A DNA stretch of 64,000 nucleotides, from assembly GCA_946965045.2 (NCBI GenBank), contig OX337242.1, forward strand, positions 2,790,001-2,854,000. Reading direction: 5' to 3'. This document shows positions 1 to 64,000 of the stretch, piece after piece. The stretch is from Epithemia pelagica (taxonomy: Eukaryota > Protista > Bacillariophyta). The notes beneath the pieces were generated by a model. The model had not been told where the DNA came from. It searched no databases and worked only from the letters and a program-made list of their open reading frames with translations. The position numbers and the translations under genes were made by a program. Position 1 is the first letter of the stretch, and every line of letters starts with the position of its first letter.

Positions 1-984
1 GCTGCTGGTTTCGTTGTGAAGGTGATTGTGAAGGTGATCCATACCACCACCACCCGGCAGGTGGAATCGACCTGACGACGATGAGGACGACGATGCGGTG
101 GATCCGGCCAGACTGGTACCCGTGGCACTGCTTGTGGTGGACCAGGTGGTACTGGTCGTATGCGAGGCCACCGACACGACCGAAGAGGATTGCAAACTGG
201 TAAAGGAGGCCGAGGGGGACAGGGGTGGCAGCGACGAATACGAGGGACAGGGCGATGCCAAGAGCAGCGACATGCTGGCAGTGTGTCGATCGGCAGCCGA
301 CCAACTTTGATGATGTTGATGCTCTTGTTCTTCGTCTTGTGTAGATGGCACAGACTTGCTGGTCTTTTTCTTCTTTGTTTTGGTCTTGAGACCCTTTGGT
401 TTGGTAGTAGTCTTCTTCATCGACCCTGATTCCAGAGTGCTCTTTTCGGATTTCTTCTTTTTCTTCTTCTTCTTTTCCTGTTTCTTCTCGACGCTATTGT
501 TCGTTGGAACCTTGAAGGATTTCTTTGCTTTGGGGTCCTTTTTCGGAATGTTGTTGTTGTTGTTGTTGCTGCTCTCGGATTGGAGGTCCTTCTTTTTGGT
601 CTTTTTCGGTTTGGTACTAGTACTTCTCGTAGTACAATCACTCATTTTGTGATATGCTGCTGTATCATCCTCATGATTGGGAAGCATGGGAGGTGGAGCA
701 AAATCGGCAATGGAAGCGCGTCGTGGTCGTCGTGGTGGAACCACCAATGGCAATTGGGTCGAGGCAGTGTGGTGATTGTGGTTGTGATTGTGATTGGGAG
801 GATGCTGCAAGTGTTGCATCGAAGACGAGCGAGGAACGGACAAGGGCCGATCGTGTTTGGTGGTTTTGCGAGAAACAGTGGTCCCCCATCGATCCTCCGG
901 GACACTCTTGGTTTTCCTAGTTCCACTTTGATGGTCATGGCTGCGGCTCCGCCACGAGGCTTGTCGTTGAAACAGACTCTTCAT
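1..984 (-). CDS. Low-complexity Lys/Ser/His-rich hypothetical protein, 3' end beyond the window
   Basis: Manual translation from ATG at 984 (MKSLFQRQASWRSRSHDHQ...KPKKTKKKDLQSES...SSSSGRFHLPGGGG...) has no stop down to base 1. It is absent from the ORF track because it has no stop. The + strand ORFs here are its antisense shadow. Confidence 0.6.
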   Translation of the reverse strand, partial: MKSLFQRQASWRSRSHDHQSGTRKTKSVPEDRWGTTVSRKTTKHDRPLSVPRSSSMQHLQHPPNHNHNHNHHTASTQLPLVVPPRRPRRASIADFAPPPMLPNHEDDTAAYHKMSDCTTRSTSTKPKKTKKKDLQSESSNNNNNNIPKKDPKAKKSFKVPTNNSVEKKQEKKKKKKKKSEKSTLESGSMKKTTTKPKGLKTKTKKKKTSKSVPSTQDEEQEHQHHQSWSAADRHTASMSLLLASPCPSYSSLPPLSPSASFTSLQSSSVVSVASHTTSTTWSTTSSATGTSLAGSTASSSSSSSGRFHLPGGGGMDHLHNHLHNETSS

Positions 985-1264
985 GGTTGGGAGTTGCTTC
1001 GATTTCTTTGTGGATTCGTTTCTTGTTGTTGTTGTTGCTGTTGTTTGGTTGTGTGGCGTTTCCCCTCTCTCTCTCCCCAACGAATACTGCGCAACTCGCA
1101 ACGATCACACTTGTTTGGCCTTGTTGTGGTTGTTCTTGGGTGGGAGTTGTGGTGGAGGAGGATAAAGGCTGTGTCGTGGTGGGTTCTTGTTCTTGTTTGG
1201 TTTGTCCGACGAATCTTTTAAATACGATATGGCGTAGATCCTGCTCGGACACGCACTAAACTAC

Positions 1265-2146
1265 ACTTGGTAGGGCTCTTGTATTTCAGTTGGTAGGGCA
1301 TACTGTGGAGAGAATGAGCAGAATGTTGCTCCACGGCTATTCCCCAACCAGTGTATTCAAGGGCCTACAAGAAATAAGAAACCCAACCAATCTTGGAGGG
1401 TGGCCATCGAAGATGCTGGGTAAGGTTTGACTATAGCCCTATGGAGGAGGACCAAGAAAGAATCGATCGATACTCGTTAGGCCAATTCCATTATTGGAAT
1501 CGTGCCAGCCTGCTGCAAGATAGAATAATATATCCCTTTCGTACTTCGGTATCTACTTTGCTTCCTGCTATTATACTGTGGTTTTCACGACAGGATCTAT
1601 ATATTTCTACAATAGAATACGACAGGGTGGCCGCCTCTAATTATACTTGACATTTTAGAGCCATTCTAAGAGTATCTAGTTATATTATACCTGCGATTTC
1701 AAACTCTAAAACTCTTTAGAGTGCTATCCCGTAACACCAATGGAGCCCAATAAGGTGAAAACCTTAACCCTAGAGGATATCAAACAACATCAATGACAAG
1801 AATGACGGTAAAATGCAAGGTCTCATTCAATGAGGCTCTGACACCAAAACAACAACAATAAGAAGAGATAAAGGATGCAGTTTCCGACTGTCATGGCAGC
1901 ATTTCACTTACATGAACAAAAAATGAGACACCATGGTCGTAGACTCGCTAAAAGGTATAATTATACTCTAAAACGTATAATTTTACTTATACTTCGAAGC
2001 AAAATCCCTTAGACCCTCTAAACGGCCACCCTGAATACGAGGGGGTACTTGTAGTAGCACTGGGATGCCGCCATCTAGGATCTACCAAGTTTCTCTCAAG
2101 GGCAAGGATATTATGGACTGTAGACTTGTATTCAGCCCTACCAAGT
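1265..2146. repeat. Intergenic segment bounded by 13-bp perfect inverted repeats (possible decayed non-autonomous element)
   Basis: ACTTGGTAGGGCT at 1265-1277 and its reverse complement at 2134-2146. The interior is TA-rich with an 8-bp stem at 1703-1722. No TSD found. Confidence 0.3.
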
Positions 2147-2472
2147 AGAGATTAGTCCTTGTCCGATTCGCACCACTCGTGTAGATGGGCCCGTGCAGTC
2201 CTGCGCCCCCTTGTTGTATGTGGATTTTGGGGGAGAGAGGAGGGGGACCACGAGAACAACGAAAAAAAAACTCCACAGATACTCCAAGGCCATGATCAGG
2301 ACACACGCAAGGAGAGCGCCATGCGGTCGAGAGAGAGAGGGATTCCAGGAAACTAGCTACTAGGAGAGGCGAATGCCATTGGGTTGGTTGGCGGTGATTC
2401 CATCCTTACTGGAATATATATAAAAAAAAGGACTCTACGAATTTGGTACACCACACACACACGTCCAAGAAC

Positions 2473-2986
2473 ATGGCCACCACAGTTGAAGCGCTGGACC
2501 CAATCCTGTCAAATCTACGTTATGCGAAAGTGACCGAGTGGGTGTTCCTCGTCGTCCAAAAGAGAGGAGGACGAGGAGGAACCGAATGGGCATACGATCC
2601 TGTCCATATCCGGACAATGAGAAGAGACATACCCTCTCCAGAAAGGAACCATGCGTACCCCACAACAAGAGAACCACCACCTGGAACGGCACACTATAGT
2701 TGTACACAACAATGTGATGGAAGTTTTGTTGGTGGTGCGCAAGGAGGGAGAGATTCTCAACGTGCTTGGTGGTGTACTCGGTAGCTGTTCGATTCGAGCG
2801 ATTTATCCAATCATGATGTATGTCTCTCCGTTCTGTCTTGTACCGCGACCACGAATTGTGTATCGGCATTCTTCTCATGATAGATGGGGAACGGATACAA
2901 CAGGGTCGGTTGTGGGATCCTTCGCTGATGAGGTGTTCTCCGACGATCCGCCCATTCTAGAATGTAGAGGAAAGGTGGTAGCGTGA
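2473..2986 (+). CDS. Possible small orphan gene (two overlapping frames, one putative intron 2818-2883)
   Basis: TATATATAAAA at ~2414 precedes ATG 2473. A GTATGT...TAG 66-bp in-frame intron-like segment lies in the second frame. No recognisable domain. Confidence 0.25.
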
Positions 2987-3007
2987 CACAAGCCTGAAAT
3001 TCCATCC

Positions 3008-6000
3008 TTACACATCTCCTCCTTTCCGTAAGAAGGAGGATGGACTGTTGCGAGAAGTATTGTTGGAAGGATTCCCTGTGGCACTCGGGGGTCGTGATGG
3101 ATGGGATCTTCGTCGGGGTGCAACTTCTGCAGTTCCAGACTGTGGTGGATTGGTATCTTGTTGTTGTTGTTGCTGCTGCTGTTGCATCATTAATGCTTGG
3201 TTGACTTCTTTCAAGGTTTGCAGTTGCATTTCCTTGGCTTGCACATACTCGGTCAATTCGCTCAACAATCGTTCCAACTCTGCCGTACGTTGTTGCAGGG
3301 ATTGCGCCGTTGCAGGATTCTCGGCCACTGCATTTGAGGACGCCGATGAGGACACGGACAAGGCCGAAGCTACAGCGGCAGTGATGCGTCTCCGTCGCGT
3401 ACGTGGAGTTGGTTGTGGAGGAAGAGGAGGAGCGGTAGTCCCATTCGTACTCGTAGTACTACTGGTCGGACCACCAGATGCCGTGTGGCTCGCAGACGCA
3501 TATTCGGCCGCTCGATATCGGTCCAGTTCCAACAACGCCTTGCGCTTTTGGTCACGCAACAAGGACACTTCTTGTTGTCGTGCTTCATCATTGGCGACCA
3601 AGGCCACCACTTGTTGAACCGTGAGACGTCCATTGCGGCACACGACTTGAATCTCCTTGGCCAGGCTTTCACCCTTTTGTTTGTAACTGTTGCGTTCGGC
3701 TTTGAGTTTTTGGATTTGAAACTGTTGTGCCTCTACTTCGGATCGACACGCTTGGAGACGGTCTTGCGCTTCTTTCAACTGGGTGGACCGCTGCGACAGA
3801 GTTTGTGACAGTGTCTGCGCGTGAGCTTCTTGTTCTTGCACTTGTTGTTGGGTGCGACGAATTTGCTCTTGGAAATCTTCGTGTCGTTTCAAGGCCTCGT
3901 CCAACTGTGCCTGTAAACGGTCCTGCTGCGATACTTGTTTTTGCAATTCCGTGTAGGAAGCTTGTAGTTCTGTCATGGCCGACAATTTGCTTTCACGGGC
4001 ATCAATACCCGCTTGCAGAACAGCCTTGTCATTTTGCAAGGTCTTGATTGTCTTTTCCATATCGCGTAGTTGTCCCGTTTGGTCTTGCACTTGTTGTTGC
4101 AATCCTTGTAGAGAGGCCAATTGGGTATCGCGCTCCACGACTTGGGTCTCCAGGGTGGACTTTTCTTGTTGCAAGGTGGCAATGGTGGCGTGACATTGAT
4201 TGGTTTTTTCACGTTGCACCAGGATTTGTTGTTCCAAAATTTGGGCCTGCGATGCCTTGTCCTTTTTCAATCGTTGCAACAAGTCCTCTTGGGTTTCTTG
4301 TCGCTTCTCGGCCCGACGAAGCGCAGTTTTGGTCTCCTGCCACGACACTTTGGCAGTTTGCAATTCGTGTCGTGTCCGTTCGTGATCGGCTTGTTCTTGT
4401 TCCAGTTCGTGCATCCATTTGGTTTCCTTTTGGGACAAGCAAGACTGCAAAGCATGCACTTGTTGTTCCAATTCCGCAATACGATTATCCTGGTTCGCCG
4501 TAGAAGCAGCTTCATTGAGGGTAGTAGTACTAGTTGTAGTAGAAGCCGAAAGGGTGGATTTGGTAGACGCAGCAGTATGCTGTTGCGCAGTAGTCTCTTG
4601 CTTGCTGGTCGTGACTGGAGGCGTTGGAGGTCTTGGTGGAAGGTGCCGTTGCGACGGCGATTCATTCGGCCGAAATGGTGTGGACAAGAGAGTTTGCAAA
4701 GTGATGGTGTTGTGATCCGTCGTGGTGCTATCATGTTTTGGAGTGGGGCTGGTCTGATTGGATTCCTTCGGTACATTACCCAAACCAGGAGATTGCAATG
4801 ACGACAAGGATGCCACTTGTGGAAACAAGAGCGACGTGGGTTGCAATACTTCACGGGGTTCGGAATCCTGGTGGTGATTCAGCATCCCCAGGGCCAACAA
4901 GAAGGATTCCCGACTCGTACGATGGGTCCCCACACCAGCCGACAAGCACAATTGATAGGAACCGTCACCCAACAAAGACGAGTTGTCGTCTTGCGGCGAC
5001 GATTGGTGGTGGTCACACAGGGCTTGCAAGAGAAGAGGCAATTCCGACACGGATTTTTTCTCATCAAAGACGAGGACCAATTGTTTCGATTGTTGATAAT
5101 CCACCATGGTGGCCGTGACCTGGGGAATGGGTCCCTCGGGTGTCAAGTTTTCCATCACGACTGTCGCAGCACCCGCCGCAGGAGCGGCTGAGCTCGTTTT
5201 GTTGGTGCTTGTTTTGGCCACTTGATAAATTGAGACACCGGCACAGGTACTTGTGGGTTGGGTTCGTCGCGACGGGGAACCACGCGAGGGCGAAGCAGTC
5301 GACGACGACGATCGTCGCCACAAGGAGGGGGACAAGGACAAGGGTGATGCTGATGATGATGATATGACGGATGTGGATTCGACCGAGGGAGTCACGGCAC
5401 GTGGTGTGGAACTGGGTTCGGCTCCTCCATCGGCCTTGGAGGAGGGTGACGACGGGTCCTGTGGCATTGGTTTCTCGTTGTCATTGGTGGTGTTGCTGTC
5501 GTTGTTTGGTTCCTTCTCCTCCTTCTCCTCCTCGGGTGGTGATTGTCGTTGTGGTGGTTGTTGGATGGGACACAATTGAATGCGAAATTCCCGTCCTTGC
5601 GCCTTGCCACACCCGACCCATCCTCCAAACCACAAGTGATTGTTGGTGGTAGTGGTGGCTGGATTGGTAGTGCTGTGATGAACAGCTGCCGTCACGGCTC
5701 GTTGGGCTCCTTGAAACAAGGTGGAACAGGCCGAAACCACGGACTGGGTTTCCAAGCAAAGAACACGACGACGAGGACAAGGTGGTTGTTGTTGATGGGA
5801 GGATGTTGGAGTGGTACTACCATCATCCGGGTCGTCCTCGGTGGCGGGCGGTACCAGGACTCGACATTGTAGCCGGTAGCCAATTTCCAAGGCCGTGGGT
5901 TGAAGGGAGGATAACGTGGCATTGGGCAATCGGATCCATTCATCGTGATCCTCCGGTTTGCATGGCGATAGAGAGGCAGAAGTCTGGTCGCCCGTGGGTT

Positions 6001-7450
6001 GGATAGGTTCGTTGGACTGCGATTGTGGGCATGGTGGTGGTTGTTTGTACCATTGAAAGGAGGTACCCGGTGGAAACACCACGACTGATGTCGTGGTGGT
6101 GGTACTTGTCGTGTTGATAGGTCGCACATGAACCACACTGGTATTGGTCACCTTGGATTCCGAATGGCGTCGATGGCTGTTATTGTTATTGCGTTTGTGA
6201 TGGTTTTGGGTCGTGGTATCGCACGACACCCAGGTTCCGACGGACGTTTGCATAAACAAGCCGTACTCGGGGGGTGGTTCAGTACGGCTCGTGTCATTCG
6301 GATGGTGGTGCTTGTTGTTGGGAGTGGAGCTCGTAGTGGCTGTAGTAGGAGTATTCGACGTATTCCATCGTGAGGTGGCCAACGCGACGGACGAGGACGT
6401 TTCCGTCGCCCATTGTGTCGCTGTTTCTGTGGCTGTGGCTTGAAATCGACTGGCCCACGAGACCCAGGACGACGAAACCACTGTCGTGTTGTTGTGGTTG
6501 TGGTTGGTGGTGGGTTTGGTGGTGATGGTGTTGGAGGATGGAGGCTGTGTCGTGGTGGGTTCCGGTTGTTCAGGTTTGGTTTGCGGTTGTTCCTCGTTTG
6601 GTTCTGTTTGTTGTTGTTCCTCTTCGGGTTCTTGCTTCTTTTCGTCGTCGTCGACCAACGCCGCATTCAAGGAGGACGAGCGTTGGTGAGTCCTGGGTGG
6701 TTCCAGGAGAATCGTGGTGGACGACAAGGATGGAACCAACGAGTTGTCGTCCTTCTCTTGGTCATTCACCTCTTTCTTGGTTGACTGTGGTGGTACTAAT
6801 GATTCCTCCAGTGTGCCAGTCTCGTTGTTCTGGTCGTCGATCTTGTCGTCCTTTTGTGGTGTGGAAGGAACGGGCAATGATGGTTCTAGTGGTTGTGGTT
6901 GCTCTTGTTGTTGAGTGGGTACTGGTGGTTCAAAGTGCAAGGTCAAGGGCGGTGTTGCCTGTCGCAACCAGGCCAAAATGTCGCCAAAGTCCCAGTCCCT
7001 GACATTTTGCCACTCCTTTGTGTTTTGGTTGTTGTTGTCATTGCCCGTACAAGCACTGGCACAGTGCAATAATCGAGACTGTGCTGGAACCACAAGGACT
7101 CTGTTGTTGTTGATGTCGTCCTGGTCGTCCGGTTGCGGCAAGGTGTCGAGCACCACTTGCGCACCCGTGGCGTGTTCGTCGCACCAGGGCGTCAAGACCA
7201 AACGAGTTTGCAAGGCCGAAAATGTGTCAAACTGGACTGTTTGCAGGTCAGTGTGATTGCCGTGGTGGTCGTTGTCCTGTTCGTCGTCGTCGTCATTTGG
7301 CGGGTGGGTGGTCCTTGTCGTTGTCGTGGTGGGAAGGACCGCCGTCGCACTGTCTGGTTCTGGTGGTGGTGGTTGGTGTGAAGGGCCTTGTTCTGCTTCT
7401 TCTTCCTCTTTGGTGGTCGCTGTCGTCGTCGAAATTGTGCTGCTTGCCAT
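3008..7450 (-). CDS. Large (~1480 aa) protein: PDZ-like N-terminus, Ig-like (AIR9/SCAB-type) segment, long C-terminal coiled coil
   Basis: Uninterrupted ORF; likely start MASSTIS at 7450. It contains VRDWDFGDILAWLRQATPPLTLHF and SFQWYK...WIRLPNATLSSLQPTALEIGYRLQCRV, plus ~350 aa of Q/E/K/L heptads near the C-terminus. Confidence 0.7.
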   Translation of the reverse strand: MASSTISTTTATTKEEEEAEQGPSHQPPPPEPDSATAVLPTTTTTRTTHPPNDDDDEQDNDHHGNHTDLQTVQFDTFSALQTRLVLTPWCDEHATGAQVVLDTLPQPDDQDDINNNRVLVVPAQSRLLHCASACTGNDNNNQNTKEWQNVRDWDFGDILAWLRQATPPLTLHFEPPVPTQQQEQPQPLEPSLPVPSTPQKDDKIDDQNNETGTLEESLVPPQSTKKEVNDQEKDDNSLVPSLSSTTILLEPPRTHQRSSSLNAALVDDDEKKQEPEEEQQQTEPNEEQPQTKPEQPEPTTTQPPSSNTITTKPTTNHNHNNTTVVSSSWVSWASRFQATATETATQWATETSSSVALATSRWNTSNTPTTATTSSTPNNKHHHPNDTSRTEPPPEYGLFMQTSVGTWVSCDTTTQNHHKRNNNNSHRRHSESKVTNTSVVHVRPINTTSTTTTTSVVVFPPGTSFQWYKQPPPCPQSQSNEPIQPTGDQTSASLSPCKPEDHDEWIRLPNATLSSLQPTALEIGYRLQCRVLVPPATEDDPDDGSTTPTSSHQQQPPCPRRRVLCLETQSVVSACSTLFQGAQRAVTAAVHHSTTNPATTTTNNHLWFGGWVGCGKAQGREFRIQLCPIQQPPQRQSPPEEEKEEKEPNNDSNTTNDNEKPMPQDPSSPSSKADGGAEPSSTPRAVTPSVESTSVISSSSASPLSLSPSLWRRSSSSTASPSRGSPSRRTQPTSTCAGVSIYQVAKTSTNKTSSAAPAAGAATVVMENLTPEGPIPQVTATMVDYQQSKQLVLVFDEKKSVSELPLLLQALCDHHQSSPQDDNSSLLGDGSYQLCLSAGVGTHRTSRESFLLALGMLNHHQDSEPREVLQPTSLLFPQVASLSSLQSPGLGNVPKESNQTSPTPKHDSTTTDHNTITLQTLLSTPFRPNESPSQRHLPPRPPTPPVTTSKQETTAQQHTAASTKSTLSASTTTSTTTLNEAASTANQDNRIAELEQQVHALQSCLSQKETKWMHELEQEQADHERTRHELQTAKVSWQETKTALRRAEKRQETQEDLLQRLKKDKASQAQILEQQILVQREKTNQCHATIATLQQEKSTLETQVVERDTQLASLQGLQQQVQDQTGQLRDMEKTIKTLQNDKAVLQAGIDARESKLSAMTELQASYTELQKQVSQQDRLQAQLDEALKRHEDFQEQIRRTQQQVQEQEAHAQTLSQTLSQRSTQLKEAQDRLQACRSEVEAQQFQIQKLKAERNSYKQKGESLAKEIQVVCRNGRLTVQQVVALVANDEARQQEVSLLRDQKRKALLELDRYRAAEYASASHTASGGPTSSTTSTNGTTAPPLPPQPTPRTRRRRITAAVASALSVSSSASSNAVAENPATAQSLQQRTAELERLLSELTEYVQAKEMQLQTLKEVNQALMMQQQQQQQQQDTNPPQSGTAEVAPRRRSHPSRPPSATGNPSNNTSRNSPSSFLRKGGDV

Positions 7451-7795
7451 TCTTGTTCGTCGTTTTCCTCGTCTTGTTGTGTTTGGGGTTGTGTTGTAGA
7501 TAGTTCCTGGAACAACACGGTCCTTGTCTCTCGTCGGTTGGTTGCTTCTTTGTTTGGTTTGGGCCGTGCGGTACGTCCATGACGGACCGACCGGCGTGAG
7601 CGAGTGCCGAGTTTTGTATGGGCGAGCGTCGGGGTTCGCCAGATTTGCGCACCGCACGTGGGTCGCGCGTATCGTGGATTCAGTCTTGTATCGTCGCATT
7701 GCATCCACGACCCACGACTGCGCCGGTGCGCACTCGTTTTGTTCGCGAGGACAATCATTTTTGTGCCAACAAGAAGCCGACACAAGAAAAGAAGA

Positions 7796-9397
7796 ATGCC
7801 TCGACCGTCCCATCATCGTCCTGGTCCTCCGCCGCCACCATCCTCCTCCTTCTTATCCTCCCGGTCTCTTCGCAAGGAGGAGGATGAAAGTCCGTCCCAT
7901 CGACCGCCGCACCACGAACAGCATGGTCTGTGGCATTGGGTATGGCATGCCACGTGTCACGATTGTTGTTACTGGGGCCCTCCACCGCATCTACGGCGTC
8001 TTCCCCCGCACTTGCGACCGGACCGGGTGTCGTGGCACTTGTACGTGACTGTTGTTTTGACCAAATTGTTGTTGGAAGTCTGTGGTGCGGCTGGTGCCGT
8101 CTGGGGCTTTGCCGAAGTGATCAATTGGCGCGATTCTCCCACGGGCCACGCGGCTACGGTCGTGCGCGGGTGCAGTGTGGCCACGGCCGTTGTGTTTGCC
8201 GTGCGGTGGTATTGGCATGTCAAACACTTTTGGCAACATGGTTACGACTTTCCCTATGTCAAGCGACATCATCGACGCTCCCATTGGATGCATGGCACAC
8301 AGGTGCGTTTCATTTTTTGTTTGTTTGGTTTTTGGTTGGTTTTCCAATCCAAACCGCAACGCTGCTATTCGACACACACAAAGGAGACGAGTTCCAATAG
8401 TCCTGGCTCACCAACAAGACTGCATCTTTTGTTGGCTCGTTGTTCTTGTGTTGCTTCTTCTTGTGTTCTCCTGGTTTCTGGTTTGGTTCTCTTCCATTCC
8501 GGTGGTTGTTCCAATACACACACACATGTGTGTGTGTGTCACTCTCTCTACTACCCTACGATACTACTCTACACTACCATACAGGTGTTTGCGGCCAAGT
8601 GTTTGTTGCAAGTGTGGGGTGCGGCGGGAGCCGTCTGGGGGGCCTCGGAAGCCCTGGGATTCCGGACCCAGGAGACACGAAATGCGTGGCAGGCGGCAGC
8701 CTGGGCCACGACGGTGGTGTTTGGTCTGCGATGGCTGGCCGAATTGTTTCGGTATTGCTTGTTGTGTCCGCGGCGTCGTCGCGACCGCAGCTCCCTGCTC
8801 CAACGCGGCCTACAAAGCGTCCAGACGGCCATTCTCCCCTGGACCGAAGTGCTCGTGACCAAATTTGTCTTGGAAGTCTGTGGTGCGGCCGGAGCCGTTT
8901 GGGGCTGTGCCGAGATTGCCACAATTCGGGATGCATCCGAGGCCAGTACGCGGCGGTGGCGGGCCCTGGCACTCGCCGTGGGCGCCGTCTTTTTGCTGCG
9001 GTGGATGGTCCAAGTCCACCACTATGCCCAGGATCAAACGGAATCGCCCCTCGTGACGGAACCGCCCCGCTTGCAACGGACCAAAACACAAGACCATTTG
9101 GAAGACGAACAAGAAGAAGACGAAGACGAACATCCGGATGACGACAACAATCCGGAGGAGGAGGAACCGCACGCAAAATCCAACAATCCTCCCAGCAACA
9201 GTGGCACTCCCTTGGCGGCCACGGCGGACGAGGAGGAGGATGACAAGGAGGAGGAGGAGGAGGAATTGGAGGACACGACCACCAAGACCACCCAAGAAGA
9301 ACATGAGTTGCAACTGGTGGAAAATTATGGGTCCACCTCCACCACCATTCGCAGTGGTAGTGATGAGGAGAATGAGGAGGAGGAGCAAGCCGTGTAA
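7796..9397 (+). CDS. Membrane protein with three internal K-x2-L[EQ]V-x-GAAGAVWG...F-x2-RW repeats and an acidic tail; intron 8303-8584
   Basis: Three aligned hydrophobic repeats. Removing CAG|GTGCGT...TACAG|GTG (282 bp) joins HGTQ to VFAAK and restores the repeat spacing. Confidence 0.75.
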   Translation: MPRPSHHRPGPPPPPSSSFLSSRSLRKEEDESPSHRPPHHEQHGLWHWVWHATCHDCCYWGPPPHLRRLPPHLRPDRVSWHLYVTVVLTKLLLEVCGAAGAVWGFAEVINWRDSPTGHAATVVRGCSVATAVVFAVRWYWHVKHFWQHGYDFPYVKRHHRRSHWMHGTQVRFIFCLFGFWLVFQSKPQRCYSTHTKETSSNSPGSPTRLHLLLARCSCVASSCVLLVSGLVLFHSGGCSNTHTHVCVCHSLYYPTILLYTTIQVFAAKCLLQVWGAAGAVWGASEALGFRTQETRNAWQAAAWATTVVFGLRWLAELFRYCLLCPRRRRDRSSLLQRGLQSVQTAILPWTEVLVTKFVLEVCGAAGAVWGCAEIATIRDASEASTRRWRALALAVGAVFLLRWMVQVHHYAQDQTESPLVTEPPRLQRTKTQDHLEDEQEEDEDEHPDDDNNPEEEEPHAKSNNPPSNSGTPLAATADEEEDDKEEEEEELEDTTTKTTQEEHELQLVENYGSTSTTIRSGSDEENEEEEQAV

Positions 9398-9724
9398 CAG
9401 CTTGCGCGTGCCTGACGAAACTGGGAACCCACCACACCCACAGTGCTCGTTTGTTGACTAGTTTCCCACTCTCCAGTCCAATTGTGACCGGCGTGACCGG
9501 TTCGAGGACAAGAGGTTCGGCGCGAGACAGTGCTGTCATCGTGTAATATGTAGTTAGATACAGTAGACTCGATGATGGTGATCCAAAAGGCTTGCGTTCT
9601 ATCTATAGAGATACCCTCTCCATTAGGAATGGCACACCTTGTGTCCTTACTGCACCATCACCAAAAGTTGAATTGGTGCAATCGAGATGTCGCAAATGCG
9701 CAGTTTGTCAATGATGAGATAGTC

Positions 9725-9810
9725 TTGAGTAGTTGGATGGAGTGAAAACTGGATGTCGTCTACCCATTACGGAGCTCAGTCGTCCTATTATGCATGTACA
9801 AAAAGAGAAA
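9725..9810. repeat. Remnant of the GT32-gene upstream region; left edge of the duplicated array
   Basis: GATGG(G)AGTGAAAACTGGATGTC and GTCTACCCATTACGGAGC-CAGTCGTCC recur at 13122-13190. Confidence 0.6.
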
Positions 9811-10163
9811 AATCCATATCGTACCCGGATATATGATGTCATGATGACGAAATATGATGACGTGTATTTGGAACTCTTTTTCTCCTTCAATTCACGTGAT
9901 AGCCCGTATAAAACATTTTGGTCCAAATTAGTACGGGCTATCGCGGTGCCAAAGTGTCAGGTAGACCAGATATTTGCCAGAATCCAGAAATCCAGAAAAT
10001 CCTGAATAACTCGACCGGGTGTTGATCTTTTTCAAAACAAACATTATCAGCAGATAGAGCTCGTCGAGCTCTGTCGATTCCGCTGCTTAAAATTGAAAAA
10101 AGTCAACATGGTCGTGACTCAGAATTTCTGGCTTGACTCGTGCGCCAAACCGTCAGGTTGCTT

Positions 10164-10478
10164 CTATGTCAATCCACATTCTTGTCCAATGCTTCCGAAA
10201 CCTGTTTCATATAATCGTCGGTCCGTTGGTATTTCCGCACCACCAGAAGTTATCTCGCAGTGCCATCGCCATTCGAATGTCACCCTCATCATGAAGAATA
10301 CAATGACACAATCTTCATTGTCCAGTGCTCTTGACAAGGCTTTGAGACCCAAATTGGTAATCTGGGTACTGCCAACGGCAACTGTATGCCATTCGAGATC
10401 TGCAATGGGAACCGCCAATATGCTCATTCCTGAGAATCTGCCAGTCTTGTCGCCGTCTTCTCCTTTGATTTCGGTCAT
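10164..10478 (-). pseudogene. Decayed LRR-like gene fragment (copy 1)
   Basis: TQITNLGLKALSRALD and GFGSIGQECGLTY resemble RNI-type LRR turns. Frameshifted; homologues at ~19880-20230 and 46740-47205. Confidence 0.35.
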
Positions 10479-10564
10479 TCCATCTTGCCGATGAACGTTC
10501 CTCTCTTCGTGATCGCTCCTATCATGTACTCTTGTTCGTCCTCTTGCTGCTTTGTCTCCTCAAA

Positions 10565-11390
10565 TGCAGGCGTCTGCTGCTATAATGCAACAAGGAAGCG
10601 AGTCAGAATGAGATGAATGACATCATGTTCCTTCTGGTCCATCATGTCGTCGGATTCTCGTCTCTGTGTAGTTGTGCATGTGACCTTGGTTCCGTCACCA
10701 CTCCGCCACGACAATCTTTGTACCTCGAACTAATAAGCAGCAGAATCAGAAAGCGACAACAAGCAGCACGAACTCATCCAACAAAGCCTTGTCACGAGCA
10801 GGACAGGAATGATGATTGCTTGTTCATTGTCGAGACTGGCTTTTCTTGTTTGTAGTGAAATCCTCATCTAGTTTGGCTCTATTTTGGCTGTAGGTCGTTT
10901 TGCCGGAACCGGACACACAAAACTCTTGTACGTTCTCGACGCCAGGTGGATCCAAGCGACGACTCCCCCGGTCCACTTTTGGTTCCTTAAACTCTTTTGG
11001 TTTCCAATCAAGACGACAACATCACCCATTGGCAAAATGTAGCAGCCACCGGTCCTGAGACCCACCTTGGCGAACGGAGGCCATTGAGCCAGTGCGATAT
11101 GCGTCTGCCACAATCTTTGGACCACATGCGCGAGCATTACTGACAACTGGCGAAGACGGCACGAGACGGTTTTGGCTCTCCCAAAAAGATGATTGATGGA
11201 GTTGGTATCAATAATGGCATAGGGGACCAACCTTTGCGATCCAACCACATCCATGTGACATTTTCGAAAGCGATCCAAAGAAGACGAATGCAGGCGTCTG
11301 CTGCTAATGCAGCACGGGAAGCGAGTCACAATGGGATGAATGACATCATGCTCCTTCTGGTCCATCATGTCGTCGGATTCTAGTTTTTGT
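10565..11390. repeat. Pair of ~100-bp direct repeats (10565-10665 and 11285-11390) upstream of the kelch gene
   Basis: GAATGACATCATG[TC]TCCTTCTGGTCCATCATGTCGTCGGATTC occurs twice. The same pair is seen inverted at ~34880/35620 and ~45845/46560; one copy remains at ~19500. Confidence 0.8.
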
Positions 11391-11814
11391 GTAGTTGTAC
11401 TTGTGGCCTTGCTTCCTTCACTATATGATGCCCACTCGCATCAAGAAGATAACTTTTTCGGTTCATTGCATCAAAAGAAGACCACTCTCTCTGTTGTTGT
11501 TGTTGTCGTCGTTGTGAACAGACTGTATAGGACCAAGGGAATTATGGTGTTCCATCAATGGCGTGGACGAGATGACTTGGAAATTAGGGATTGTCGATCG
11601 GTGGACCTCTTCATCATACAAAAGGACCTCTTATGTCGTCGTATCTTGCGCAGCACAGAAGATACTTTTGGGGGCTTGTCATGAATTCTATGTGCGATGG
11701 AATGCCCTTCACCATCGTACGCAGGACAGGCACACCTTTTCCACACGCGGCAAAGCTTCCACGCGTTGCTCACAAATACTTCTCGTGCCGCAATTTCTTG
11801 TCAGCGCCGTGACC

Positions 11815-13035
11815 ATGACAAGAACACTGAAAGAACGGGCATGGCAGTCGGGCCTTGTTCTTTTGGAAGAGACAGCACAATGGAACTTCGGGGACTGGCC
11901 TCCTCTCCAGGGTGGATATCGTTATGATCATGCTTCGGTCGTACTGGATCATCCCGATACGGAAAACGATAGCAACAATAACAGGGGGCAGACGGTCGTC
12001 GTGTTGGGAGGATGGCAACAAGGCCAAGGTACCACGGATTCAGTTCTTGTATTGAATCTGTCAGACCCAGACAAGCAATGGCGAGAAGGACCACCCATGA
12101 GCAAGAAACGTGACGATCATGCCGCTGTTGTTTGCAATGGCAGCGTGTACGTGATGGGAGGATACAGGCGAGGACCTTTGGATTGTATTGAACGAATTGA
12201 TGGCAATGATTTGCTTCGATCATCCTTAACAACCACCACCACTCAGGATAGTCATTGGACAACATTGACATGTCGCTTATCAATGGGACGATCAGGATGT
12301 TGTGCTGTCGCGGTTCACAACCGATACATCGTTGTAATGGGTGGCTATTACAACGATCAATTTTTGTCGTCAGTGGATATTATTGATACCAACAATCACA
12401 TTGTCACTGCTGGACCATCCATGGCTGTTCCTCGACAATTATGTGCCAGTGCGGTTATTGGTCACCGCATCTTTGTCGTTGGAGGCCGTAATGAGCATGG
12501 CAATCTTGACTTGGTGGAGTATTTGGACGGCACAACACCCTTTGACAGTGATGAGACAGAAAAGGAAACTGGCTCGACGTTCATTTTTTTCTCACCCACC
12601 TGGACCACTCATTCTGATTTGGTGCTTTCCAATGCACGAAGGTCTTGTGCTGTGGTTGCCGTGGGATCTTGTCTGGTGGTGGCGGGAGGACGAGCCGATT
12701 CAACCGTGCAAGTCTTAGATACGCGCCGCAACCACGTGTGGAATCTCCCACCATTCGCAAATTACCGCAGTGGTTGCAGTATGGTGACTGTTGCCAACCA
12801 TGTTGCCGTGATTGGTGGATCTCAGAACCCTACCTGTGCGACATTACCACTACTGGACAAGCATACGTGGTGTTTTCGTCGACTCTGTGAGCAGCAACTT
12901 AACGGATGGCATCATTTTCGGGAAGGAATGGGCATCGGAGATGCTCATTTTTCCCCCTTCACTTCCTCGACAACAGCTCGTAAACGCGCAAGGTCCAAGA
13001 CGCACCGTGGTGATGACGGGAAGGATGGAACTTGA
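11815..13035 (+). CDS. Kelch-repeat beta-propeller protein, copy 1 (~406 aa)
   Basis: Six kelch blades (VVVLGG, VYVMGG, IVVMGG, IFVVGG, LVVAGG, VAVIGG, with R-x2-H/C-A-A/S-V-V starts). ATG 11815 (MTRTLKERAW) is conserved in all four copies. Confidence 0.9.
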   Translation: MTRTLKERAWQSGLVLLEETAQWNFGDWPPLQGGYRYDHASVVLDHPDTENDSNNNRGQTVVVLGGWQQGQGTTDSVLVLNLSDPDKQWREGPPMSKKRDDHAAVVCNGSVYVMGGYRRGPLDCIERIDGNDLLRSSLTTTTTQDSHWTTLTCRLSMGRSGCCAVAVHNRYIVVMGGYYNDQFLSSVDIIDTNNHIVTAGPSMAVPRQLCASAVIGHRIFVVGGRNEHGNLDLVEYLDGTTPFDSDETEKETGSTFIFFSPTWTTHSDLVLSNARRSCAVVAVGSCLVVAGGRADSTVQVLDTRRNHVWNLPPFANYRSGCSMVTVANHVAVIGGSQNPTCATLPLLDKHTWCFRRLCEQQLNGWHHFREGMGIGDAHFSPFTSSTTARKRARSKTHRGDDGKDGT

Positions 13036-13270
13036 AATTTGCAACGTATTGCAGTATGTCCTAACATTAGCGGAACTCTAGAGCATTATCATTTTACTGA
13101 ACAACTTGGGGCTTATGTGAGATGGGAGTGAAAACTGGATGTCCTCATAAAAATAAACATAGTCTACCCATTACGGAGCCCAGTCGTCCTTTCGGTACAT
13201 AGCCTCCACAAGAGAAAACCAAAAGGGAAAATGCTATAGTGTTGTACTCTAACTGCCCCATAAAAATATC

Positions 13271-14740
13271 ATGGGCCTTTTTGGAAGTTTGAGTCACAAT
13301 GGACAATTGGCATCTCACAATGATCCAATGATGATGCCCTGGTTGTGGCAATTTTCCAAACGGCCGACCCTCCTCATCGTGGCACTCCTCACGACTACGA
13401 CTATTCTCATCAATCTATATGTCGGTGTCCATGTGGAGTCTAGTATACTAGTGGATTCTTCCCGAACCAAATTTGGTATTCCATCCGTCGGTTTCGTCCA
13501 ACACAACGAAAAAGGAGCAGGACGGACTCGATCCAAGTTGAATCTCCACTCCTCGACGAATCGCACCGTTCCAGTGCCGTTTACAAGGAAGGATCCTTTG
13601 GTGGGAAGGATCCACTCCCACAACAGCAACCACTCGAGCACAACCACGAGCCAACCCGTCTCGATTGGATCCTCGCCCCCTTCCTCCTCCTCTGTTTCCA
13701 TTCCTCCAATTTCACCGCCTCTTACGACCATGACGACACGTCACGGGATTCCCAAAATCCTGTGGTTGTATTGGGATCGCGGATTGGACCATTTGGCGCA
13801 TATGGGGACACGCCACAAGAACAAATATCAGGCCGACTATGCCTGCGTCCAAGCCTGGCAACTCTTGCATCCCACGTGGGATGTTCGCATCCTCGATCGG
13901 ACCACAGCCATGACCTTGGCGCCCAATTTTGCTCAATTGGCCCGCCTTGCTCGCATCAACGACCATGGCAACAACAAACGAACCAACAATGAGACACGCA
14001 TTTGCACCGTCAAACTGGGCAACTTGTTGCGCACCGAACTCTTGGCCTTGTACGGGGGTGTCTATGCCGATACCTCGATATGTCCCCTGCGACCCTTGGA
14101 TGACTATGTGGACCACTTGATTCCAAGTCGACACGTTGACTTTTTTGTGCCCCCCTTTTTCAGCAAGGCGGGCGGCCTGACCCATACGCAACTCCAACAG
14201 TACAATACCTGTCATGTGCGAGACAGCCGCTCGGAAACGACCAAAACCCACCAACAAATGAGCCAGGACCGCATGCTGGACAATTATTTCCTGGTATCAA
14301 AACCCCACAGTCTCGTGATGCAACGGTGGATGCACGCCTATACCCAGCACCTGGAGCACATGGTACAAACCACGTCGAACCAGACCGATCTTTGCACCAA
14401 AATGCCCTATTTTATTCACCAATGCCTCTTTACGTTGCAAGTGTTAAAGGACGCCAAATTTGAAGCGGCCTGGGTCCAGTTTCGACACGCATCGAGTCCC
14501 CACAATGGCTATTGGCAAACGGGAAACACGTCTGGCATGTGTTATGGGGCCAGTCCCCGCGATAAGCGGGCACGTCGAGATGTGCAGCACGTCCGGACCC
14601 ACTGTTTTTGGATCAAAAAGCCACGAGGCCCGGTATCGAAGTATGTCCAATCTCCCGCCTATCTCCACGACATGGCAGCCGTCCTTCGGGCACATCACAC
14701 GAACCAAACTCGTCTTGGATCCAATTATGACTCGTCATAA
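13271..14740 (+). CDS. DXD glycosyltransferase, GT32/capsular polysaccharide synthesis-like, type II membrane
   Basis: N-terminal signal anchor and S/P/T stem, then IPKILWLYWDRG and LLRTELLALYGGVYADTSICPLRPLD. Confidence 0.8.
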   Translation: MGLFGSLSHNGQLASHNDPMMMPWLWQFSKRPTLLIVALLTTTTILINLYVGVHVESSILVDSSRTKFGIPSVGFVQHNEKGAGRTRSKLNLHSSTNRTVPVPFTRKDPLVGRIHSHNSNHSSTTTSQPVSIGSSPPSSSSVSIPPISPPLTTMTTRHGIPKILWLYWDRGLDHLAHMGTRHKNKYQADYACVQAWQLLHPTWDVRILDRTTAMTLAPNFAQLARLARINDHGNNKRTNNETRICTVKLGNLLRTELLALYGGVYADTSICPLRPLDDYVDHLIPSRHVDFFVPPFFSKAGGLTHTQLQQYNTCHVRDSRSETTKTHQQMSQDRMLDNYFLVSKPHSLVMQRWMHAYTQHLEHMVQTTSNQTDLCTKMPYFIHQCLFTLQVLKDAKFEAAWVQFRHASSPHNGYWQTGNTSGMCYGASPRDKRARRDVQHVRTHCFWIKKPRGPVSKYVQSPAYLHDMAAVLRAHHTNQTRLGSNYDSS

Positions 14741-14903
14741 TATAACACGCACACGCATAGAAAATATATGGTTTGGTTCGAATTGCGTAGGACCGTGCGA
14801 TGTTCTAGGTAGGTACCACTGCGACCACTCGTGCCGCAACCCCGAGTCGTAGTTCATGGATCCAAAATGGATACACTACAACAAGGCATCCGAACTGGAT
14901 ACA

Positions 14904-16562
14904 CTACAACAAGGCATTGGATTGTTGTTGCAAGGATTTCCCAGTCATGGTTCCGGACGGAGAAACGAGTTGGTGGCAAAACTCTCGCCGGGGAGAATCC
15001 CGCACCGAGGGATCCAGGGCCAAAAAGGTACAGTTTTGTTCCACCAAGCCGCCCCCAGCGACGGACGAGTCCAAGTTGTCCTTGCGGTTGTTTGGAGTAT
15101 TCGTTGGATGGTACTGAAACCAGGTAGATGCGGAAGCCTGGTCTCCCATGGTTTCCGTCAAATAGTACCAGCGCACCGTCGAGGCATTGCCCAACAAGCC
15201 CGCCAGTTGGGCAAACGTCGATTGGGCCACACCCACCAATGTGGCTTTCGTCGACAGGGCCAAACAAAAGTCTTGAATGCCCGATTGATTTTGAATCACT
15301 CGTACCTTCCATCCCTGGTCTGTTAACGCTTGCGCATAGGGCGTCGCTGTGCTCGGATACCGACTAATGATGGCCATTCGGTGACTACTACTGGCAGCAC
15401 TGTGGGTGTGATTGGTGTTGTCGTTGTTGCTCTCCATTGGAGATTGGGACACGTTTGACGTTGGCGGTGGACCAAACAAGTACTGAGCGGTATCGTTGGG
15501 TGTCAGTTCCCGATAGCGCTTTTTTGGGTTGGATAGGTTGATTCGTTCAAATTCCGTCACAAAGTTGCGAAAATGAAAGACCGTCTCATTGTCATTGGGT
15601 CGCTGGGCACAACACGACGGATCAATGCGGAACCAGTGCCGAAGATCGTAGTACAACTCTTGATCTTGCAAAATAACAGAGGGGGACAGGAATTTGGACA
15701 CGGAGAGAAAGGGGATCGAGTAGGGATTGTCGTCGGGAACCGAGGATGGCAAGGGAACGTCGTGGGTAGCCTTGTTTCTTTGCATTCCACGTGAGCGCTC
15801 TTGTTGTTGTTGTTGTTGTTGTTGAGCCTCGTATTGTTCCTTCAACAAGTCTCGCAGCAAGTGAATTTGAGAAGGTGTTTTCACATTGTACAACTCTTTG
15901 ACGCCCTTGTTTCGTCCCGAGAGCCACTTGGTTTGCGCCTCTTGAATCGGCCCAAAGTGTTCCGAGTCATTGTCCGAACCGACAAAGTCCATGGTCCGCA
16001 CTCCCGGAAAGCACTGGGGGAGAACCTTGTGGGCCTTGTGTGCCAGGACGCGAATGGACAGACCGGGCACGGCCGCTTCCAGAGTGCGTTGAATCTGCCG
16101 CGCATGCGCCAAAAACAGGAGCTGATTGTTCATTTGGCCTTTCATGCGAACGACCATGGTCAAGGTTCGATGGAACCACGGAGTCGACTCGTTGCCCGTC
16201 GTGGAGGAGAAACTGCTGTTGGTCGATTGCTGGATGATGGTTCCTCGTTCGTCTTGTTGTTTCTTGGTGGCCGGAATGTTGTGATTCGATTGGACCAAAG
16301 GATGTGTCAGTTGTTGTTCTCCTCGTTTGGATGGTTGGACATAGATTCGCAGGTCCATGTTAACATATCCGTACAACTCCAACAGCAAGAACAATGCCGC
16401 CACCGACACCACCACCAATGCTGCTTTTCGTACGGCTGCTGGTAGAGAAACTCGTCGCTGCCCTTGTTGTTGTGGTGTGGTACTACCAGGAGTTTTTGGA
16501 TTCTGTGGTTGCGACCAACGATGCCGCATTTGAGAGGACGCGGAGAATGGGAAGGACGACAT
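14904..16562 (-). CDS. GT11-like (alpha-1,2-fucosyltransferase-like) type II membrane protein, copy 1
   Basis: Signal anchor; KGQMNNQLLFLA (~GxLGNQMFQYA), VFHFRNF (~VHVRRGDY) and DFCLA...AQSTFAQLAGLL (~NSTFSWWGAWL). Confidence 0.6.
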   Translation of the reverse strand: MSSFPFSASSQMRHRWSQPQNPKTPGSTTPQQQGQRRVSLPAAVRKAALVVVSVAALFLLLELYGYVNMDLRIYVQPSKRGEQQLTHPLVQSNHNIPATKKQQDERGTIIQQSTNSSFSSTTGNESTPWFHRTLTMVVRMKGQMNNQLLFLAHARQIQRTLEAAVPGLSIRVLAHKAHKVLPQCFPGVRTMDFVGSDNDSEHFGPIQEAQTKWLSGRNKGVKELYNVKTPSQIHLLRDLLKEQYEAQQQQQQQQERSRGMQRNKATHDVPLPSSVPDDNPYSIPFLSVSKFLSPSVILQDQELYYDLRHWFRIDPSCCAQRPNDNETVFHFRNFVTEFERINLSNPKKRYRELTPNDTAQYLFGPPPTSNVSQSPMESNNDNTNHTHSAASSSHRMAIISRYPSTATPYAQALTDQGWKVRVIQNQSGIQDFCLALSTKATLVGVAQSTFAQLAGLLGNASTVRWYYLTETMGDQASASTWFQYHPTNTPNNRKDNLDSSVAGGGLVEQNCTFLALDPSVRDSPRREFCHQLVSPSGTMTGKSLQQQSNALL

Positions 16563-16639
16563 GGCCCTGTGGAACAGAGAATCACACAGTGTGGATGATC
16601 ATTCCAAAAGTCGTGTCGTCTCGTCAAGCTGAGTGGGTA

Positions 16640-16770
16640 CATGAGGCCAATCCTTTACCATCTGCAAAACAAAAGTTGAAGCATGACACGTCGGAAAAAT
16701 GACGTCAAATCCGGGTTGGACGATGCTATGCTGACGTATTGGGGCTTTCTGATTGGCCTCGTTATCCGGA
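16640..16770. promoter_or_regulatory. Putative bidirectional promoter with CCAAT boxes and TGACGTCA/TGACGT sites; empty site for both TE insertions
   Basis: GGCCAATC ~16645, TGACGTCA 16700-16707, TGACGT 16732-16737 and GATTGGC ~16751. It lies between the divergent GT11 start and a GT32-like remnant, and is conserved at 23760-23873 and 43252-43340. Confidence 0.45.
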
Positions 16771-17104
16771 TAGCGGCTTGGCGGAGCCAACAAGGGGAAC
16801 CACACATCGCCCGCCTCGCCAGTAAAAGCACCAAACCGTCGCCCCGCTCGCAGCCAGGCGAACCACCATCTAGCCATCACACATCTCACCACCCTGCTCT
16901 CCGAAACAACAAAAAAGGTCCGCATCGAACACAGCGGTAGCAGATGTCCACAACAAACAACACACCATCGCCACCCAACAGCAACACCACACGTCTATCC
17001 AGCACGACGAAAAGCGCACGGACCTTCGTCCCAGCAGCGCCACCTCGCCTCTTTTATTGGGCACCAACAACCATCCAAACGAGTAGTATTGTAGTCACCT
17101 TTTG

Positions 17105-17340
17105 TGTAGTACCGAAATGCCGGAATGGATTCACCAATGCCTCCTCTTGACACTCCAAGTGCTGCACCAGGACCCCGAGTTGAAAGAGGCTGGGTCCACC
17201 TTTTGACAATACTTGGAGTCCCACAATGGATTTTGGCAAACCGGCCACACGGCGGGAATGTGTTGTGGGGCGAGTCCAGTCCCAGAGATGAGAGTGCGCG
17301 GAACGTGCACCACGGATTTGACTCTGTGTGTTTGGAGGCC
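17105..17340 (+). pseudogene. 3' fragment of a GT32 paralogue (copy A)
   Basis: CSTEMPEWIHQCLLLTLQVL...F*QYLESHNGFWQTGHTAGMCCGASP aligns with the GT32 C-terminus; TGA at 17204-17206. Confidence 0.75.
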
Positions 17341-17802
17341 CGGTATCGGACCAGAAGCCAGGACGGATCCCCATAACAATTACAACAACCAGACCGCATT
17401 TGTTCTTGTCACACTGGACAAAAGAAGAATGACATACTCTCAACGACAACTTTCATCGCAACAAACTAGAAATCGTACCTTGGTTTTTGATTCGCAACAG
17501 GAGGCGTAGTGCAACAAAGAACAACAACAAAAAAGAAGAGCACTAGGAACGAGAATCCTCCCCTCCAGTATTGACCAACTAGTAGAGATCAGGATTCACG
17601 CCAACAACAAAAGACCAGACCAATCTCTTTGTTTTGTGGCACCGCATTGCAGTCGGGTCGCCAATTATGTGGTCGCAATGGCATGAAGAACAATTATGTG
17701 GTCGCAATGGCATGAAGAAAACAATACAATTACTGTTTGAGAGTAAAATGATAATGCTAGAGTTCCGCTAATGTTAGGACATACTGCAATACGTTGCAAA
17801 TT

Positions 17803-19023
17803 TCAAGTTCCATCCTTCCCGTCATCACCACGGTGCGTCTTGGACCTTGCGCGTTTACAAGCTGTTGTCGAGGAAGTAAAGGGGGAAAAATGAGCATCTC
17901 CGATGCCCATTCCTTCCCGAAAATGATGCCATCCGTTAAGTTGCTGCTCACAGAGTCGACGAAAACACCACGTATGCTTGTCCAGTAGTGGTAATGTCGC
18001 ACAGGTAGGGTTCTGAGATCCACAAATCACGGCAACATGGTTGGCAACAGTCACCATACTGCAACCACTGCGGTAATTTGCAAATGGTGGGAGATTCCAC
18101 ACGTGGTTGCGGTGCGTATCCAAGACTTGCACGGTTGAATCGGCTCGTCCTCCCGCCACCACCAGACAAGATCCTACGGCAACCACAGCACAAGACCTTC
18201 GTGCATTGGAAAGCACCACATCAGAATGAGTGGTCCAGGTGGGTGAGAAAATAATTGACGTCGAGCCAGTTTCCTTTTCTGTCTCATCACTGTCACAGGG
18301 TGTTGTGCCGTCCAAATACTCCACCAAGTCAAGATTGCCATGCTCATTACGGCCTCCAATGACAAAGATGCGGTGACCAATAACCGCACTGGCACATAAT
18401 TGTCGAGGAACAGCCATGGATGGTCCAGCAGTGACAATGTGATTGTTGGTATCAATTATATCCACTGACGACAAAAATTGATGGTTGTAATAGCCACCCA
18501 TTACAACCATGTATCGGTTGTGAACCGCGACAGCACAACATCCTGATCGCCCCATTGATAAGCGACATGTCAATGTTGTCCAATGACTATCCTGAGTGGT
18601 GTTGGTTGTTAAGGATGATCGAAGCAAATCATTGCCATCAATTCGTTCAATACAATCCAAAGGTCCTCGCCTGTATCCTCCCATCACGTACACGCTGCCA
18701 TTGCAAGCAACAGCGGCATGATCGTCACGTTTCTTGCTCATGGGTGGTCCTTCTCGCCATTGCTTGTCTGGGTCTGACAGATTCAATACAAGAACTGAAT
18801 CCGTGGTACCTTGGCCTTGTTGCCATCCTCCCAACACGACGACCGTCTGCCCCCTGCTATTGTTGCTATCGTTTTCCGTATCGGGATGGTCCAGTACGAC
18901 CGAAGCATGATCCAAACGCCATCCACCCTGGAGAGGAGGCCAGTCCTCGAAGTTCCATTGTGCTGTCTCTTCCAAAAGAACAAGGCCCGACTGCCATGCC
19001 CGTTCTTTCAGTGTTCTTGTCAT
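17803..19023 (-). CDS. Kelch-repeat protein, copy 2
   Basis: Intact ORF, near-identical to copy 1; the last blade has GG>CG (VAVICGS). Confidence 0.9.
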   Translation of the reverse strand: MTRTLKERAWQSGLVLLEETAQWNFEDWPPLQGGWRLDHASVVLDHPDTENDSNNSRGQTVVVLGGWQQGQGTTDSVLVLNLSDPDKQWREGPPMSKKRDDHAAVACNGSVYVMGGYRRGPLDCIERIDGNDLLRSSLTTNTTQDSHWTTLTCRLSMGRSGCCAVAVHNRYMVVMGGYYNHQFLSSVDIIDTNNHIVTAGPSMAVPRQLCASAVIGHRIFVIGGRNEHGNLDLVEYLDGTTPCDSDETEKETGSTSIIFSPTWTTHSDVVLSNARRSCAVVAVGSCLVVAGGRADSTVQVLDTHRNHVWNLPPFANYRSGCSMVTVANHVAVICGSQNPTCATLPLLDKHTWCFRRLCEQQLNGWHHFREGMGIGDAHFSPFTSSTTACKRARSKTHRGDDGKDGT

Positions 19024-19879
19024 GGTCACGGCGCTTTACAACGACGACAAGAAATGGCGGCACGAGAAGTATTTGTAATTTGTAATAGAGCAACGCGTGG
19101 AGCGTGGAAGCTTTGCCGGAGAAAAGGTGTGCCTGTCCTGCGTACGATGGTGAAGGGCAATCCATCGCACATAGAATTCATGACAAGCCCCCAAAAGTAT
19201 CTTCTGTAAGGAGGGACGAGAAAAGAGAGCGACATTTGTGATGAAGAGGTCCTTTTGTATGATGAATAGGTCCACAGATCGACAATCCCTAATTTCCAAG
19301 TCATCTCGTCCCACGCCATTTATGGAACACCATAATTCCCTTGGTCCTATACAGTCTGTTCACAACGACGACAACAACAACAACAGAGAGAGTGGTCTTC
19401 GTTTGATGCAATGAACAGAAAAAGTGTTCTTCTTGATGCGAGTGCGCATCATATAGTGAAGGAAGCAAGACCACAAGTACAACTACACAAAAACAAGAAT
19501 CCGACGACATGATGGACCAGAAGGAACATGATGTCATTCATCCCATTCTGACTCGCTTCCCGTGCTGCATTAGCAGCAGACGCCTGCATTCGTCTTCTTT
19601 GGATCGCTTTCGAAAATGTCACATGGATGTGGTTGGATCGCAAGGGTTGGTCCCCTATGCCATTATTGATACCAACTCCATCAATCATCTTTTTTGGAGA
19701 GCCAAAACCGTCTCGTGCCGTCTTCGCCAGTTGTCAGCAATGCTCGCGCATGTGGTCCAATGATTGTGGCAGACGCATATCGCACTGGCTCAATGGCCTC
19801 CGTTCGCCAAGGTGGGTCTCAGGACCGGTGGCTGCTACATTTTGCCAATGGGTGATGTTGTCGTCTTGATTGAAAACCA

Positions 19880-20230
19880 CCGTTGGCATTACCCAGATTA
19901 CCAATGTGGGTCTCAAAGCCTTGTCAAGAGCACTGGACGATGAAGATTGTGTCATTGTACTCTTCATGATGAGGGTGACATTCGAGAATGGCTGTGGCAC
20001 TGCGAGATAAGTTACGGTGGTGTATATGTTAGGTCGGAAATACCAACGGACCGACGATTATATGAAACAGGTTTCGGAAGCATTGGACAAGAATGTGGAT
20101 TGACATACTTTGGATATGCGGTACAGGAAGGTATTCCATACAGAACTAAACTTTTTGGCAAGACAATGAAAACCATAAAAAGGTCAACCATTAATATGTA
20201 TGGATCCAATTTAGGAGTAATTCTCTAATG
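19880..20230 (+). pseudogene. Decayed LRR-like fragment (copy 2, internally deleted upstream)
   Basis: Homologous to 10164-10478 and 46740-47205. Confidence 0.3.
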
Positions 20231-20511
20231 ACGAAATGTGGCCTGTAGTACAACGGCTATTGATGATGGAAGCAACTTCTGCCCCAGACATGGTGATAGC
20301 GCGCGTGTGCGTTTGTGTTTGTTCGAATGCAATGCAACGCCGCATGGGGAGAATCCAAACAATGAGAGGAAGCGAGCCAGAAGAAGGAGAATCCAAACCA
20401 CTTTTATTCTAGTAGCGGAGAAGGGCCCTGAGGAGTCTTGTGTGCTATGTTCCGATAGATAGATCGAGCTTACTGAATGCCACAGTCACGAGCTCCTCGT
20501 AATCCACGAGG

Positions 20512-21340
20512 TCATTCATCGTCGTCATCGTCATCATCATCATCGCTGTCCACATCGTCGTCGTCGTCATCATCATCATCACCGCTGTCCACATGTGCCT
20601 GCAAGACGGGGCAAAACCACTCATCGCTGGGCAAACGCGAGCACGAAACGACGCCGTTGGTACCACCCATCTTTTCCGGAGGCACGTCGAATTCGTCGGG
20701 GAGGAGCGGAGCTCGGACGATGGACCCATTGAGGTATCCGGCCACGAGCCATTTCCCATACATGGCGTGGGCCACCGGTCCTCCATTCCCTTGGCCGTCG
20801 TCTCTATCTGTTATCCAAAACCCAATATCATCATCCGGTACCTCATTGCTTTCTAACGAGAAACCGCCACTCTCAAAGGCTCCGAGACGACGCTTTTTTC
20901 GTTTCGGTGGGAAACCAGCAAAAGGAGGAAATTCCACTTTTCCCAGTGCTAGCTGTCGTGCCAATTGTTGCCGAGTGGCCGCATCCTCGTCGTCGTCGCC
21001 ATGTCGCTCGCCGAAAAACAGTCGACGATTGCCATCGCGTTTGTCCAGGCGCGCATCGGAACAGACGGACTCAATATCGAACAGCCAGCAATTGTGGTCG
21101 ACTTCATTCGACAGAGCGACTTTGCCCCCCGACATTGCCATGGACCCGTGGGAGCCACTGTCTTCATGGTACCTGGCACCCACACGGGCGTACCCCTCCA
21201 TGCTCAACGAGACCTTGCCGCGGCGACGATTCTGATTCACCTTGACAGCGGCAATTCGATCGGCGCTGTTGTCAAAGAACAGCACACAACGTCCCGAGAT
21301 GCTAATGCCGGAAATATCTTCGAGTCGATATTTTCGTTGC
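20512..21340 (-). pseudogene. 3' fragment of the pRiA4b-ORF3/propeller gene
   Basis: KYRLEDISGISISGRCVLFFD...acidic tail, near-identical to the end of the 47470 gene; the 5' part is lost at a junction near 21341. Confidence 0.85.
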
Positions 21341-21882
21341 GGCACAATACCTGTCATGTGCGAGACAGTCACTTGGAAACGACAAAAACCCACCAACAAA
21401 TGAGCCAGGACCGCATGCTGGACAATTATTTCCTGGTTTCGCGACCGAACAGTCTGGTGATGCACCGGTGGATGCACGCCTATACCCAGCACCTGGAGCA
21501 CATGGTGCACACCACTTCGAACCAGACGAACGTGTGTACCGAAATGCCCTATTTTATTCACCAATGCATGTTTACACTGCAAGTATTGAGTGACCCTGAT
21601 TTTGAAGAGGCCTGGGTCCAGTTTCGACACGCATTGCGTCCCCACAATGGCTATTGGCAAACGGGAAACACGTCTGGCATGTGTTATGGGGCCAGTCCCC
21701 GCGATAAGCGGGCACGTCGAGATGTACACCACGTCCGGACCCACTGTTTTTGGATCAAAAAGCCACGAGGCCCGGTATCGAAGTATGTCCAATCTCCCGC
21801 CTATCTCCACGACATGGCAGCCGTCCTTCGGGCACATCACACGAACCAAACTCGTCTTGGATCCAATTATGACTTGTCATAA
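21341..21882 (+). pseudogene. 3' fragment of the GT32 gene
   Basis: HNTCHVRDSHLETTKTHQQMSQDRMLDNYF...LGSNYDLS, near-identical to 14200-14740; lacks the DXD region. Confidence 0.85.
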
Positions 21883-22045
21883 TATAACACGCACGCGCAT
21901 AGAAAATATATGGTTTGGTTCGAATTGCGTAGGACCGTGCGATGTTCTAGGTAGGTACCACTGCGACCGCTCGTGCCGCAACCCCGAGTCGTAGTTCATG
22001 GATCCAAAATGGATACACTACAACAAGGCATCCGAACTGGATACA

Positions 22046-23671
22046 CTACAACAAGGCATTGGATTGTTGTTGCAAGGATTTCCCAGTCATGGTTCCGGAC
22101 GGAGAAACGAGTTGGTGGCAAAACTCTCGCCGGGGAGAATCCCGCATCGAGGGGTCCAGGGCCAAAAAGGTGCAGTTTTGTTCCACCAAGCCGCCCCCAG
22201 CGACGGACGAGTCCAAGTTGTCCTTGCGGTTGTTTGGAGTATTCGTTGGATGGTACTGAAACCAGGTAGATGCGGAAGCCTGGTCTCCCATGGTTTCCGT
22301 CAAATAGTACCAGCGTACCGTCGAGGCATTGCCCAACAACCCCGCCAGTTGGGCAAACGTCGATTGGGCCACACCCACCAATGTGGCTTTCGTCGACAGG
22401 GCCAAACAAAAGTCTTGAATGCCCGATTGATTTTGAATCACTCGTACCATCCATCCCTGGTCTGTTAACGCTTGCGCATAGGGCGTCGCTGTGCTCGGAT
22501 ACCGACTGATAATCGCCATTTGGTTAGCACTGTGGGTGTGATTGGTGTTGTTGTTGTTGTTGCCCAATGGAGATTGGGACAAGTTTGGCGGCGGCGGTGG
22601 ACCAAACAAGTGTTGCGCGGTATCGGCTGGCGTCAGTTCCCGATACCGCTGTTTCGGGTTGGAGAGGTTGATTCGTTCAAATTCCGTCACAAAGTTGCGA
22701 AAATGAAAGACCGTCTCATTGTCATTGGGTCGCTGGGCACAACACGACGGATCAATGCGGAACCAGTGCCGAAGATCATAGTACAACTCTTGATCTTGCA
22801 AAATAACAGAGGGGGACAGGAATTTGGACACGGAGAGAAAGGGGATCGAGTAGGGATTGTCGTCGGGAACCGAGGATGGCAAGGGAACGTCGTGGGTGGC
22901 CTTGTTTGGAATTCCACGTGAGCGCTCTTGTTGTTGTTGAGCCTCGTATTGTTCCTTCAACAAGTCTCGCAGCAACTGAATTTGAGACGGCGTTTTGACA
23001 TTGTACAACTCTTTGACGCCCTTGTTTCGTCCCGAGAGCCACTTGGTTTGCGCCTCTTGAATCGGCCCAAAGTGTTCCGAGTCATTGTCCGAACCGACAA
23101 AGTCCATGGTCCGCACTCCCGGAAAGCACTGGGGGAGAACCTTGTGGGCCTTGTGTGCCAGGACGCGAATGACAAGACCGGGCACGGCCGCTTCCAGAGT
23201 GTGTTGAATCTGCCGCGCATGCGCCAAAAACAGGAGCTGATTGCTCATTTGACCCTTCATGCGAACGACCATGGTCAAGGTTCGATGGAACCACGGAGTC
23301 GACGTCGACTCGCCCGTGGAGGAGAAACTGCTGTTGGTCGACTGTTGGATGGTTCCTCGTTCGTCTGGTTGTTTCTTGGTTGGCTGGACGTTGTGATTTG
23401 ATTGGACCAAAGGATGTGTCAGTTGTTGTTCTCCTCGTTTGGATGGTTGGACATAGATTCGCAGGTCCATGTTAACATATCCGTACAACTCCAACAGCAA
23501 GAACACTGCCGCCACCGACACCACCACCAATGCTGCTTTTCGTACGGCTGGTAGAGTCACTCGTCGCTGCCCTTGTTGTTGTGGTGTGGTACTACCAGGA
23601 GTTTTTGGATTCTGTGGTTGCGACCAACGATGCCGCATTTGAGAGGACGCGGAGAATGGGAAGGACGACAT
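22046..23671 (-). CDS. GT11-like protein, copy 2
   Basis: Intact 541-aa ORF, near-identical to 14904-16562 and offset by 7142 bp. Confidence 0.65.
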   Translation of the reverse strand: MSSFPFSASSQMRHRWSQPQNPKTPGSTTPQQQGQRRVTLPAVRKAALVVVSVAAVFLLLELYGYVNMDLRIYVQPSKRGEQQLTHPLVQSNHNVQPTKKQPDERGTIQQSTNSSFSSTGESTSTPWFHRTLTMVVRMKGQMSNQLLFLAHARQIQHTLEAAVPGLVIRVLAHKAHKVLPQCFPGVRTMDFVGSDNDSEHFGPIQEAQTKWLSGRNKGVKELYNVKTPSQIQLLRDLLKEQYEAQQQQERSRGIPNKATHDVPLPSSVPDDNPYSIPFLSVSKFLSPSVILQDQELYYDLRHWFRIDPSCCAQRPNDNETVFHFRNFVTEFERINLSNPKQRYRELTPADTAQHLFGPPPPPNLSQSPLGNNNNNTNHTHSANQMAIISRYPSTATPYAQALTDQGWMVRVIQNQSGIQDFCLALSTKATLVGVAQSTFAQLAGLLGNASTVRWYYLTETMGDQASASTWFQYHPTNTPNNRKDNLDSSVAGGGLVEQNCTFLALDPSMRDSPRREFCHQLVSPSGTMTGKSLQQQSNALL

Positions 23672-24296
23672 GGTCCTGTGGAACAGAGAATCACACAGTG
23701 TGGACGATCATTTGTGTTGTGTTATTATTTTACTTTCGGTCGTCGCAAGGTGAGTGGCTACATGAGGCCAATCCTTTACCATCTGCAAAACAAAAGTTGA
23801 AATATGACGTCAAATCCGGGTTGGACGATGCTATGCTGACGTATTGGGGCTTTCTGATTGGCCTCGTTATCCGCACCGTACCCCTCAGGTCAAGAAGGGA
23901 CCGACGGACGAGCGACGAAGATGAATGACGTGTCCCTCAACGAGATTGCACCTCCACGTCAGGATTGGTTGGGTGAAGTTGGAAGATACTTCCCCAACCA
24001 AATACAAAACGAACAAGAAGTTCATAGGTTGACGAAAGGACGCAACTGCAGTGAATACACGGATCTGATCACCCAGTGTTTTGTTATGGTTTTTTCTTTT
24101 GGCTTCTTTTTCCTCCCTGTCGACCGTGCCAACCACTCTTACGTCTTGTGTTCTTCTTTTTCACCATGAAGTTTGATTGGGTTGGGACTTCGGAATCCTT
24201 GCCCTCTGTGGGGTCGTCAGGTGAGGCGTAATTGGGTCGGGGCAGCGAATCTGTCTCCGTCAGGATTGTACTATTGCCTCCCATACTTCCAAGAAG

Positions 24297-26426
24297 ATGG
24301 CCTGGATGGCGTTAGCAGGGGAGGAATCCCATTGTATGTTTATTCGGGGCGCGAGCGGGAACGACGCTGATTCTTCAAGCACCATATTCTCCTCTCCGGT
24401 TCTGCCTGGTTCCTACATTCAAGATGCGGAATGGTCCGAACTCGAAACATCCCCAAGAAGTCTTGAAAGTTGGCAGGCCACATTCTCGGCAATTCGTGAT
24501 ACGTTCATGTCTTCAGGACAGGATGCAATCGATGGACGAACGGTAGCTGATCTGCTTGAGACCACTAAATCTGAAATCAAGTTTGTGTTTACTCCGGCTC
24601 GAAAGAAGGTCAAGCTGCCTCCGATTCAGGATGACGAGATGGATGTTGATCGCAAGTTGTCCCCTTCGTCGTCGATGGGATCGTCCGTGTCCACTTCCTC
24701 TTTATCATTCGTAAAGGTTCCACATGAACTTGGGACGCAGCCTACATCTGCGTTTAAGAACCTCTCCCAAGGTGCTTGGAAGGACTTGCTTTCGAACGTG
24801 GCCGTGCTGAAGGGAGCTGTCGAGGAAGAACAATCAAAGCGTCGTGGAGTCCATTCTCGCGTTGATCAACAGTTGGACGAGATACACGTGAAGTTGTCAG
24901 TCCTTCACGAGCTGTTGGGTGAGAGACCGGCTGCTTTTGGTACATTGTCGGCGTTTGGTCTGCTGGGTCAGTTGTCAGAGACGGTGGAGTCCATGAGTCA
25001 GACTGTTTTGGATATCAAACAGAAGGAATCGTCGGCGAACGTCCATCCAGAGGTCCACCAACGACTCTTGGTTTTGGAAGATCATGTTGACGATTTTTCG
25101 AGCGAAGTGGACAAGCTTTGCCGGAAGCAAATTGAACAGTTTTTTACGAGTGGAGATTTTTGTAACCACTTCATCGATCCAACCATGAAACTGCTCTCGA
25201 GATCATCGTTAACAACAATGGATCCTGGTGGCAAATGGGATGGAGAGTTGTCGGATTTGAAGACGCGGGTAGCCACCCTCGAAAATGTGGGACCTACAGG
25301 GACTCCGACTGCACCAACGATGGGTCAGACTCCCATGTTCGCCTGGGGAGCAGGTGCTGGTCGACCAGTGGTTGCTCCCCCGACGACAGCAATCCCCAGT
25401 GGATCTGGACCTGTTCCGTCTGTTGCTTTGGTCGCGCTGCAAGAAGAATTGAAGCAGCTAAAAGCAGACGTGAAGGACCTACAAGATCAGGCCGAATCAG
25501 ATTCTATAATCGTCGGTTCTATTGTTTTCTCTTCGCGGAAATTTTGTGACTCACGGTTGTTGCTGCATGGTGCAGATGGGGACCCACACGTCTTCGTAGA
25601 TGCTGTCTCCCTTCTCTCTTTGGCGACATCGGACGCAAGTCTTGACGAAGGACACGCCGCTAACCAACGAGCGACGACGGCTAAGGTCAAGGACAAAACA
25701 CCTTACCATACAGCCTTCATTGCTTCTTTTGACTTGGAAGTCCCGCCTCTACTGGGCAAGGGCAGCGATTCGTCGCTCACAACGAATTCGCGAGCCTTAG
25801 CTGGAGTACCCAAGTTTGTGGACTTCCACCCTCCTTCGGGTCGGGAAGGAATCCACCAGCGAATCTTGGACTACGTGAAGGATGGCCGTAAGACCATTGA
25901 ACAGGCCATCGGAGAACTGTTTGCGTTTGGTTCCGAACCGTCCAGCGTGGCTAAAGAACTTTTGTTGTTAAGCAAAACGTTCTGGGACGACCTATGCCAC
26001 TGGATGGTTCGGTACCACAGAGAAATAAAAGAAGAAAGTGATGCGAGTGAGCATGAAGTGTGGGTGCTAATATCGCACTGCGTTAGAGCAGTCTTTAAAA
26101 GTCTACGTGATGCGCGGGCCCCTGGACGAGCTACGAATACGACGGGTGGTATGCTTTGGGGCACTCTACGAGCCCACGAGGTGATGCGCGAATACAGGGC
26201 TCATGAGTTCAGTGGGCATCCCAAGATTGCCCTCATACTGCATGAGCACCTAATTCGATTCTCCACCCCTCGATCGAAGTTTGATTCTCTTCAGCTCGAG
26301 TTTTCGGAACGGTTGGAGAAGGTCCAACGTTCCATAAACCAGGTAGTTGCTTCGACGAATAAGAAAAGTGGGGGAGGGAACAACAAGGCGGCAACAGGAG
26401 CGGACGCGAAAAACAAAGGAAACTGA
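24297..26426 (+). CDS. gag-like ORF1 of the YR retrotransposon (709 aa, coiled-coil segments)
   Basis: First long ORF in the element; heptad-like segments (LQEELKQLKADVKDLQDQ). Assigned by position. Confidence 0.7.
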   Translation: MAWMALAGEESHCMFIRGASGNDADSSSTIFSSPVLPGSYIQDAEWSELETSPRSLESWQATFSAIRDTFMSSGQDAIDGRTVADLLETTKSEIKFVFTPARKKVKLPPIQDDEMDVDRKLSPSSSMGSSVSTSSLSFVKVPHELGTQPTSAFKNLSQGAWKDLLSNVAVLKGAVEEEQSKRRGVHSRVDQQLDEIHVKLSVLHELLGERPAAFGTLSAFGLLGQLSETVESMSQTVLDIKQKESSANVHPEVHQRLLVLEDHVDDFSSEVDKLCRKQIEQFFTSGDFCNHFIDPTMKLLSRSSLTTMDPGGKWDGELSDLKTRVATLENVGPTGTPTAPTMGQTPMFAWGAGAGRPVVAPPTTAIPSGSGPVPSVALVALQEELKQLKADVKDLQDQAESDSIIVGSIVFSSRKFCDSRLLLHGADGDPHVFVDAVSLLSLATSDASLDEGHAANQRATTAKVKDKTPYHTAFIASFDLEVPPLLGKGSDSSLTTNSRALAGVPKFVDFHPPSGREGIHQRILDYVKDGRKTIEQAIGELFAFGSEPSSVAKELLLLSKTFWDDLCHWMVRYHREIKEESDASEHEVWVLISHCVRAVFKSLRDARAPGRATNTTGGMLWGTLRAHEVMREYRAHEFSGHPKIALILHEHLIRFSTPRSKFDSLQLEFSERLEKVQRSINQVVASTNKKSGGGNNKAATGADAKNKGN

Positions 26427-26516
26427 CAAGCTATTCTTCTCATCGCCACCACGACCGTTTCGGGAAGAAAGCGAAAGGAAAGAGAACAGTCGATTGCTTC
26501 AAAATCACCCACATCG

Positions 26517-29500
26517 ATGGCGACACCTCTCAGCGAGAAAGATAGCGAAGATAAGGTGGCTATAGCCAATTCTTCTTCAACGATCTGCGATGCGGGAGTT
26601 TTGGAGAAAAAGCAAGGAGTGCTCAAGGCATGTGCAGGAGAACACAAAATTGGAATAGTTTGTCGCTCTACCCCGTTCTGGTTTTGGGCTGTGACGACCT
26701 TGGGACAGGTAATATGGATTGACAGGATAGAGGAATCCGACGCCACGATCTGCGAGACGGCCTCGGAACAATGGTCCTCATTGCTTGTAACGAAGAAGCC
26801 TCAAATAATTGGGTCCAAGCGGAGCTCCAATGGAAAGATGAAGCCGGTTTGGCAAAACAAAACGACACATCGTCAAGAAGATGAGAAGCACTGGAACAAG
26901 GCTGATATTGTGTTCTTCGACGATGTCTCTCCCGGACCACACCATCCTGTTTGGTTAGTTCAAGATGGACCAAAGTTCGTCATCTGGTGGAAAAGCAGAG
27001 CGTCTGCTGGACCTCCTTCTTCACTTGACTATTGGAAGACGGCCAAGTTGAGACTGGACCACGGCATCTTGGGAGGCGTCACCACCAATGTAGATTGGAT
27101 GTTCATATCGACGAGGATGTGCCCGAAAGAAAGCACGAGTCGATCGTTTGAAGAATGGTGGGAAGGATCCATCGAGCCAGGACTGTCGTCAACAACAGTC
27201 CGGGGCATTGTTGATCCCATGCTGCATGGACGTCCAAAGTCAAAAATTGTTGGATCCGCCGAATTGTTGGATCGAAAACTAAATTGGAAGGTGGATCGAT
27301 GGCAGGAACATATACTGCCTAGCGTCTTTTCTCCCACGGGCTTTGTATCACGCAAGTTGGGGATACGGGAGTTAGCTTTGGGTCTTGACTTCCCCGCAGT
27401 GTTGAGTAAACGAGCAACCGACTCCGAACTGGAACGCTGGATTGCTAAGATCGGTCCGCCATTCAAAACACGGATTCAGGTGGCACATTTGTTGCGAAGA
27501 TTTTCTGAAGGTGTTACTTCAAAAGTGCTTTCTCCCGAAAGCAACTCAGAGTCGGACTCGAAAAGATCGACGACGGACCACTATGGAATGAAGGAGGACG
27601 ACGGCGAAGTGGTTTCTCCTGACGACATAGATCCATCGTTGATTGTTGTTTCCAATCTGGAAGAAAGGGAAGAGGACCGAAATCTAAAGGCAACCAAGTC
27701 GGACGACGCCTCAATTCCGTATCACCTGTGGAACGATCGCATACTGAGCCACTATTCTTTTGAGACGGCTCCAGAAGTGAAAGAAGCGATCGATGCGTTG
27801 GACATAATTCGCAGAGGAGCACTCCGTTACTGGAAGCGAGTAGTCGCACAAGACTTTTGGACTTGGTGGCGGTTGCACTGCAAAAAGATGGACGACAGGG
27901 AAAGAAAGGCATCGATTGAATCAGGGTTGAGTGCTCTGCGACATTCTGCACTCGCTTCATGGTGGGACTGGGATCAGGGATCGTCACCCTTTTTCTGGAG
28001 AATGCCGGACCTTACCTGGATGACTGAAATGCGAGACGGAGTGAAGCCAATGTACAGGACCTCCGCCTAGATACCGAATTCCCCAGCGACCAAACCCAGA
28101 CCCCATCAGTCTGAATTTAGAAAAGAAGAAGATTGGGAAAGTGAGGCAGAGAGGATACATCGCACCACGTCCAGGTATTCTGTCGCTCACAAGCTTCTTC
28201 TCAGTCCCTAAGGGGACGGATGATATACAAATGGTGTACGACGGCACCAAAAGTGGCTTGAACCACGCGTTGCACGCTCCTTGGTTCGGACTAGCAACGG
28301 TCGACACCATGTTAAGGACGGTAGAAGCGTGTACCTGGTCAGCCGACAACGATTTCGGGGAGATGTTCCTAAATTTTTGGATACACCCCGAAATCCGCAA
28401 GTACACTGGCGTCGACCTTACCACCCTGTTTCCAGAAGAGATGGAAGACGAGAGCGGTACCAAAGGAAAGCGAAAGTGGGAAACTTGGGTGCGATGTGCC
28501 ATGGGGGTAACCGTTTCCCCATATCAAACAACCCAATGTTCACAAAGAGTCAAGCGAATTGTTTTTGGGTGTCGAACAGACCCGGACAACATTTTCCGAT
28601 GGACCGAAGTTCGGCTGAATCTTCCTGGGAACAACGATTATGACCCATCCAAGCCATGGATTTGCAAACTCAGAGAGGATGGACGAATTGCAATTAATGT
28701 CCACACGTATGTGGACGACCTCAGAGAAACCGCACCAACTCAAGAAGAGGCCTGGTTGGCCGCAAGCACCATGGCCAAAGGATCCGCACATTTCGGCCTC
28801 CAAGACGCGGCTAGGAAACGAAGACCGCCAAGTCGGTCACCAGGAGCGTGGGCAGGTGCTGTCGTAGAAACCACAGACGATGCGATATACAAGACAGTCT
28901 CCCAAGAGCGATGTGATAAGACACGCAACCACATAGCGTCGTTGAGAGAATGGTCGAAATCCGAAAAGGAGATCGACCGAAAAGAGTTAGAGAAGATAAG
29001 AGGGTTCCTGGTCTACGTGTCCTTGACTTACCAAAGTCTCGTACCGTACTTGAAGGGAGTTCATCTTACCCTTGAATCGTGGAGACCCGACAGAGATGAG
29101 GAAGGCTGGAGGTTGAAATCGAAGGAACGGAACGAGCTTTTGAATGACGCTGAGGTTATAGGAAGATCGTCCAAGGACCGGCGCCAAAGACTGTAAGGAA
29201 GGCTCGTTGTTTTGATGACGACGTCAGGGCAATGTCCGATTTAACAGCCTCTGAACAACCTCCAAAGCTCTTGGCCAGACCAAAGAAGGGAGCAAGCGTA
29301 GTAATTATATTCGGGGATGCCTCGGGCGAAGGATTCGGCTCATCCCTTTGGGTGTACGGCTCGGATGATGTTGAAACTGAACATGGGTTATGGACCCGGG
29401 AATATGGCGCTCGGTCGTCAAATTTCAGAGAACTTTATAACCTGATTCTGCGGCTAGAGTCCTTGGTTGCATGTGGCAGTTTGAAACAAGGGACGGAAGT

Positions 29501-30242
29501 ATTTATGTTCACGGACAACTCGACAGCCGAGGCCGCGTTCTATCGAGGAACCTCCTCAACAAGACTGCTGTTTGAACTGGTTCTAAGAGCAAGAAAGTTA
29601 GAGATGAACGGTAACATTTTCATGCGAGTGGTCTGGGTGGCGGGTACTCGGATGATATCTCAAGGCACAGATGGACTGTCCAGAGGTGACTTAATGACAG
29701 GAGTCATGTCGGGAAATTCAATGCTGTTTTACGTACCTTTGAACAAGTCGTGTGAAGAGAGACAGCCTGGTGTGGTCGATTGGCTTATCAGAACGTCAGG
29801 AACGGGGTTTTGGAATCTTCTGGACCCACAAGATTGGTATGACAAGGGTTTCGAGCGCGGAAGATTCGTCTGGGCGCCACCGCCCGCAATAGCCGACGTC
29901 GCAGTAGACTTACTTTGCGATTCGAACCACATACGCCCCGACAATGCCCACATTTTCGTTTGTCCAGCGCTCATGAGCAATCGCTGGCGCAAGAAACTGG
30001 GAAAGGTTGCAGACTTTGTCTTCACCATTCCGGTTGATTGTGACATCTGGAGCAAAGAGCAACATGAACCTCTAATAGCTGCGTTTGTTTGCCCTCATTT
30101 ATCTTCCAGGCCATGGCAAGTCTCCAAAGCAAACAGAGTATTGGATGAGACAAGAACTGCCCTGTCTGAAATGTGGGCATCCGGTCCACCCACTGATGGG
30201 CGTTGTTTGCGCAAATTATGGACGTACCAGGGGTACGAGTAA
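26517..30242 (+). pseudogene. pol ORF2: degenerate C5-MTase-like domain + RT + RNase H + DIRS-type MT domain; two frameshifts (~28056, ~29160)
   Basis: RT: FFSVPKG..MVYDGTKSGLN, DNDFGEMFLNF, MG..VSPY, TYVDD. RNase H: FGDASG, SSNFREL, FTDNS, TDGLSR. MT: DW...FVWAPPPA. The three track ORFs rejoin across single-frame shifts (GPPPRYRIPQ; PAPKTVRKARCFDDDV). Confidence 0.88.
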
Positions 30243-31653
30243 ATTGTGCACAAGCGTTTGGCATGCCGGTTGTTATCGCCAAGATGACCGAGACAGATTT
30301 CCCATATTGGAGGCCGGCGATTTGGACGATGCATTGTTGGATACAGAGGGACATGGCGAATTGGAAGATGACGAAAATCGCTTCAGAGAAGCGAGAGATG
30401 GAGACCATCTCATGTGCCCCTTTCAGTGCGACTCATGCACTTTTTATAACTTAAAGGGACGATATGCCAGAGAAGACTCGGAGCAAGACATGTTGTTAGC
30501 GGTGTGCATCCGTCGAGCAATTTTAGATTCCTTTTGGTCGAGAGAAAGATCAACCGTAGAGAAGAACACAAGAGAAATGAAGAATTTGCGAAACTTGGGC
30601 GAGTCAATTGGGCTTGATGAGCCATTGCCCGAGCGTGGCCCATTCCCAATCGGCGACACCCAGGGGGTTGGGATCGCCAGCTTGATGCTCATGAAAACCT
30701 TGAGTGTTGGAAGAAACGCAAAACACATACAATACGAGACGGCAAGAAAAGTAAGGTCAGTGGTGTCCAACTTTGCTCACACGTTGCCAGGATACACTGG
30801 ATTGTCGACCATGGGAGGAAGCGACCGATCATCGATGATGTTCACTGCCAGTCCCACGAACTCCCTGTGGTTCAAAAGATTTATGGCTGGGTGTCACCGG
30901 AGAATGGGTGACGTCTGGATTCCAGACCGAGCAGTTACGTTAGACGAAGTTCACTGTGGATTGGATATCTTGGAGGGGGAATGGAAGAAATCACCACAAG
31001 GACAATGACGACTGGAGCTAGCTCTTACCGGTGCATTGGTGGTAATTGGATTCTGTGCGGCATTAAGAGGCGAAGAAATACCGCAGGTTGATGTTGGATT
31101 GCTGCGAAAATACTGGATGGAGGGCATTAATTACACACCTGCTCCGCACATCCCTCTGGCACTCGCTGGCCGTTTCAAGCAGACGGACGGCACCTTTTGC
31201 CTTTACATCCAACCGCTGGCCATCAAGACAGGATCTGGAATAGAAATACGGGTATGGATCGGACGTGCTATCAAAGAGTTGGAACTGAGGAAAGTAACCT
31301 CAGGACCCATGTTTCGCCGAACAGACAAGACAGGAAAAACCAGACGAGCGCTAGTGGGAGACCTGGATCACCTGTTCCATAGTCTATGGAAGCGCATTCA
31401 ACATCGAAGACCAGACTTGATGGCGGACAATATCAAAGTCGATGAGGTGTACAGCGCGAGGCGATCTTTCAGACGAGGAGCCACCACAACTGCACAAAAC
31501 CGAAAGATCAAGACCGAGGTAATTGAAATGAACAATAGATGGCGGAAACACATTCGGAGCCGAGGAGTCTTGCCCGGAATGACAATGCTGGAGAGATACT
31601 CCGACGCGAAGACTGCAGTGGAAGCCTTGATTCAATTCTCAGCCGGAATGTAA
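30145..31653 (+). pseudogene. Tyrosine recombinase ORF3 with Cys/His-rich N-terminus; in-frame TGA at 31006-31008
   Basis: The two track ORFs are in the same frame. Motifs LRGEE (R), RSFRRG, NRW and ERY (Tyr). Overlaps the end of pol. Confidence 0.85.
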
Positions 31654-32513
31654 GAATGGAGAAACAAGAGAGGAGTAAGAGCAAGGACAACAAGAAGCAG
31701 CGAAGCAGAGAAGACGAAGACAAGAAAGAGAAATTACTTGCATGACCGAAATGGGGGAATTGGCTCGGCTCAACTCTTCGGAGTTGGCCTAGCTCGCTTG
31801 TCGTTGCCAGCTTGCCTGATGATAATCATGTATGAAATCCTCCAAACGTTGACCAGGGCTTGGCAGCTCATGGAATATACGGCAGAGAACTTGTGAAGAT
31901 ATTTCGAGGTGTCTCTGGCTCCGTACTGGGGTTTGGATTGGGATGGATTCTTGATTGGATTCACACTCGCGCGTAACGGACAGACCATGCCAGGATCCGA
32001 GTCCTGACATGACTGGAGCGAATCACGATTCTCGCCTACCTTGGGAAAGGAGGGTGGAGGGCATAGCCCCCCCCCCCCATAGTATTGGTATGCATAGTAA
32101 TAAATGTGTTATATCTATTTGGATGTGAGTTTGCACACGAGATCGTTGAGGAAGCACGACCGTTGGATGAGAAGCGAGGAACTAGTACCGGATAGCGGCT
32201 TGGCGGAGCCAACAAGGGGAACCACACATCGCCCGCCTCGCCAGTAAAATCACCAAACCGTCGCCCCGCTCGCAGCCATGCGAACCACCATCTAGCCATC
32301 ACACATCTCACCACCCTGCTCTACAAAAAAGGTCCGCATCGAACACAGCGGTAGCAGATGTCCACAACAAACAACACACCATCGCCACCCAACAGCAACA
32401 CCACACGTCTATCCAGCACGACAAAAAGCGCACGGACCTTTGTCCCAGCGCCACCTCGCCTTTTATTGGGCACCAACAACCATCCAAACGAGTAGTATTG
32501 TAGTCACCTTTTG

Positions 32514-32760
32514 TGTAGTACCGAAATGCCGGATTGGATTCACCAATGCCTCCTCTTGACACTCCAAGTGTTGCACCAGTACCCCGAGTTGAAAGAGGCT
32601 TGGTCCACCTTTTGACAATACTTGGAGTCCCACAATGGATTTTTTTGGCAAACCGGCCACACGGCGGGAATGTGTTGTGGGCGAGTCAAGACCCAGAGAT
32701 GAGAGTGCGCGGAACGTGCACCACGGATTTGACTCTGTGTGTTTGGAGGCCCGGGATCGG
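32514..32760 (+). pseudogene. 3' fragment of a GT32 paralogue (copy B)
   Basis: Homologous to 17105-17340; same TGA at 32613-32615. Confidence 0.7.
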
Positions 32761-33216
32761 ACAAGAAACCACGACGGATCCCCATAACAATTACAACAAC
32801 CAGACCGCATTTGTTCTTGTCACACTGGACGAAAGAAGAATGACATACTCTCAACGACAACTTTCATCGCAACAAACTAGAAATCGTACCTTGGTTTTTG
32901 ATTCGCAACAGGAGGCGTAGTGTAACAAAGAACAACAACAACAAAGAAGAGCACTACCTAGTACGATGTTATGCTTCTGTCTTTCTTGGAACGAGAATCC
33001 TCCTCCAGTATTGACCAACTAGTAGATCAGGATTCACGCCAACAACAAAAGACCAGACAAATCTCTTTGTTTTGTGGCACCGCATTGCAGTCGGGTCGCC
33101 AATTATGTGGTCGCAATGGCATGAAGAAAACAATACAATTACTGTTTGAGAGTAAAATGATAAATGCTAGAGTTCCGCTAATGTTAGGACATACATGCAA
33201 AAATACGTTGCAAATT

Positions 33217-34437
33217 TCAAGTTCCATCCTTCCCGTCATCACCACGGTGCGTCTTGGACCTTGCGCGTTTACGAGCTGTTGTCGAGGAAGTGAAGGGGGG
33301 AAAATGAGCATCTCCGATGCCCATTCCTTCCCGAAAATGATGCCATCCGTTAAGTTGCTGCTCACAGAGTCGACGAAAACACCACGTATGCTTGTCCAGT
33401 AGTGGTAATGTCGCACAGGTAGGGTTCTGAGATCCACCAATCACGGCAACATGGTTGGCAACAGTCACCATACTGCAACCACTGCGAGAATTCGCGAATG
33501 GTGGGAGATTCCACACGTGGTTGCGGTGCGTATCCAAGACTTGCACGGTTGAATCGGCTCGTCCTCCCGCCACCACCAGACAAGATCCCACGGCAACCAC
33601 AGCACAAGACCTTCGTGCATTGGAAAGCACCAAATCAGAATGAGTGGTCCAGGTGGGTGAGAAAAAAATGAACGTCGAGCCAGTTTCCTTTTCAGTCTCA
33701 TCACTGTCAAAGGGTGTTGTGCCGTCCAAATACTCCACCAAGTCAAGATTGCCATGCTCATTACGGCCTCCAACGACAAAGATGCGGTGACCAATAACCG
33801 CACTGGCACATAATTGTCGAGGAACAGCCATGGATGGTCCAGCAGTGACAATGTGATTGTTGGTATCAATAATATCCACTGACGACAAAAATTGATCGTT
33901 GTAATAGCCACCCATTACAACGATGTATCGGTTGTGAACCGCGACAGCACAACATCCTGATCGTCCCATTGATAAGCGACATGTCAATGTTGTCCAATGA
34001 CTATCCTGAGTGGTGGTGGTTGTTAAGGATGATCGAAGCAAATCATTGCCATCAATTCGCTCAATACAATCCAAAGGTCCTCGCCTGTATCCTCCCATCA
34101 CGTACACGCTGCCATTGCAAGCAACAGCGGCATGATCGTCACGTTTCTTGCTCATGGGTGGTCCTTCTCGCCATTGCTTGTCTGGGTCTGATAGATTCAA
34201 TACAAGAACTGAATCCGTGGTACCTTGGCCTTGTTGCCATCCTCCCAACACGACGACCGTCTGCCCCCTGTTATTGTTGCTATCGTTTTCCGTATCGGGA
34301 TGGTCCAGTACGACCGAAGCATGATCCAAACGCCATCCACCCTGGAGAGGAGGCCAGTCCTCGAAGTTCCATTGTGCTGTCTCTTCCAAAAGAACAAGGC
34401 CCGACTGCCATGCCCGTTCTTTCAGTGTTCTTGTCAT
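33217..34437 (-). CDS. Kelch-repeat protein, copy 3
   Basis: Intact ORF from the conserved ATG at 34437. Confidence 0.9.
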   Translation of the reverse strand: MTRTLKERAWQSGLVLLEETAQWNFEDWPPLQGGWRLDHASVVLDHPDTENDSNNNRGQTVVVLGGWQQGQGTTDSVLVLNLSDPDKQWREGPPMSKKRDDHAAVACNGSVYVMGGYRRGPLDCIERIDGNDLLRSSLTTTTTQDSHWTTLTCRLSMGRSGCCAVAVHNRYIVVMGGYYNDQFLSSVDIIDTNNHIVTAGPSMAVPRQLCASAVIGHRIFVVGGRNEHGNLDLVEYLDGTTPFDSDETEKETGSTFIFFSPTWTTHSDLVLSNARRSCAVVAVGSCLVVAGGRADSTVQVLDTHRNHVWNLPPFANSRSGCSMVTVANHVAVIGGSQNPTCATLPLLDKHTWCFRRLCEQQLNGWHHFREGMGIGDAHFPPFTSSTTARKRARSKTHRGDDGKDGT

Positions 34438-35638
34438 GGTCACGGCGCTGACAAGAAATTGCGGCACGAGAAGTATTTGTGAGCAACGCGTGGAAGCTTT
34501 GCCGCGTGTGGAAAAGGTGTGCCTGTCCTGCGTACGATGGTGAAGGGCATTCAATCGCACATAGAATTCATGACACGCCCCCAAAAGTATCTTCTGTGCT
34601 GCGCAAGATACGACGACATAACAAGAGGTCCTTTTGTACGATGAAGAGGTCCACAGATCGACAATCCCTAATTTCCAAGTCATCTCGTCCACGCCATTGA
34701 TGGAACACCATAATTCCCTTGGTCCTATACAGTCTGTTCACAACGACGACAACAACAACAACAACAGAGAGAGTGGTCTTCGTTTGATGCAATGAACCGA
34801 AAAAGTGATCTTCTTGATGCGAGTGGGCATCATATAGTGAAGGAAGCAAGGCCACAAGTACAACTACACAAAAACTAGAATCCGACGACATGATGGACCA
34901 GAAGGAGCATGATGTCATTCATCCCATTGTGACTCGCTTCCCGTGCTGCATTAGCAGCAGACGCCTGCATTCGTCTTCTTTGGATCGCTTTCGAAAATGT
35001 CACATGGATGTGGTTGGATCGCAAGGGCTGGTCCCCTATGCCATTATTGATACCAACTCCATCAATCATCTTTATGGGAGAGCCAAAACCGTCTCGTGCC
35101 GTCTTCGCCAGTTGTCAGCAATGCTCGCGCATGTGGTCCAATGATTGTGGCAGACGCATATCGCACTGGCTCAATGGCCTCCGTTCGCCAAGGTGGGTCT
35201 CAGGACCGGTGGCTGCTACATTTTGCCAATGGGTGATGTTGTCGTCTTGATTGGAAACCGCAAGAGCTCAAGGAACCAAAAGTGGACCGGGGGAGTCGTC
35301 GCTTGGATCCACCTGGCGTCGAGAACGTACAAGAGTTTTGTGTGTCCGGTTCCGGCAAAACGACCTACAGCCAAAATAGAGCCAACCTAGATGAGGATAT
35401 CACGACAAACAAGAGAAGCCAGTCTCGCGAATGAACAATTAATCAACATTCCTGTCCTGCTCGTGACAAGGCTTTGTTGGATGAGTTCGTGTTGCTTGTT
35501 GTCGCTTTCTGATTCTGCTGCTTAGTTCGAGGTACAAAGATTGTCGTGGCGGAGTGGTGATGGAACCAAGGTCACAAGCACAACTACATAGAGACGAGAA
35601 TCCGACGACATGATGGACCAGAAGGAACATGATGTCAT

Positions 35639-36220
35639 TCATCTCATACTGACTCGCTTCCTTGTTGCATTATAGCAGCAGACGCCTGCATTTGAGGAGA
35701 CAAAGCAGCAAGAGGACGAACAAGAGTAAATGTTAGGAGCGATCACGAAGAGAGGAACGTTCATCGGCAAGATGGAATGACCGAAATCAAAGGAGAAGAC
35801 GGCGACAACCATGGTCAAGGTTCGATGGAACCACGGAGTCGACTCGTTGCCCGTGGAGGAGGAGAAACTGCTGTTGGTCGACGGCTGGATGATGGTTCCT
35901 CGTTGTTCTTGTTGTTGGTTCTTGGTGGCCGGAACGTTGTGATTTGATTGGACCAAAGCTTGTGGCGGTGGTTGTGGTTCCTGGTTTGGTTGTGGTTCTC
36001 CTCCTCGTGTTGGTGGGAAATATTTCCACAGGTCCATTAGGAGGAACACTGCCACCACCGACACCACCACCAATGCGTTTCGTACGGCTGGTAGAGTCAC
36101 TCGTCGCTGCCCTTGTTGTTGTGGTGTGGTACTGCTAGGAGTCGTTTGACTTGGATTCCTAGTTTGTGACCAGCGATGCCGCATGTGAGCGGACGCGGAG
36201 AAGGATGGGAAGGACGACAT
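35639..36220 (-). pseudogene. 5' fragment of a GT11-like gene (signal anchor and stem) fused to unrelated sequence at ~35810
   Basis: MSSFPSFSAS...PWFHRTLTMVV matches the GT11 N-terminus, then switches into the antisense of the LRR-remnant region. Confidence 0.75.
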
Positions 36221-37046
36221 GGTCCTGTGGAACAGAGAATCACACAGTGATGAGAGGAGAGGATGATGCCCGTCGTTTCTGTCGTCTCGTCTAGAGCTGA
36301 GTGGGTACATGAGGCCAATCCTTTACCACTTGCAAACAGGGTGTGGAAGTTGGAAAATCAGCCATTAGACTTAACTTCCCAACTAATAATTCATTAGACA
36401 GTTTACTGTGATGCGACTTGTACCCACTAGTTAGTTCAACATGTATGATTAAATTAACTTAAACTAATCAAATCACAAAACCACGATACAGAATGAACTT
36501 GCAACTAATAGTCTAACACGACTTAGGTACTAACTTGACTAGATTAAATATGGTTCCAATGAAGAACCTGCCACTTAACTTAGACTAACTTTGAAAGTCG
36601 TAGTTTCTTTTCTGAGTCTGCAACTAGACTAAGCAAGTCCAAGTTGCAACTTTGCCCCTTGTAATTAAACTTCATCCCTCTGTCACCTCCATAGTTACAA
36701 CTATTAGTTGCAACTTCTTTGTTGTCGTAGTCACAAACAACAACTTTTATTCAGAGGAACCATTCACTCTTATCTGTTTCTACGTATTTATTCACACTCT
36801 TCCTGCACATATTTACCAATATCACTCCCAGAGGAGTAGAACGTTCACGACTCACGACAGAGGTTCAACCAACACTCACAACTCACAACTCTCAACCTCT
36901 CAACATTCACCAATCCACTGTCACCTGTCACCTTTACCTCTGTTCCTTTCCATCAACGACACAACCTTCAGTTTTCCCGCCCTTCTCATTTCTCTGCCAC
37001 TATTATTTCCCCATCCCCAACCCCATGCATCTAATATTCAAGTACA

Positions 37047-37996
37047 ATGGAAGCATCAGATGACCGTACAATCAACCTTGATGTGACTTGTCACCAAGTC
37101 ATCACTGTGACCCATATTCCAATGTCGTTCATGACCATGATGCTAGAGGACTCAACTTTGTTAACCACTCCCTTGGAAAAGGCGACACAAGACTTGGCAA
37201 TGGAGAACATAAAAGATGTGGTGTTGCTGTGGCTTACCCGGTACAATGGAAGTCTGCACTACCAACAAGTCGACTATCCATCCAACACAAGCCACCCTTG
37301 TTTATCTCCAAGTCGCATGTCATTCGAAAGCTTACTGAACACTGTCTGTCGAATAGTGTTTACGGGTCTGTATTCCCAAGAAGATGACTCATTCCAAGTC
37401 ACATACGAGATGAACCCCCCCCCACCGACGACCTCCCCTTCATCTCCATTGAAGGAAAATGCCGACCAATATTTTCTTTGCCTTGCTCCAATGGTCTCAG
37501 AGCTTTTCAAAAATTCAATGCCGATTACCATCAGCAAAACAACTACACTAAACTTTCCGTGGAATGGAATCTTCTAACCTGGATGACCCGACACAATGCC
37601 AGAATCCAGGTTAGAAATTCCTTTGACCTACGGACGGAGTGTCCTATTTGTATTAGTCCAAGCATCGACATCGTTGTTGAGGACATTGTTGCGCATACTA
37701 AGAAGAGCACGAAGGAGGATGACCCTTACTCAATGAAACTGGATACAACGACGTCCCCTCCTCCTATTGATACAAGTCCTCCATCAACTCCAGTTGCCAA
37801 AGCTTCTCAATCTACCATGGGCCCAAATAGCAACAACGCTTCTACTTCTGTCACCCATGAATATTGGGCTTCTTCTCCCGTCATTGATGAATATTGGACC
37901 AAGCGACAATTTTCCCCCACTGCCCATGTCTTGACTCGGCAAAGAAAAACTGTTCTCTGCCATGCTTTATTGCAATCATGTGCCGCCAAGGAATAG
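37047..37996 (+). pseudogene. Unknown N-terminal region probably contiguous with the glycosylase (frameshift ~37505, TAG 37994)
   Basis: The 37478-37996 frame equals the 38018 frame with only one TAG between them. The 37047 frame switches near CTTTTCAAAAATTC. Confidence 0.45.
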
Positions 37997-38017
37997 ATAG
38001 TCTATGGCGACAGACAC

Positions 38018-38890
38018 ATGCCTGGGACACCTGCAATTACCAAACCTGTCATGACCAGAATGTTTCGCCCTTCCATCCCCATTAGAAACCAATCCACAAT
38101 TGATTCCCGGCTGTTTTTACTTGATAATCTTTCCCATTTACGTCGGTATTTCCTTCAGTCTGGTTTGGAAGCCCCCAGAGACACATGGTCCGAATGGATT
38201 ACCAACAATATGTCGGAATATGAAGACTCTGACCCAACCTTCATGTGTCTCATTGTTATCTTGATGAGCTCGGCCACATCAGATCAAAGTCTCTCACAAG
38301 TGATCCCTCGCTTATTCCAATCGGGCATCACTAGTGCACAAGGAACAATTGAAGTGTCTACATATTTTGGGATGGATGTTTTCTGTAGTTTGTTTGCAGA
38401 AACAGGACAGTATCGTGTCAATGCGGAACGCATAGTCAACGCCGCGGACTATTTTGTCCAGCGACACAAAGGTCGCATTCCTAAAGACATTTCCCTTACT
38501 GAGCTTATGACCTTACCTGGAATTGGCCACAAGACGGGAACAATCATTCTACAAACGGCATTTGGCCGGACGGAAGGAATTCCCTCAGATATTCATGTTA
38601 TCCGATCAACTAAGGTTCTCAATTGGACGGAATCTCATATCAATGACGGCATGGAATGCTCTTTGAACCTTCAATCATGGCTTCCTAAAGAACGATGGGA
38701 GGAGATCAATCCTTTATTTGGTTCTCTAGGACAACTACTTAACAAATCACAGACCAGAAGCAAGTGCCAAGAACAAATGGAGTCTTTTATTGTGGCTCAC
38801 TCTCATGACCAATCCAAATCTAAATCTCCAGCGAATCTTCGCCATCTCAAGTATTTCTTTCTGCAGTTGATAAAAGAATATACTAAATGA
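38018..38890 (+). CDS. Endonuclease III (Nth)-like HhH-GPD DNA glycosylase/AP lyase lacking the 4Fe-4S cluster
   Basis: LMTLPGIGHKTGTIILQTAFG..GIPSDIHVIR matches Nth LPGVGRKTA..LNTAFG..VDTH.R, with catalytic Lys and Asp. Also LQSWLPKERWEEINPLFGSLGQ. No C-x6-C-x2-C-x5-C after GQ. Confidence 0.88.
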   Translation: MPGTPAITKPVMTRMFRPSIPIRNQSTIDSRLFLLDNLSHLRRYFLQSGLEAPRDTWSEWITNNMSEYEDSDPTFMCLIVILMSSATSDQSLSQVIPRLFQSGITSAQGTIEVSTYFGMDVFCSLFAETGQYRVNAERIVNAADYFVQRHKGRIPKDISLTELMTLPGIGHKTGTIILQTAFGRTEGIPSDIHVIRSTKVLNWTESHINDGMECSLNLQSWLPKERWEEINPLFGSLGQLLNKSQTRSKCQEQMESFIVAHSHDQSKSKSPANLRHLKYFFLQLIKEYTK

Positions 38891-38992
38891 CTGTCAATAT
38901 ATTGTATTTACCAAAATGCACTGCGATTATGGATGTATAGTTTCCGTGACGTTTCTTCCATTGTCACCTTCAGTGACGTTCGTGGTCGGAGA

Positions 38993-41900
38993 TCAACTGG
39001 TACCGTCATTGTCCGCACTTGAGACTTCCTTCTCTGCAAGTCTTGAGCTTCTTCTCGTTGGCGAGTCGTTTGGGGTTGGGGGTGGTTTGCGATTGTCTTT
39101 CTTGCGTGGTGTTCTAACCACAGTTCTTGCGAGTGCCTCAGAGAGTGAATTCTGTTTCGTCCGTTTCCTTCCTTTTTGAATAGTTGAAGAGGCTTTACGT
39201 TTCCCACTATCTCCTTTCGTGCCTTCATTGGCTTTTGCAACGGGCAGACTAGCAACAGTCTTCTCCAACGCGGTTGGTTGAATGAGTTCATTCTTTCTTT
39301 CCTGGATGGCTTCTTTTAACGCCGTGTTGGAATCTTCCTTGTCTTCGTCATCGTCGTAAGGAGCAACAACTTTTCGATCCAAAGCCTCTAGTTGGTCGTC
39401 ATCTCGTGGATCGTCTACCAGATCAACCAATTCGACGTCGTCACATGTCGCATCGCTCACAACTGTCTTCTTATCAACCTTTTTGACCGACTTGAACTTG
39501 TAACTTGTTTCCGCCGTTATGCCGTGGGCACCAATAGTTCCGGACAGTTCGTAGAGTTCCAGCTTCGACGTTGCTCGTAGTACCGTTTCCATCCGAGTCA
39601 TATCGGATTGTGTTGGTGTGGCTTTTTCCAGTGGGACAACAGGAACTTGTGTTCCTGCTGCCAGGGTGCGTTGTTGTGCGGTCTGTTGTACCTGACTGAC
39701 TTCTTCCCCTTTAGATTCCTAGCTGAGATCTATCACCTTCTTTGCTTGGCGGCCACTGGCTGCCTTTTTTCGTCGGAGGTCGCGCCTTGTTTGAGTAGTT
39801 TTTCATTCTTGACAATCTCAGAGCGCACCTCCCTTGTAATACTTTCCATAGTGCGCATTTCAAAGTTCTTGTCTAGCTGGCGTCTCATTAAGGGATTCCT
39901 ATCCATGAACGACGACCGAGAGAACACGCGTTCCTGGAATGCGTTTGTCGCAGGTTTCGATATCCAAATCAAGGCACTAGGAAAGAGTTTGGGGAATAGC
40001 ATCTTGTTGTCGGACCACCATTTCAAGACGTCAAAATATTTCCCAACGACATGGAAATAGTGTTCCGTACAGGCCAACTTGAATTCTTGTCGTTTTTCAG
40101 GGTTCCACGAACCAAATAGTTTCAGAAATGCGGCAGTGGGATACTGGCGAATCAAGTCCTCCCAGGATCCATGAACAACGTTCTCGCAGAATTCGAGATA
40201 GCGTCCGAACTGTTCATCACACATCTTGTATAGCTTGGCTCTATCAACTTGGTCATCTGTACTGGTACTTGTCGCCGTCGCCTCCATCAGTGCAGCATTT
40301 TCTTTCTCCTTGGTGATGCGATGTGTCTTGAAGATGTTAAAGCAGTCCATTACATTCAAGACAGCTTTTGGGACTGAAGACTCTTCCTCTTCGTCCTCGA
40401 TGATCTCCACAGGTGTACTTTCCTTGTGTTGTTCACGTTCCTGCTGATTCGACTTGGACTGGGGATTGGTGCCATTCTTCTTTGGCTGCGAGAACTTGCG
40501 GATAATGTCCATCACAAATTCTTTCCGAATCCGTTTAAGACTCTCATCGTCGTAAACCTTTATGGTTTTCAGTATGTTGGGACCATAAGATGCAAGGAAA
40601 GGATGTCCACACATGGCGTGTTCAGCGTGGGAGTCATGGCCTTCCTGAATGTAGTTTGTATATTCCACAAGTACTCGCTCGATCAACAATTGACTCTTTT
40701 CTGACAATTTGTCGTATGTTACAATGTCTCGATACGATTGAAGCTTGGCGATGGTGAGACTGGCATCCCATGGGCGTGCATTAGGCCCAGTAACAGTCAA
40801 CACGGGCACTCCCTTATCTTTCATAACTTCCACACAATGCTTACTGGTGAAGATTTCGAGCAATGAACAAGCCGATGCAGAAGGGTCGTCAACTTGGAGT
40901 GACATGGAGACTTGTTTGAGTGGGGCCAAGATTCCCTCGAATTCGGCCAAGAGCTGCCAGTCCTCTTCAGAGGGATAATGTTTAATGAATTCGTCGTCCT
41001 TGTACTCAAATTTCTCTTTTGTATACATATCCGTTACAAATTTGTTCCGGAATAGGTCATGAAAGGTAATGATGCAGCCTCCAACACGGGTTGTATTCGG
41101 CATAGAGACTTTGATGACCTTCCTCCCATGTTTTAGGGCGTAGGAACGTAGCTTTTCAAATCTTTTGGCACGCGAACTCATCATCCATGCTGCAAATTTG
41201 AAGAATTTTCTATAAACAGTCATGAATTCCTCGTTACTGTCCACCACTTCGCCTTTTTTTCCGGACTGCCAGACCTGTGGAGTGTTTCAAGATCAGTTCG
41301 GCCCTGTGCATGTCGCACTTGCCGCCTGTCTTATTACCCACTATATACTTTCCAGCCAACACGGCGGAGTTCGTGTTGTCATTCACGGAGGCAGAGAGGT
41401 CTTGTTGCGTAAAGCCGACAGCGTTGAGGATTGATGAGGTGTGGTCGGCTACTTGTTTTGCTGTATGGCCCTTTGTTGAGCAAAGGCCAATCGGGAGTCT
41501 GTAAGATTTACAGTTCCGAGGATCGGTGAACATCAAACAAACCCCAAGGACATCCTTGTCATTTCCCTGCCAGATGTTGTGTGTTATCGTAGAAAAGGCG
41601 ATGGGTTTGTTGCATAGATCATGGTACGCTTGTCGTACGTTTTCTCCAAGTTCCGTAGCGGTCTTGAGAAAACCATTGTAGGACTCCAATCTCATCCGAG
41701 TGATTGCTTTGTTGCTTATGGAACAGTCCTTTTCCTTGAGCTTTGGGGCGTTGGCAATTGCACACTTAAGAAGATCTCTAAACGATTCCTTCTCAACAGT
41801 TGATGCCGGGAAACCACAGTCATTCACGAACTTATAAATTGACTGATGAAACATTACTCTGGCATCTTGTTTGCTAACCATTGTGCCAGAATACATGGAA

Positions 41901-42655
41901 ATGGGTTGTTGAGTAGGGTCGGTTGCAACAGAGGCAGTATCTTCCACGACTTCGGGGTGGTATTTACCGAAGTGTGTGCTGATGTTGGACGAAAGGCCTC
42001 TGCCAAGACCAAGGAGACATTTGTCGAGACTAACAGTCGGGTCGTCGAAGCAATGTGGACAAACAACAAGCTTCTTTACAATGGAATGATAGCCATTGTT
42101 CATTTCTTTGTCTTCATCAGAAGCTGACTCTAACAATTGCAGACACGAAAATAAACCTGGCATTTTCCCCAAATTGACAGCGGGGTTTGATTTTAAGGTC
42201 TTCTTCGTGCTGGTCAATTTCTTGAAGTTCAGGTAACGAACTTTTCCAAAGAACGAATTTTGGAAATTTCGAAAGAGCTTCTTCGGAGGTGGACAAAACG
42301 AGACATGTGATTTCTCTTGTTTGATTTCATCCTTTTGGCTTTGTGTCAAGGGTCCCTCGTCCGTAGGAGCAGGAGCAGCAACTTGTTGAGAGTTGTCTTC
42401 ATTGTTGGCTGTTGTAGGAGGCGCCTGGTTTTCATTTTCTCTTTCATTGGTTGTTGTCGGTGGGTTCATGGGTTCTTCATTGTTGTCGTCACCTCCAGTT
42501 GCTGACGATAGTGGAGCTTCTTTGGAGGATTGAGATGACTGCTGTTGATTCTTTCCTTGGGGAGCCATGGCATACATGAATGTCGCTGATGAAAGACTGG
42601 AAACAGCAGGGGAGTTCAAATCTACTTCAATGTCCTCGATTGGCAACAAAGACAT
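38993..42655 (-). pseudogene. hAT transposase (BED finger, DDE core, hATC dimerisation domain, charged tail), split by two homopolymer frameshifts and one stop
   Basis: CPHC...HFGKYH (BED); ITHNIW (first D as N); VNDN; CDMH; PNTTR; VLKWWSDNKMLFPKL...PATNAFQERVFS. Shifts at T7 41254-41260 and T6 39765-39770; TAG at 39719-39721. Confidence 0.88.
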
Positions 42656-43682
42656 GTGCTTTCAACCAGAGATTGGTTGTTTGATTCCGACAGTGTCAAC
42701 TGGAAAAATCACACCTCATTCGTGTGCTGTAACGCTTCAATAAGCCACAACAGAGGTGAAGAGATTGTGTGTTGGGTTCAGTGTTAAGAGGTAAGAGGTA
42801 AGGGGCCAGTACCGATTATATCTTGTTGACTGTGTTTGTTGCTGTAGGATAGTGCCAAGTGACCAAGTGTCGACAGTCGACACTGACACTAGTTGCAATG
42901 AAGTAAAATTACAACTTGATTTGGAGAATTTAGTTCTCATCTTGAGACTTGCAATTAGACTTCAGACTTCGAGTCACTAAGTGGAGACATGTAACTTGAT
43001 TGAACTATGTGAGAAAATTGCAACTTGGATAATTACATTGGTGTGTGCCAATGTTCCGGTAATAAGAGCTTGTAAATAACTAAGTTGGATGGGTCCAAGT
43101 CAAGTTCGATGAAAAATGTGAGCGATTTGACTTTGTGCAAAAAGTTCGTTTGGGAAAGGCTAGTAATGTGATTTGATTTGTGAAATTATGGTGAAAAAGT
43201 TCAAAAGTTGCAGAACTTAGAAAATTTTTCGCGAGTGACTTCCACACCCTGCTTGCAAAACAACAGCTGGAGCATGACACGTCGGAAATATGACGTCAAA
43301 TCCGGGTAGGCCGATCGCTATGCTGACGTATTGGGGCTTTCTGATTGGCCTCGTTATCCGGATATCGGCCAACCAACAAACTCCACACATCGCCCGCCTC
43401 GCCGGTAAAAGCACCTCCGCTGCCAACCGTCGCCCCGCTCGCAGCCAGGCGAACCACCATCTAGTACCATCACACATCTCACCACCCTGCTCTACGAAAC
43501 AACAAAAAAGGACACAGCGGCACCAAGCCCACGTCAAACGACACACCATCGCCACCCAAAAGCAACACCAAAAACGTCCATCCAGCACGACGAAAAGCGC
43601 ACGGACCTTTGTCTCAGCGCCACCTTGCCTTTTATTGGGCACCAACAACCATCCAAACGAGTAGTATTGTAGTCACCTTTTG

Positions 43683-43920
43683 TGTAGTACCGAAATGCCG
43701 GATTGGATTCACCAATGCCTCCTCTTGACACTCCAAGTGTTGCACCAGTACCCCGAGTTGAAAGAGGCTTGGTCCACCTTTTGACAATACTTGGAGTCCC
43801 ACAATGGATTTTTTTGGCAAACCGGCCACACGGCGGAACTGTGTTGTGGGGCGAGTCAAGTCCCAGAGATGAGAGTGCGCGGAACGTGCACCACGGATTT
43901 GACTCTGTGTGTTTGGAGGC
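43683..43920 (+). pseudogene. 3' fragment of a GT32 paralogue (copy C)
   Basis: Homologous to 17105-17340; same TGA at 43782-43784. Confidence 0.7.
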
Positions 43921-44386
43921 CCGGTATCGGACCAGAAATCACGACGGATCCCCATAACAATTACAACAACTAGACCGCATTTGTTCTTGTCACACTGGAC
44001 AAAAGAAGAATGACATACTCTCAACGACAACTTTCATCGCAACAAACTAGAAATCGTACCTTGGTTTTTGATTCGCAACAGGAGGCGTAGTGCAATAAAG
44101 AACAACAACAACAAAGAAGAGCACTACCTAGTACGATGTTTTGCTTCTGTCTTTCTTGGAACGAGAATCCTCCTCCAGTATTGACCAACTAGTAGATCAG
44201 GATTCACGCCAACAACAACAAGACCAGACAAATCTCTTTGTTTTGTGGCACCGCATTGCAGTCGGGTCGCCAATTATGTGGTCGCAATGGCATGAAGAAA
44301 ACAATACAATTACTGTTTGAGAGTAAAATGATAATGCTAGAGTTCCGCTAATGTTAGGACATACATGCAATACGTTGCAAATTTCT

Positions 44387-45607
44387 TCAAGTTCCATCCT
44401 TCCCGTCATCACCACGGTGCGTCTTGGACCTTGTGCGTTTACGAGCTGATGTCGAGGAATTGAAGGGGGGAAAATGAGCATCTCCGATGCCCATTCCTTC
44501 CCGAAAATGATGCCATCCGTTAAGTTGCTGCTCACAGAGTCGACGAAAACACCACGTATGCTTGTCCAGTAGTGGTAATGTCGCACAGGTAGGGTTCTGA
44601 GATCCACCAATCACAGCAACATGGTTGGCAACAGTCACCATACTGCAACCACTGCGGGAATTCGCGAATGGTGGGAGATTCCACACGTGGTTGCGGTGCG
44701 TATCCAAGACTTGCACGGTTGAATCGGCTCGTCCTCCCGCCACCACCAGACAAGATCCCACGGCAACCACTGCACAAGACCTTCGTGCATTGGAAAGCAC
44801 CAAATCAGAATGAGTGGTCCAGGTGGGTGAGAAAAAAATGAACGTCGAGCCAGTTTCCTTTTCAGTCTCATCACTGTTAAACGGTGTTGTGCCGTCCAAA
44901 TACTCCACCAAGTCAAGATTGCCATGCTCATTACGGCCTCCAACGACAAAGATGCGGTGACCAATAACCACACTGGCACATAATTGTCGAGGAACAGCCA
45001 TGGATGGTCCAGCAGTGACAATGTGATTGTTGGTATCAATAATATCCACTGACGACAAAAATTGATCGTTGTAATAGCCACCCATTACAACCATGTATCG
45101 GTTGTGAACCGCGACAGCACAACATCCTGATCGTCCCATTGATAAGCGACATGTCAATGTTGTCCAATGACTATCCTGAGTGGTGGTGGTTGTTAAGGAT
45201 GATCGAAGCAAATCATTGCCATCAATTCGTTCAATACAATCCAAAGGTCCTCGCCTGTATCCTCCCATCACGTACACGCTGCCATTGCAAACAACAGCGG
45301 CATGATCGTCACGTTTCTTGCTCATGGGTGGTCCTTCTCGCCATTGCTTGTCTGGGTCTGATAGATTCAATACAAGAACTGAATCCGTGGTACCTTGGCC
45401 TTGTTGCCATCCTCCCAACACGACGACCGTCTGCCCCCTGTTATTGTTGCTATCGTTTTCCGTATCGGGGTGATCCAGTACGACCGAAGCATGACCCAAA
45501 CGCCATCCACCCTGGAGAGGAGGCCAGTCCTCGAAGTTCCATTGTGCTGTCTCTTCCAAAAGAACAAGGCCCGACTGCCATGCCCGTTCTTTCAGTGTTC
45601 TTGTCAT
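44387..45607 (-). CDS. Kelch-repeat protein, copy 4
   Basis: Intact ORF from the conserved ATG at 45607. Confidence 0.9.
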   Translation of the reverse strand: MTRTLKERAWQSGLVLLEETAQWNFEDWPPLQGGWRLGHASVVLDHPDTENDSNNNRGQTVVVLGGWQQGQGTTDSVLVLNLSDPDKQWREGPPMSKKRDDHAAVVCNGSVYVMGGYRRGPLDCIERIDGNDLLRSSLTTTTTQDSHWTTLTCRLSMGRSGCCAVAVHNRYMVVMGGYYNDQFLSSVDIIDTNNHIVTAGPSMAVPRQLCASVVIGHRIFVVGGRNEHGNLDLVEYLDGTTPFNSDETEKETGSTFIFFSPTWTTHSDLVLSNARRSCAVVAVGSCLVVAGGRADSTVQVLDTHRNHVWNLPPFANSRSGCSMVTVANHVAVIGGSQNPTCATLPLLDKHTWCFRRLCEQQLNGWHHFREGMGIGDAHFPPFNSSTSARKRTRSKTHRGDDGKDGT

Positions 45608-46739
45608 GGTCACGGCGCTGACAAGAAATTGCGGCACGAGAAGTGTAATAGAGCAACGCGTGGGCGTTTGGAAACGGTGTGCCTGTCCTGCGTACGATGG
45701 TGAAGGGCATTCAATCGCACATAGAATTCATGACTAGCCCCAATGGTATCAAGACGACATTTGTGATGAAGAGGTCCTTTTGTATGATGAATAGGTCCAC
45801 AGAAGGAAGCAAGGCCACAAGTACAACTACACAAAAACAAGAATCGACGACATGATGGACCAGAAGGAGCATGATGTCATTCATCCCATTGTGACTCGCT
45901 TCCCGTGCTGCAATAGCAGCAGACGCCTGTATTCGTCTTTTCTTTGGATCGCTTTAGAAAATGTCACATGGATGTGGTTGGATCGCAAGGGTTGGTCCCC
46001 TATGCCATTATTGATACCAACTCCATCAATCATCTTTTTTGGAGAGCCAAAACCGTCCCGTGCCGTCTTTGCCAGTTGTCAGCAATGCTCGCGCATGTGG
46101 TCCAAAGATTGTGGCAGACGCATATCGCACTGGCTCAATGGCCTCCGTTCGCCAAGGTGGGTCTCAGGACCGGTGCTACATTTTGCCAATGGGTGATGTT
46201 GTCGTCTTGATTGGAAACCGCAAGAGCTCAAGGAACCAAAAGTGGACCGGGGGAGTCGTCGCTTGGATCCACCTGGCGTCGAGAACGTACAAGAGTTTTG
46301 TGTGTCCGGTTCCGGCAAAACGACCTACCGCCAAAACAGAGCCAAACTTGATGAGGATTTCACGACAAACAAGAGAAGCCAGTCTGGACAATAAACAATC
46401 AATCAACTTTCCTGTCCTGCTCGTGACAAGGCTTTGTTGGATGAGTTCGTGCTGCTTGTTGTCGCTTTCTGATTCTGCTGCTTATTAGTTCGAGGTACAA
46501 CGATTGTCGTGGCGGAGTGGTGACGGAACCAAGGTCACAAGCACAACTACACAGTGACGAGAATCCGACGACATGATGGACCAGAAGGAACATGATGTCA
46601 TTCATCCCATTCTGACTCGCTTCCTTGTTGTATTATAGCAGCAGACGCCTGCATTTGAGGAGACAAAGCAGCAAGAGGACGAACAAGAGTACATGATAGG
46701 AGCGATCACGAAGAGAGGAACGTTCATCGGCAAGATGGA

Positions 46740-47205
46740 ATGACCGAAATCAAAGGAGAAGACGGAGACAAGACTGGCAGATTCTCAGGAATGAGCATAT
46801 TGGCGGTTCCCATTGCAGATATCGAATGGCATACAGTTGCCGTTGGCATTACCCAGATTACCAATTTGGGTCTCAAAGCCTTGTCAAGAGCACTGGACGA
46901 TGAAGATTGTGTCATTGTATTCTTCATGATGAGGGTGACATTCGAATGGCTATGGCACTGCGAGATAGCTTACGGTGGTGTATGTTTGGTCGGAAATACC
47001 AACGGACCGACGATTGTATGAAACAGGTTTTGGAAGCATTGGACAAGAATGCGGATTGACATACTTTGGATATGCGGTACAGGAAGGTATTCCATACAGA
47101 ACTAAACTTTTTGTCAAGACAATGAAAACCATGAAAAAGGTCAACCATTCATATGTATGGATCCAATCTAGGAGTAATTCTCTAATGACGAAATGTGGCC
47201 TGTAG
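46740..47205 (+). pseudogene. Decayed LRR-like fragment (longest copy)
   Basis: ITNLGLKALSRALDDED and SIGQECGLTYFGYAV in two frames. Confidence 0.35.
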
Positions 47206-47469
47206 TACAACGGCTATTGGTGATGGAAGCAACTTCTGCCGCAGACATGGTGATAGCGCGCGTGTGCGTTTGTGTTTGTTCGAATGCATTGCCACACCGC
47301 ATGGGGAGAATCAAAACAATGAGAGGAAGCGAGCCAGAAGAAGGAGAATCCAAACCACTTTTATTCTAGTAGCGGAGAAGGGCCCTGAGGAGTCCTGTGC
47401 TACTACGTTCCGATAGATAGAACCAGCTTATTGAATGCAACAATCACGAGCTCCTCGTATTCGACGAGG

Positions 47470-50457
47470 TCATTCATCATCGTCGTCATCCTCATCATCA
47501 TCATCGCTGTCCACATCGTCGTCTTCATCATCATCCTCATCGCTGTCCACATGTGCCTCCAAGACGGGGCAAAACCACTCATCGCTGGGCAAACGCGAGC
47601 ACGAAACGACGCCGTTGGTACCACCCATCTTTTTCGGAGGCACGTCGAATTCGTCGGGGAGGAGCGGAGCTCGGACGATGGACCCATTGAGGTATCCGGC
47701 CACGAGCCATTTACCATACATGGCGTGGGCCACCGGTCCTCCATTCCCTTGGCCGTCGTCTCTATCTGTTATCCAAAACCCAATATCATCATCCGGTACC
47801 TCATTGCTTTCTAACGAGAAACCGCCACTCTCAAAGGCTCCGAGACGACGCTTTTTACGTTTCGGTGGGAAACCAGCAAAAGGAGGAAATTCCACTTTTC
47901 CCAGTGCTAGCTGTCGTGCCAATTGTTGCCGAGTGGCCGCATCCTCGTCGTCGTCGCCATGTCGCTCGCCGAAAAACAGTCGACGATTGCCATCGCGTTT
48001 GTCCAGGCGAGCATCAGAACAGACGGACTCAATGTCAAACAGCCAGCAATTGTGGTCGACTTCATTCGACAGAGCGACTTTGCCCCCCGACCTTGCCATG
48101 GAACCGTGAGAGCCACTGTCTTCATAGTACCTGGCACCCACACGGGCGTACCCCTCCATGCTCAACGAGACCTTGCCACGGCGACGATGCTTATTCACCT
48201 TGACAGCGGCAATTCGATCGGCACTGTCGTCAAAAAACAGTACACAACGTCCCGAGATGCTAATGCCGGAAATATCTTCGAGTCGATACTTTTGTTGCTT
48301 CCGCAACGACGCTGAAGGGTCCCAGAAATCAAATCGTGACAGCGGGACGCCGGGATTTTGCAGGTCCCACAAGACCATGGCATCGGGCAAGCCATGACCA
48401 TGGCGCATAGAGTAACTCAAAAGGTACTTGTCTTTGAGCATGACGGCCATGGCGCGGATGATTCCCGAATGTTCTCGCCATGTTTCCAAAGCTTTGCCAG
48501 TGGAGAGATCAAATGGCAAAATGTTTCCTTCGCCACAAGCCTGGGCCGCGTCCAGATCAAAATCGGAATAGTCTTGGTTCCACTCGATGAGACCTGCCGG
48601 GGAGCAGTGGAGACCCACCACCAACGTGTCCATCCATGCTTCCTCATCTTCATCCCACAAGGGAGCGACGACAATGGTAGCAATGGAAGGAAATGCGACT
48701 CTTCCTTTCGTGTCTTGACCGACGTGGCAGGTATAGGTAGTCACGAGGCTTCCATTGCTCCCATTGAGACAGTGGACCACTGATGGTTGTGGATCATCGT
48801 CGTCGATCGCATGGGTCCAAACATACAAGAGGTGCTTCCCGTCGTCCTGCTGGCGAATCACCAAGCCAGCCACGCCACCTGTTGCTCGAAGCCAAACGCC
48901 AATGTATTTGCTAAAGTGTTCAAAGTCGTCCGTACAATCTTCAAACACTTGTTTGGACCAAAGTAACTGGTTGGTTTTGAGGCACCACTTGTTGAGCATG
49001 CCATTCACGTGGCCACAATAAAGTACCATCTTCCCATCATCCTCTTGAGCCATTTCCATGACGGTAATCATCTTGTGGTTCGTGTCGTTGCACTTGGAGA
49101 CCACCACAGCATCTTGTTTCCTTCCCAGCACTTTCGGTTCGGGTGGCAGGGGATGGGACGGCCCCACATCCGCGTCAATGCCGGCAAGAATCGTGTCTGC
49201 CTCCAAGGGATAAGTCCCGTACACCCAACTGGCTTCCACGGCACAGAGGAGCTCGTGAAGGGTGCAAAAGGTGCGACGCCACGTAACGAGTACTTGATCC
49301 GAAGAAAACTCTCGATGGTCGTGTCCCGTGGCCCGACCCACCAGGACGCGTAACATGCCATTTTTGTATTTGATCCAGCGAAACTTGCCACTGGTAAAAT
49401 GAGCATATGTCTTGGGAAAGGTCTTGCCAAAGTCAAAGGACGGAGTTGTCTTGGTTTCATCCACTGCTTCGTCTCGTGGCTTTCGAAACAACAGGAGTTT
49501 GGGTCCAAACTGGGCATTTTCATCGTTACTTCGCTCTGTCATGTGCTCAAAGGAAGCATCCCCCGTGGAATCGGACGGAAACACATGACGCGACACAAAG
49601 TTGCGATTGTATCGTTTGGTTTGCTTGGTGGGCGTCCATGCCTCTTCGGCCAACGTTAGAAACTCTTGCATGTCGGTAAAAGTCTGCGACGCAAAAAAGA
49701 CGTCACTGCTACACGTGGCATTCTCCATGGAACACCAAACCGTGTCCCGTTCGGATCGAATCTTGTTGCACAATCCCCAGGTAATGCTCCCCACTTGTTT
49801 GGACAAGAATGCCTTGGCAAAGTTGGGATAGAATGCGTCAATCTGATCTTCTTTGTGGAGACTGTACGCCGCTAAAGCCTCCATTCGCTGAACTTGTGCC
49901 TTCGAATCGGCGGGACCAAGGTACCGAAGAATGGCTCCCGCAACCATTGGTCGAACCGACACTACTTTACAATACAAATGGGTGGTGGATCCCATGTCGT
50001 AGGTAAAATGAAGAATATGACCTTGGGGAAGCAGGGCGGTACTTAGTTTTTCACGGGCCGCATCCAATAATTGATATTCGTCCTCATTCAAGTCTTGGCG
50101 GTACATGTTCAACTGTTCGCGGGGTGCGACCAAGTGGCCACCTCGGTACTGATCTTCATTGTCCGAATCTTGGTCCTCACTACCACTACTTCTACTATCA
50201 TCGTCCATCCTACCGAGGCCTCGGCCTTGCGCAGTCTTGAGATGATGCTGGAGCGAGCTGACTTTCCAGTTCCACGCGTGTGCATGGACATGGTAATCGT
50301 TGGGACGGCGTTTTTGGAGGGAGTGATTGCACAATTCAGTCGCCAACTGCAGAAAGGAATCCTTGGAGGTGGCAATCAACTGTTCGTCGTCCCACAATGG
50401 TTCCTGTTTCTTCCACACGCGCGGTTCCACATCGGTAATGCCCAAGACAAATTCCAT
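47470..50457 (-). CDS. pRiA4b ORF3-like N-terminal domain + beta-propeller-like C-terminal region + acidic tail (copy A); may extend upstream via intron 50573-50630
   Basis: FVLGITDVEPRVWK, YHVHAHAW and KLSTALLPQGHILHFTYDMGSTT resemble the pRiA4b ORF3 pattern (IxLxxxxPxIWR...H...YxYDFGD). WD/PQQ-like strands LYCGHVNGMLNKW, MVLWDL, WLVAGYLNGSI. GA|GTAAGT...GTGAG|G splices in frame. Confidence 0.7.
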   Translation of the reverse strand: MEFVLGITDVEPRVWKKQEPLWDDEQLIATSKDSFLQLATELCNHSLQKRRPNDYHVHAHAWNWKVSSLQHHLKTAQGRGLGRMDDDSRSSGSEDQDSDNEDQYRGGHLVAPREQLNMYRQDLNEDEYQLLDAAREKLSTALLPQGHILHFTYDMGSTTHLYCKVVSVRPMVAGAILRYLGPADSKAQVQRMEALAAYSLHKEDQIDAFYPNFAKAFLSKQVGSITWGLCNKIRSERDTVWCSMENATCSSDVFFASQTFTDMQEFLTLAEEAWTPTKQTKRYNRNFVSRHVFPSDSTGDASFEHMTERSNDENAQFGPKLLLFRKPRDEAVDETKTTPSFDFGKTFPKTYAHFTSGKFRWIKYKNGMLRVLVGRATGHDHREFSSDQVLVTWRRTFCTLHELLCAVEASWVYGTYPLEADTILAGIDADVGPSHPLPPEPKVLGRKQDAVVVSKCNDTNHKMITVMEMAQEDDGKMVLYCGHVNGMLNKWCLKTNQLLWSKQVFEDCTDDFEHFSKYIGVWLRATGGVAGLVIRQQDDGKHLLYVWTHAIDDDDPQPSVVHCLNGSNGSLVTTYTCHVGQDTKGRVAFPSIATIVVAPLWDEDEEAWMDTLVVGLHCSPAGLIEWNQDYSDFDLDAAQACGEGNILPFDLSTGKALETWREHSGIIRAMAVMLKDKYLLSYSMRHGHGLPDAMVLWDLQNPGVPLSRFDFWDPSASLRKQQKYRLEDISGISISGRCVLFFDDSADRIAAVKVNKHRRRGKVSLSMEGYARVGARYYEDSGSHGSMARSGGKVALSNEVDHNCWLFDIESVCSDARLDKRDGNRRLFFGERHGDDDEDAATRQQLARQLALGKVEFPPFAGFPPKRKKRRLGAFESGGFSLESNEVPDDDIGFWITDRDDGQGNGGPVAHAMYGKWLVAGYLNGSIVRAPLLPDEFDVPPKKMGGTNGVVSCSRLPSDEWFCPVLEAHVDSDEDDDEDDDVDSDDDDEDDDDDE

Positions 50458-51001
50458 GGCGTCGTCTGTTTTTTGTTGTTGTTCTCTCGGGGGAATCTCT
50501 CCAGTCGGCCGCTCTCTATGCTCACACGCTCTCTCCGCTGTCGAGATTCGAGATTTGTTCTTCGCAGAGAGCCTCACGGCAATGTGAGAGATTGAAAATT
50601 GAGGAACAACACACAACAAACACCACTTACTCCGCTTCGCTTTCAATGCGCGTCTTCTCCCGTCGCATTGGTGGAGTTTCAAGATCCAATGATACCAAGA
50701 CGGATACCCGACGCGCGATCGCGAACGGGTCCGCAGTGATCTCTTTCTGGGGGGGTACCCCCAAACACCGGTAAACCGGTCGCACATGTATCGTGCAACT
50801 ACGTTGCAAACCGAAAGGGCCAAATACCATAGTTGCCCCTTTCCTGATAATATATCAAGTCACAAACGATGAGATGACCATGAAGAATACTCTTCTTTTC
50901 CCCCAATATCATCTTTGTTTTTTACTTTTATAGCCACTCATCCAGCTTTACTAGACGGCATCACTGGCATCATCATCCATGTGATTCTCTTTTCCGGGAC
51001 C

Positions 51002-52623
51002 ATGTCGTCATTCCCATCCTTCTTCGCGTCCTCTCCAAGAATGCCGCATCGTTTGTCCCCAACACGGATTCCACGTCAAACTCCTAGTACCACGCCACAA
51101 CGACAACGACAGCGAGGAATGTATCTACCAGCAGGAAGAAAATCGTTGTGTTGTGGTCGGTGGCGACAGTGTTCTTGCTGTTGGAGTGCGGCGTTTTCCA
51201 CAACGACCTGCGAATCCATGTCCAGCCATCCAAACGAGGAGAACCACAACAAACCCAGGAACCACAACAACCGCCACAGCCTTTGGTCCAGTCGAACAAC
51301 GTAACCAGGAACGAAGAACAAGTCACAATCCACCATTCGATTAACAGCAGTTCCTCAAAAACGACGACGACTCTTCCGTGGTTCAATCGAACCTTGACCA
51401 TGGTCGTTGCAATGTATGGCCAAATGAGCAATCATCTACTGTACATGGCGCAGGCTCGTCAGATTCAACAAACTCTCGAAGCAGCGGTGCCCGGTCTGTC
51501 CATTCGCTTGATTGGACAGCCAGGAAACCACTTTCTCAACGTTATTCCACAGTGCTTTCCTGGATTACGGACAATCTACAGTTCTGGTGGCAAGAATGAC
51601 CCGGAACAGTTTGGGCCTATTCAAACGGCTCAAAAGAAGTGGCTACGGAAGAACGCCATATAACTACACAATGTCAAAACACCGTCTCAAATTGAGTTGC
51701 TTCGAGACTTGTTGAAACAGCAGTACGAAGCGGAGCAACAGCTCCAACGTGGAATTCAACCCAACTTGAATCACGTTCCCTTGCCATCCTCGTTTCCCAA
51801 AAATCCCTACTCGATACCATTCCTCTACGTAACCGAGAAAATGCCCTTATCCGGTATTTTGCAACATGCCGATTTGTACCACGACCTTCGTCACTGGCTT
51901 CGCATCGATCCCTCGTGTTGTGCCCAGCTACCGTACGAGGATGAAACCGTGTTTCATTTTCGGAACTTTGTTACAGAAATTGAAGTACTCAACAAATCAA
52001 CCACGAAAGAGAGGTTTGGGGAACTGACACCCGGCGATACCGCTCAACACTTGTTTGGTCCGCCGCCACCCTTGTCCCACTCCATCTCATCTCACATGAG
52101 CAGCACCAGCACCAGCAAACACCAGAACAACCACAGTGCCAGTAGTAACCGAATAGCGATTATCAGTCGGTATCCGAGCACAGCGACCCCCTATGCGCAA
52201 GCGTTACATGACCAGGGATGGAAGGTACAAGTGATTCAGAATCAATCGGGAATTCAAGACTTCTGTTTTGCCATGTCGACACAAGCCACAGTTGTGGGGG
52301 TTGCCCATTCCACCTTTGTCCAATTGCCCGGTTTGTTGGGCAATGCCTCCACGGTACGATGGTATTATTTGACGCAAACCATGGGGAAGCAGCGTCAATC
52401 ATCAACAAAATTTTGCTACGAAACTAAAGACCGCAACCACTTGACATCGTCCGCTGTGGGCTTGGTGGAACAAAAGCGTACCTTCTTTCCCCTGGACCCC
52501 TCGGTGCTGAATTCTCCTCAACAAGAGTTTCGACAGGAACTCGTTTGTCCGTCAGGATTCATTACAGGTCAATCCTTGAAACAACAATCCGATGCGCTGT
52601 TAGTATCCACTCCAGATTCATGA
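51002..52623 (+). pseudogene. Diverged GT11-like paralogue with a frameshift (~51147) and in-frame TAA (51661-51663)
   Basis: MSSFPSF start; YGQMSNHLLYMAQA, VFHFRNF and AHSTFVQLPGLL. The 51148 and 51697 ORFs are in the same frame. Confidence 0.7.
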
Positions 52624-52842
52624 AATACTCGGGGCTACACAAGAGCTGTCACATGATTTGTACCTACTAGACCACACGGTACTCATTCGAACGAAACCAT
52701 TCTATGTGCTTGTCCTTGGATCAAGGAATTTTGTGTTTGGGTTGTGCCTGGACAATGCTTTGTTAGGATCCAATCCGGAGAAAGGAACATGTGTACCTAG
52801 ACCACACGGTCCTATAATTCAAACGAAACCATATTCTATGCG

Positions 52843-54324
52843 TTATGATGAGTCATTGGATCCAAGAGTGTTGTTCTTCTTGTTTTGTGCCAGGAGGAGG
52901 ACGGCTGCCATGTCCGTGTGATAGGCGGGTGATCGTACATAGTCTGTCAAGGGGCCGATTTGCTTTTTGAGCCAAAAACACTGGGTCCGAACGTGGTGCA
53001 CATTCATCATACTCGGGTCTTTGGGAGCCGCACCATAACACATTCCAGCAGTCTTGCCGGTTTTCCAATATCCATTGTGGGGACGCAATTGTCGTTTAAA
53101 CTGGAACCAGGCCTCTTCAAACTGGGCGTCCCGCAATACTTGGAGTGTAAACATGCATTGGAAGATAAAATAAGGCATTTCGGTACACACATCCTGTGAC
53201 TGGTCGGGAGTGGTTTGCACCATGTGCTCCAGGTGGTTGGTATAGGCTTGCATCCACCGTTGCATCACGAGACTTTGGGGTCGTGCTACCATGAAATAAC
53301 TGTCCAGCATGCGTGCCTGGCCGGCCAGTTGTAGGTACGGTTTCTTTGGCGGGGACGATCTGTCTCGAATATGACAGGTTTTATATTTTTGGAGTTGACG
53401 ACGGCTCAAAGCACCGGCCTTGCTAAAAAAGGGGGGCACAAAAAAGTCGACATGGCTGGATGGAATCAAGTGGTCCACATAGTCATCCAAGGGTCGCATG
53501 GGACAAATGGAGGTATCGGCATAGACACCCCCGTACAAGGCCATGAGTTCGGTGCGCAGCAAGTTTCCCAGTTTGACGGGGCAGATTCGTGTACCGTTGG
53601 TCCTGTGGTTGTTGTTGCCGTCGATTGTTCGAGGAATGCTGGCCAACCGAGCAAAGTTGGGAGCCAGTGTCATGGCTGTGGTCCGATTGAGGATGCGAAC
53701 ATCCCACGTGGGATGCAAAATCTGCCAGGCTTGGACGCAGGCATAGTCGGCCTGATATTTGTTGGGTGTCGAGTGGGGGCCACCAATGTCCGCCAAATGG
53801 TCCAGTCCTCGATCCCAATACAACCAAACGATTTTGGGGATACCCTGAATCGTTGTGTTGGTGGTAAGAGGTGGTGCAATTGTAGGAACGGGCAAGGAGG
53901 AGGAGACGGAGGAGGAGGAAGAAAGAGAAGAACCCGGCGAGGATCCAATCGAAACTGGTCGGCCTCTTGCTGGACCAGGAGCGTCGGCGTGGTGAGTGGA
54001 CGTGCTTGAGTCGTTGGTTTTGTTGGAGTCGATCGATCCCACCAAGGGATCCTTCCTTGTCGACAACAATTGAACGGTGCTTCGGGAGGAGTTGACCAAA
54101 CTTGCTGAATGATCGAGTCCATCCTCCTCCTCTTCCGTTGTATTGGACGAGGAAGACGACTGAAACAACACATCTCTGTGTGGAGTCAACTTTACAATAT
54201 TGCATATGGACGTCCACATCAAGAGTGTTGAGAATAGGAGTGCCACTTTCAGGATGGTCGGCCGTTTGGAAACTCGCAAGATCCAGGGCATGGTTCGATC
54301 GTCGTGAGATGCCGAATGCCCCAT
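52843..54324 (-). CDS. GT32/capsular polysaccharide synthesis-like glycosyltransferase, diverged second full copy
   Basis: Signal anchor; IPKIVWLYWDRG; LLRTELMALYGGVYADTSIC. Confidence 0.8.
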   Translation of the reverse strand: MGHSASHDDRTMPWILRVSKRPTILKVALLFSTLLMWTSICNIVKLTPHRDVLFQSSSSSNTTEEEEDGLDHSASLVNSSRSTVQLLSTRKDPLVGSIDSNKTNDSSTSTHHADAPGPARGRPVSIGSSPGSSLSSSSSVSSSLPVPTIAPPLTTNTTIQGIPKIVWLYWDRGLDHLADIGGPHSTPNKYQADYACVQAWQILHPTWDVRILNRTTAMTLAPNFARLASIPRTIDGNNNHRTNGTRICPVKLGNLLRTELMALYGGVYADTSICPMRPLDDYVDHLIPSSHVDFFVPPFFSKAGALSRRQLQKYKTCHIRDRSSPPKKPYLQLAGQARMLDSYFMVARPQSLVMQRWMQAYTNHLEHMVQTTPDQSQDVCTEMPYFIFQCMFTLQVLRDAQFEEAWFQFKRQLRPHNGYWKTGKTAGMCYGAAPKDPSMMNVHHVRTQCFWLKKQIGPLTDYVRSPAYHTDMAAVLLLAQNKKNNTLGSNDSS

Positions 54325-54887
54325 TGAATTATACCATGTATTTCTCGTAAGAGGTTATCGACGAGTTACGTCAAGGAGAGCAAACTTCCAAAAAGGCCCA
54401 AGATATTTTTATACCATTACTCATACAACACTATGTATGGTATTTTCCCTTTCGGTTTTCTTATGAGGGAGATATTGACTCACGGACAACAACTGACAAC
54501 ACGATCACAGGCGAGGTGCGCGGATGGACGGGTGGACGCTGGCTTCTTGCGACCGGAGGTCGACTATGATCCTTAGCCCCCCCCAGCGGGGGAATCCACT
54601 CATCAAAAAGAGCACCTCCACAGCCGGAGCTGGGGGTTGACTTTGGATCTAACCAAATCGCGGCAAACAATGCGACGTCAAGCCAAGCGGAGTACATGCA
54701 GGTGGTGTTTGTTGTGTGTCTGTCGTTTCCATTATCGCCGTGAGGCTTTTCGTTGAACATATTTAGAAAAGGTTGAGAGGGAGGAACTGGCTGCGAAGAA
54801 CGAATCTGAGCGTGTGTGAGCACATAGAAAGGCCGACTGGAGAGATTCCCCCCGAGAGAACCCAAAAAACAGACGACGCCATACGCC

Positions 54888-57821
54888 ATGGAATTTGTCT
54901 TGGGCATTACCGATGTGGAACCGCGCTTGTGGAAGAACCAGGAACCATTGTGGGACGACGAACAGTTGATTGCCACCTCCAAGGATTCCTTTCTCCAGTT
55001 GGCGACTGAATTGTGCAATCACTCCCTCCAAAAACGCCGTCCCAACGATTACCATGTCAATGCACACGCGTGGAACTGGAAAGTCAGCTCGCTCCAGCAT
55101 CATCTCAAGACTGCGCAAGGCCGAGGCCTCGGTAGGATGGACGATGATAGTAGTAGTCCTAGTAAAAGTGAGGACCAAGATTCGGACAATGAAGATGCGT
55201 ACCGAGGTGGTCACTTGGTGGCACCCCGTGAACAGTTGAACATATACCGACAAGACTTGGAGGAGGACGAATATCAATTATTGGATGCGGCCAGGGAAAC
55301 ACTGAGTACCACCCTGCTTCCCCAAGACCACATTCTTCATTTTACCAACGACATGGGATCCACCACCCATTTGTATTGTAAAGTAGTGTCGGTTCGACCA
55401 CTGGTTGCGGGCACCATTCTTCGGTACCTTGGTCCCGCCGATTCGACGGCACAAGTTCAGCGAATGGAGGCTTTAGCGGCGTACAGTCTAACCAAAGAAC
55501 ACCAGATTGACTCATTCTATCCCAATTTTGCCAAGGCATTCTTGTCCAAACAAGTGGGGAGCATTACCTGGGGATTGTGCAGCAAGATTCGATCCGAACG
55601 GGACACGGTTTGGTGTTCCATGGAGAATGCCACGTGTAGCACTGACGTCTTTTTTGCGTCACAGACCTGTACCGACATGCAAGAGTTTCTAACGTTGGCC
55701 GAGGAGGCATGGACGCCCACAAAGCAAACAAAACGATACAATCCCAACTTTGTGTCGCGTCATGTGTTTCCGTCCGACTGCACGGGGGATGCTTCCTTTG
55801 AGCACATGACAGAGCGAAGCAACGATGAAAATGCCCAGTTTGGACCCAAACTTCTGTTGTTTCGAAAACCACGAGACGAATCCGTGGAGGAAACCAAGAC
55901 ATCTCCGTCCTTTGACTTTCGCAAGACCTTTCCCAGGACGTATGCTCACTTTACCAGTGGCAAGTTTCGCTGGATCAAATACAAAAATGGCATTTTGCGC
56001 GTCCTGGTGGGTCGCGCCACGGGCCACGACCATCGAGACTTTTCCTCGAATCAAATACTCGTGACGTGGCGTCGCATCTTTCGCACCCTTCACGAGCTCC
56101 TCTGTGCCGTGGAAGCCAGTTGGGTGTACGGGCCTTATCCCTTGGAGGCGGGCACGATTCTTGCCGGCATTGACGCGGATGTGGGGCCGTCCCATCCCCT
56201 GCCACCCGAACCAAAAGTGTTGGGAAGGAAACAAGATGCGGTGGTGGTCTCCCAGTGCAACGACCCGAACCACAAGATGATTACTGTCATGAAAATGGCT
56301 CAAGAGGATGATGGGAAGATGGTACTGTATTGTGGCCACGTGAATGGCATGCTCAACAAGTGGTGCCTCAAAACCAACCAGTTACTTTGGTCCAAACAAG
56401 TGTTTGAAGATTGCGCGGACGACTTCGAACATTTTACCGACTACATTGGTGTTCGGCTTAAAGCCACGGGTGGCGTGGCTGGCTTGGTGATTCGCCAGAA
56501 GGACGACGGGAAGCACCTCCTGTATGTTTGGACCCATGCCATTGATGGCGATGATCCATATCCATCGGTGGTCCACTGCCTCAATGGGAGCGATGGAAGC
56601 CTCGTGACGACCTATACCTGCCACGTCGGTCAAGACACGAAAGGAAGAGTCGCCTTTCCTTCCATTGCTACCATTGTCGCCGCTCCCTTGTGGAATAAAG
56701 ATGAAAAAGCATGGATGGACACCTTGGTGGTGGGCCTCCATTGCTCCCCGGGAGGTCACATCCAGTGGAACCAAGACTATTCCGATTTTGATCTGGACGC
56801 AGCCCAGGCTTGTGGCGAAGGAAACATTTTGCCATTTAATCTCTCCACCGGTAAACCTTTGGAAACATGGCGAGAACATACGGGAATCATTCGCGCCATG
56901 GCCGTCATGCTCCAAGACAAGTACCTCCTGAGTTACTCCATGCGCCATGGTCATGGCTTGCCGGATGCCATGGTCTTGTGGGACCTGCAGTATCCCGGCG
57001 TCCCGCTGTCACGATTTGATTTCTGGGACCCTTCCGCCTCGTTGCGGAAACAACAACAGTATCGACTCGACGATATTTCTGGTATAAGCAACTCGGGACC
57101 TTGCGTACTGTTTTTGGACGACAGCGCCGATCGAATTGCTGCTGTCAAGGTGAATCAGAATCGTCGCGGCGGCAAGGTCTCGTTGAGCATGGAGGGTTAC
57201 GCCCGTGTGGGTGCCAGGTACTCCGAAGAAGAGGACTTTCACGGGTCCATGGCACTGTCCGGGGGCAAAGTCGCTCTGTCGAATGAAGTCGACCACAATT
57301 GCTGGCTGTTTGATATTGAATCCGTCTGTTCCGATGCGCGCCTGGACAAACGTGATGGCAATCGTCAACTGTTGTTAGACGAGCAACAGGGTGACGACGA
57401 GGACAATCGGCAACAATTGGCACAACAGCTAGCACTGGGGAAAGTGGAATTTCCTCGCTTTGCCGGTTGTCCGCCGAAACGTAAAAAGCGTCGACTCGGA
57501 GCCTTTGGGAATGACGATAACTCGGTAGAAAGCAATGAGATACCGGCGGATGATATGGGGATTTGGATGACTGATACCGACGATGGCCAAGGGAATGGAG
57601 GACCGGTGGCCCATGCCATGTATGGGAAATGGCTCGTGGCCGGATACCTCAATGGGTCCATCGTCCGAGCTCCGCTCCTCCCTGACGAATTCGACGTGCC
57701 TCCGGAAACGATTGGTGGTACCAACGGCGTCGTTTCGTGCTCACGTTTGCCCAGCGATGAGTGGTTTTGCCCCTTCTTGGAGGCACATGTGGACAGACGA
57801 CGAAAACGACGAAAACGATGA
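54888..57821 (+). CDS. pRiA4b ORF3-like/propeller protein, copy B (inverted)
   Basis: Collinear with copy A. YD>ND change in the FTYDMG motif, and a basic instead of acidic C-terminus. Confidence 0.7.
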   Translation: MEFVLGITDVEPRLWKNQEPLWDDEQLIATSKDSFLQLATELCNHSLQKRRPNDYHVNAHAWNWKVSSLQHHLKTAQGRGLGRMDDDSSSPSKSEDQDSDNEDAYRGGHLVAPREQLNIYRQDLEEDEYQLLDAARETLSTTLLPQDHILHFTNDMGSTTHLYCKVVSVRPLVAGTILRYLGPADSTAQVQRMEALAAYSLTKEHQIDSFYPNFAKAFLSKQVGSITWGLCSKIRSERDTVWCSMENATCSTDVFFASQTCTDMQEFLTLAEEAWTPTKQTKRYNPNFVSRHVFPSDCTGDASFEHMTERSNDENAQFGPKLLLFRKPRDESVEETKTSPSFDFRKTFPRTYAHFTSGKFRWIKYKNGILRVLVGRATGHDHRDFSSNQILVTWRRIFRTLHELLCAVEASWVYGPYPLEAGTILAGIDADVGPSHPLPPEPKVLGRKQDAVVVSQCNDPNHKMITVMKMAQEDDGKMVLYCGHVNGMLNKWCLKTNQLLWSKQVFEDCADDFEHFTDYIGVRLKATGGVAGLVIRQKDDGKHLLYVWTHAIDGDDPYPSVVHCLNGSDGSLVTTYTCHVGQDTKGRVAFPSIATIVAAPLWNKDEKAWMDTLVVGLHCSPGGHIQWNQDYSDFDLDAAQACGEGNILPFNLSTGKPLETWREHTGIIRAMAVMLQDKYLLSYSMRHGHGLPDAMVLWDLQYPGVPLSRFDFWDPSASLRKQQQYRLDDISGISNSGPCVLFLDDSADRIAAVKVNQNRRGGKVSLSMEGYARVGARYSEEEDFHGSMALSGGKVALSNEVDHNCWLFDIESVCSDARLDKRDGNRQLLLDEQQGDDEDNRQQLAQQLALGKVEFPRFAGCPPKRKKRRLGAFGNDDNSVESNEIPADDMGIWMTDTDDGQGNGGPVAHAMYGKWLVAGYLNGSIVRAPLLPDEFDVPPETIGGTNGVVSCSRLPSDEWFCPFLEAHVDRRRKRRKR

Positions 57822-58208
57822 ATGACCTCGTCGACTACGAGGAGCTCGTGATTGTTACATTCAAATATACGCTGGATCGATCTATCGGAAGGGAGCACAA
57901 GACTCCTCTGTGCCCTTCTATAGAATAAAAGTGGGTTGGATTCTCCTTCTCATTGCTCGCCTCCTTTCATTGTTTCGATTCTTCCCATGCGGTGATGCAT
58001 TGCATTCGAAGAAACACAAACGCACACGAGCTCGATCATCATGTCTGCGGCACAAGTTGCGTCCCATCACCAACAGCCGTTGCACTACAGGCCACATTTC
58101 GTCATTATAGAGAATTACTTCTAGATTGGATCCATAGATTTGAATGATTGACCTTTTTTATAATTGTCGTTGTCTTGCCATGAGTTAAGTTCTGTATGGA
58201 ATAACTTA

Positions 58209-58415
58209 CTGGAACAGTAGTTTGCTCATCGACACTGCGTTTGAATCCAATCCACAAACAAGCTCATGGTAAACTTGAGTCACGTTGACAGAAGAAACGC
58301 ATTCTGGTTGCCGTCGTTGAATGGGCAGGGAAAATGCGTGCAAGTTGTCGGCTTTCACCAAACTACTTTGGGCGAAGCTCAAGGCCAACGTACACCAGAG
58401 AATCGATCGAGTCAT
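58209..58415 (-). pseudogene. First exon of a putative secreted protein cut by the duplication breakpoint
   Basis: Signal-peptide-like MTRSILWCTLALSFAQSSLVKA, ending at a CA|GTAAGT donor. The next bases belong to the duplicated block (~58203). Confidence 0.3.
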
Positions 58416-58868
58416 GGTCAAACACACTTCTGCAACGTTGCCGGCGCTGTAGCTGCTACCAGGCTTGGATTCACAATCGATATCCATGCTCGCGTTCGAT
58501 GTTTCATGTCAGCCACCACACAGGCATTGGACAAGGCGCTTTGTCATTGTCTTGTTCCTGTTCGTACCGTTGTACTACCCCCTCTATTTCAGAAATGGCA
58601 GAGAAAGGGCCAACCAGAATGCAATTCCCGAATCTAATACGCAATTTGCAATTTATACTTTGCTGGGTGTAAGTTAAAGTTACCCAACAACAAAGCCCAC
58701 CCAGACAGTTATTTTACTGGAGTTCATAGAAAGGCCCTTTGCGTTTGATCCTTTCAATAGGGTACAGTTTCGAGTCATTGATGACCCAGAGATTTGCTCC
58801 TCTTCTCACGAAAACCCGAGAAACTCGATCTGTTCATCGTGTCATTCCACGCATCAAGGAAAAGTAGT

Positions 58869-60335
58869 ATGACCATTAGCCGGTCGTTTCCCGTGTTGAC
58901 AACCAGGAAACAGACCAAGGTTCTGTTGTGTAGTGGTATATTAACATTGTATGTGTTGCACCAGGTTCTTTTCTTTGATAAAACACGACATGATGAATAC
59001 GTTTTGGATCAACACGTTTTGGAATCCGAGTTGAAATCCAATAAAAAGACCACTCCATCGAAAGCCATTCACTTCTCTTCTTGGGACAAAAATAGAACAA
59101 GTCCTGTTGAAACGTTTACGAACAGTCAATCCATTCGAGATCGAATTCGACCCTTATTTTCTTCCCACCCTTGGCGGCAGCAGGAGCAGCACTCGGTGGC
59201 AGATAACTCATCCAATCTGGTTGTGGTTCCAGTGTTTGAACACAACGATGCAGACAGTCCGTCCTACTTTGAAGTACCCTTGGTCACGGACCACCGTCAT
59301 AGAACAACGGAGAATGACAACGACGACGACAAGATGTATACCATTACAGTCTTTACCCAAGTCAGTGTTGACAAATTGCCCCGAGTCAGGAACGTTGTCC
59401 AACGATGGAGGGCACCCGTCAGCTGTGCCGTCTACCTGTCTACTGAACAGGATATGGACACCTTTATCGACTTTTTGGAGCAGCAACAACAGCAACATCT
59501 AGAGGATGGTATGAGGTGGACAAGTTTTGTAGCATTTCACGCCATGGTGGAGCCTCCTGTTGACAAGAACAAGAAACAAAAACAGTACCCTATTAACATT
59601 CTCCGTTCCTTGGCCCTCAAACACGTACAGACGGACTATGTATTCCTGCTAGATGTCGACTTTGTTCCAAGCGTGGGTGCACATGATCGAATCGCACGCA
59701 TGATGTAATCCATCGAACACCAAGAGCAGCGGCAGCAGCAGCAGGCCAAACACAACACCAACAACAACAATGAGGTCAGTCGACATGCCAAAACCATGTA
59801 CATTTTGCCAGCCTTTCAGCAGTTTCCAGAAAATGGTACCAATACCGTGAAGAATGTATCAACTGTACCCTGGACAAAGAAGGAGCTTCTGTATGCAATT
59901 CAGCAACACCGAGTGGATATATTCCTCAAGAAGTGGAAGCGTGCACATCTAGCTACAAACTTCCCACGCTGGTTGGTGCTGGGAGGCTCAGAAGGTGAAG
60001 AAGCAATCAATGAGCCCTATTGGGTGACATATACTTCGGAACATTTTGAACCCTATGTGGTTGTGCGAAAAGACTACTTGCCACTCTTTTTCCCCGAGTA
60101 TCGCGGGTTTGGGTTCAACAAGGCATCCTGGTTTGTGGAATGTGTGTTGCGGGACTTCAAGTTCCGAGTACTTCCCAATGACTTTGTGGTTCACATGAAT
60201 CATCCATATGGCAAACGGCGCAACAACTATCGCGCTTTATACAATGAGCACTTTTCTCAGTACCTGAAGAAGGTCTATGGGCTTGCAAAGTATAGACGCA
60301 TGAAGTTGCCTCTCAACCAAGGTTTTGTTTCGTGA
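58869..60335 (+). CDS. GT49 (LARGE/B4GAT1-like) glycosyltransferase; TAA at 59706 is either nonsense or inside a 75-bp intron (59705-59779)
   Basis: Signal anchor; TVFTQVSVDKL..VVQRWRAPVSCAVY; YPINILRSLAL..TDYVFLLDVDFVPS; YILPAFQ; FEPYVVV; YRGFGFNK; FRVLPNDFVVHMNH. Confidence 0.8.
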
Positions 60336-60699
60336 GTAGACTCAACAATGATTGTCACTTTATGTTGGAAGCAAGTTTAAGTTTTCTTAGTTCCAGTTAA
60401 GACACTTCTTTTCGATGAAGCACAAGGTCTGATGAAAGGAACTGACGCTCAAGGAAATGGTTCTCTTGTGTTTCGAGCCATTCGATGGTGGCTACGAAAG
60501 AAGCGCAAGGTCAAGGTGGTTGCCGTCTCGGCTGGAACGACTGTCAAGCTCTCCAACCTTTTTCCCACCAGATCCCCCTAGTAGGCAAAGTGTTTCAAGA
60601 ACAGCGACGGTCACCTACGTGAAATATAAAGAAGGTAGTCACGACAAGAAGATGTTGTATGCACCCTTTTTTCTGAATACACATGCTTGTTTGTGAGGG

Positions 60700-61225
60700 A
60701 TGTGGAGCAAGAAACTCGGAGCGACACCGACCCAGCACTATCCACAGAGTCCCAATTTCCGGATGCGGTGATCTACGGAAGACCTTTGTTTGCCTACTTC
60801 TATATCACAAATACGCTGGATCAGAAAAAGCTGACAGAATTTGCAAAGCGTTTGGTGTTGTCATCCGCAGACCATGGAAAAAATTTCTGCATGCAACAGC
60901 GTTTTGGGTGAGCAAGTGCAGATGGGATTCGTCAACTCCTTTGACACATTGACCGACCTCTTGAGCTCTAGAAACTCCTGTTTAGTTAGCAACAGTACCT
61001 GTACTTCTGCGGCGCAAGTGACCTTTATACCGGATCCTCTGTGCGCGACCCTGGCCATACGGTGGATGGACGAAAACTGGCAAGACGGGGAGCTCAAGGG
61101 CAACGGGAAGCATTTTTGGACTCAACGGGAAGAGAAGGCATTCACAACCACCAGATAAGGGGGACGCGGGCGAGATTTTTGCCGCTTTGTACATGCTTAT
61201 CTGCGGTGATGAGCTTCGAAAAGAG
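60700..61225 (+). pseudogene. Frameshifted fragment resembling GRPL[WF]...[SP][ED]P...KGxxGE proteins (Crinkler-type NTPase-associated region)
   Basis: AVIYGRPLFAY, TFIPDPLCATLAIRWM and DKGDAGEIFAALYMLICGDELR appear in order across three frames. Family recalled from motifs only. Confidence 0.35.
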
Positions 61226-61286
61226 ACTGACTCTGGACTCTCTTTCTGTTTCGTTGGACGAATAGCTTCGACTCTTGAAGTCCTGC

Positions 61287-62330
61287 TCACTCAACGTACA
61301 TGCGCGAAGACTCGTTCTCTATTGTGGACACGGTCACGAAAGCAGGCTTCGGCCACAGATCGCTATATTTTTGCTGCAGCTGGTTGGTCTTGCGTAAAGC
61401 TCCAAACTCTGAGTAGTATTTTATCGCCTCACGAAGGCGAAAGGCAGCCTCATCGTCGTCACCGATCTCCAATAAATACTGTCCAAAGCATTCCGAAAAC
61501 AATGCAGCATCGAATAGTAGGCCTCCTCGAGCTGCAATCACAATAGAAACCTGGAAACTCTTGATGGCGGCGAATTTCTTGCCAGCAAGAGTGGCAAATT
61601 GAGCATCCATAAAGGCGTCGAGATGAGCAACATTGGGGTTTCCCTTCTCAATCCAATTCTTCAAGCGGCGATGGATAGCTTGAGCATTTTTTCGATAGGC
61701 ACGATTCCCAGTTGCCCGAGCCGCGATAGCCGACGAGATGCCTTTGCAGATCACTTCGAACATAGCGATAGTGTAGGTCCCGGGATTTGACTTCACCGCC
61801 GTGTTGTTGCCATACTTCACGACTAATTTGGAGCATTCTTCATGCTTGCCGTAAATTGTTCGCACGTATCATTCCCATAGGAGGCAGTGATGGTAGTAAA
61901 ATGGGTCACATTTCATCCATTCTTCGTTATCTGCGACAGTACAGTACTCTCCTGATAGAGACAACGGATCAGTCTCGGTCCGCCCGGCCAGATTCATGAA
62001 CATCTGATAGTTTACCATTGTACTTCGATAGGCTACAAGGAAATCCAACTCCTTCATCTGCGGCATATAGATCTCGAGGTCAGCAATGCAGAGATCCAGC
62101 GAGAAGCTTGTCAAAAATCGGTTGTGATAGAACAGGTGTATTGCCCAGCAGGCACTCTCAGTGTCTCCAGATGATAATCCTAGCTCATATGCGCGAAGCG
62201 ATGGTTTGATCTGGTCTCGCATAGGCTGCGTCCATGCCAGCCCCATTCCATGAGCCACAAACAGTGTCCGCGCCTTTACTAGAGGCGACACTCGAGGCAG
62301 TAGTTCTACTGCTGTTCTAGCAAATTCGGA
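61287..62330 (-). pseudogene. C-terminal TPR-like helical region of an AAA_16/STAND-type signalling protein; 5'-truncated, in-frame TGA at 61869
   Basis: LRAYELGLSSGDTESA; QMFMNLAG; KGNPNV; IAARGGLLFDAALFSECFGQYLL...AIKYYSEFGALRKTNQLQQKY. Confidence 0.7.
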
Positions 62331-64000
62331 TCTGTTACCCGAGATTTCGACGCAAACGGCAAATCAAAACTTTGCGCTGATTTGTTGAAAATTATTAAAA
62401 CGTCGTCATGTTTTGATTTGTTGTTCGCCGGCATATCAAATTAAAACAAAATCCCCATATTTTTTCTATCATTTTTCATCGTTTACGACCACTGATTTTC
62501 TTACCTCACAGCACCGTCATACTCGTTGTTCTTTCGCTTCATCGAATCGTTGACAGCCTCCCTTCATACGTCCATCATGAAGAAGACAAAGACTTCATCC
62601 AAGCATAAGAGCAACTCTTCTCGTCGCAACCGACCTCCAGGAATCATTCATGTGTATCAATCCGCTCAGACTTCTATCCGACATGAGCCATACTGCTTTG
62701 ATACTGACGACTTCACATTACTTCTCTGTGAAATGTTCTCCCTGTGTCTACCAGGGGATGATGTTCAACAAGCCTTCATCCAACACAGTTTGCCGTACCT
62801 TAAATCTGTTCTTCGTCCTTTCTTAAGGCCAAGTGTCCCTCATATTCCTATTTTCATCATAGAAATCAAGCGGGGATTTAAAGAACTACAGTTGACACGT
62901 TCATCAATATCACATCATGACCTACGAATACAGGAAGCCATTCCTTTACAGCTGACGCATGAATTGCATGGTGTATTCATGCTAGACTGTACATTGTCCA
63001 GGACACACCGTAAACCAAGAATTCCGTACAACCAACCCTACTACGAAGTGATACACCGTACACGAACCTCCAGGGAATTCTGTTCTACTGAATTTGACCA
63101 CATTTTTCGCACCGTCATAATTATTTTCCCCTATGCATCAGTATTTTGGACAACTGCCTTTACCTCGGACAATTCCAAATTTCTTTGTGAACTACAGTGT
63201 GGCATTGGCAAATCTATCACCACTTTGTCACTTACTCCATTACCACTTTCCTGGTTACGTCTTGTTTATACAACTGGTGAACCAGCGTTGGGAAGCTTCA
63301 TCAAGTCTATAAACAAAGTATGGACAATCAATGATGTTGTTTCCAATGAATTGCCCAAAGTTATTCACAGCATTCAATTTGACGACGGTGATGTTGATAC
63401 TCCTCTTCTACCACCTGACTGTATCGGTGACAACATTATTAACAAAATCCAAGATCGCCGTACATTTTACCATGCTTTATTTGAAAAATCAGGATCCAAT
63501 AAAATTGGCTGTCGCAGATATGTCACTGGTGCACTGTATCGTTCCATCCGTGGTTCCTCGGCCTATGTTTTAAACCCAAGATCTGAAGAAAGACGAATCC
63601 ACGCATTCCAGACTACTATTTTGGACAGCAACAAACGGCCAGTTGGACAATCCTACATGGTCGTGTCCTATGTATCATTGTCTGAGAAGCTATATCATGA
63701 CTTTGCTTCTGTGGCAAACTTATACGTCTGAGACAAGAATGTTTCAAGCTGTGGGAACTCCAGGAGAAACACAGGAGACAACGGACAAATGAGTGGGTAT
63801 GGAATCACGTTCAACCGTTATCAGCAACAATTAAAATCAATACCAATCTCCATGGACAATACATCACTCAACAATAATGTAGGGCAGTTATGCTCCACGG
63901 TTGGGACAAGAATTCAACAACTCTATCCGGGAATATTGCCTTTGTTTACATCTTTGCGTAAACAGGCAGATATTGATGTCCCTCAAGATTTGGGTGGGAC
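62331..64000 (+). mobile_element. Probable left end of an AT-rich element that truncated the neighbouring gene; ORF 62526 to the window end with an in-frame TGA at 63729
   Basis: Abrupt loss of homology and compositional shift; CAAATC/GATTTG repeated near the boundary. The frame stays open after the TGA to base 64000. The far end is not visible. Confidence 0.4.

What the first reader, a model, noticed from the sequence alone, without database searches (positions are those of the whole stretch)
36337..43251. hAT transposon carrying its own HhH-GPD DNA glycosylase
Within intact TIRs and TSD there are just two convergent genes: the transposase and an intronless Nth-like glycosylase. The glycosylase keeps the catalytic Lys and Asp, lacks the Fe-S cluster, and has SSATSD where Nth has the DNA-intercalating Gln (S[AS]Q[AT][TK]D), implying altered substrate choice. 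The same superfamily includes the 5mC-excising DEMETER/ROS1 and the T:G-repairing MIG/MBD4. Hypothesis: a transposon-encoded base-excision anti-silencing or anti-deamination system, or an enzyme that processes hAT hairpin intermediates. I know of no described hAT family with this cargo.
Basis: partly seen in the sequence, partly recalled or inferred. Interest (0 to 1): 0.9.

Follow-up and report, generated by a model that had tools for sequence, protein, structure and literature searches.

The report
hAT transposon with own DNA glycosylase
This is a decaying copy of a cut-and-paste (hAT) jumping gene whose family always carries, besides its transposase, a roughly 600-residue enzyme derived from the DNA-repair glycosylase endonuclease III; I found no paper describing this cargo, and it may let the element remove silencing marks or damage from DNA.

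Summary
The element is real and its ends are exact. It has a 14-bp perfect TIR and an 8-bp TSD. A paralogous empty site in the same window carries one copy of the 8-mer. AGTTGCA repeats occur only near the ends.

It holds a hAT transposase and, convergent with it, an Nth/NTH1-derived HhH-GPD gene. That gene keeps the catalytic Lys and Asp, lacks the Fe-S Cys loop, and has SSATSD where Nth has SSQTKD.

- The glycosylase gene is about 612 codons, not 290. Its N-terminal half is a conserved two-module domain with a confident model and no fold match.
- This copy is damaged. The glycosylase gene has a +2 frameshift and a stop codon. The transposase has a -2 frameshift.

The cargo belongs to the family, not to this copy. 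Eight other TIR-bounded elements or contigs, from one genome assembly and two environmental samples, show the same layout. One of them has both genes open (622 and 1293 aa). The glycosylases form one clade apart from canonical NTH. Synonymous sites are saturated while amino-acid change is about 0.4.

Function is untested, and I obtained no RNA data. My best guess is base excision against silencing or decay.

The scan has already found this family many times on other DNA of this genome.

The parts
36329..36336 (.). Left target-site duplication, CTTGCAAA
   Evidence: Identical 8-mer at 43252-43259. The paralogous empty site at 16640-16770 has a single 8-mer.
36337..36350 (+). Left terminal inverted repeat, CAGGGTGTGGAAGT
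   Evidence: Perfect 14-bp inverted match to 43238-43251. Sister elements have the same or near-same TIR.
36351..36940 (.). Left subterminal region with AGTTGCA/TGCAACT repeats, the likely transposase-binding sites
   Evidence: The two terminal 450-bp stretches hold 9 copies of the 7-mer (6 left, 3 right). The interior holds none. Binding itself is inferred.
37047..38890 (+). Glycosylase gene of the family, about 612 codons: N-terminal two-module domain, conserved linker with an RHMPG motif, and C-terminal HhH-GPD domain. It is broken in this copy.
   Evidence: The three pieces are colinear with the full-length relative P0056, 605 aa. The sibling L004 reads through both lesions. Full-length members are 517-715 aa.
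37415..37423 (+). Lesion 1: C-run of 9 where the sibling has 7, giving a +2 frameshift in the N-terminal domain
37994..37996 (+). Lesion 2: in-frame TAA where the sibling and the public DNA contigs have CAA
38018..38890 (+). Open 290-codon remnant, the HhH-GPD (Nth-like) domain. SSATSD at 38267-38284, Lys172 at 38531-38533, Asp191 at 38588-38590. No Fe-S Cys loop.
38993..39601 (-). Acidic and basic low-complexity tail ORF. It is the C-terminal extension of the transposase and is out of frame in this subfamily.
   Evidence: In L002, L095 and L096 the tail lies in the same ORF as the transposase. L004 has the same frame break with an ATGA overlap.
39733..41247 (-). Transposase, C-terminal part (504 codons), with the hAT dimerisation domain at about 39913-40041
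   Evidence: Pfam PF05699, E 6e-7. The sibling's intact ORF matches Hermes at the SxxxERxFS region.
41254..41260 (-). Lesion 3: A7 run where the sibling and most contigs have A9, giving a -2 frameshift in the transposase
41234..42655 (-). Transposase, N-terminal part (473 codons), with a CxxC...HxxxxH zinc-finger-like motif
   Evidence: It aligns with residues 183-467 of the intact 1261-aa L002 transposase at 49% identity. The motif was seen by eye and Pfam gave no hit.
42656..43237 (.). Right subterminal region with AGTTGCA repeats
43238..43251 (-). Right terminal inverted repeat
43252..43259 (.). Right target-site duplication, CTTGCAAA

Best explanation
Shown:
- Window 36337-43251 is one copy of a hAT cut-and-paste transposon.
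- Autonomous members of its family encode two proteins on converging strands. One is a transposase of about 1000-1300 aa. The other is an accessory protein of about 600 aa.
- The accessory protein has three parts: a family-specific N-terminal domain of two repeated alpha/beta modules, a conserved linker (TR...SRSK...RHxPGxPPKLK), and an endonuclease III/NTH1-derived HhH-GPD domain.
- The HhH-GPD domain keeps the Schiff-base Lys and the catalytic Asp. It has lost the 4Fe-4S loop and the helix-inserting Gln.
- This copy inserted into a promoter-like spacer. It has since picked up three disabling mutations and now looks like a neutrally decaying, at best trans-mobilisable, copy.

Inferred:
- The accessory protein is an active bifunctional glycosylase/AP lyase with changed substrate choice.
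- It removes a modified or damaged base from DNA, most likely 5-methylcytosine or one of its oxidised or deaminated products.
- This would keep element copies transcribable, acting as an anti-silencing device in the way DEMETER/ROS1 act in plants and transposon-borne TET/JBP are thought to act in fungi.
- The N-terminal domain probably provides targeting.
For: Anatomy and mobility:
- Exact TIR and TSD.
- Paralogous empty site.
- End-restricted AGTTGCA repeats.
- A sibling copy at 97-98.7% identity with its own TSD, AACCCGAC.

The cargo belongs to the family:
- Same gene order and orientation inside TIR+TSD in L001, L002, L004, L005, L006 and L096, and on the contigs L003 and L095.
- L096 has both genes as single ORFs of 622 and 1293 aa.
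- L006 and L095 come from other samples.

Constraint:
- 41 clusters (at 50% identity) score at E<=1e-30, and many are full-length at 517-715 aa.
- Lys and Asp are invariant or nearly so.
- pN is 0.36-0.49 against saturated pS.

Origin:
- The nearest solved relatives are NTHL1 and EndoIII.
- The family forms one clade (SH-aLRT 99). Next to it, on a poorly supported node (SH-aLRT 31), lie other proteins of which the few whose C-terminal tails I read lack the Cys loop.

Structure:
- The full model has pLDDT 82.
- The N-domain model has pLDDT 89 and pTM 0.79.

Context for anti-silencing:
- Fungal DNA transposons, hAT included, carry TET/JBP genes (PMC12730594).
- The elements are mildly CpG-poor, with o/e 0.65-0.83 against 0.90 in the flanks.
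Against: - There is no substrate, expression or methylation evidence. The public runs that hold the element look like DNA (flat depth, contigs up to about 500 kb), so I got no RNA data.
- The domain derives from Nth/NTH1, whose usual substrates are oxidised pyrimidines. A profile search of solved structures listed no ROS1, DEMETER or MBD4 at E<=1.
- Loss of the Fe-S loop and of the inserting Gln could also mean weakened or lost catalysis.
- The mild CpG depletion suggests the elements do undergo methylation-linked decay, so any protection is incomplete.
- The transposase and glycosylase trees are too star-like to test co-divergence.
- That the host is a diatom rests on earlier notes only. My one attempt to check it returned unnamed proteins.
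Confidence: 0.5

Rival explanations
1. The glycosylase/AP lyase serves transposition itself. It might process or nick DNA at the donor or target site, for example at flank hairpins, the 8-bp gaps or abasic ends, or recruit base-excision repair there. This would raise transposition success or host survival.
For: The lyase Lys and the Asp are kept. The gene always lies beside the transposase within the element. The family-specific N-terminal domain could dock on the transposase or on element ends.
Against: By established knowledge, studied hAT transposases such as Hermes, Ac and Tol2 need no such partner. hAT chemistry produces no base lesion for a glycosylase to act on. The N-domain shows no profile similarity to the transposase. 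Nothing here tests an interaction.
Confidence: 0.2
2. The enzyme is a mutation-avoidance device rather than a demethylase. It would excise T or U opposite G (deaminated 5mC or C), or oxidised pyrimidines, and so slow the mutational decay of methylated element copies.
For: The domain descends from Nth/NTH1, a repair enzyme. The same superfamily includes T:G glycosylases such as 1kea. Differences between the sibling copies are mostly transitions.
Against: The elements are still more CpG-poor than their flanks. The two sibling copies differ by 41 non-synonymous to 18 synonymous changes plus indels, which looks like plain neutral decay. A freely diffusing repair enzyme would benefit the whole genome rather than the element alone.
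Confidence: 0.15
3. The domain has lost catalysis. It would act as a DNA-binding or regulatory module, for example as a reader of damaged or modified DNA or as a repressor or activator of the element.
For: The Fe-S loop and the inserting Gln are lost, and a large new N-terminal domain and linker have been added.
Against: The Lys, the Asp and the HhH GxG hairpin are invariant or nearly so across sequences that are only 28-50% identical. That pattern is hard to explain without catalysis.
Confidence: 0.1
4. One-off capture: a host NTH1 gene or pseudogene happens to lie inside this single copy and is evolving neutrally.
For: In this copy the gene is indeed broken, and differences from the sibling look neutral.
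Against: The same gene is present in every related element examined that still has coding capacity, including other samples. The family is monophyletic and far from canonical NTH, at 200 bits or more against 127 or less. Long open ORFs persist at 45% identity.
Confidence: 0.02

Closest known systems
hAT superfamily DNA transposons (Ac, Hermes, Tol2)
   Same: 8-bp TSD, short TIR starting CAGGG, subterminal short repeats, and a transposase with the C-terminal hAT dimerisation domain and the ...ERxFS motif.
   Different: It carries a second, conserved gene of about 600 codons converging on the transposase. The transposase is unusually long (about 1000-1300 aa) and has a low-complexity tail.
Endonuclease III / NTH1 (HhH-GPD bifunctional glycosylase-lyases; 7rdt, 1p59, 2abk)
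   Same: Same fold and best sequence match. HhH hairpin, catalytic Lys and Asp in register.
   Different: There is no 4Fe-4S Cys loop; helices replace it. SS[SATN]T[SA]D replaces SSQTKD, so the inserting Gln is gone. An N-terminal domain and linker of about 300 aa have been added. The gene is carried by a transposon.
DNA transposons carrying TET/JBP dioxygenase genes in fungi (Kyakuja-Dileera-Zisupton, hAT7 and others; PMC12730594)
   Same: A cut-and-paste transposon, hAT included, carries a DNA-base-modifying enzyme as a second gene that is thought to counter 5mC silencing.
   Different: The enzyme class differs (glycosylase, not dioxygenase) and so does the host lineage. Here the gene looks inherited vertically within one hAT clade, with no sign of swapping between superfamilies. 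I did not search other superfamilies.
DEMETER/ROS1 5mC glycosylases of plants
   Same: HhH-GPD bifunctional enzymes related to Nth that act in anti-silencing. This is the functional model for my best guess (established knowledge).
   Different: No detectable specific similarity. DME/ROS1 keep the Fe-S cluster and have their own extra domains (from memory). They are host genes.
VANC anti-silencing proteins of VANDAL (Mutator) elements in Arabidopsis
   Same: A transposon-encoded accessory protein that is thought to relieve DNA-methylation silencing of its own family (from memory; compare the preprint listed).
   Different: VANC is not an enzyme of base excision and is unrelated in sequence. The superfamily differs.

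Membership tests
hAT superfamily transposon | 8-bp target-site duplication | tested here: met
   CTTGCAAA on both sides. Single copy at the paralogous empty site. 8-bp TSDs in six sister elements and one with a mismatch.
hAT superfamily transposon | Short terminal inverted repeats | tested here: met
   14-bp perfect TIR CAGGGTGTGGAAGT.
hAT superfamily transposon | Transposase with the hAT C-terminal dimerisation domain (PF05699) | tested here: met
   29.6 bits against a cut-off of 21.4. Hermes match at residues 869-916 of the sibling's ORF, E 0.002.
hAT superfamily transposon | Intact transposase ORF (autonomy of this copy) | tested here: not met
   A -2 frameshift in the A-run at 41254-41260. 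Intact ORFs exist in L002, L004 and L096.
hAT superfamily transposon | BED-type zinc finger and complete DDE triad | tested here: inconclusive
   A CxxC...HxxxxH motif is seen in the N-terminal ORF, but Pfam gave no hit. The catalytic D, D and E were not mapped beyond the ERxFS motif.
HhH-GPD superfamily | HhH-GPD domain with helix-hairpin-helix and catalytic Asp | tested here: met
   PF00730, 29 bits against a cut-off of 26.2. Asp191 aligns with the NTHL1 VDTHVHR Asp. The fold matches 7rdt and 1p59.
Endonuclease III / NTH1 family | Schiff-base Lys in the HhH motif (bifunctional class) | tested here: met
   LPGIGHK aligns with LPGVGPK of NTHL1. The Lys is invariant in A1 and present in at least 90% of A3 rows.
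Endonuclease III / NTH1 family | C-terminal 4Fe-4S cluster loop, Cx6Cx2Cx5C | tested here: not met
   No Cys loop in this ORF or in the family. It is present in the canonical NTH rows of the same tree. Helices take its place in the model.
Endonuclease III / NTH1 family | SSQTKD motif with the helix-inserting Gln | tested here: not met
   SSATSD here, and SS[SATN]T[SA]D across the family, against SSQTKD in canonical NTH.
DEMETER/ROS1 family | Specific sequence similarity to DME/ROS1 glycosylase domains | tested here: not met
   The family profile against all solved chains lists only NTHL1, EndoIII, OGG1, MutY and AlkA-type entries at E<=1. I did not check whether a ROS1 structure is in that copy of the PDB.
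Transposon-encoded anti-silencing systems (functional class) | The accessory protein reduces DNA methylation or silencing of its own element | not testable with these tools
   It needs methylomes and expression data. No RNA run was found.

The most novel reading that the evidence does not exclude
A whole clade of hAT transposons has kept, since before its subfamilies diverged to about 45% protein identity, a self-encoded Fe-S-less Nth-derived glycosylase fused to a previously unseen tandem-repeat domain. This protein would be targeted to the element's own DNA and would excise 5mC or a TET-type oxidation product. That would make it a transposon-borne active-demethylation system in an alga, working alongside the TET/JBP-carrying transposons that a first-stage note, not checked here, reports in the same genome.
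Probability: 0.3. Interest if true: 0.85.

Novelty: new variant of a known kind. Interest (0 to 1): 0.72.

Why it matters
Transposons that carry enzymes acting on DNA bases are rare. They bear directly on how mobile DNA escapes methylation-based silencing. The known cases are TET/JBP genes in fungal transposons and VANC in plant Mutator elements.

A base-excision enzyme carried by a hAT family would be a third route and a mechanistically different one. It is easy to test: express the 622-aa protein and assay it on defined lesions.

It also offers a naturally Fe-S-free Nth derivative with an altered base-contacting motif. That is of interest for glycosylase specificity and as a small scaffold for base-editing tools. 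The N-terminal tandem domain has a confident model and no recognisable fold relative, so it is a candidate new DNA- or chromatin-targeting module.

Tried and rejected
1. RNA evidence. The only runs that hold the element (X1-X3) look like DNA, with flat depth and contigs up to about 500 kb. I therefore have no data on splicing or expression.
2. JGI metagenome contig scans. The first found nothing. The second returned only prokaryotic Nth genes at 24-32% identity.
3. dN/dS between subfamilies. Synonymous sites are saturated, so only pN against pS can be reported.
4. Tree congruence of transposase and glycosylase. The glycosylase tree is star-like, so there is no test.
5. Identity of the N-terminal domain. 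I found no convincing match in any of these:
   - Pfam
   - Atlas features
   - Foldseek against PDB, best E 0.037
   - AFDB clusters
   - VIA-align wide, Z no higher than 4.5, with weak three-helix HTH/Myb-like hits that sit at noise level
   - Atlas shapes, TM no higher than 0.30
6. The idea that the N-domain derives from the transposase's DNA-binding part. hhalign gives probability 0.1.
7. Whether the Fe-S-less sister proteins are also transposon-borne. The neighbours of P0183 and P0186 have no recognisable domains and no similarity to this transposase.
8. Checking the host organism through a kelch gene. It returned only unnamed paralogues.
9. L007, a related hAT in another assembly. It shows only a trace of the glycosylase, E 0.0025 in a tiny search space. 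I treat this as inconclusive.
Full report
**1. The observation**

The inverted repeat found mechanically and read directly is CAGGGTGTGGAAGT. It lies at 36337-36350, with its exact complement at 43238-43251. Each copy abuts the 8-mer CTTGCAAA, at 36329-36336 and 43252-43259. The 14-mer occurs nowhere else in the window without mismatch.

The joined flanks align without a break to a paralogous segment of the same window, 16150-17276, at 84.6% identity over 1169 nt. At the junction that paralogue has a single 8-mer, TCTGCAAA. It is therefore an empty site. It fixes the element's ends and the 8-bp duplication independently of the repeat search.

The 7-mer AGTTGCA or its complement occurs 9 times in the two terminal 450-bp stretches and never in the interior. 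This is the usual look of hAT subterminal binding sites. Element G+C is 0.44 against 0.50 in the flanks.

**2. The genes in this copy**

*Transposase.* On the minus strand, ORFs 42655-41234 (473 aa) and 41247-39733 (504 aa) together match residues 183-967 of an intact 1261-aa transposase from a sister element, with a frame change between them. The second ORF carries the hAT dimerisation domain: PF05699, 29.6 bits against a cut-off of 21.4.

The frame change is a run of 7 A at 41254-41260. The 98.7%-identical sibling copy L004 has 9 A there and a 974-aa open frame.

*Glycosylase.* On the plus strand, ORF 38018-38890 (290 aa) is an HhH-GPD domain. Its best solved relative is human NTHL1, E 8.6e-17.
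- LPGIGHK aligns with LPGVGPK, which holds the Schiff-base Lys.
- SDIHVIR aligns with VDTHVHR, which holds the catalytic Asp.
- The motif is SSATSD where canonical NTH proteins in my tree have SSQTKD.
- The Cys loop those proteins carry is absent.

Upstream pieces 37047-37414 and 37417-37993, together with the domain, are colinear with residues 1-124, 129-296 and 306-551 of P0056, a 605-aa relative. The sibling L004 reads straight through both breaks.

In this copy the breaks are:
- two extra C in a C-run at 37415-37423 (C9 against C7);
- TAA at 37994-37996, where L004 and every public DNA contig laid on it read CAA.

*The tail ORF.* A third minus-strand ORF (38993-39601) is the low-complexity tail of the transposase. 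In L002, L095 and L096 it lies in the same frame as the transposase.

*How safe the lesions are.* Two of the three lesions are length changes in homopolymers, the typical long-read consensus error. Contigs of public runs do contain both length forms at those two places. Those runs may be the reads the assembly was made from, so they are not independent. The stop codon is not of that type, but no contig laid shows it.

*Decay.* Differences from L004 are 41 non-synonymous to 18 synonymous. That is neutral decay since insertion.

**3. The family**

A search of the clustered protein collection with the 290-aa ORF returned its sibling at 98% identity and 15 further proteins at 44-59% identity. Scores then dropped to canonical NTH at about 30%.

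An exhaustive profile search gave 41 clusters at E<=1e-30. About twenty of them are full-length, 517-715 aa, with the glycosylase domain at the C-terminus. On the family profile, members score 200 bits or more and everything else 127 or less.

| Locus | Source | Coordinates | TSD | Note |
|---|---|---|---|---|
| L001 | ERZ21939226 | 6227-13289 | GGTGCAAT | both genes, convergent |
| L002 | ERZ21939226 | 5204-13782 | ATCCCAAA | transposase open, 1261 aa |
| L004 | ERZ21939226 | 5350-12996 | AACCCGAC | sibling of the window copy |
| L005 | ERZ21939226 | 5375-12154 | CACGGGCC | both genes, convergent |
| L006 | sediment metagenome ERZ936015 | 117-6256 | ACTTAAGT | glycosylase ORF of 550 aa |
| L096 | ERZ21939226 | 7445-14225 | CTTGGTGG | both genes open, 622 and 1293 aa |

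L096 is a putative autonomous element. The contigs L003 and L095 (a JGI sample) show the same convergent pair, but I could not delimit ends there. L007 comes from a second assembly and is an old copy with only a doubtful glycosylase trace.

In a tree of 152 domains the family is one clade, with SH-aLRT 99. The clades nearest to it hold other unnamed environmental proteins. The few whose C-terminal tails I read lack the Cys loop. The node joining the nearest of these clades has support of only 31, so that placement is not established. The canonical NTH rows, with SSQTKD and the Cys loop, lie further away.

Among subfamilies, synonymous sites are saturated (pS 0.74-0.87) while pN is 0.36-0.49. 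The Lys and the Asp are invariant in the 13-row domain alignment and present in at least 90% of rows in the full-length one.

It does not hold at family level.

**4. The protein**

An AlphaFold2 model of P0056, built with 23 family sequences, has mean pLDDT 82. The C-terminal half matches NTHL1 and EndoIII. Helices stand where the Fe-S loop would be.

Residues 5-216 form two similar modules, each of a beta-hairpin, helices and a strand. Each module carries an invariant Trp (W59, W174). Modelled alone, this domain reaches pLDDT 89 and pTM 0.79.

I found no convincing fold or family match for it:
- Foldseek against PDB, best E 0.037;
- AFDB clusters, best E 0.17;
- VIA-align, Z no higher than 4.5;
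- Atlas shapes, TM no higher than 0.30;
- no Pfam hit.

It is also unrelated to the transposase by profile comparison.

Between the two halves lies a well-conserved linker, TR...SRSK..I.Y...RHxPGxPPKLK. It is modelled with high confidence despite having no regular secondary structure.

**5. Mechanism**

*Shown.* This is a hAT element. It carries a long-conserved accessory gene with the catalytic signature of a bifunctional Nth-type glycosylase/lyase. That enzyme has an altered DNA-contact motif and no Fe-S cluster.

*Inferred.* The enzyme is active, and its benefit to the element is removal of a silencing mark or its derivatives. I put this at about 0.5 including close variants.

*Rivals.*
- A role in transposition or gap repair (0.2).
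- Mutation avoidance on deaminated or oxidised bases (0.15).
- A non-catalytic role (0.1).

No tool here could test substrate, expression or methylation. The only runs holding the element look like DNA.

**6. Comparison with the literature**

Five full-text searches found no hAT, or any other transposon, described with an HhH-GPD or endonuclease III gene. The nearest described parallel is the set of fungal DNA transposons that carry TET/JBP dioxygenases, a hAT7 group among them (PMC12730594).

**7. Earlier notes of this scan**

The same family was noted and followed up many times on other DNA of this genome. Their conclusion was an old hAT family that always carries an EndoIII-like glycosylase, with no paper found. 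My independent tests agree.

Three word searches of the scan's notes for these points returned nothing relevant:
- the true gene length;
- the tandem N-terminal domain with no fold match;
- the three lesions of this copy;
- the paralogous empty site;
- the end-restricted AGTTGCA repeats.

The label 'diatom' comes from those notes, and I could not verify it.

**8. Verdict**

The 'intact two-gene' description is wrong for this copy. The cargo claim is right for the family. The function is open. I class it as a new variant of a known kind, a DNA transposon with a base-modifying accessory enzyme, with interest 0.72.

Noticed in passing
window 16150-17276, 23265-23873 with 32222-32689, and 35737-36336 with 43252-43859: Three paralogous copies of one spacer or promoter segment. 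One is empty. One was hit by this hAT.
   Followed up: partly
window 11563-13035, 33217-34692, 44387-45637 (kelch); 13271-14740, 52843-54324 (glycosyltransferase): Segmentally duplicated pairs of a kelch-repeat gene and a glycosyltransferase gene. The kelch gene belongs to a very large family: 457 database proteins at E<=1e-20, and the 120 listed are at 63-98% identity, all unnamed ENA entries.
   Followed up: partly
L004:7226-7978: The sibling copy has an insertion of about 750 bp inside its glycosylase gene, flanked by a CATGT repeat, with a 211-aa ORF on the opposite strand. It is probably another small mobile element.
   Followed up: no
window 41254-41260 and 39733-39736: The transposase frameshift sits in an A7/A9 run, a slippage-prone site. 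In this subfamily the transposase stop overlaps the start of the tail ORF as ATGA (seen in L004). Splicing or slippage might join them, but this is untested.
   Followed up: no
L091:3835-14445 (also L092, L093): A 796-aa protein with Fe-S-less HhH-GPD-like regions lies near the hAT family in the tree. In JGI metagenome contigs it sits between ORFs of 1338 aa and about 1312 aa that have no recognisable domains. It may be another unknown element.
   Followed up: partly
L007:5007-12095: A related hAT in a second assembly (ERZ25042306). Its TSD is GATAGGAG/GATAGAAG and its transposase is 30-37% identical. It has only a doubtful trace of the glycosylase, so it is either heavily decayed or a glycosylase-free relative.
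   Followed up: partly
window 36337-43251 and elements in L001, L002, L004, L005, L006: The elements are lower in G+C (0.43-0.46) and in CpG o/e (0.65-0.83) than the surrounding DNA (0.50 and 0.90). This fits some methylation-linked decay.
   Followed up: partly
Pfam gave no hit at E<=0.05.
   Followed up: partly
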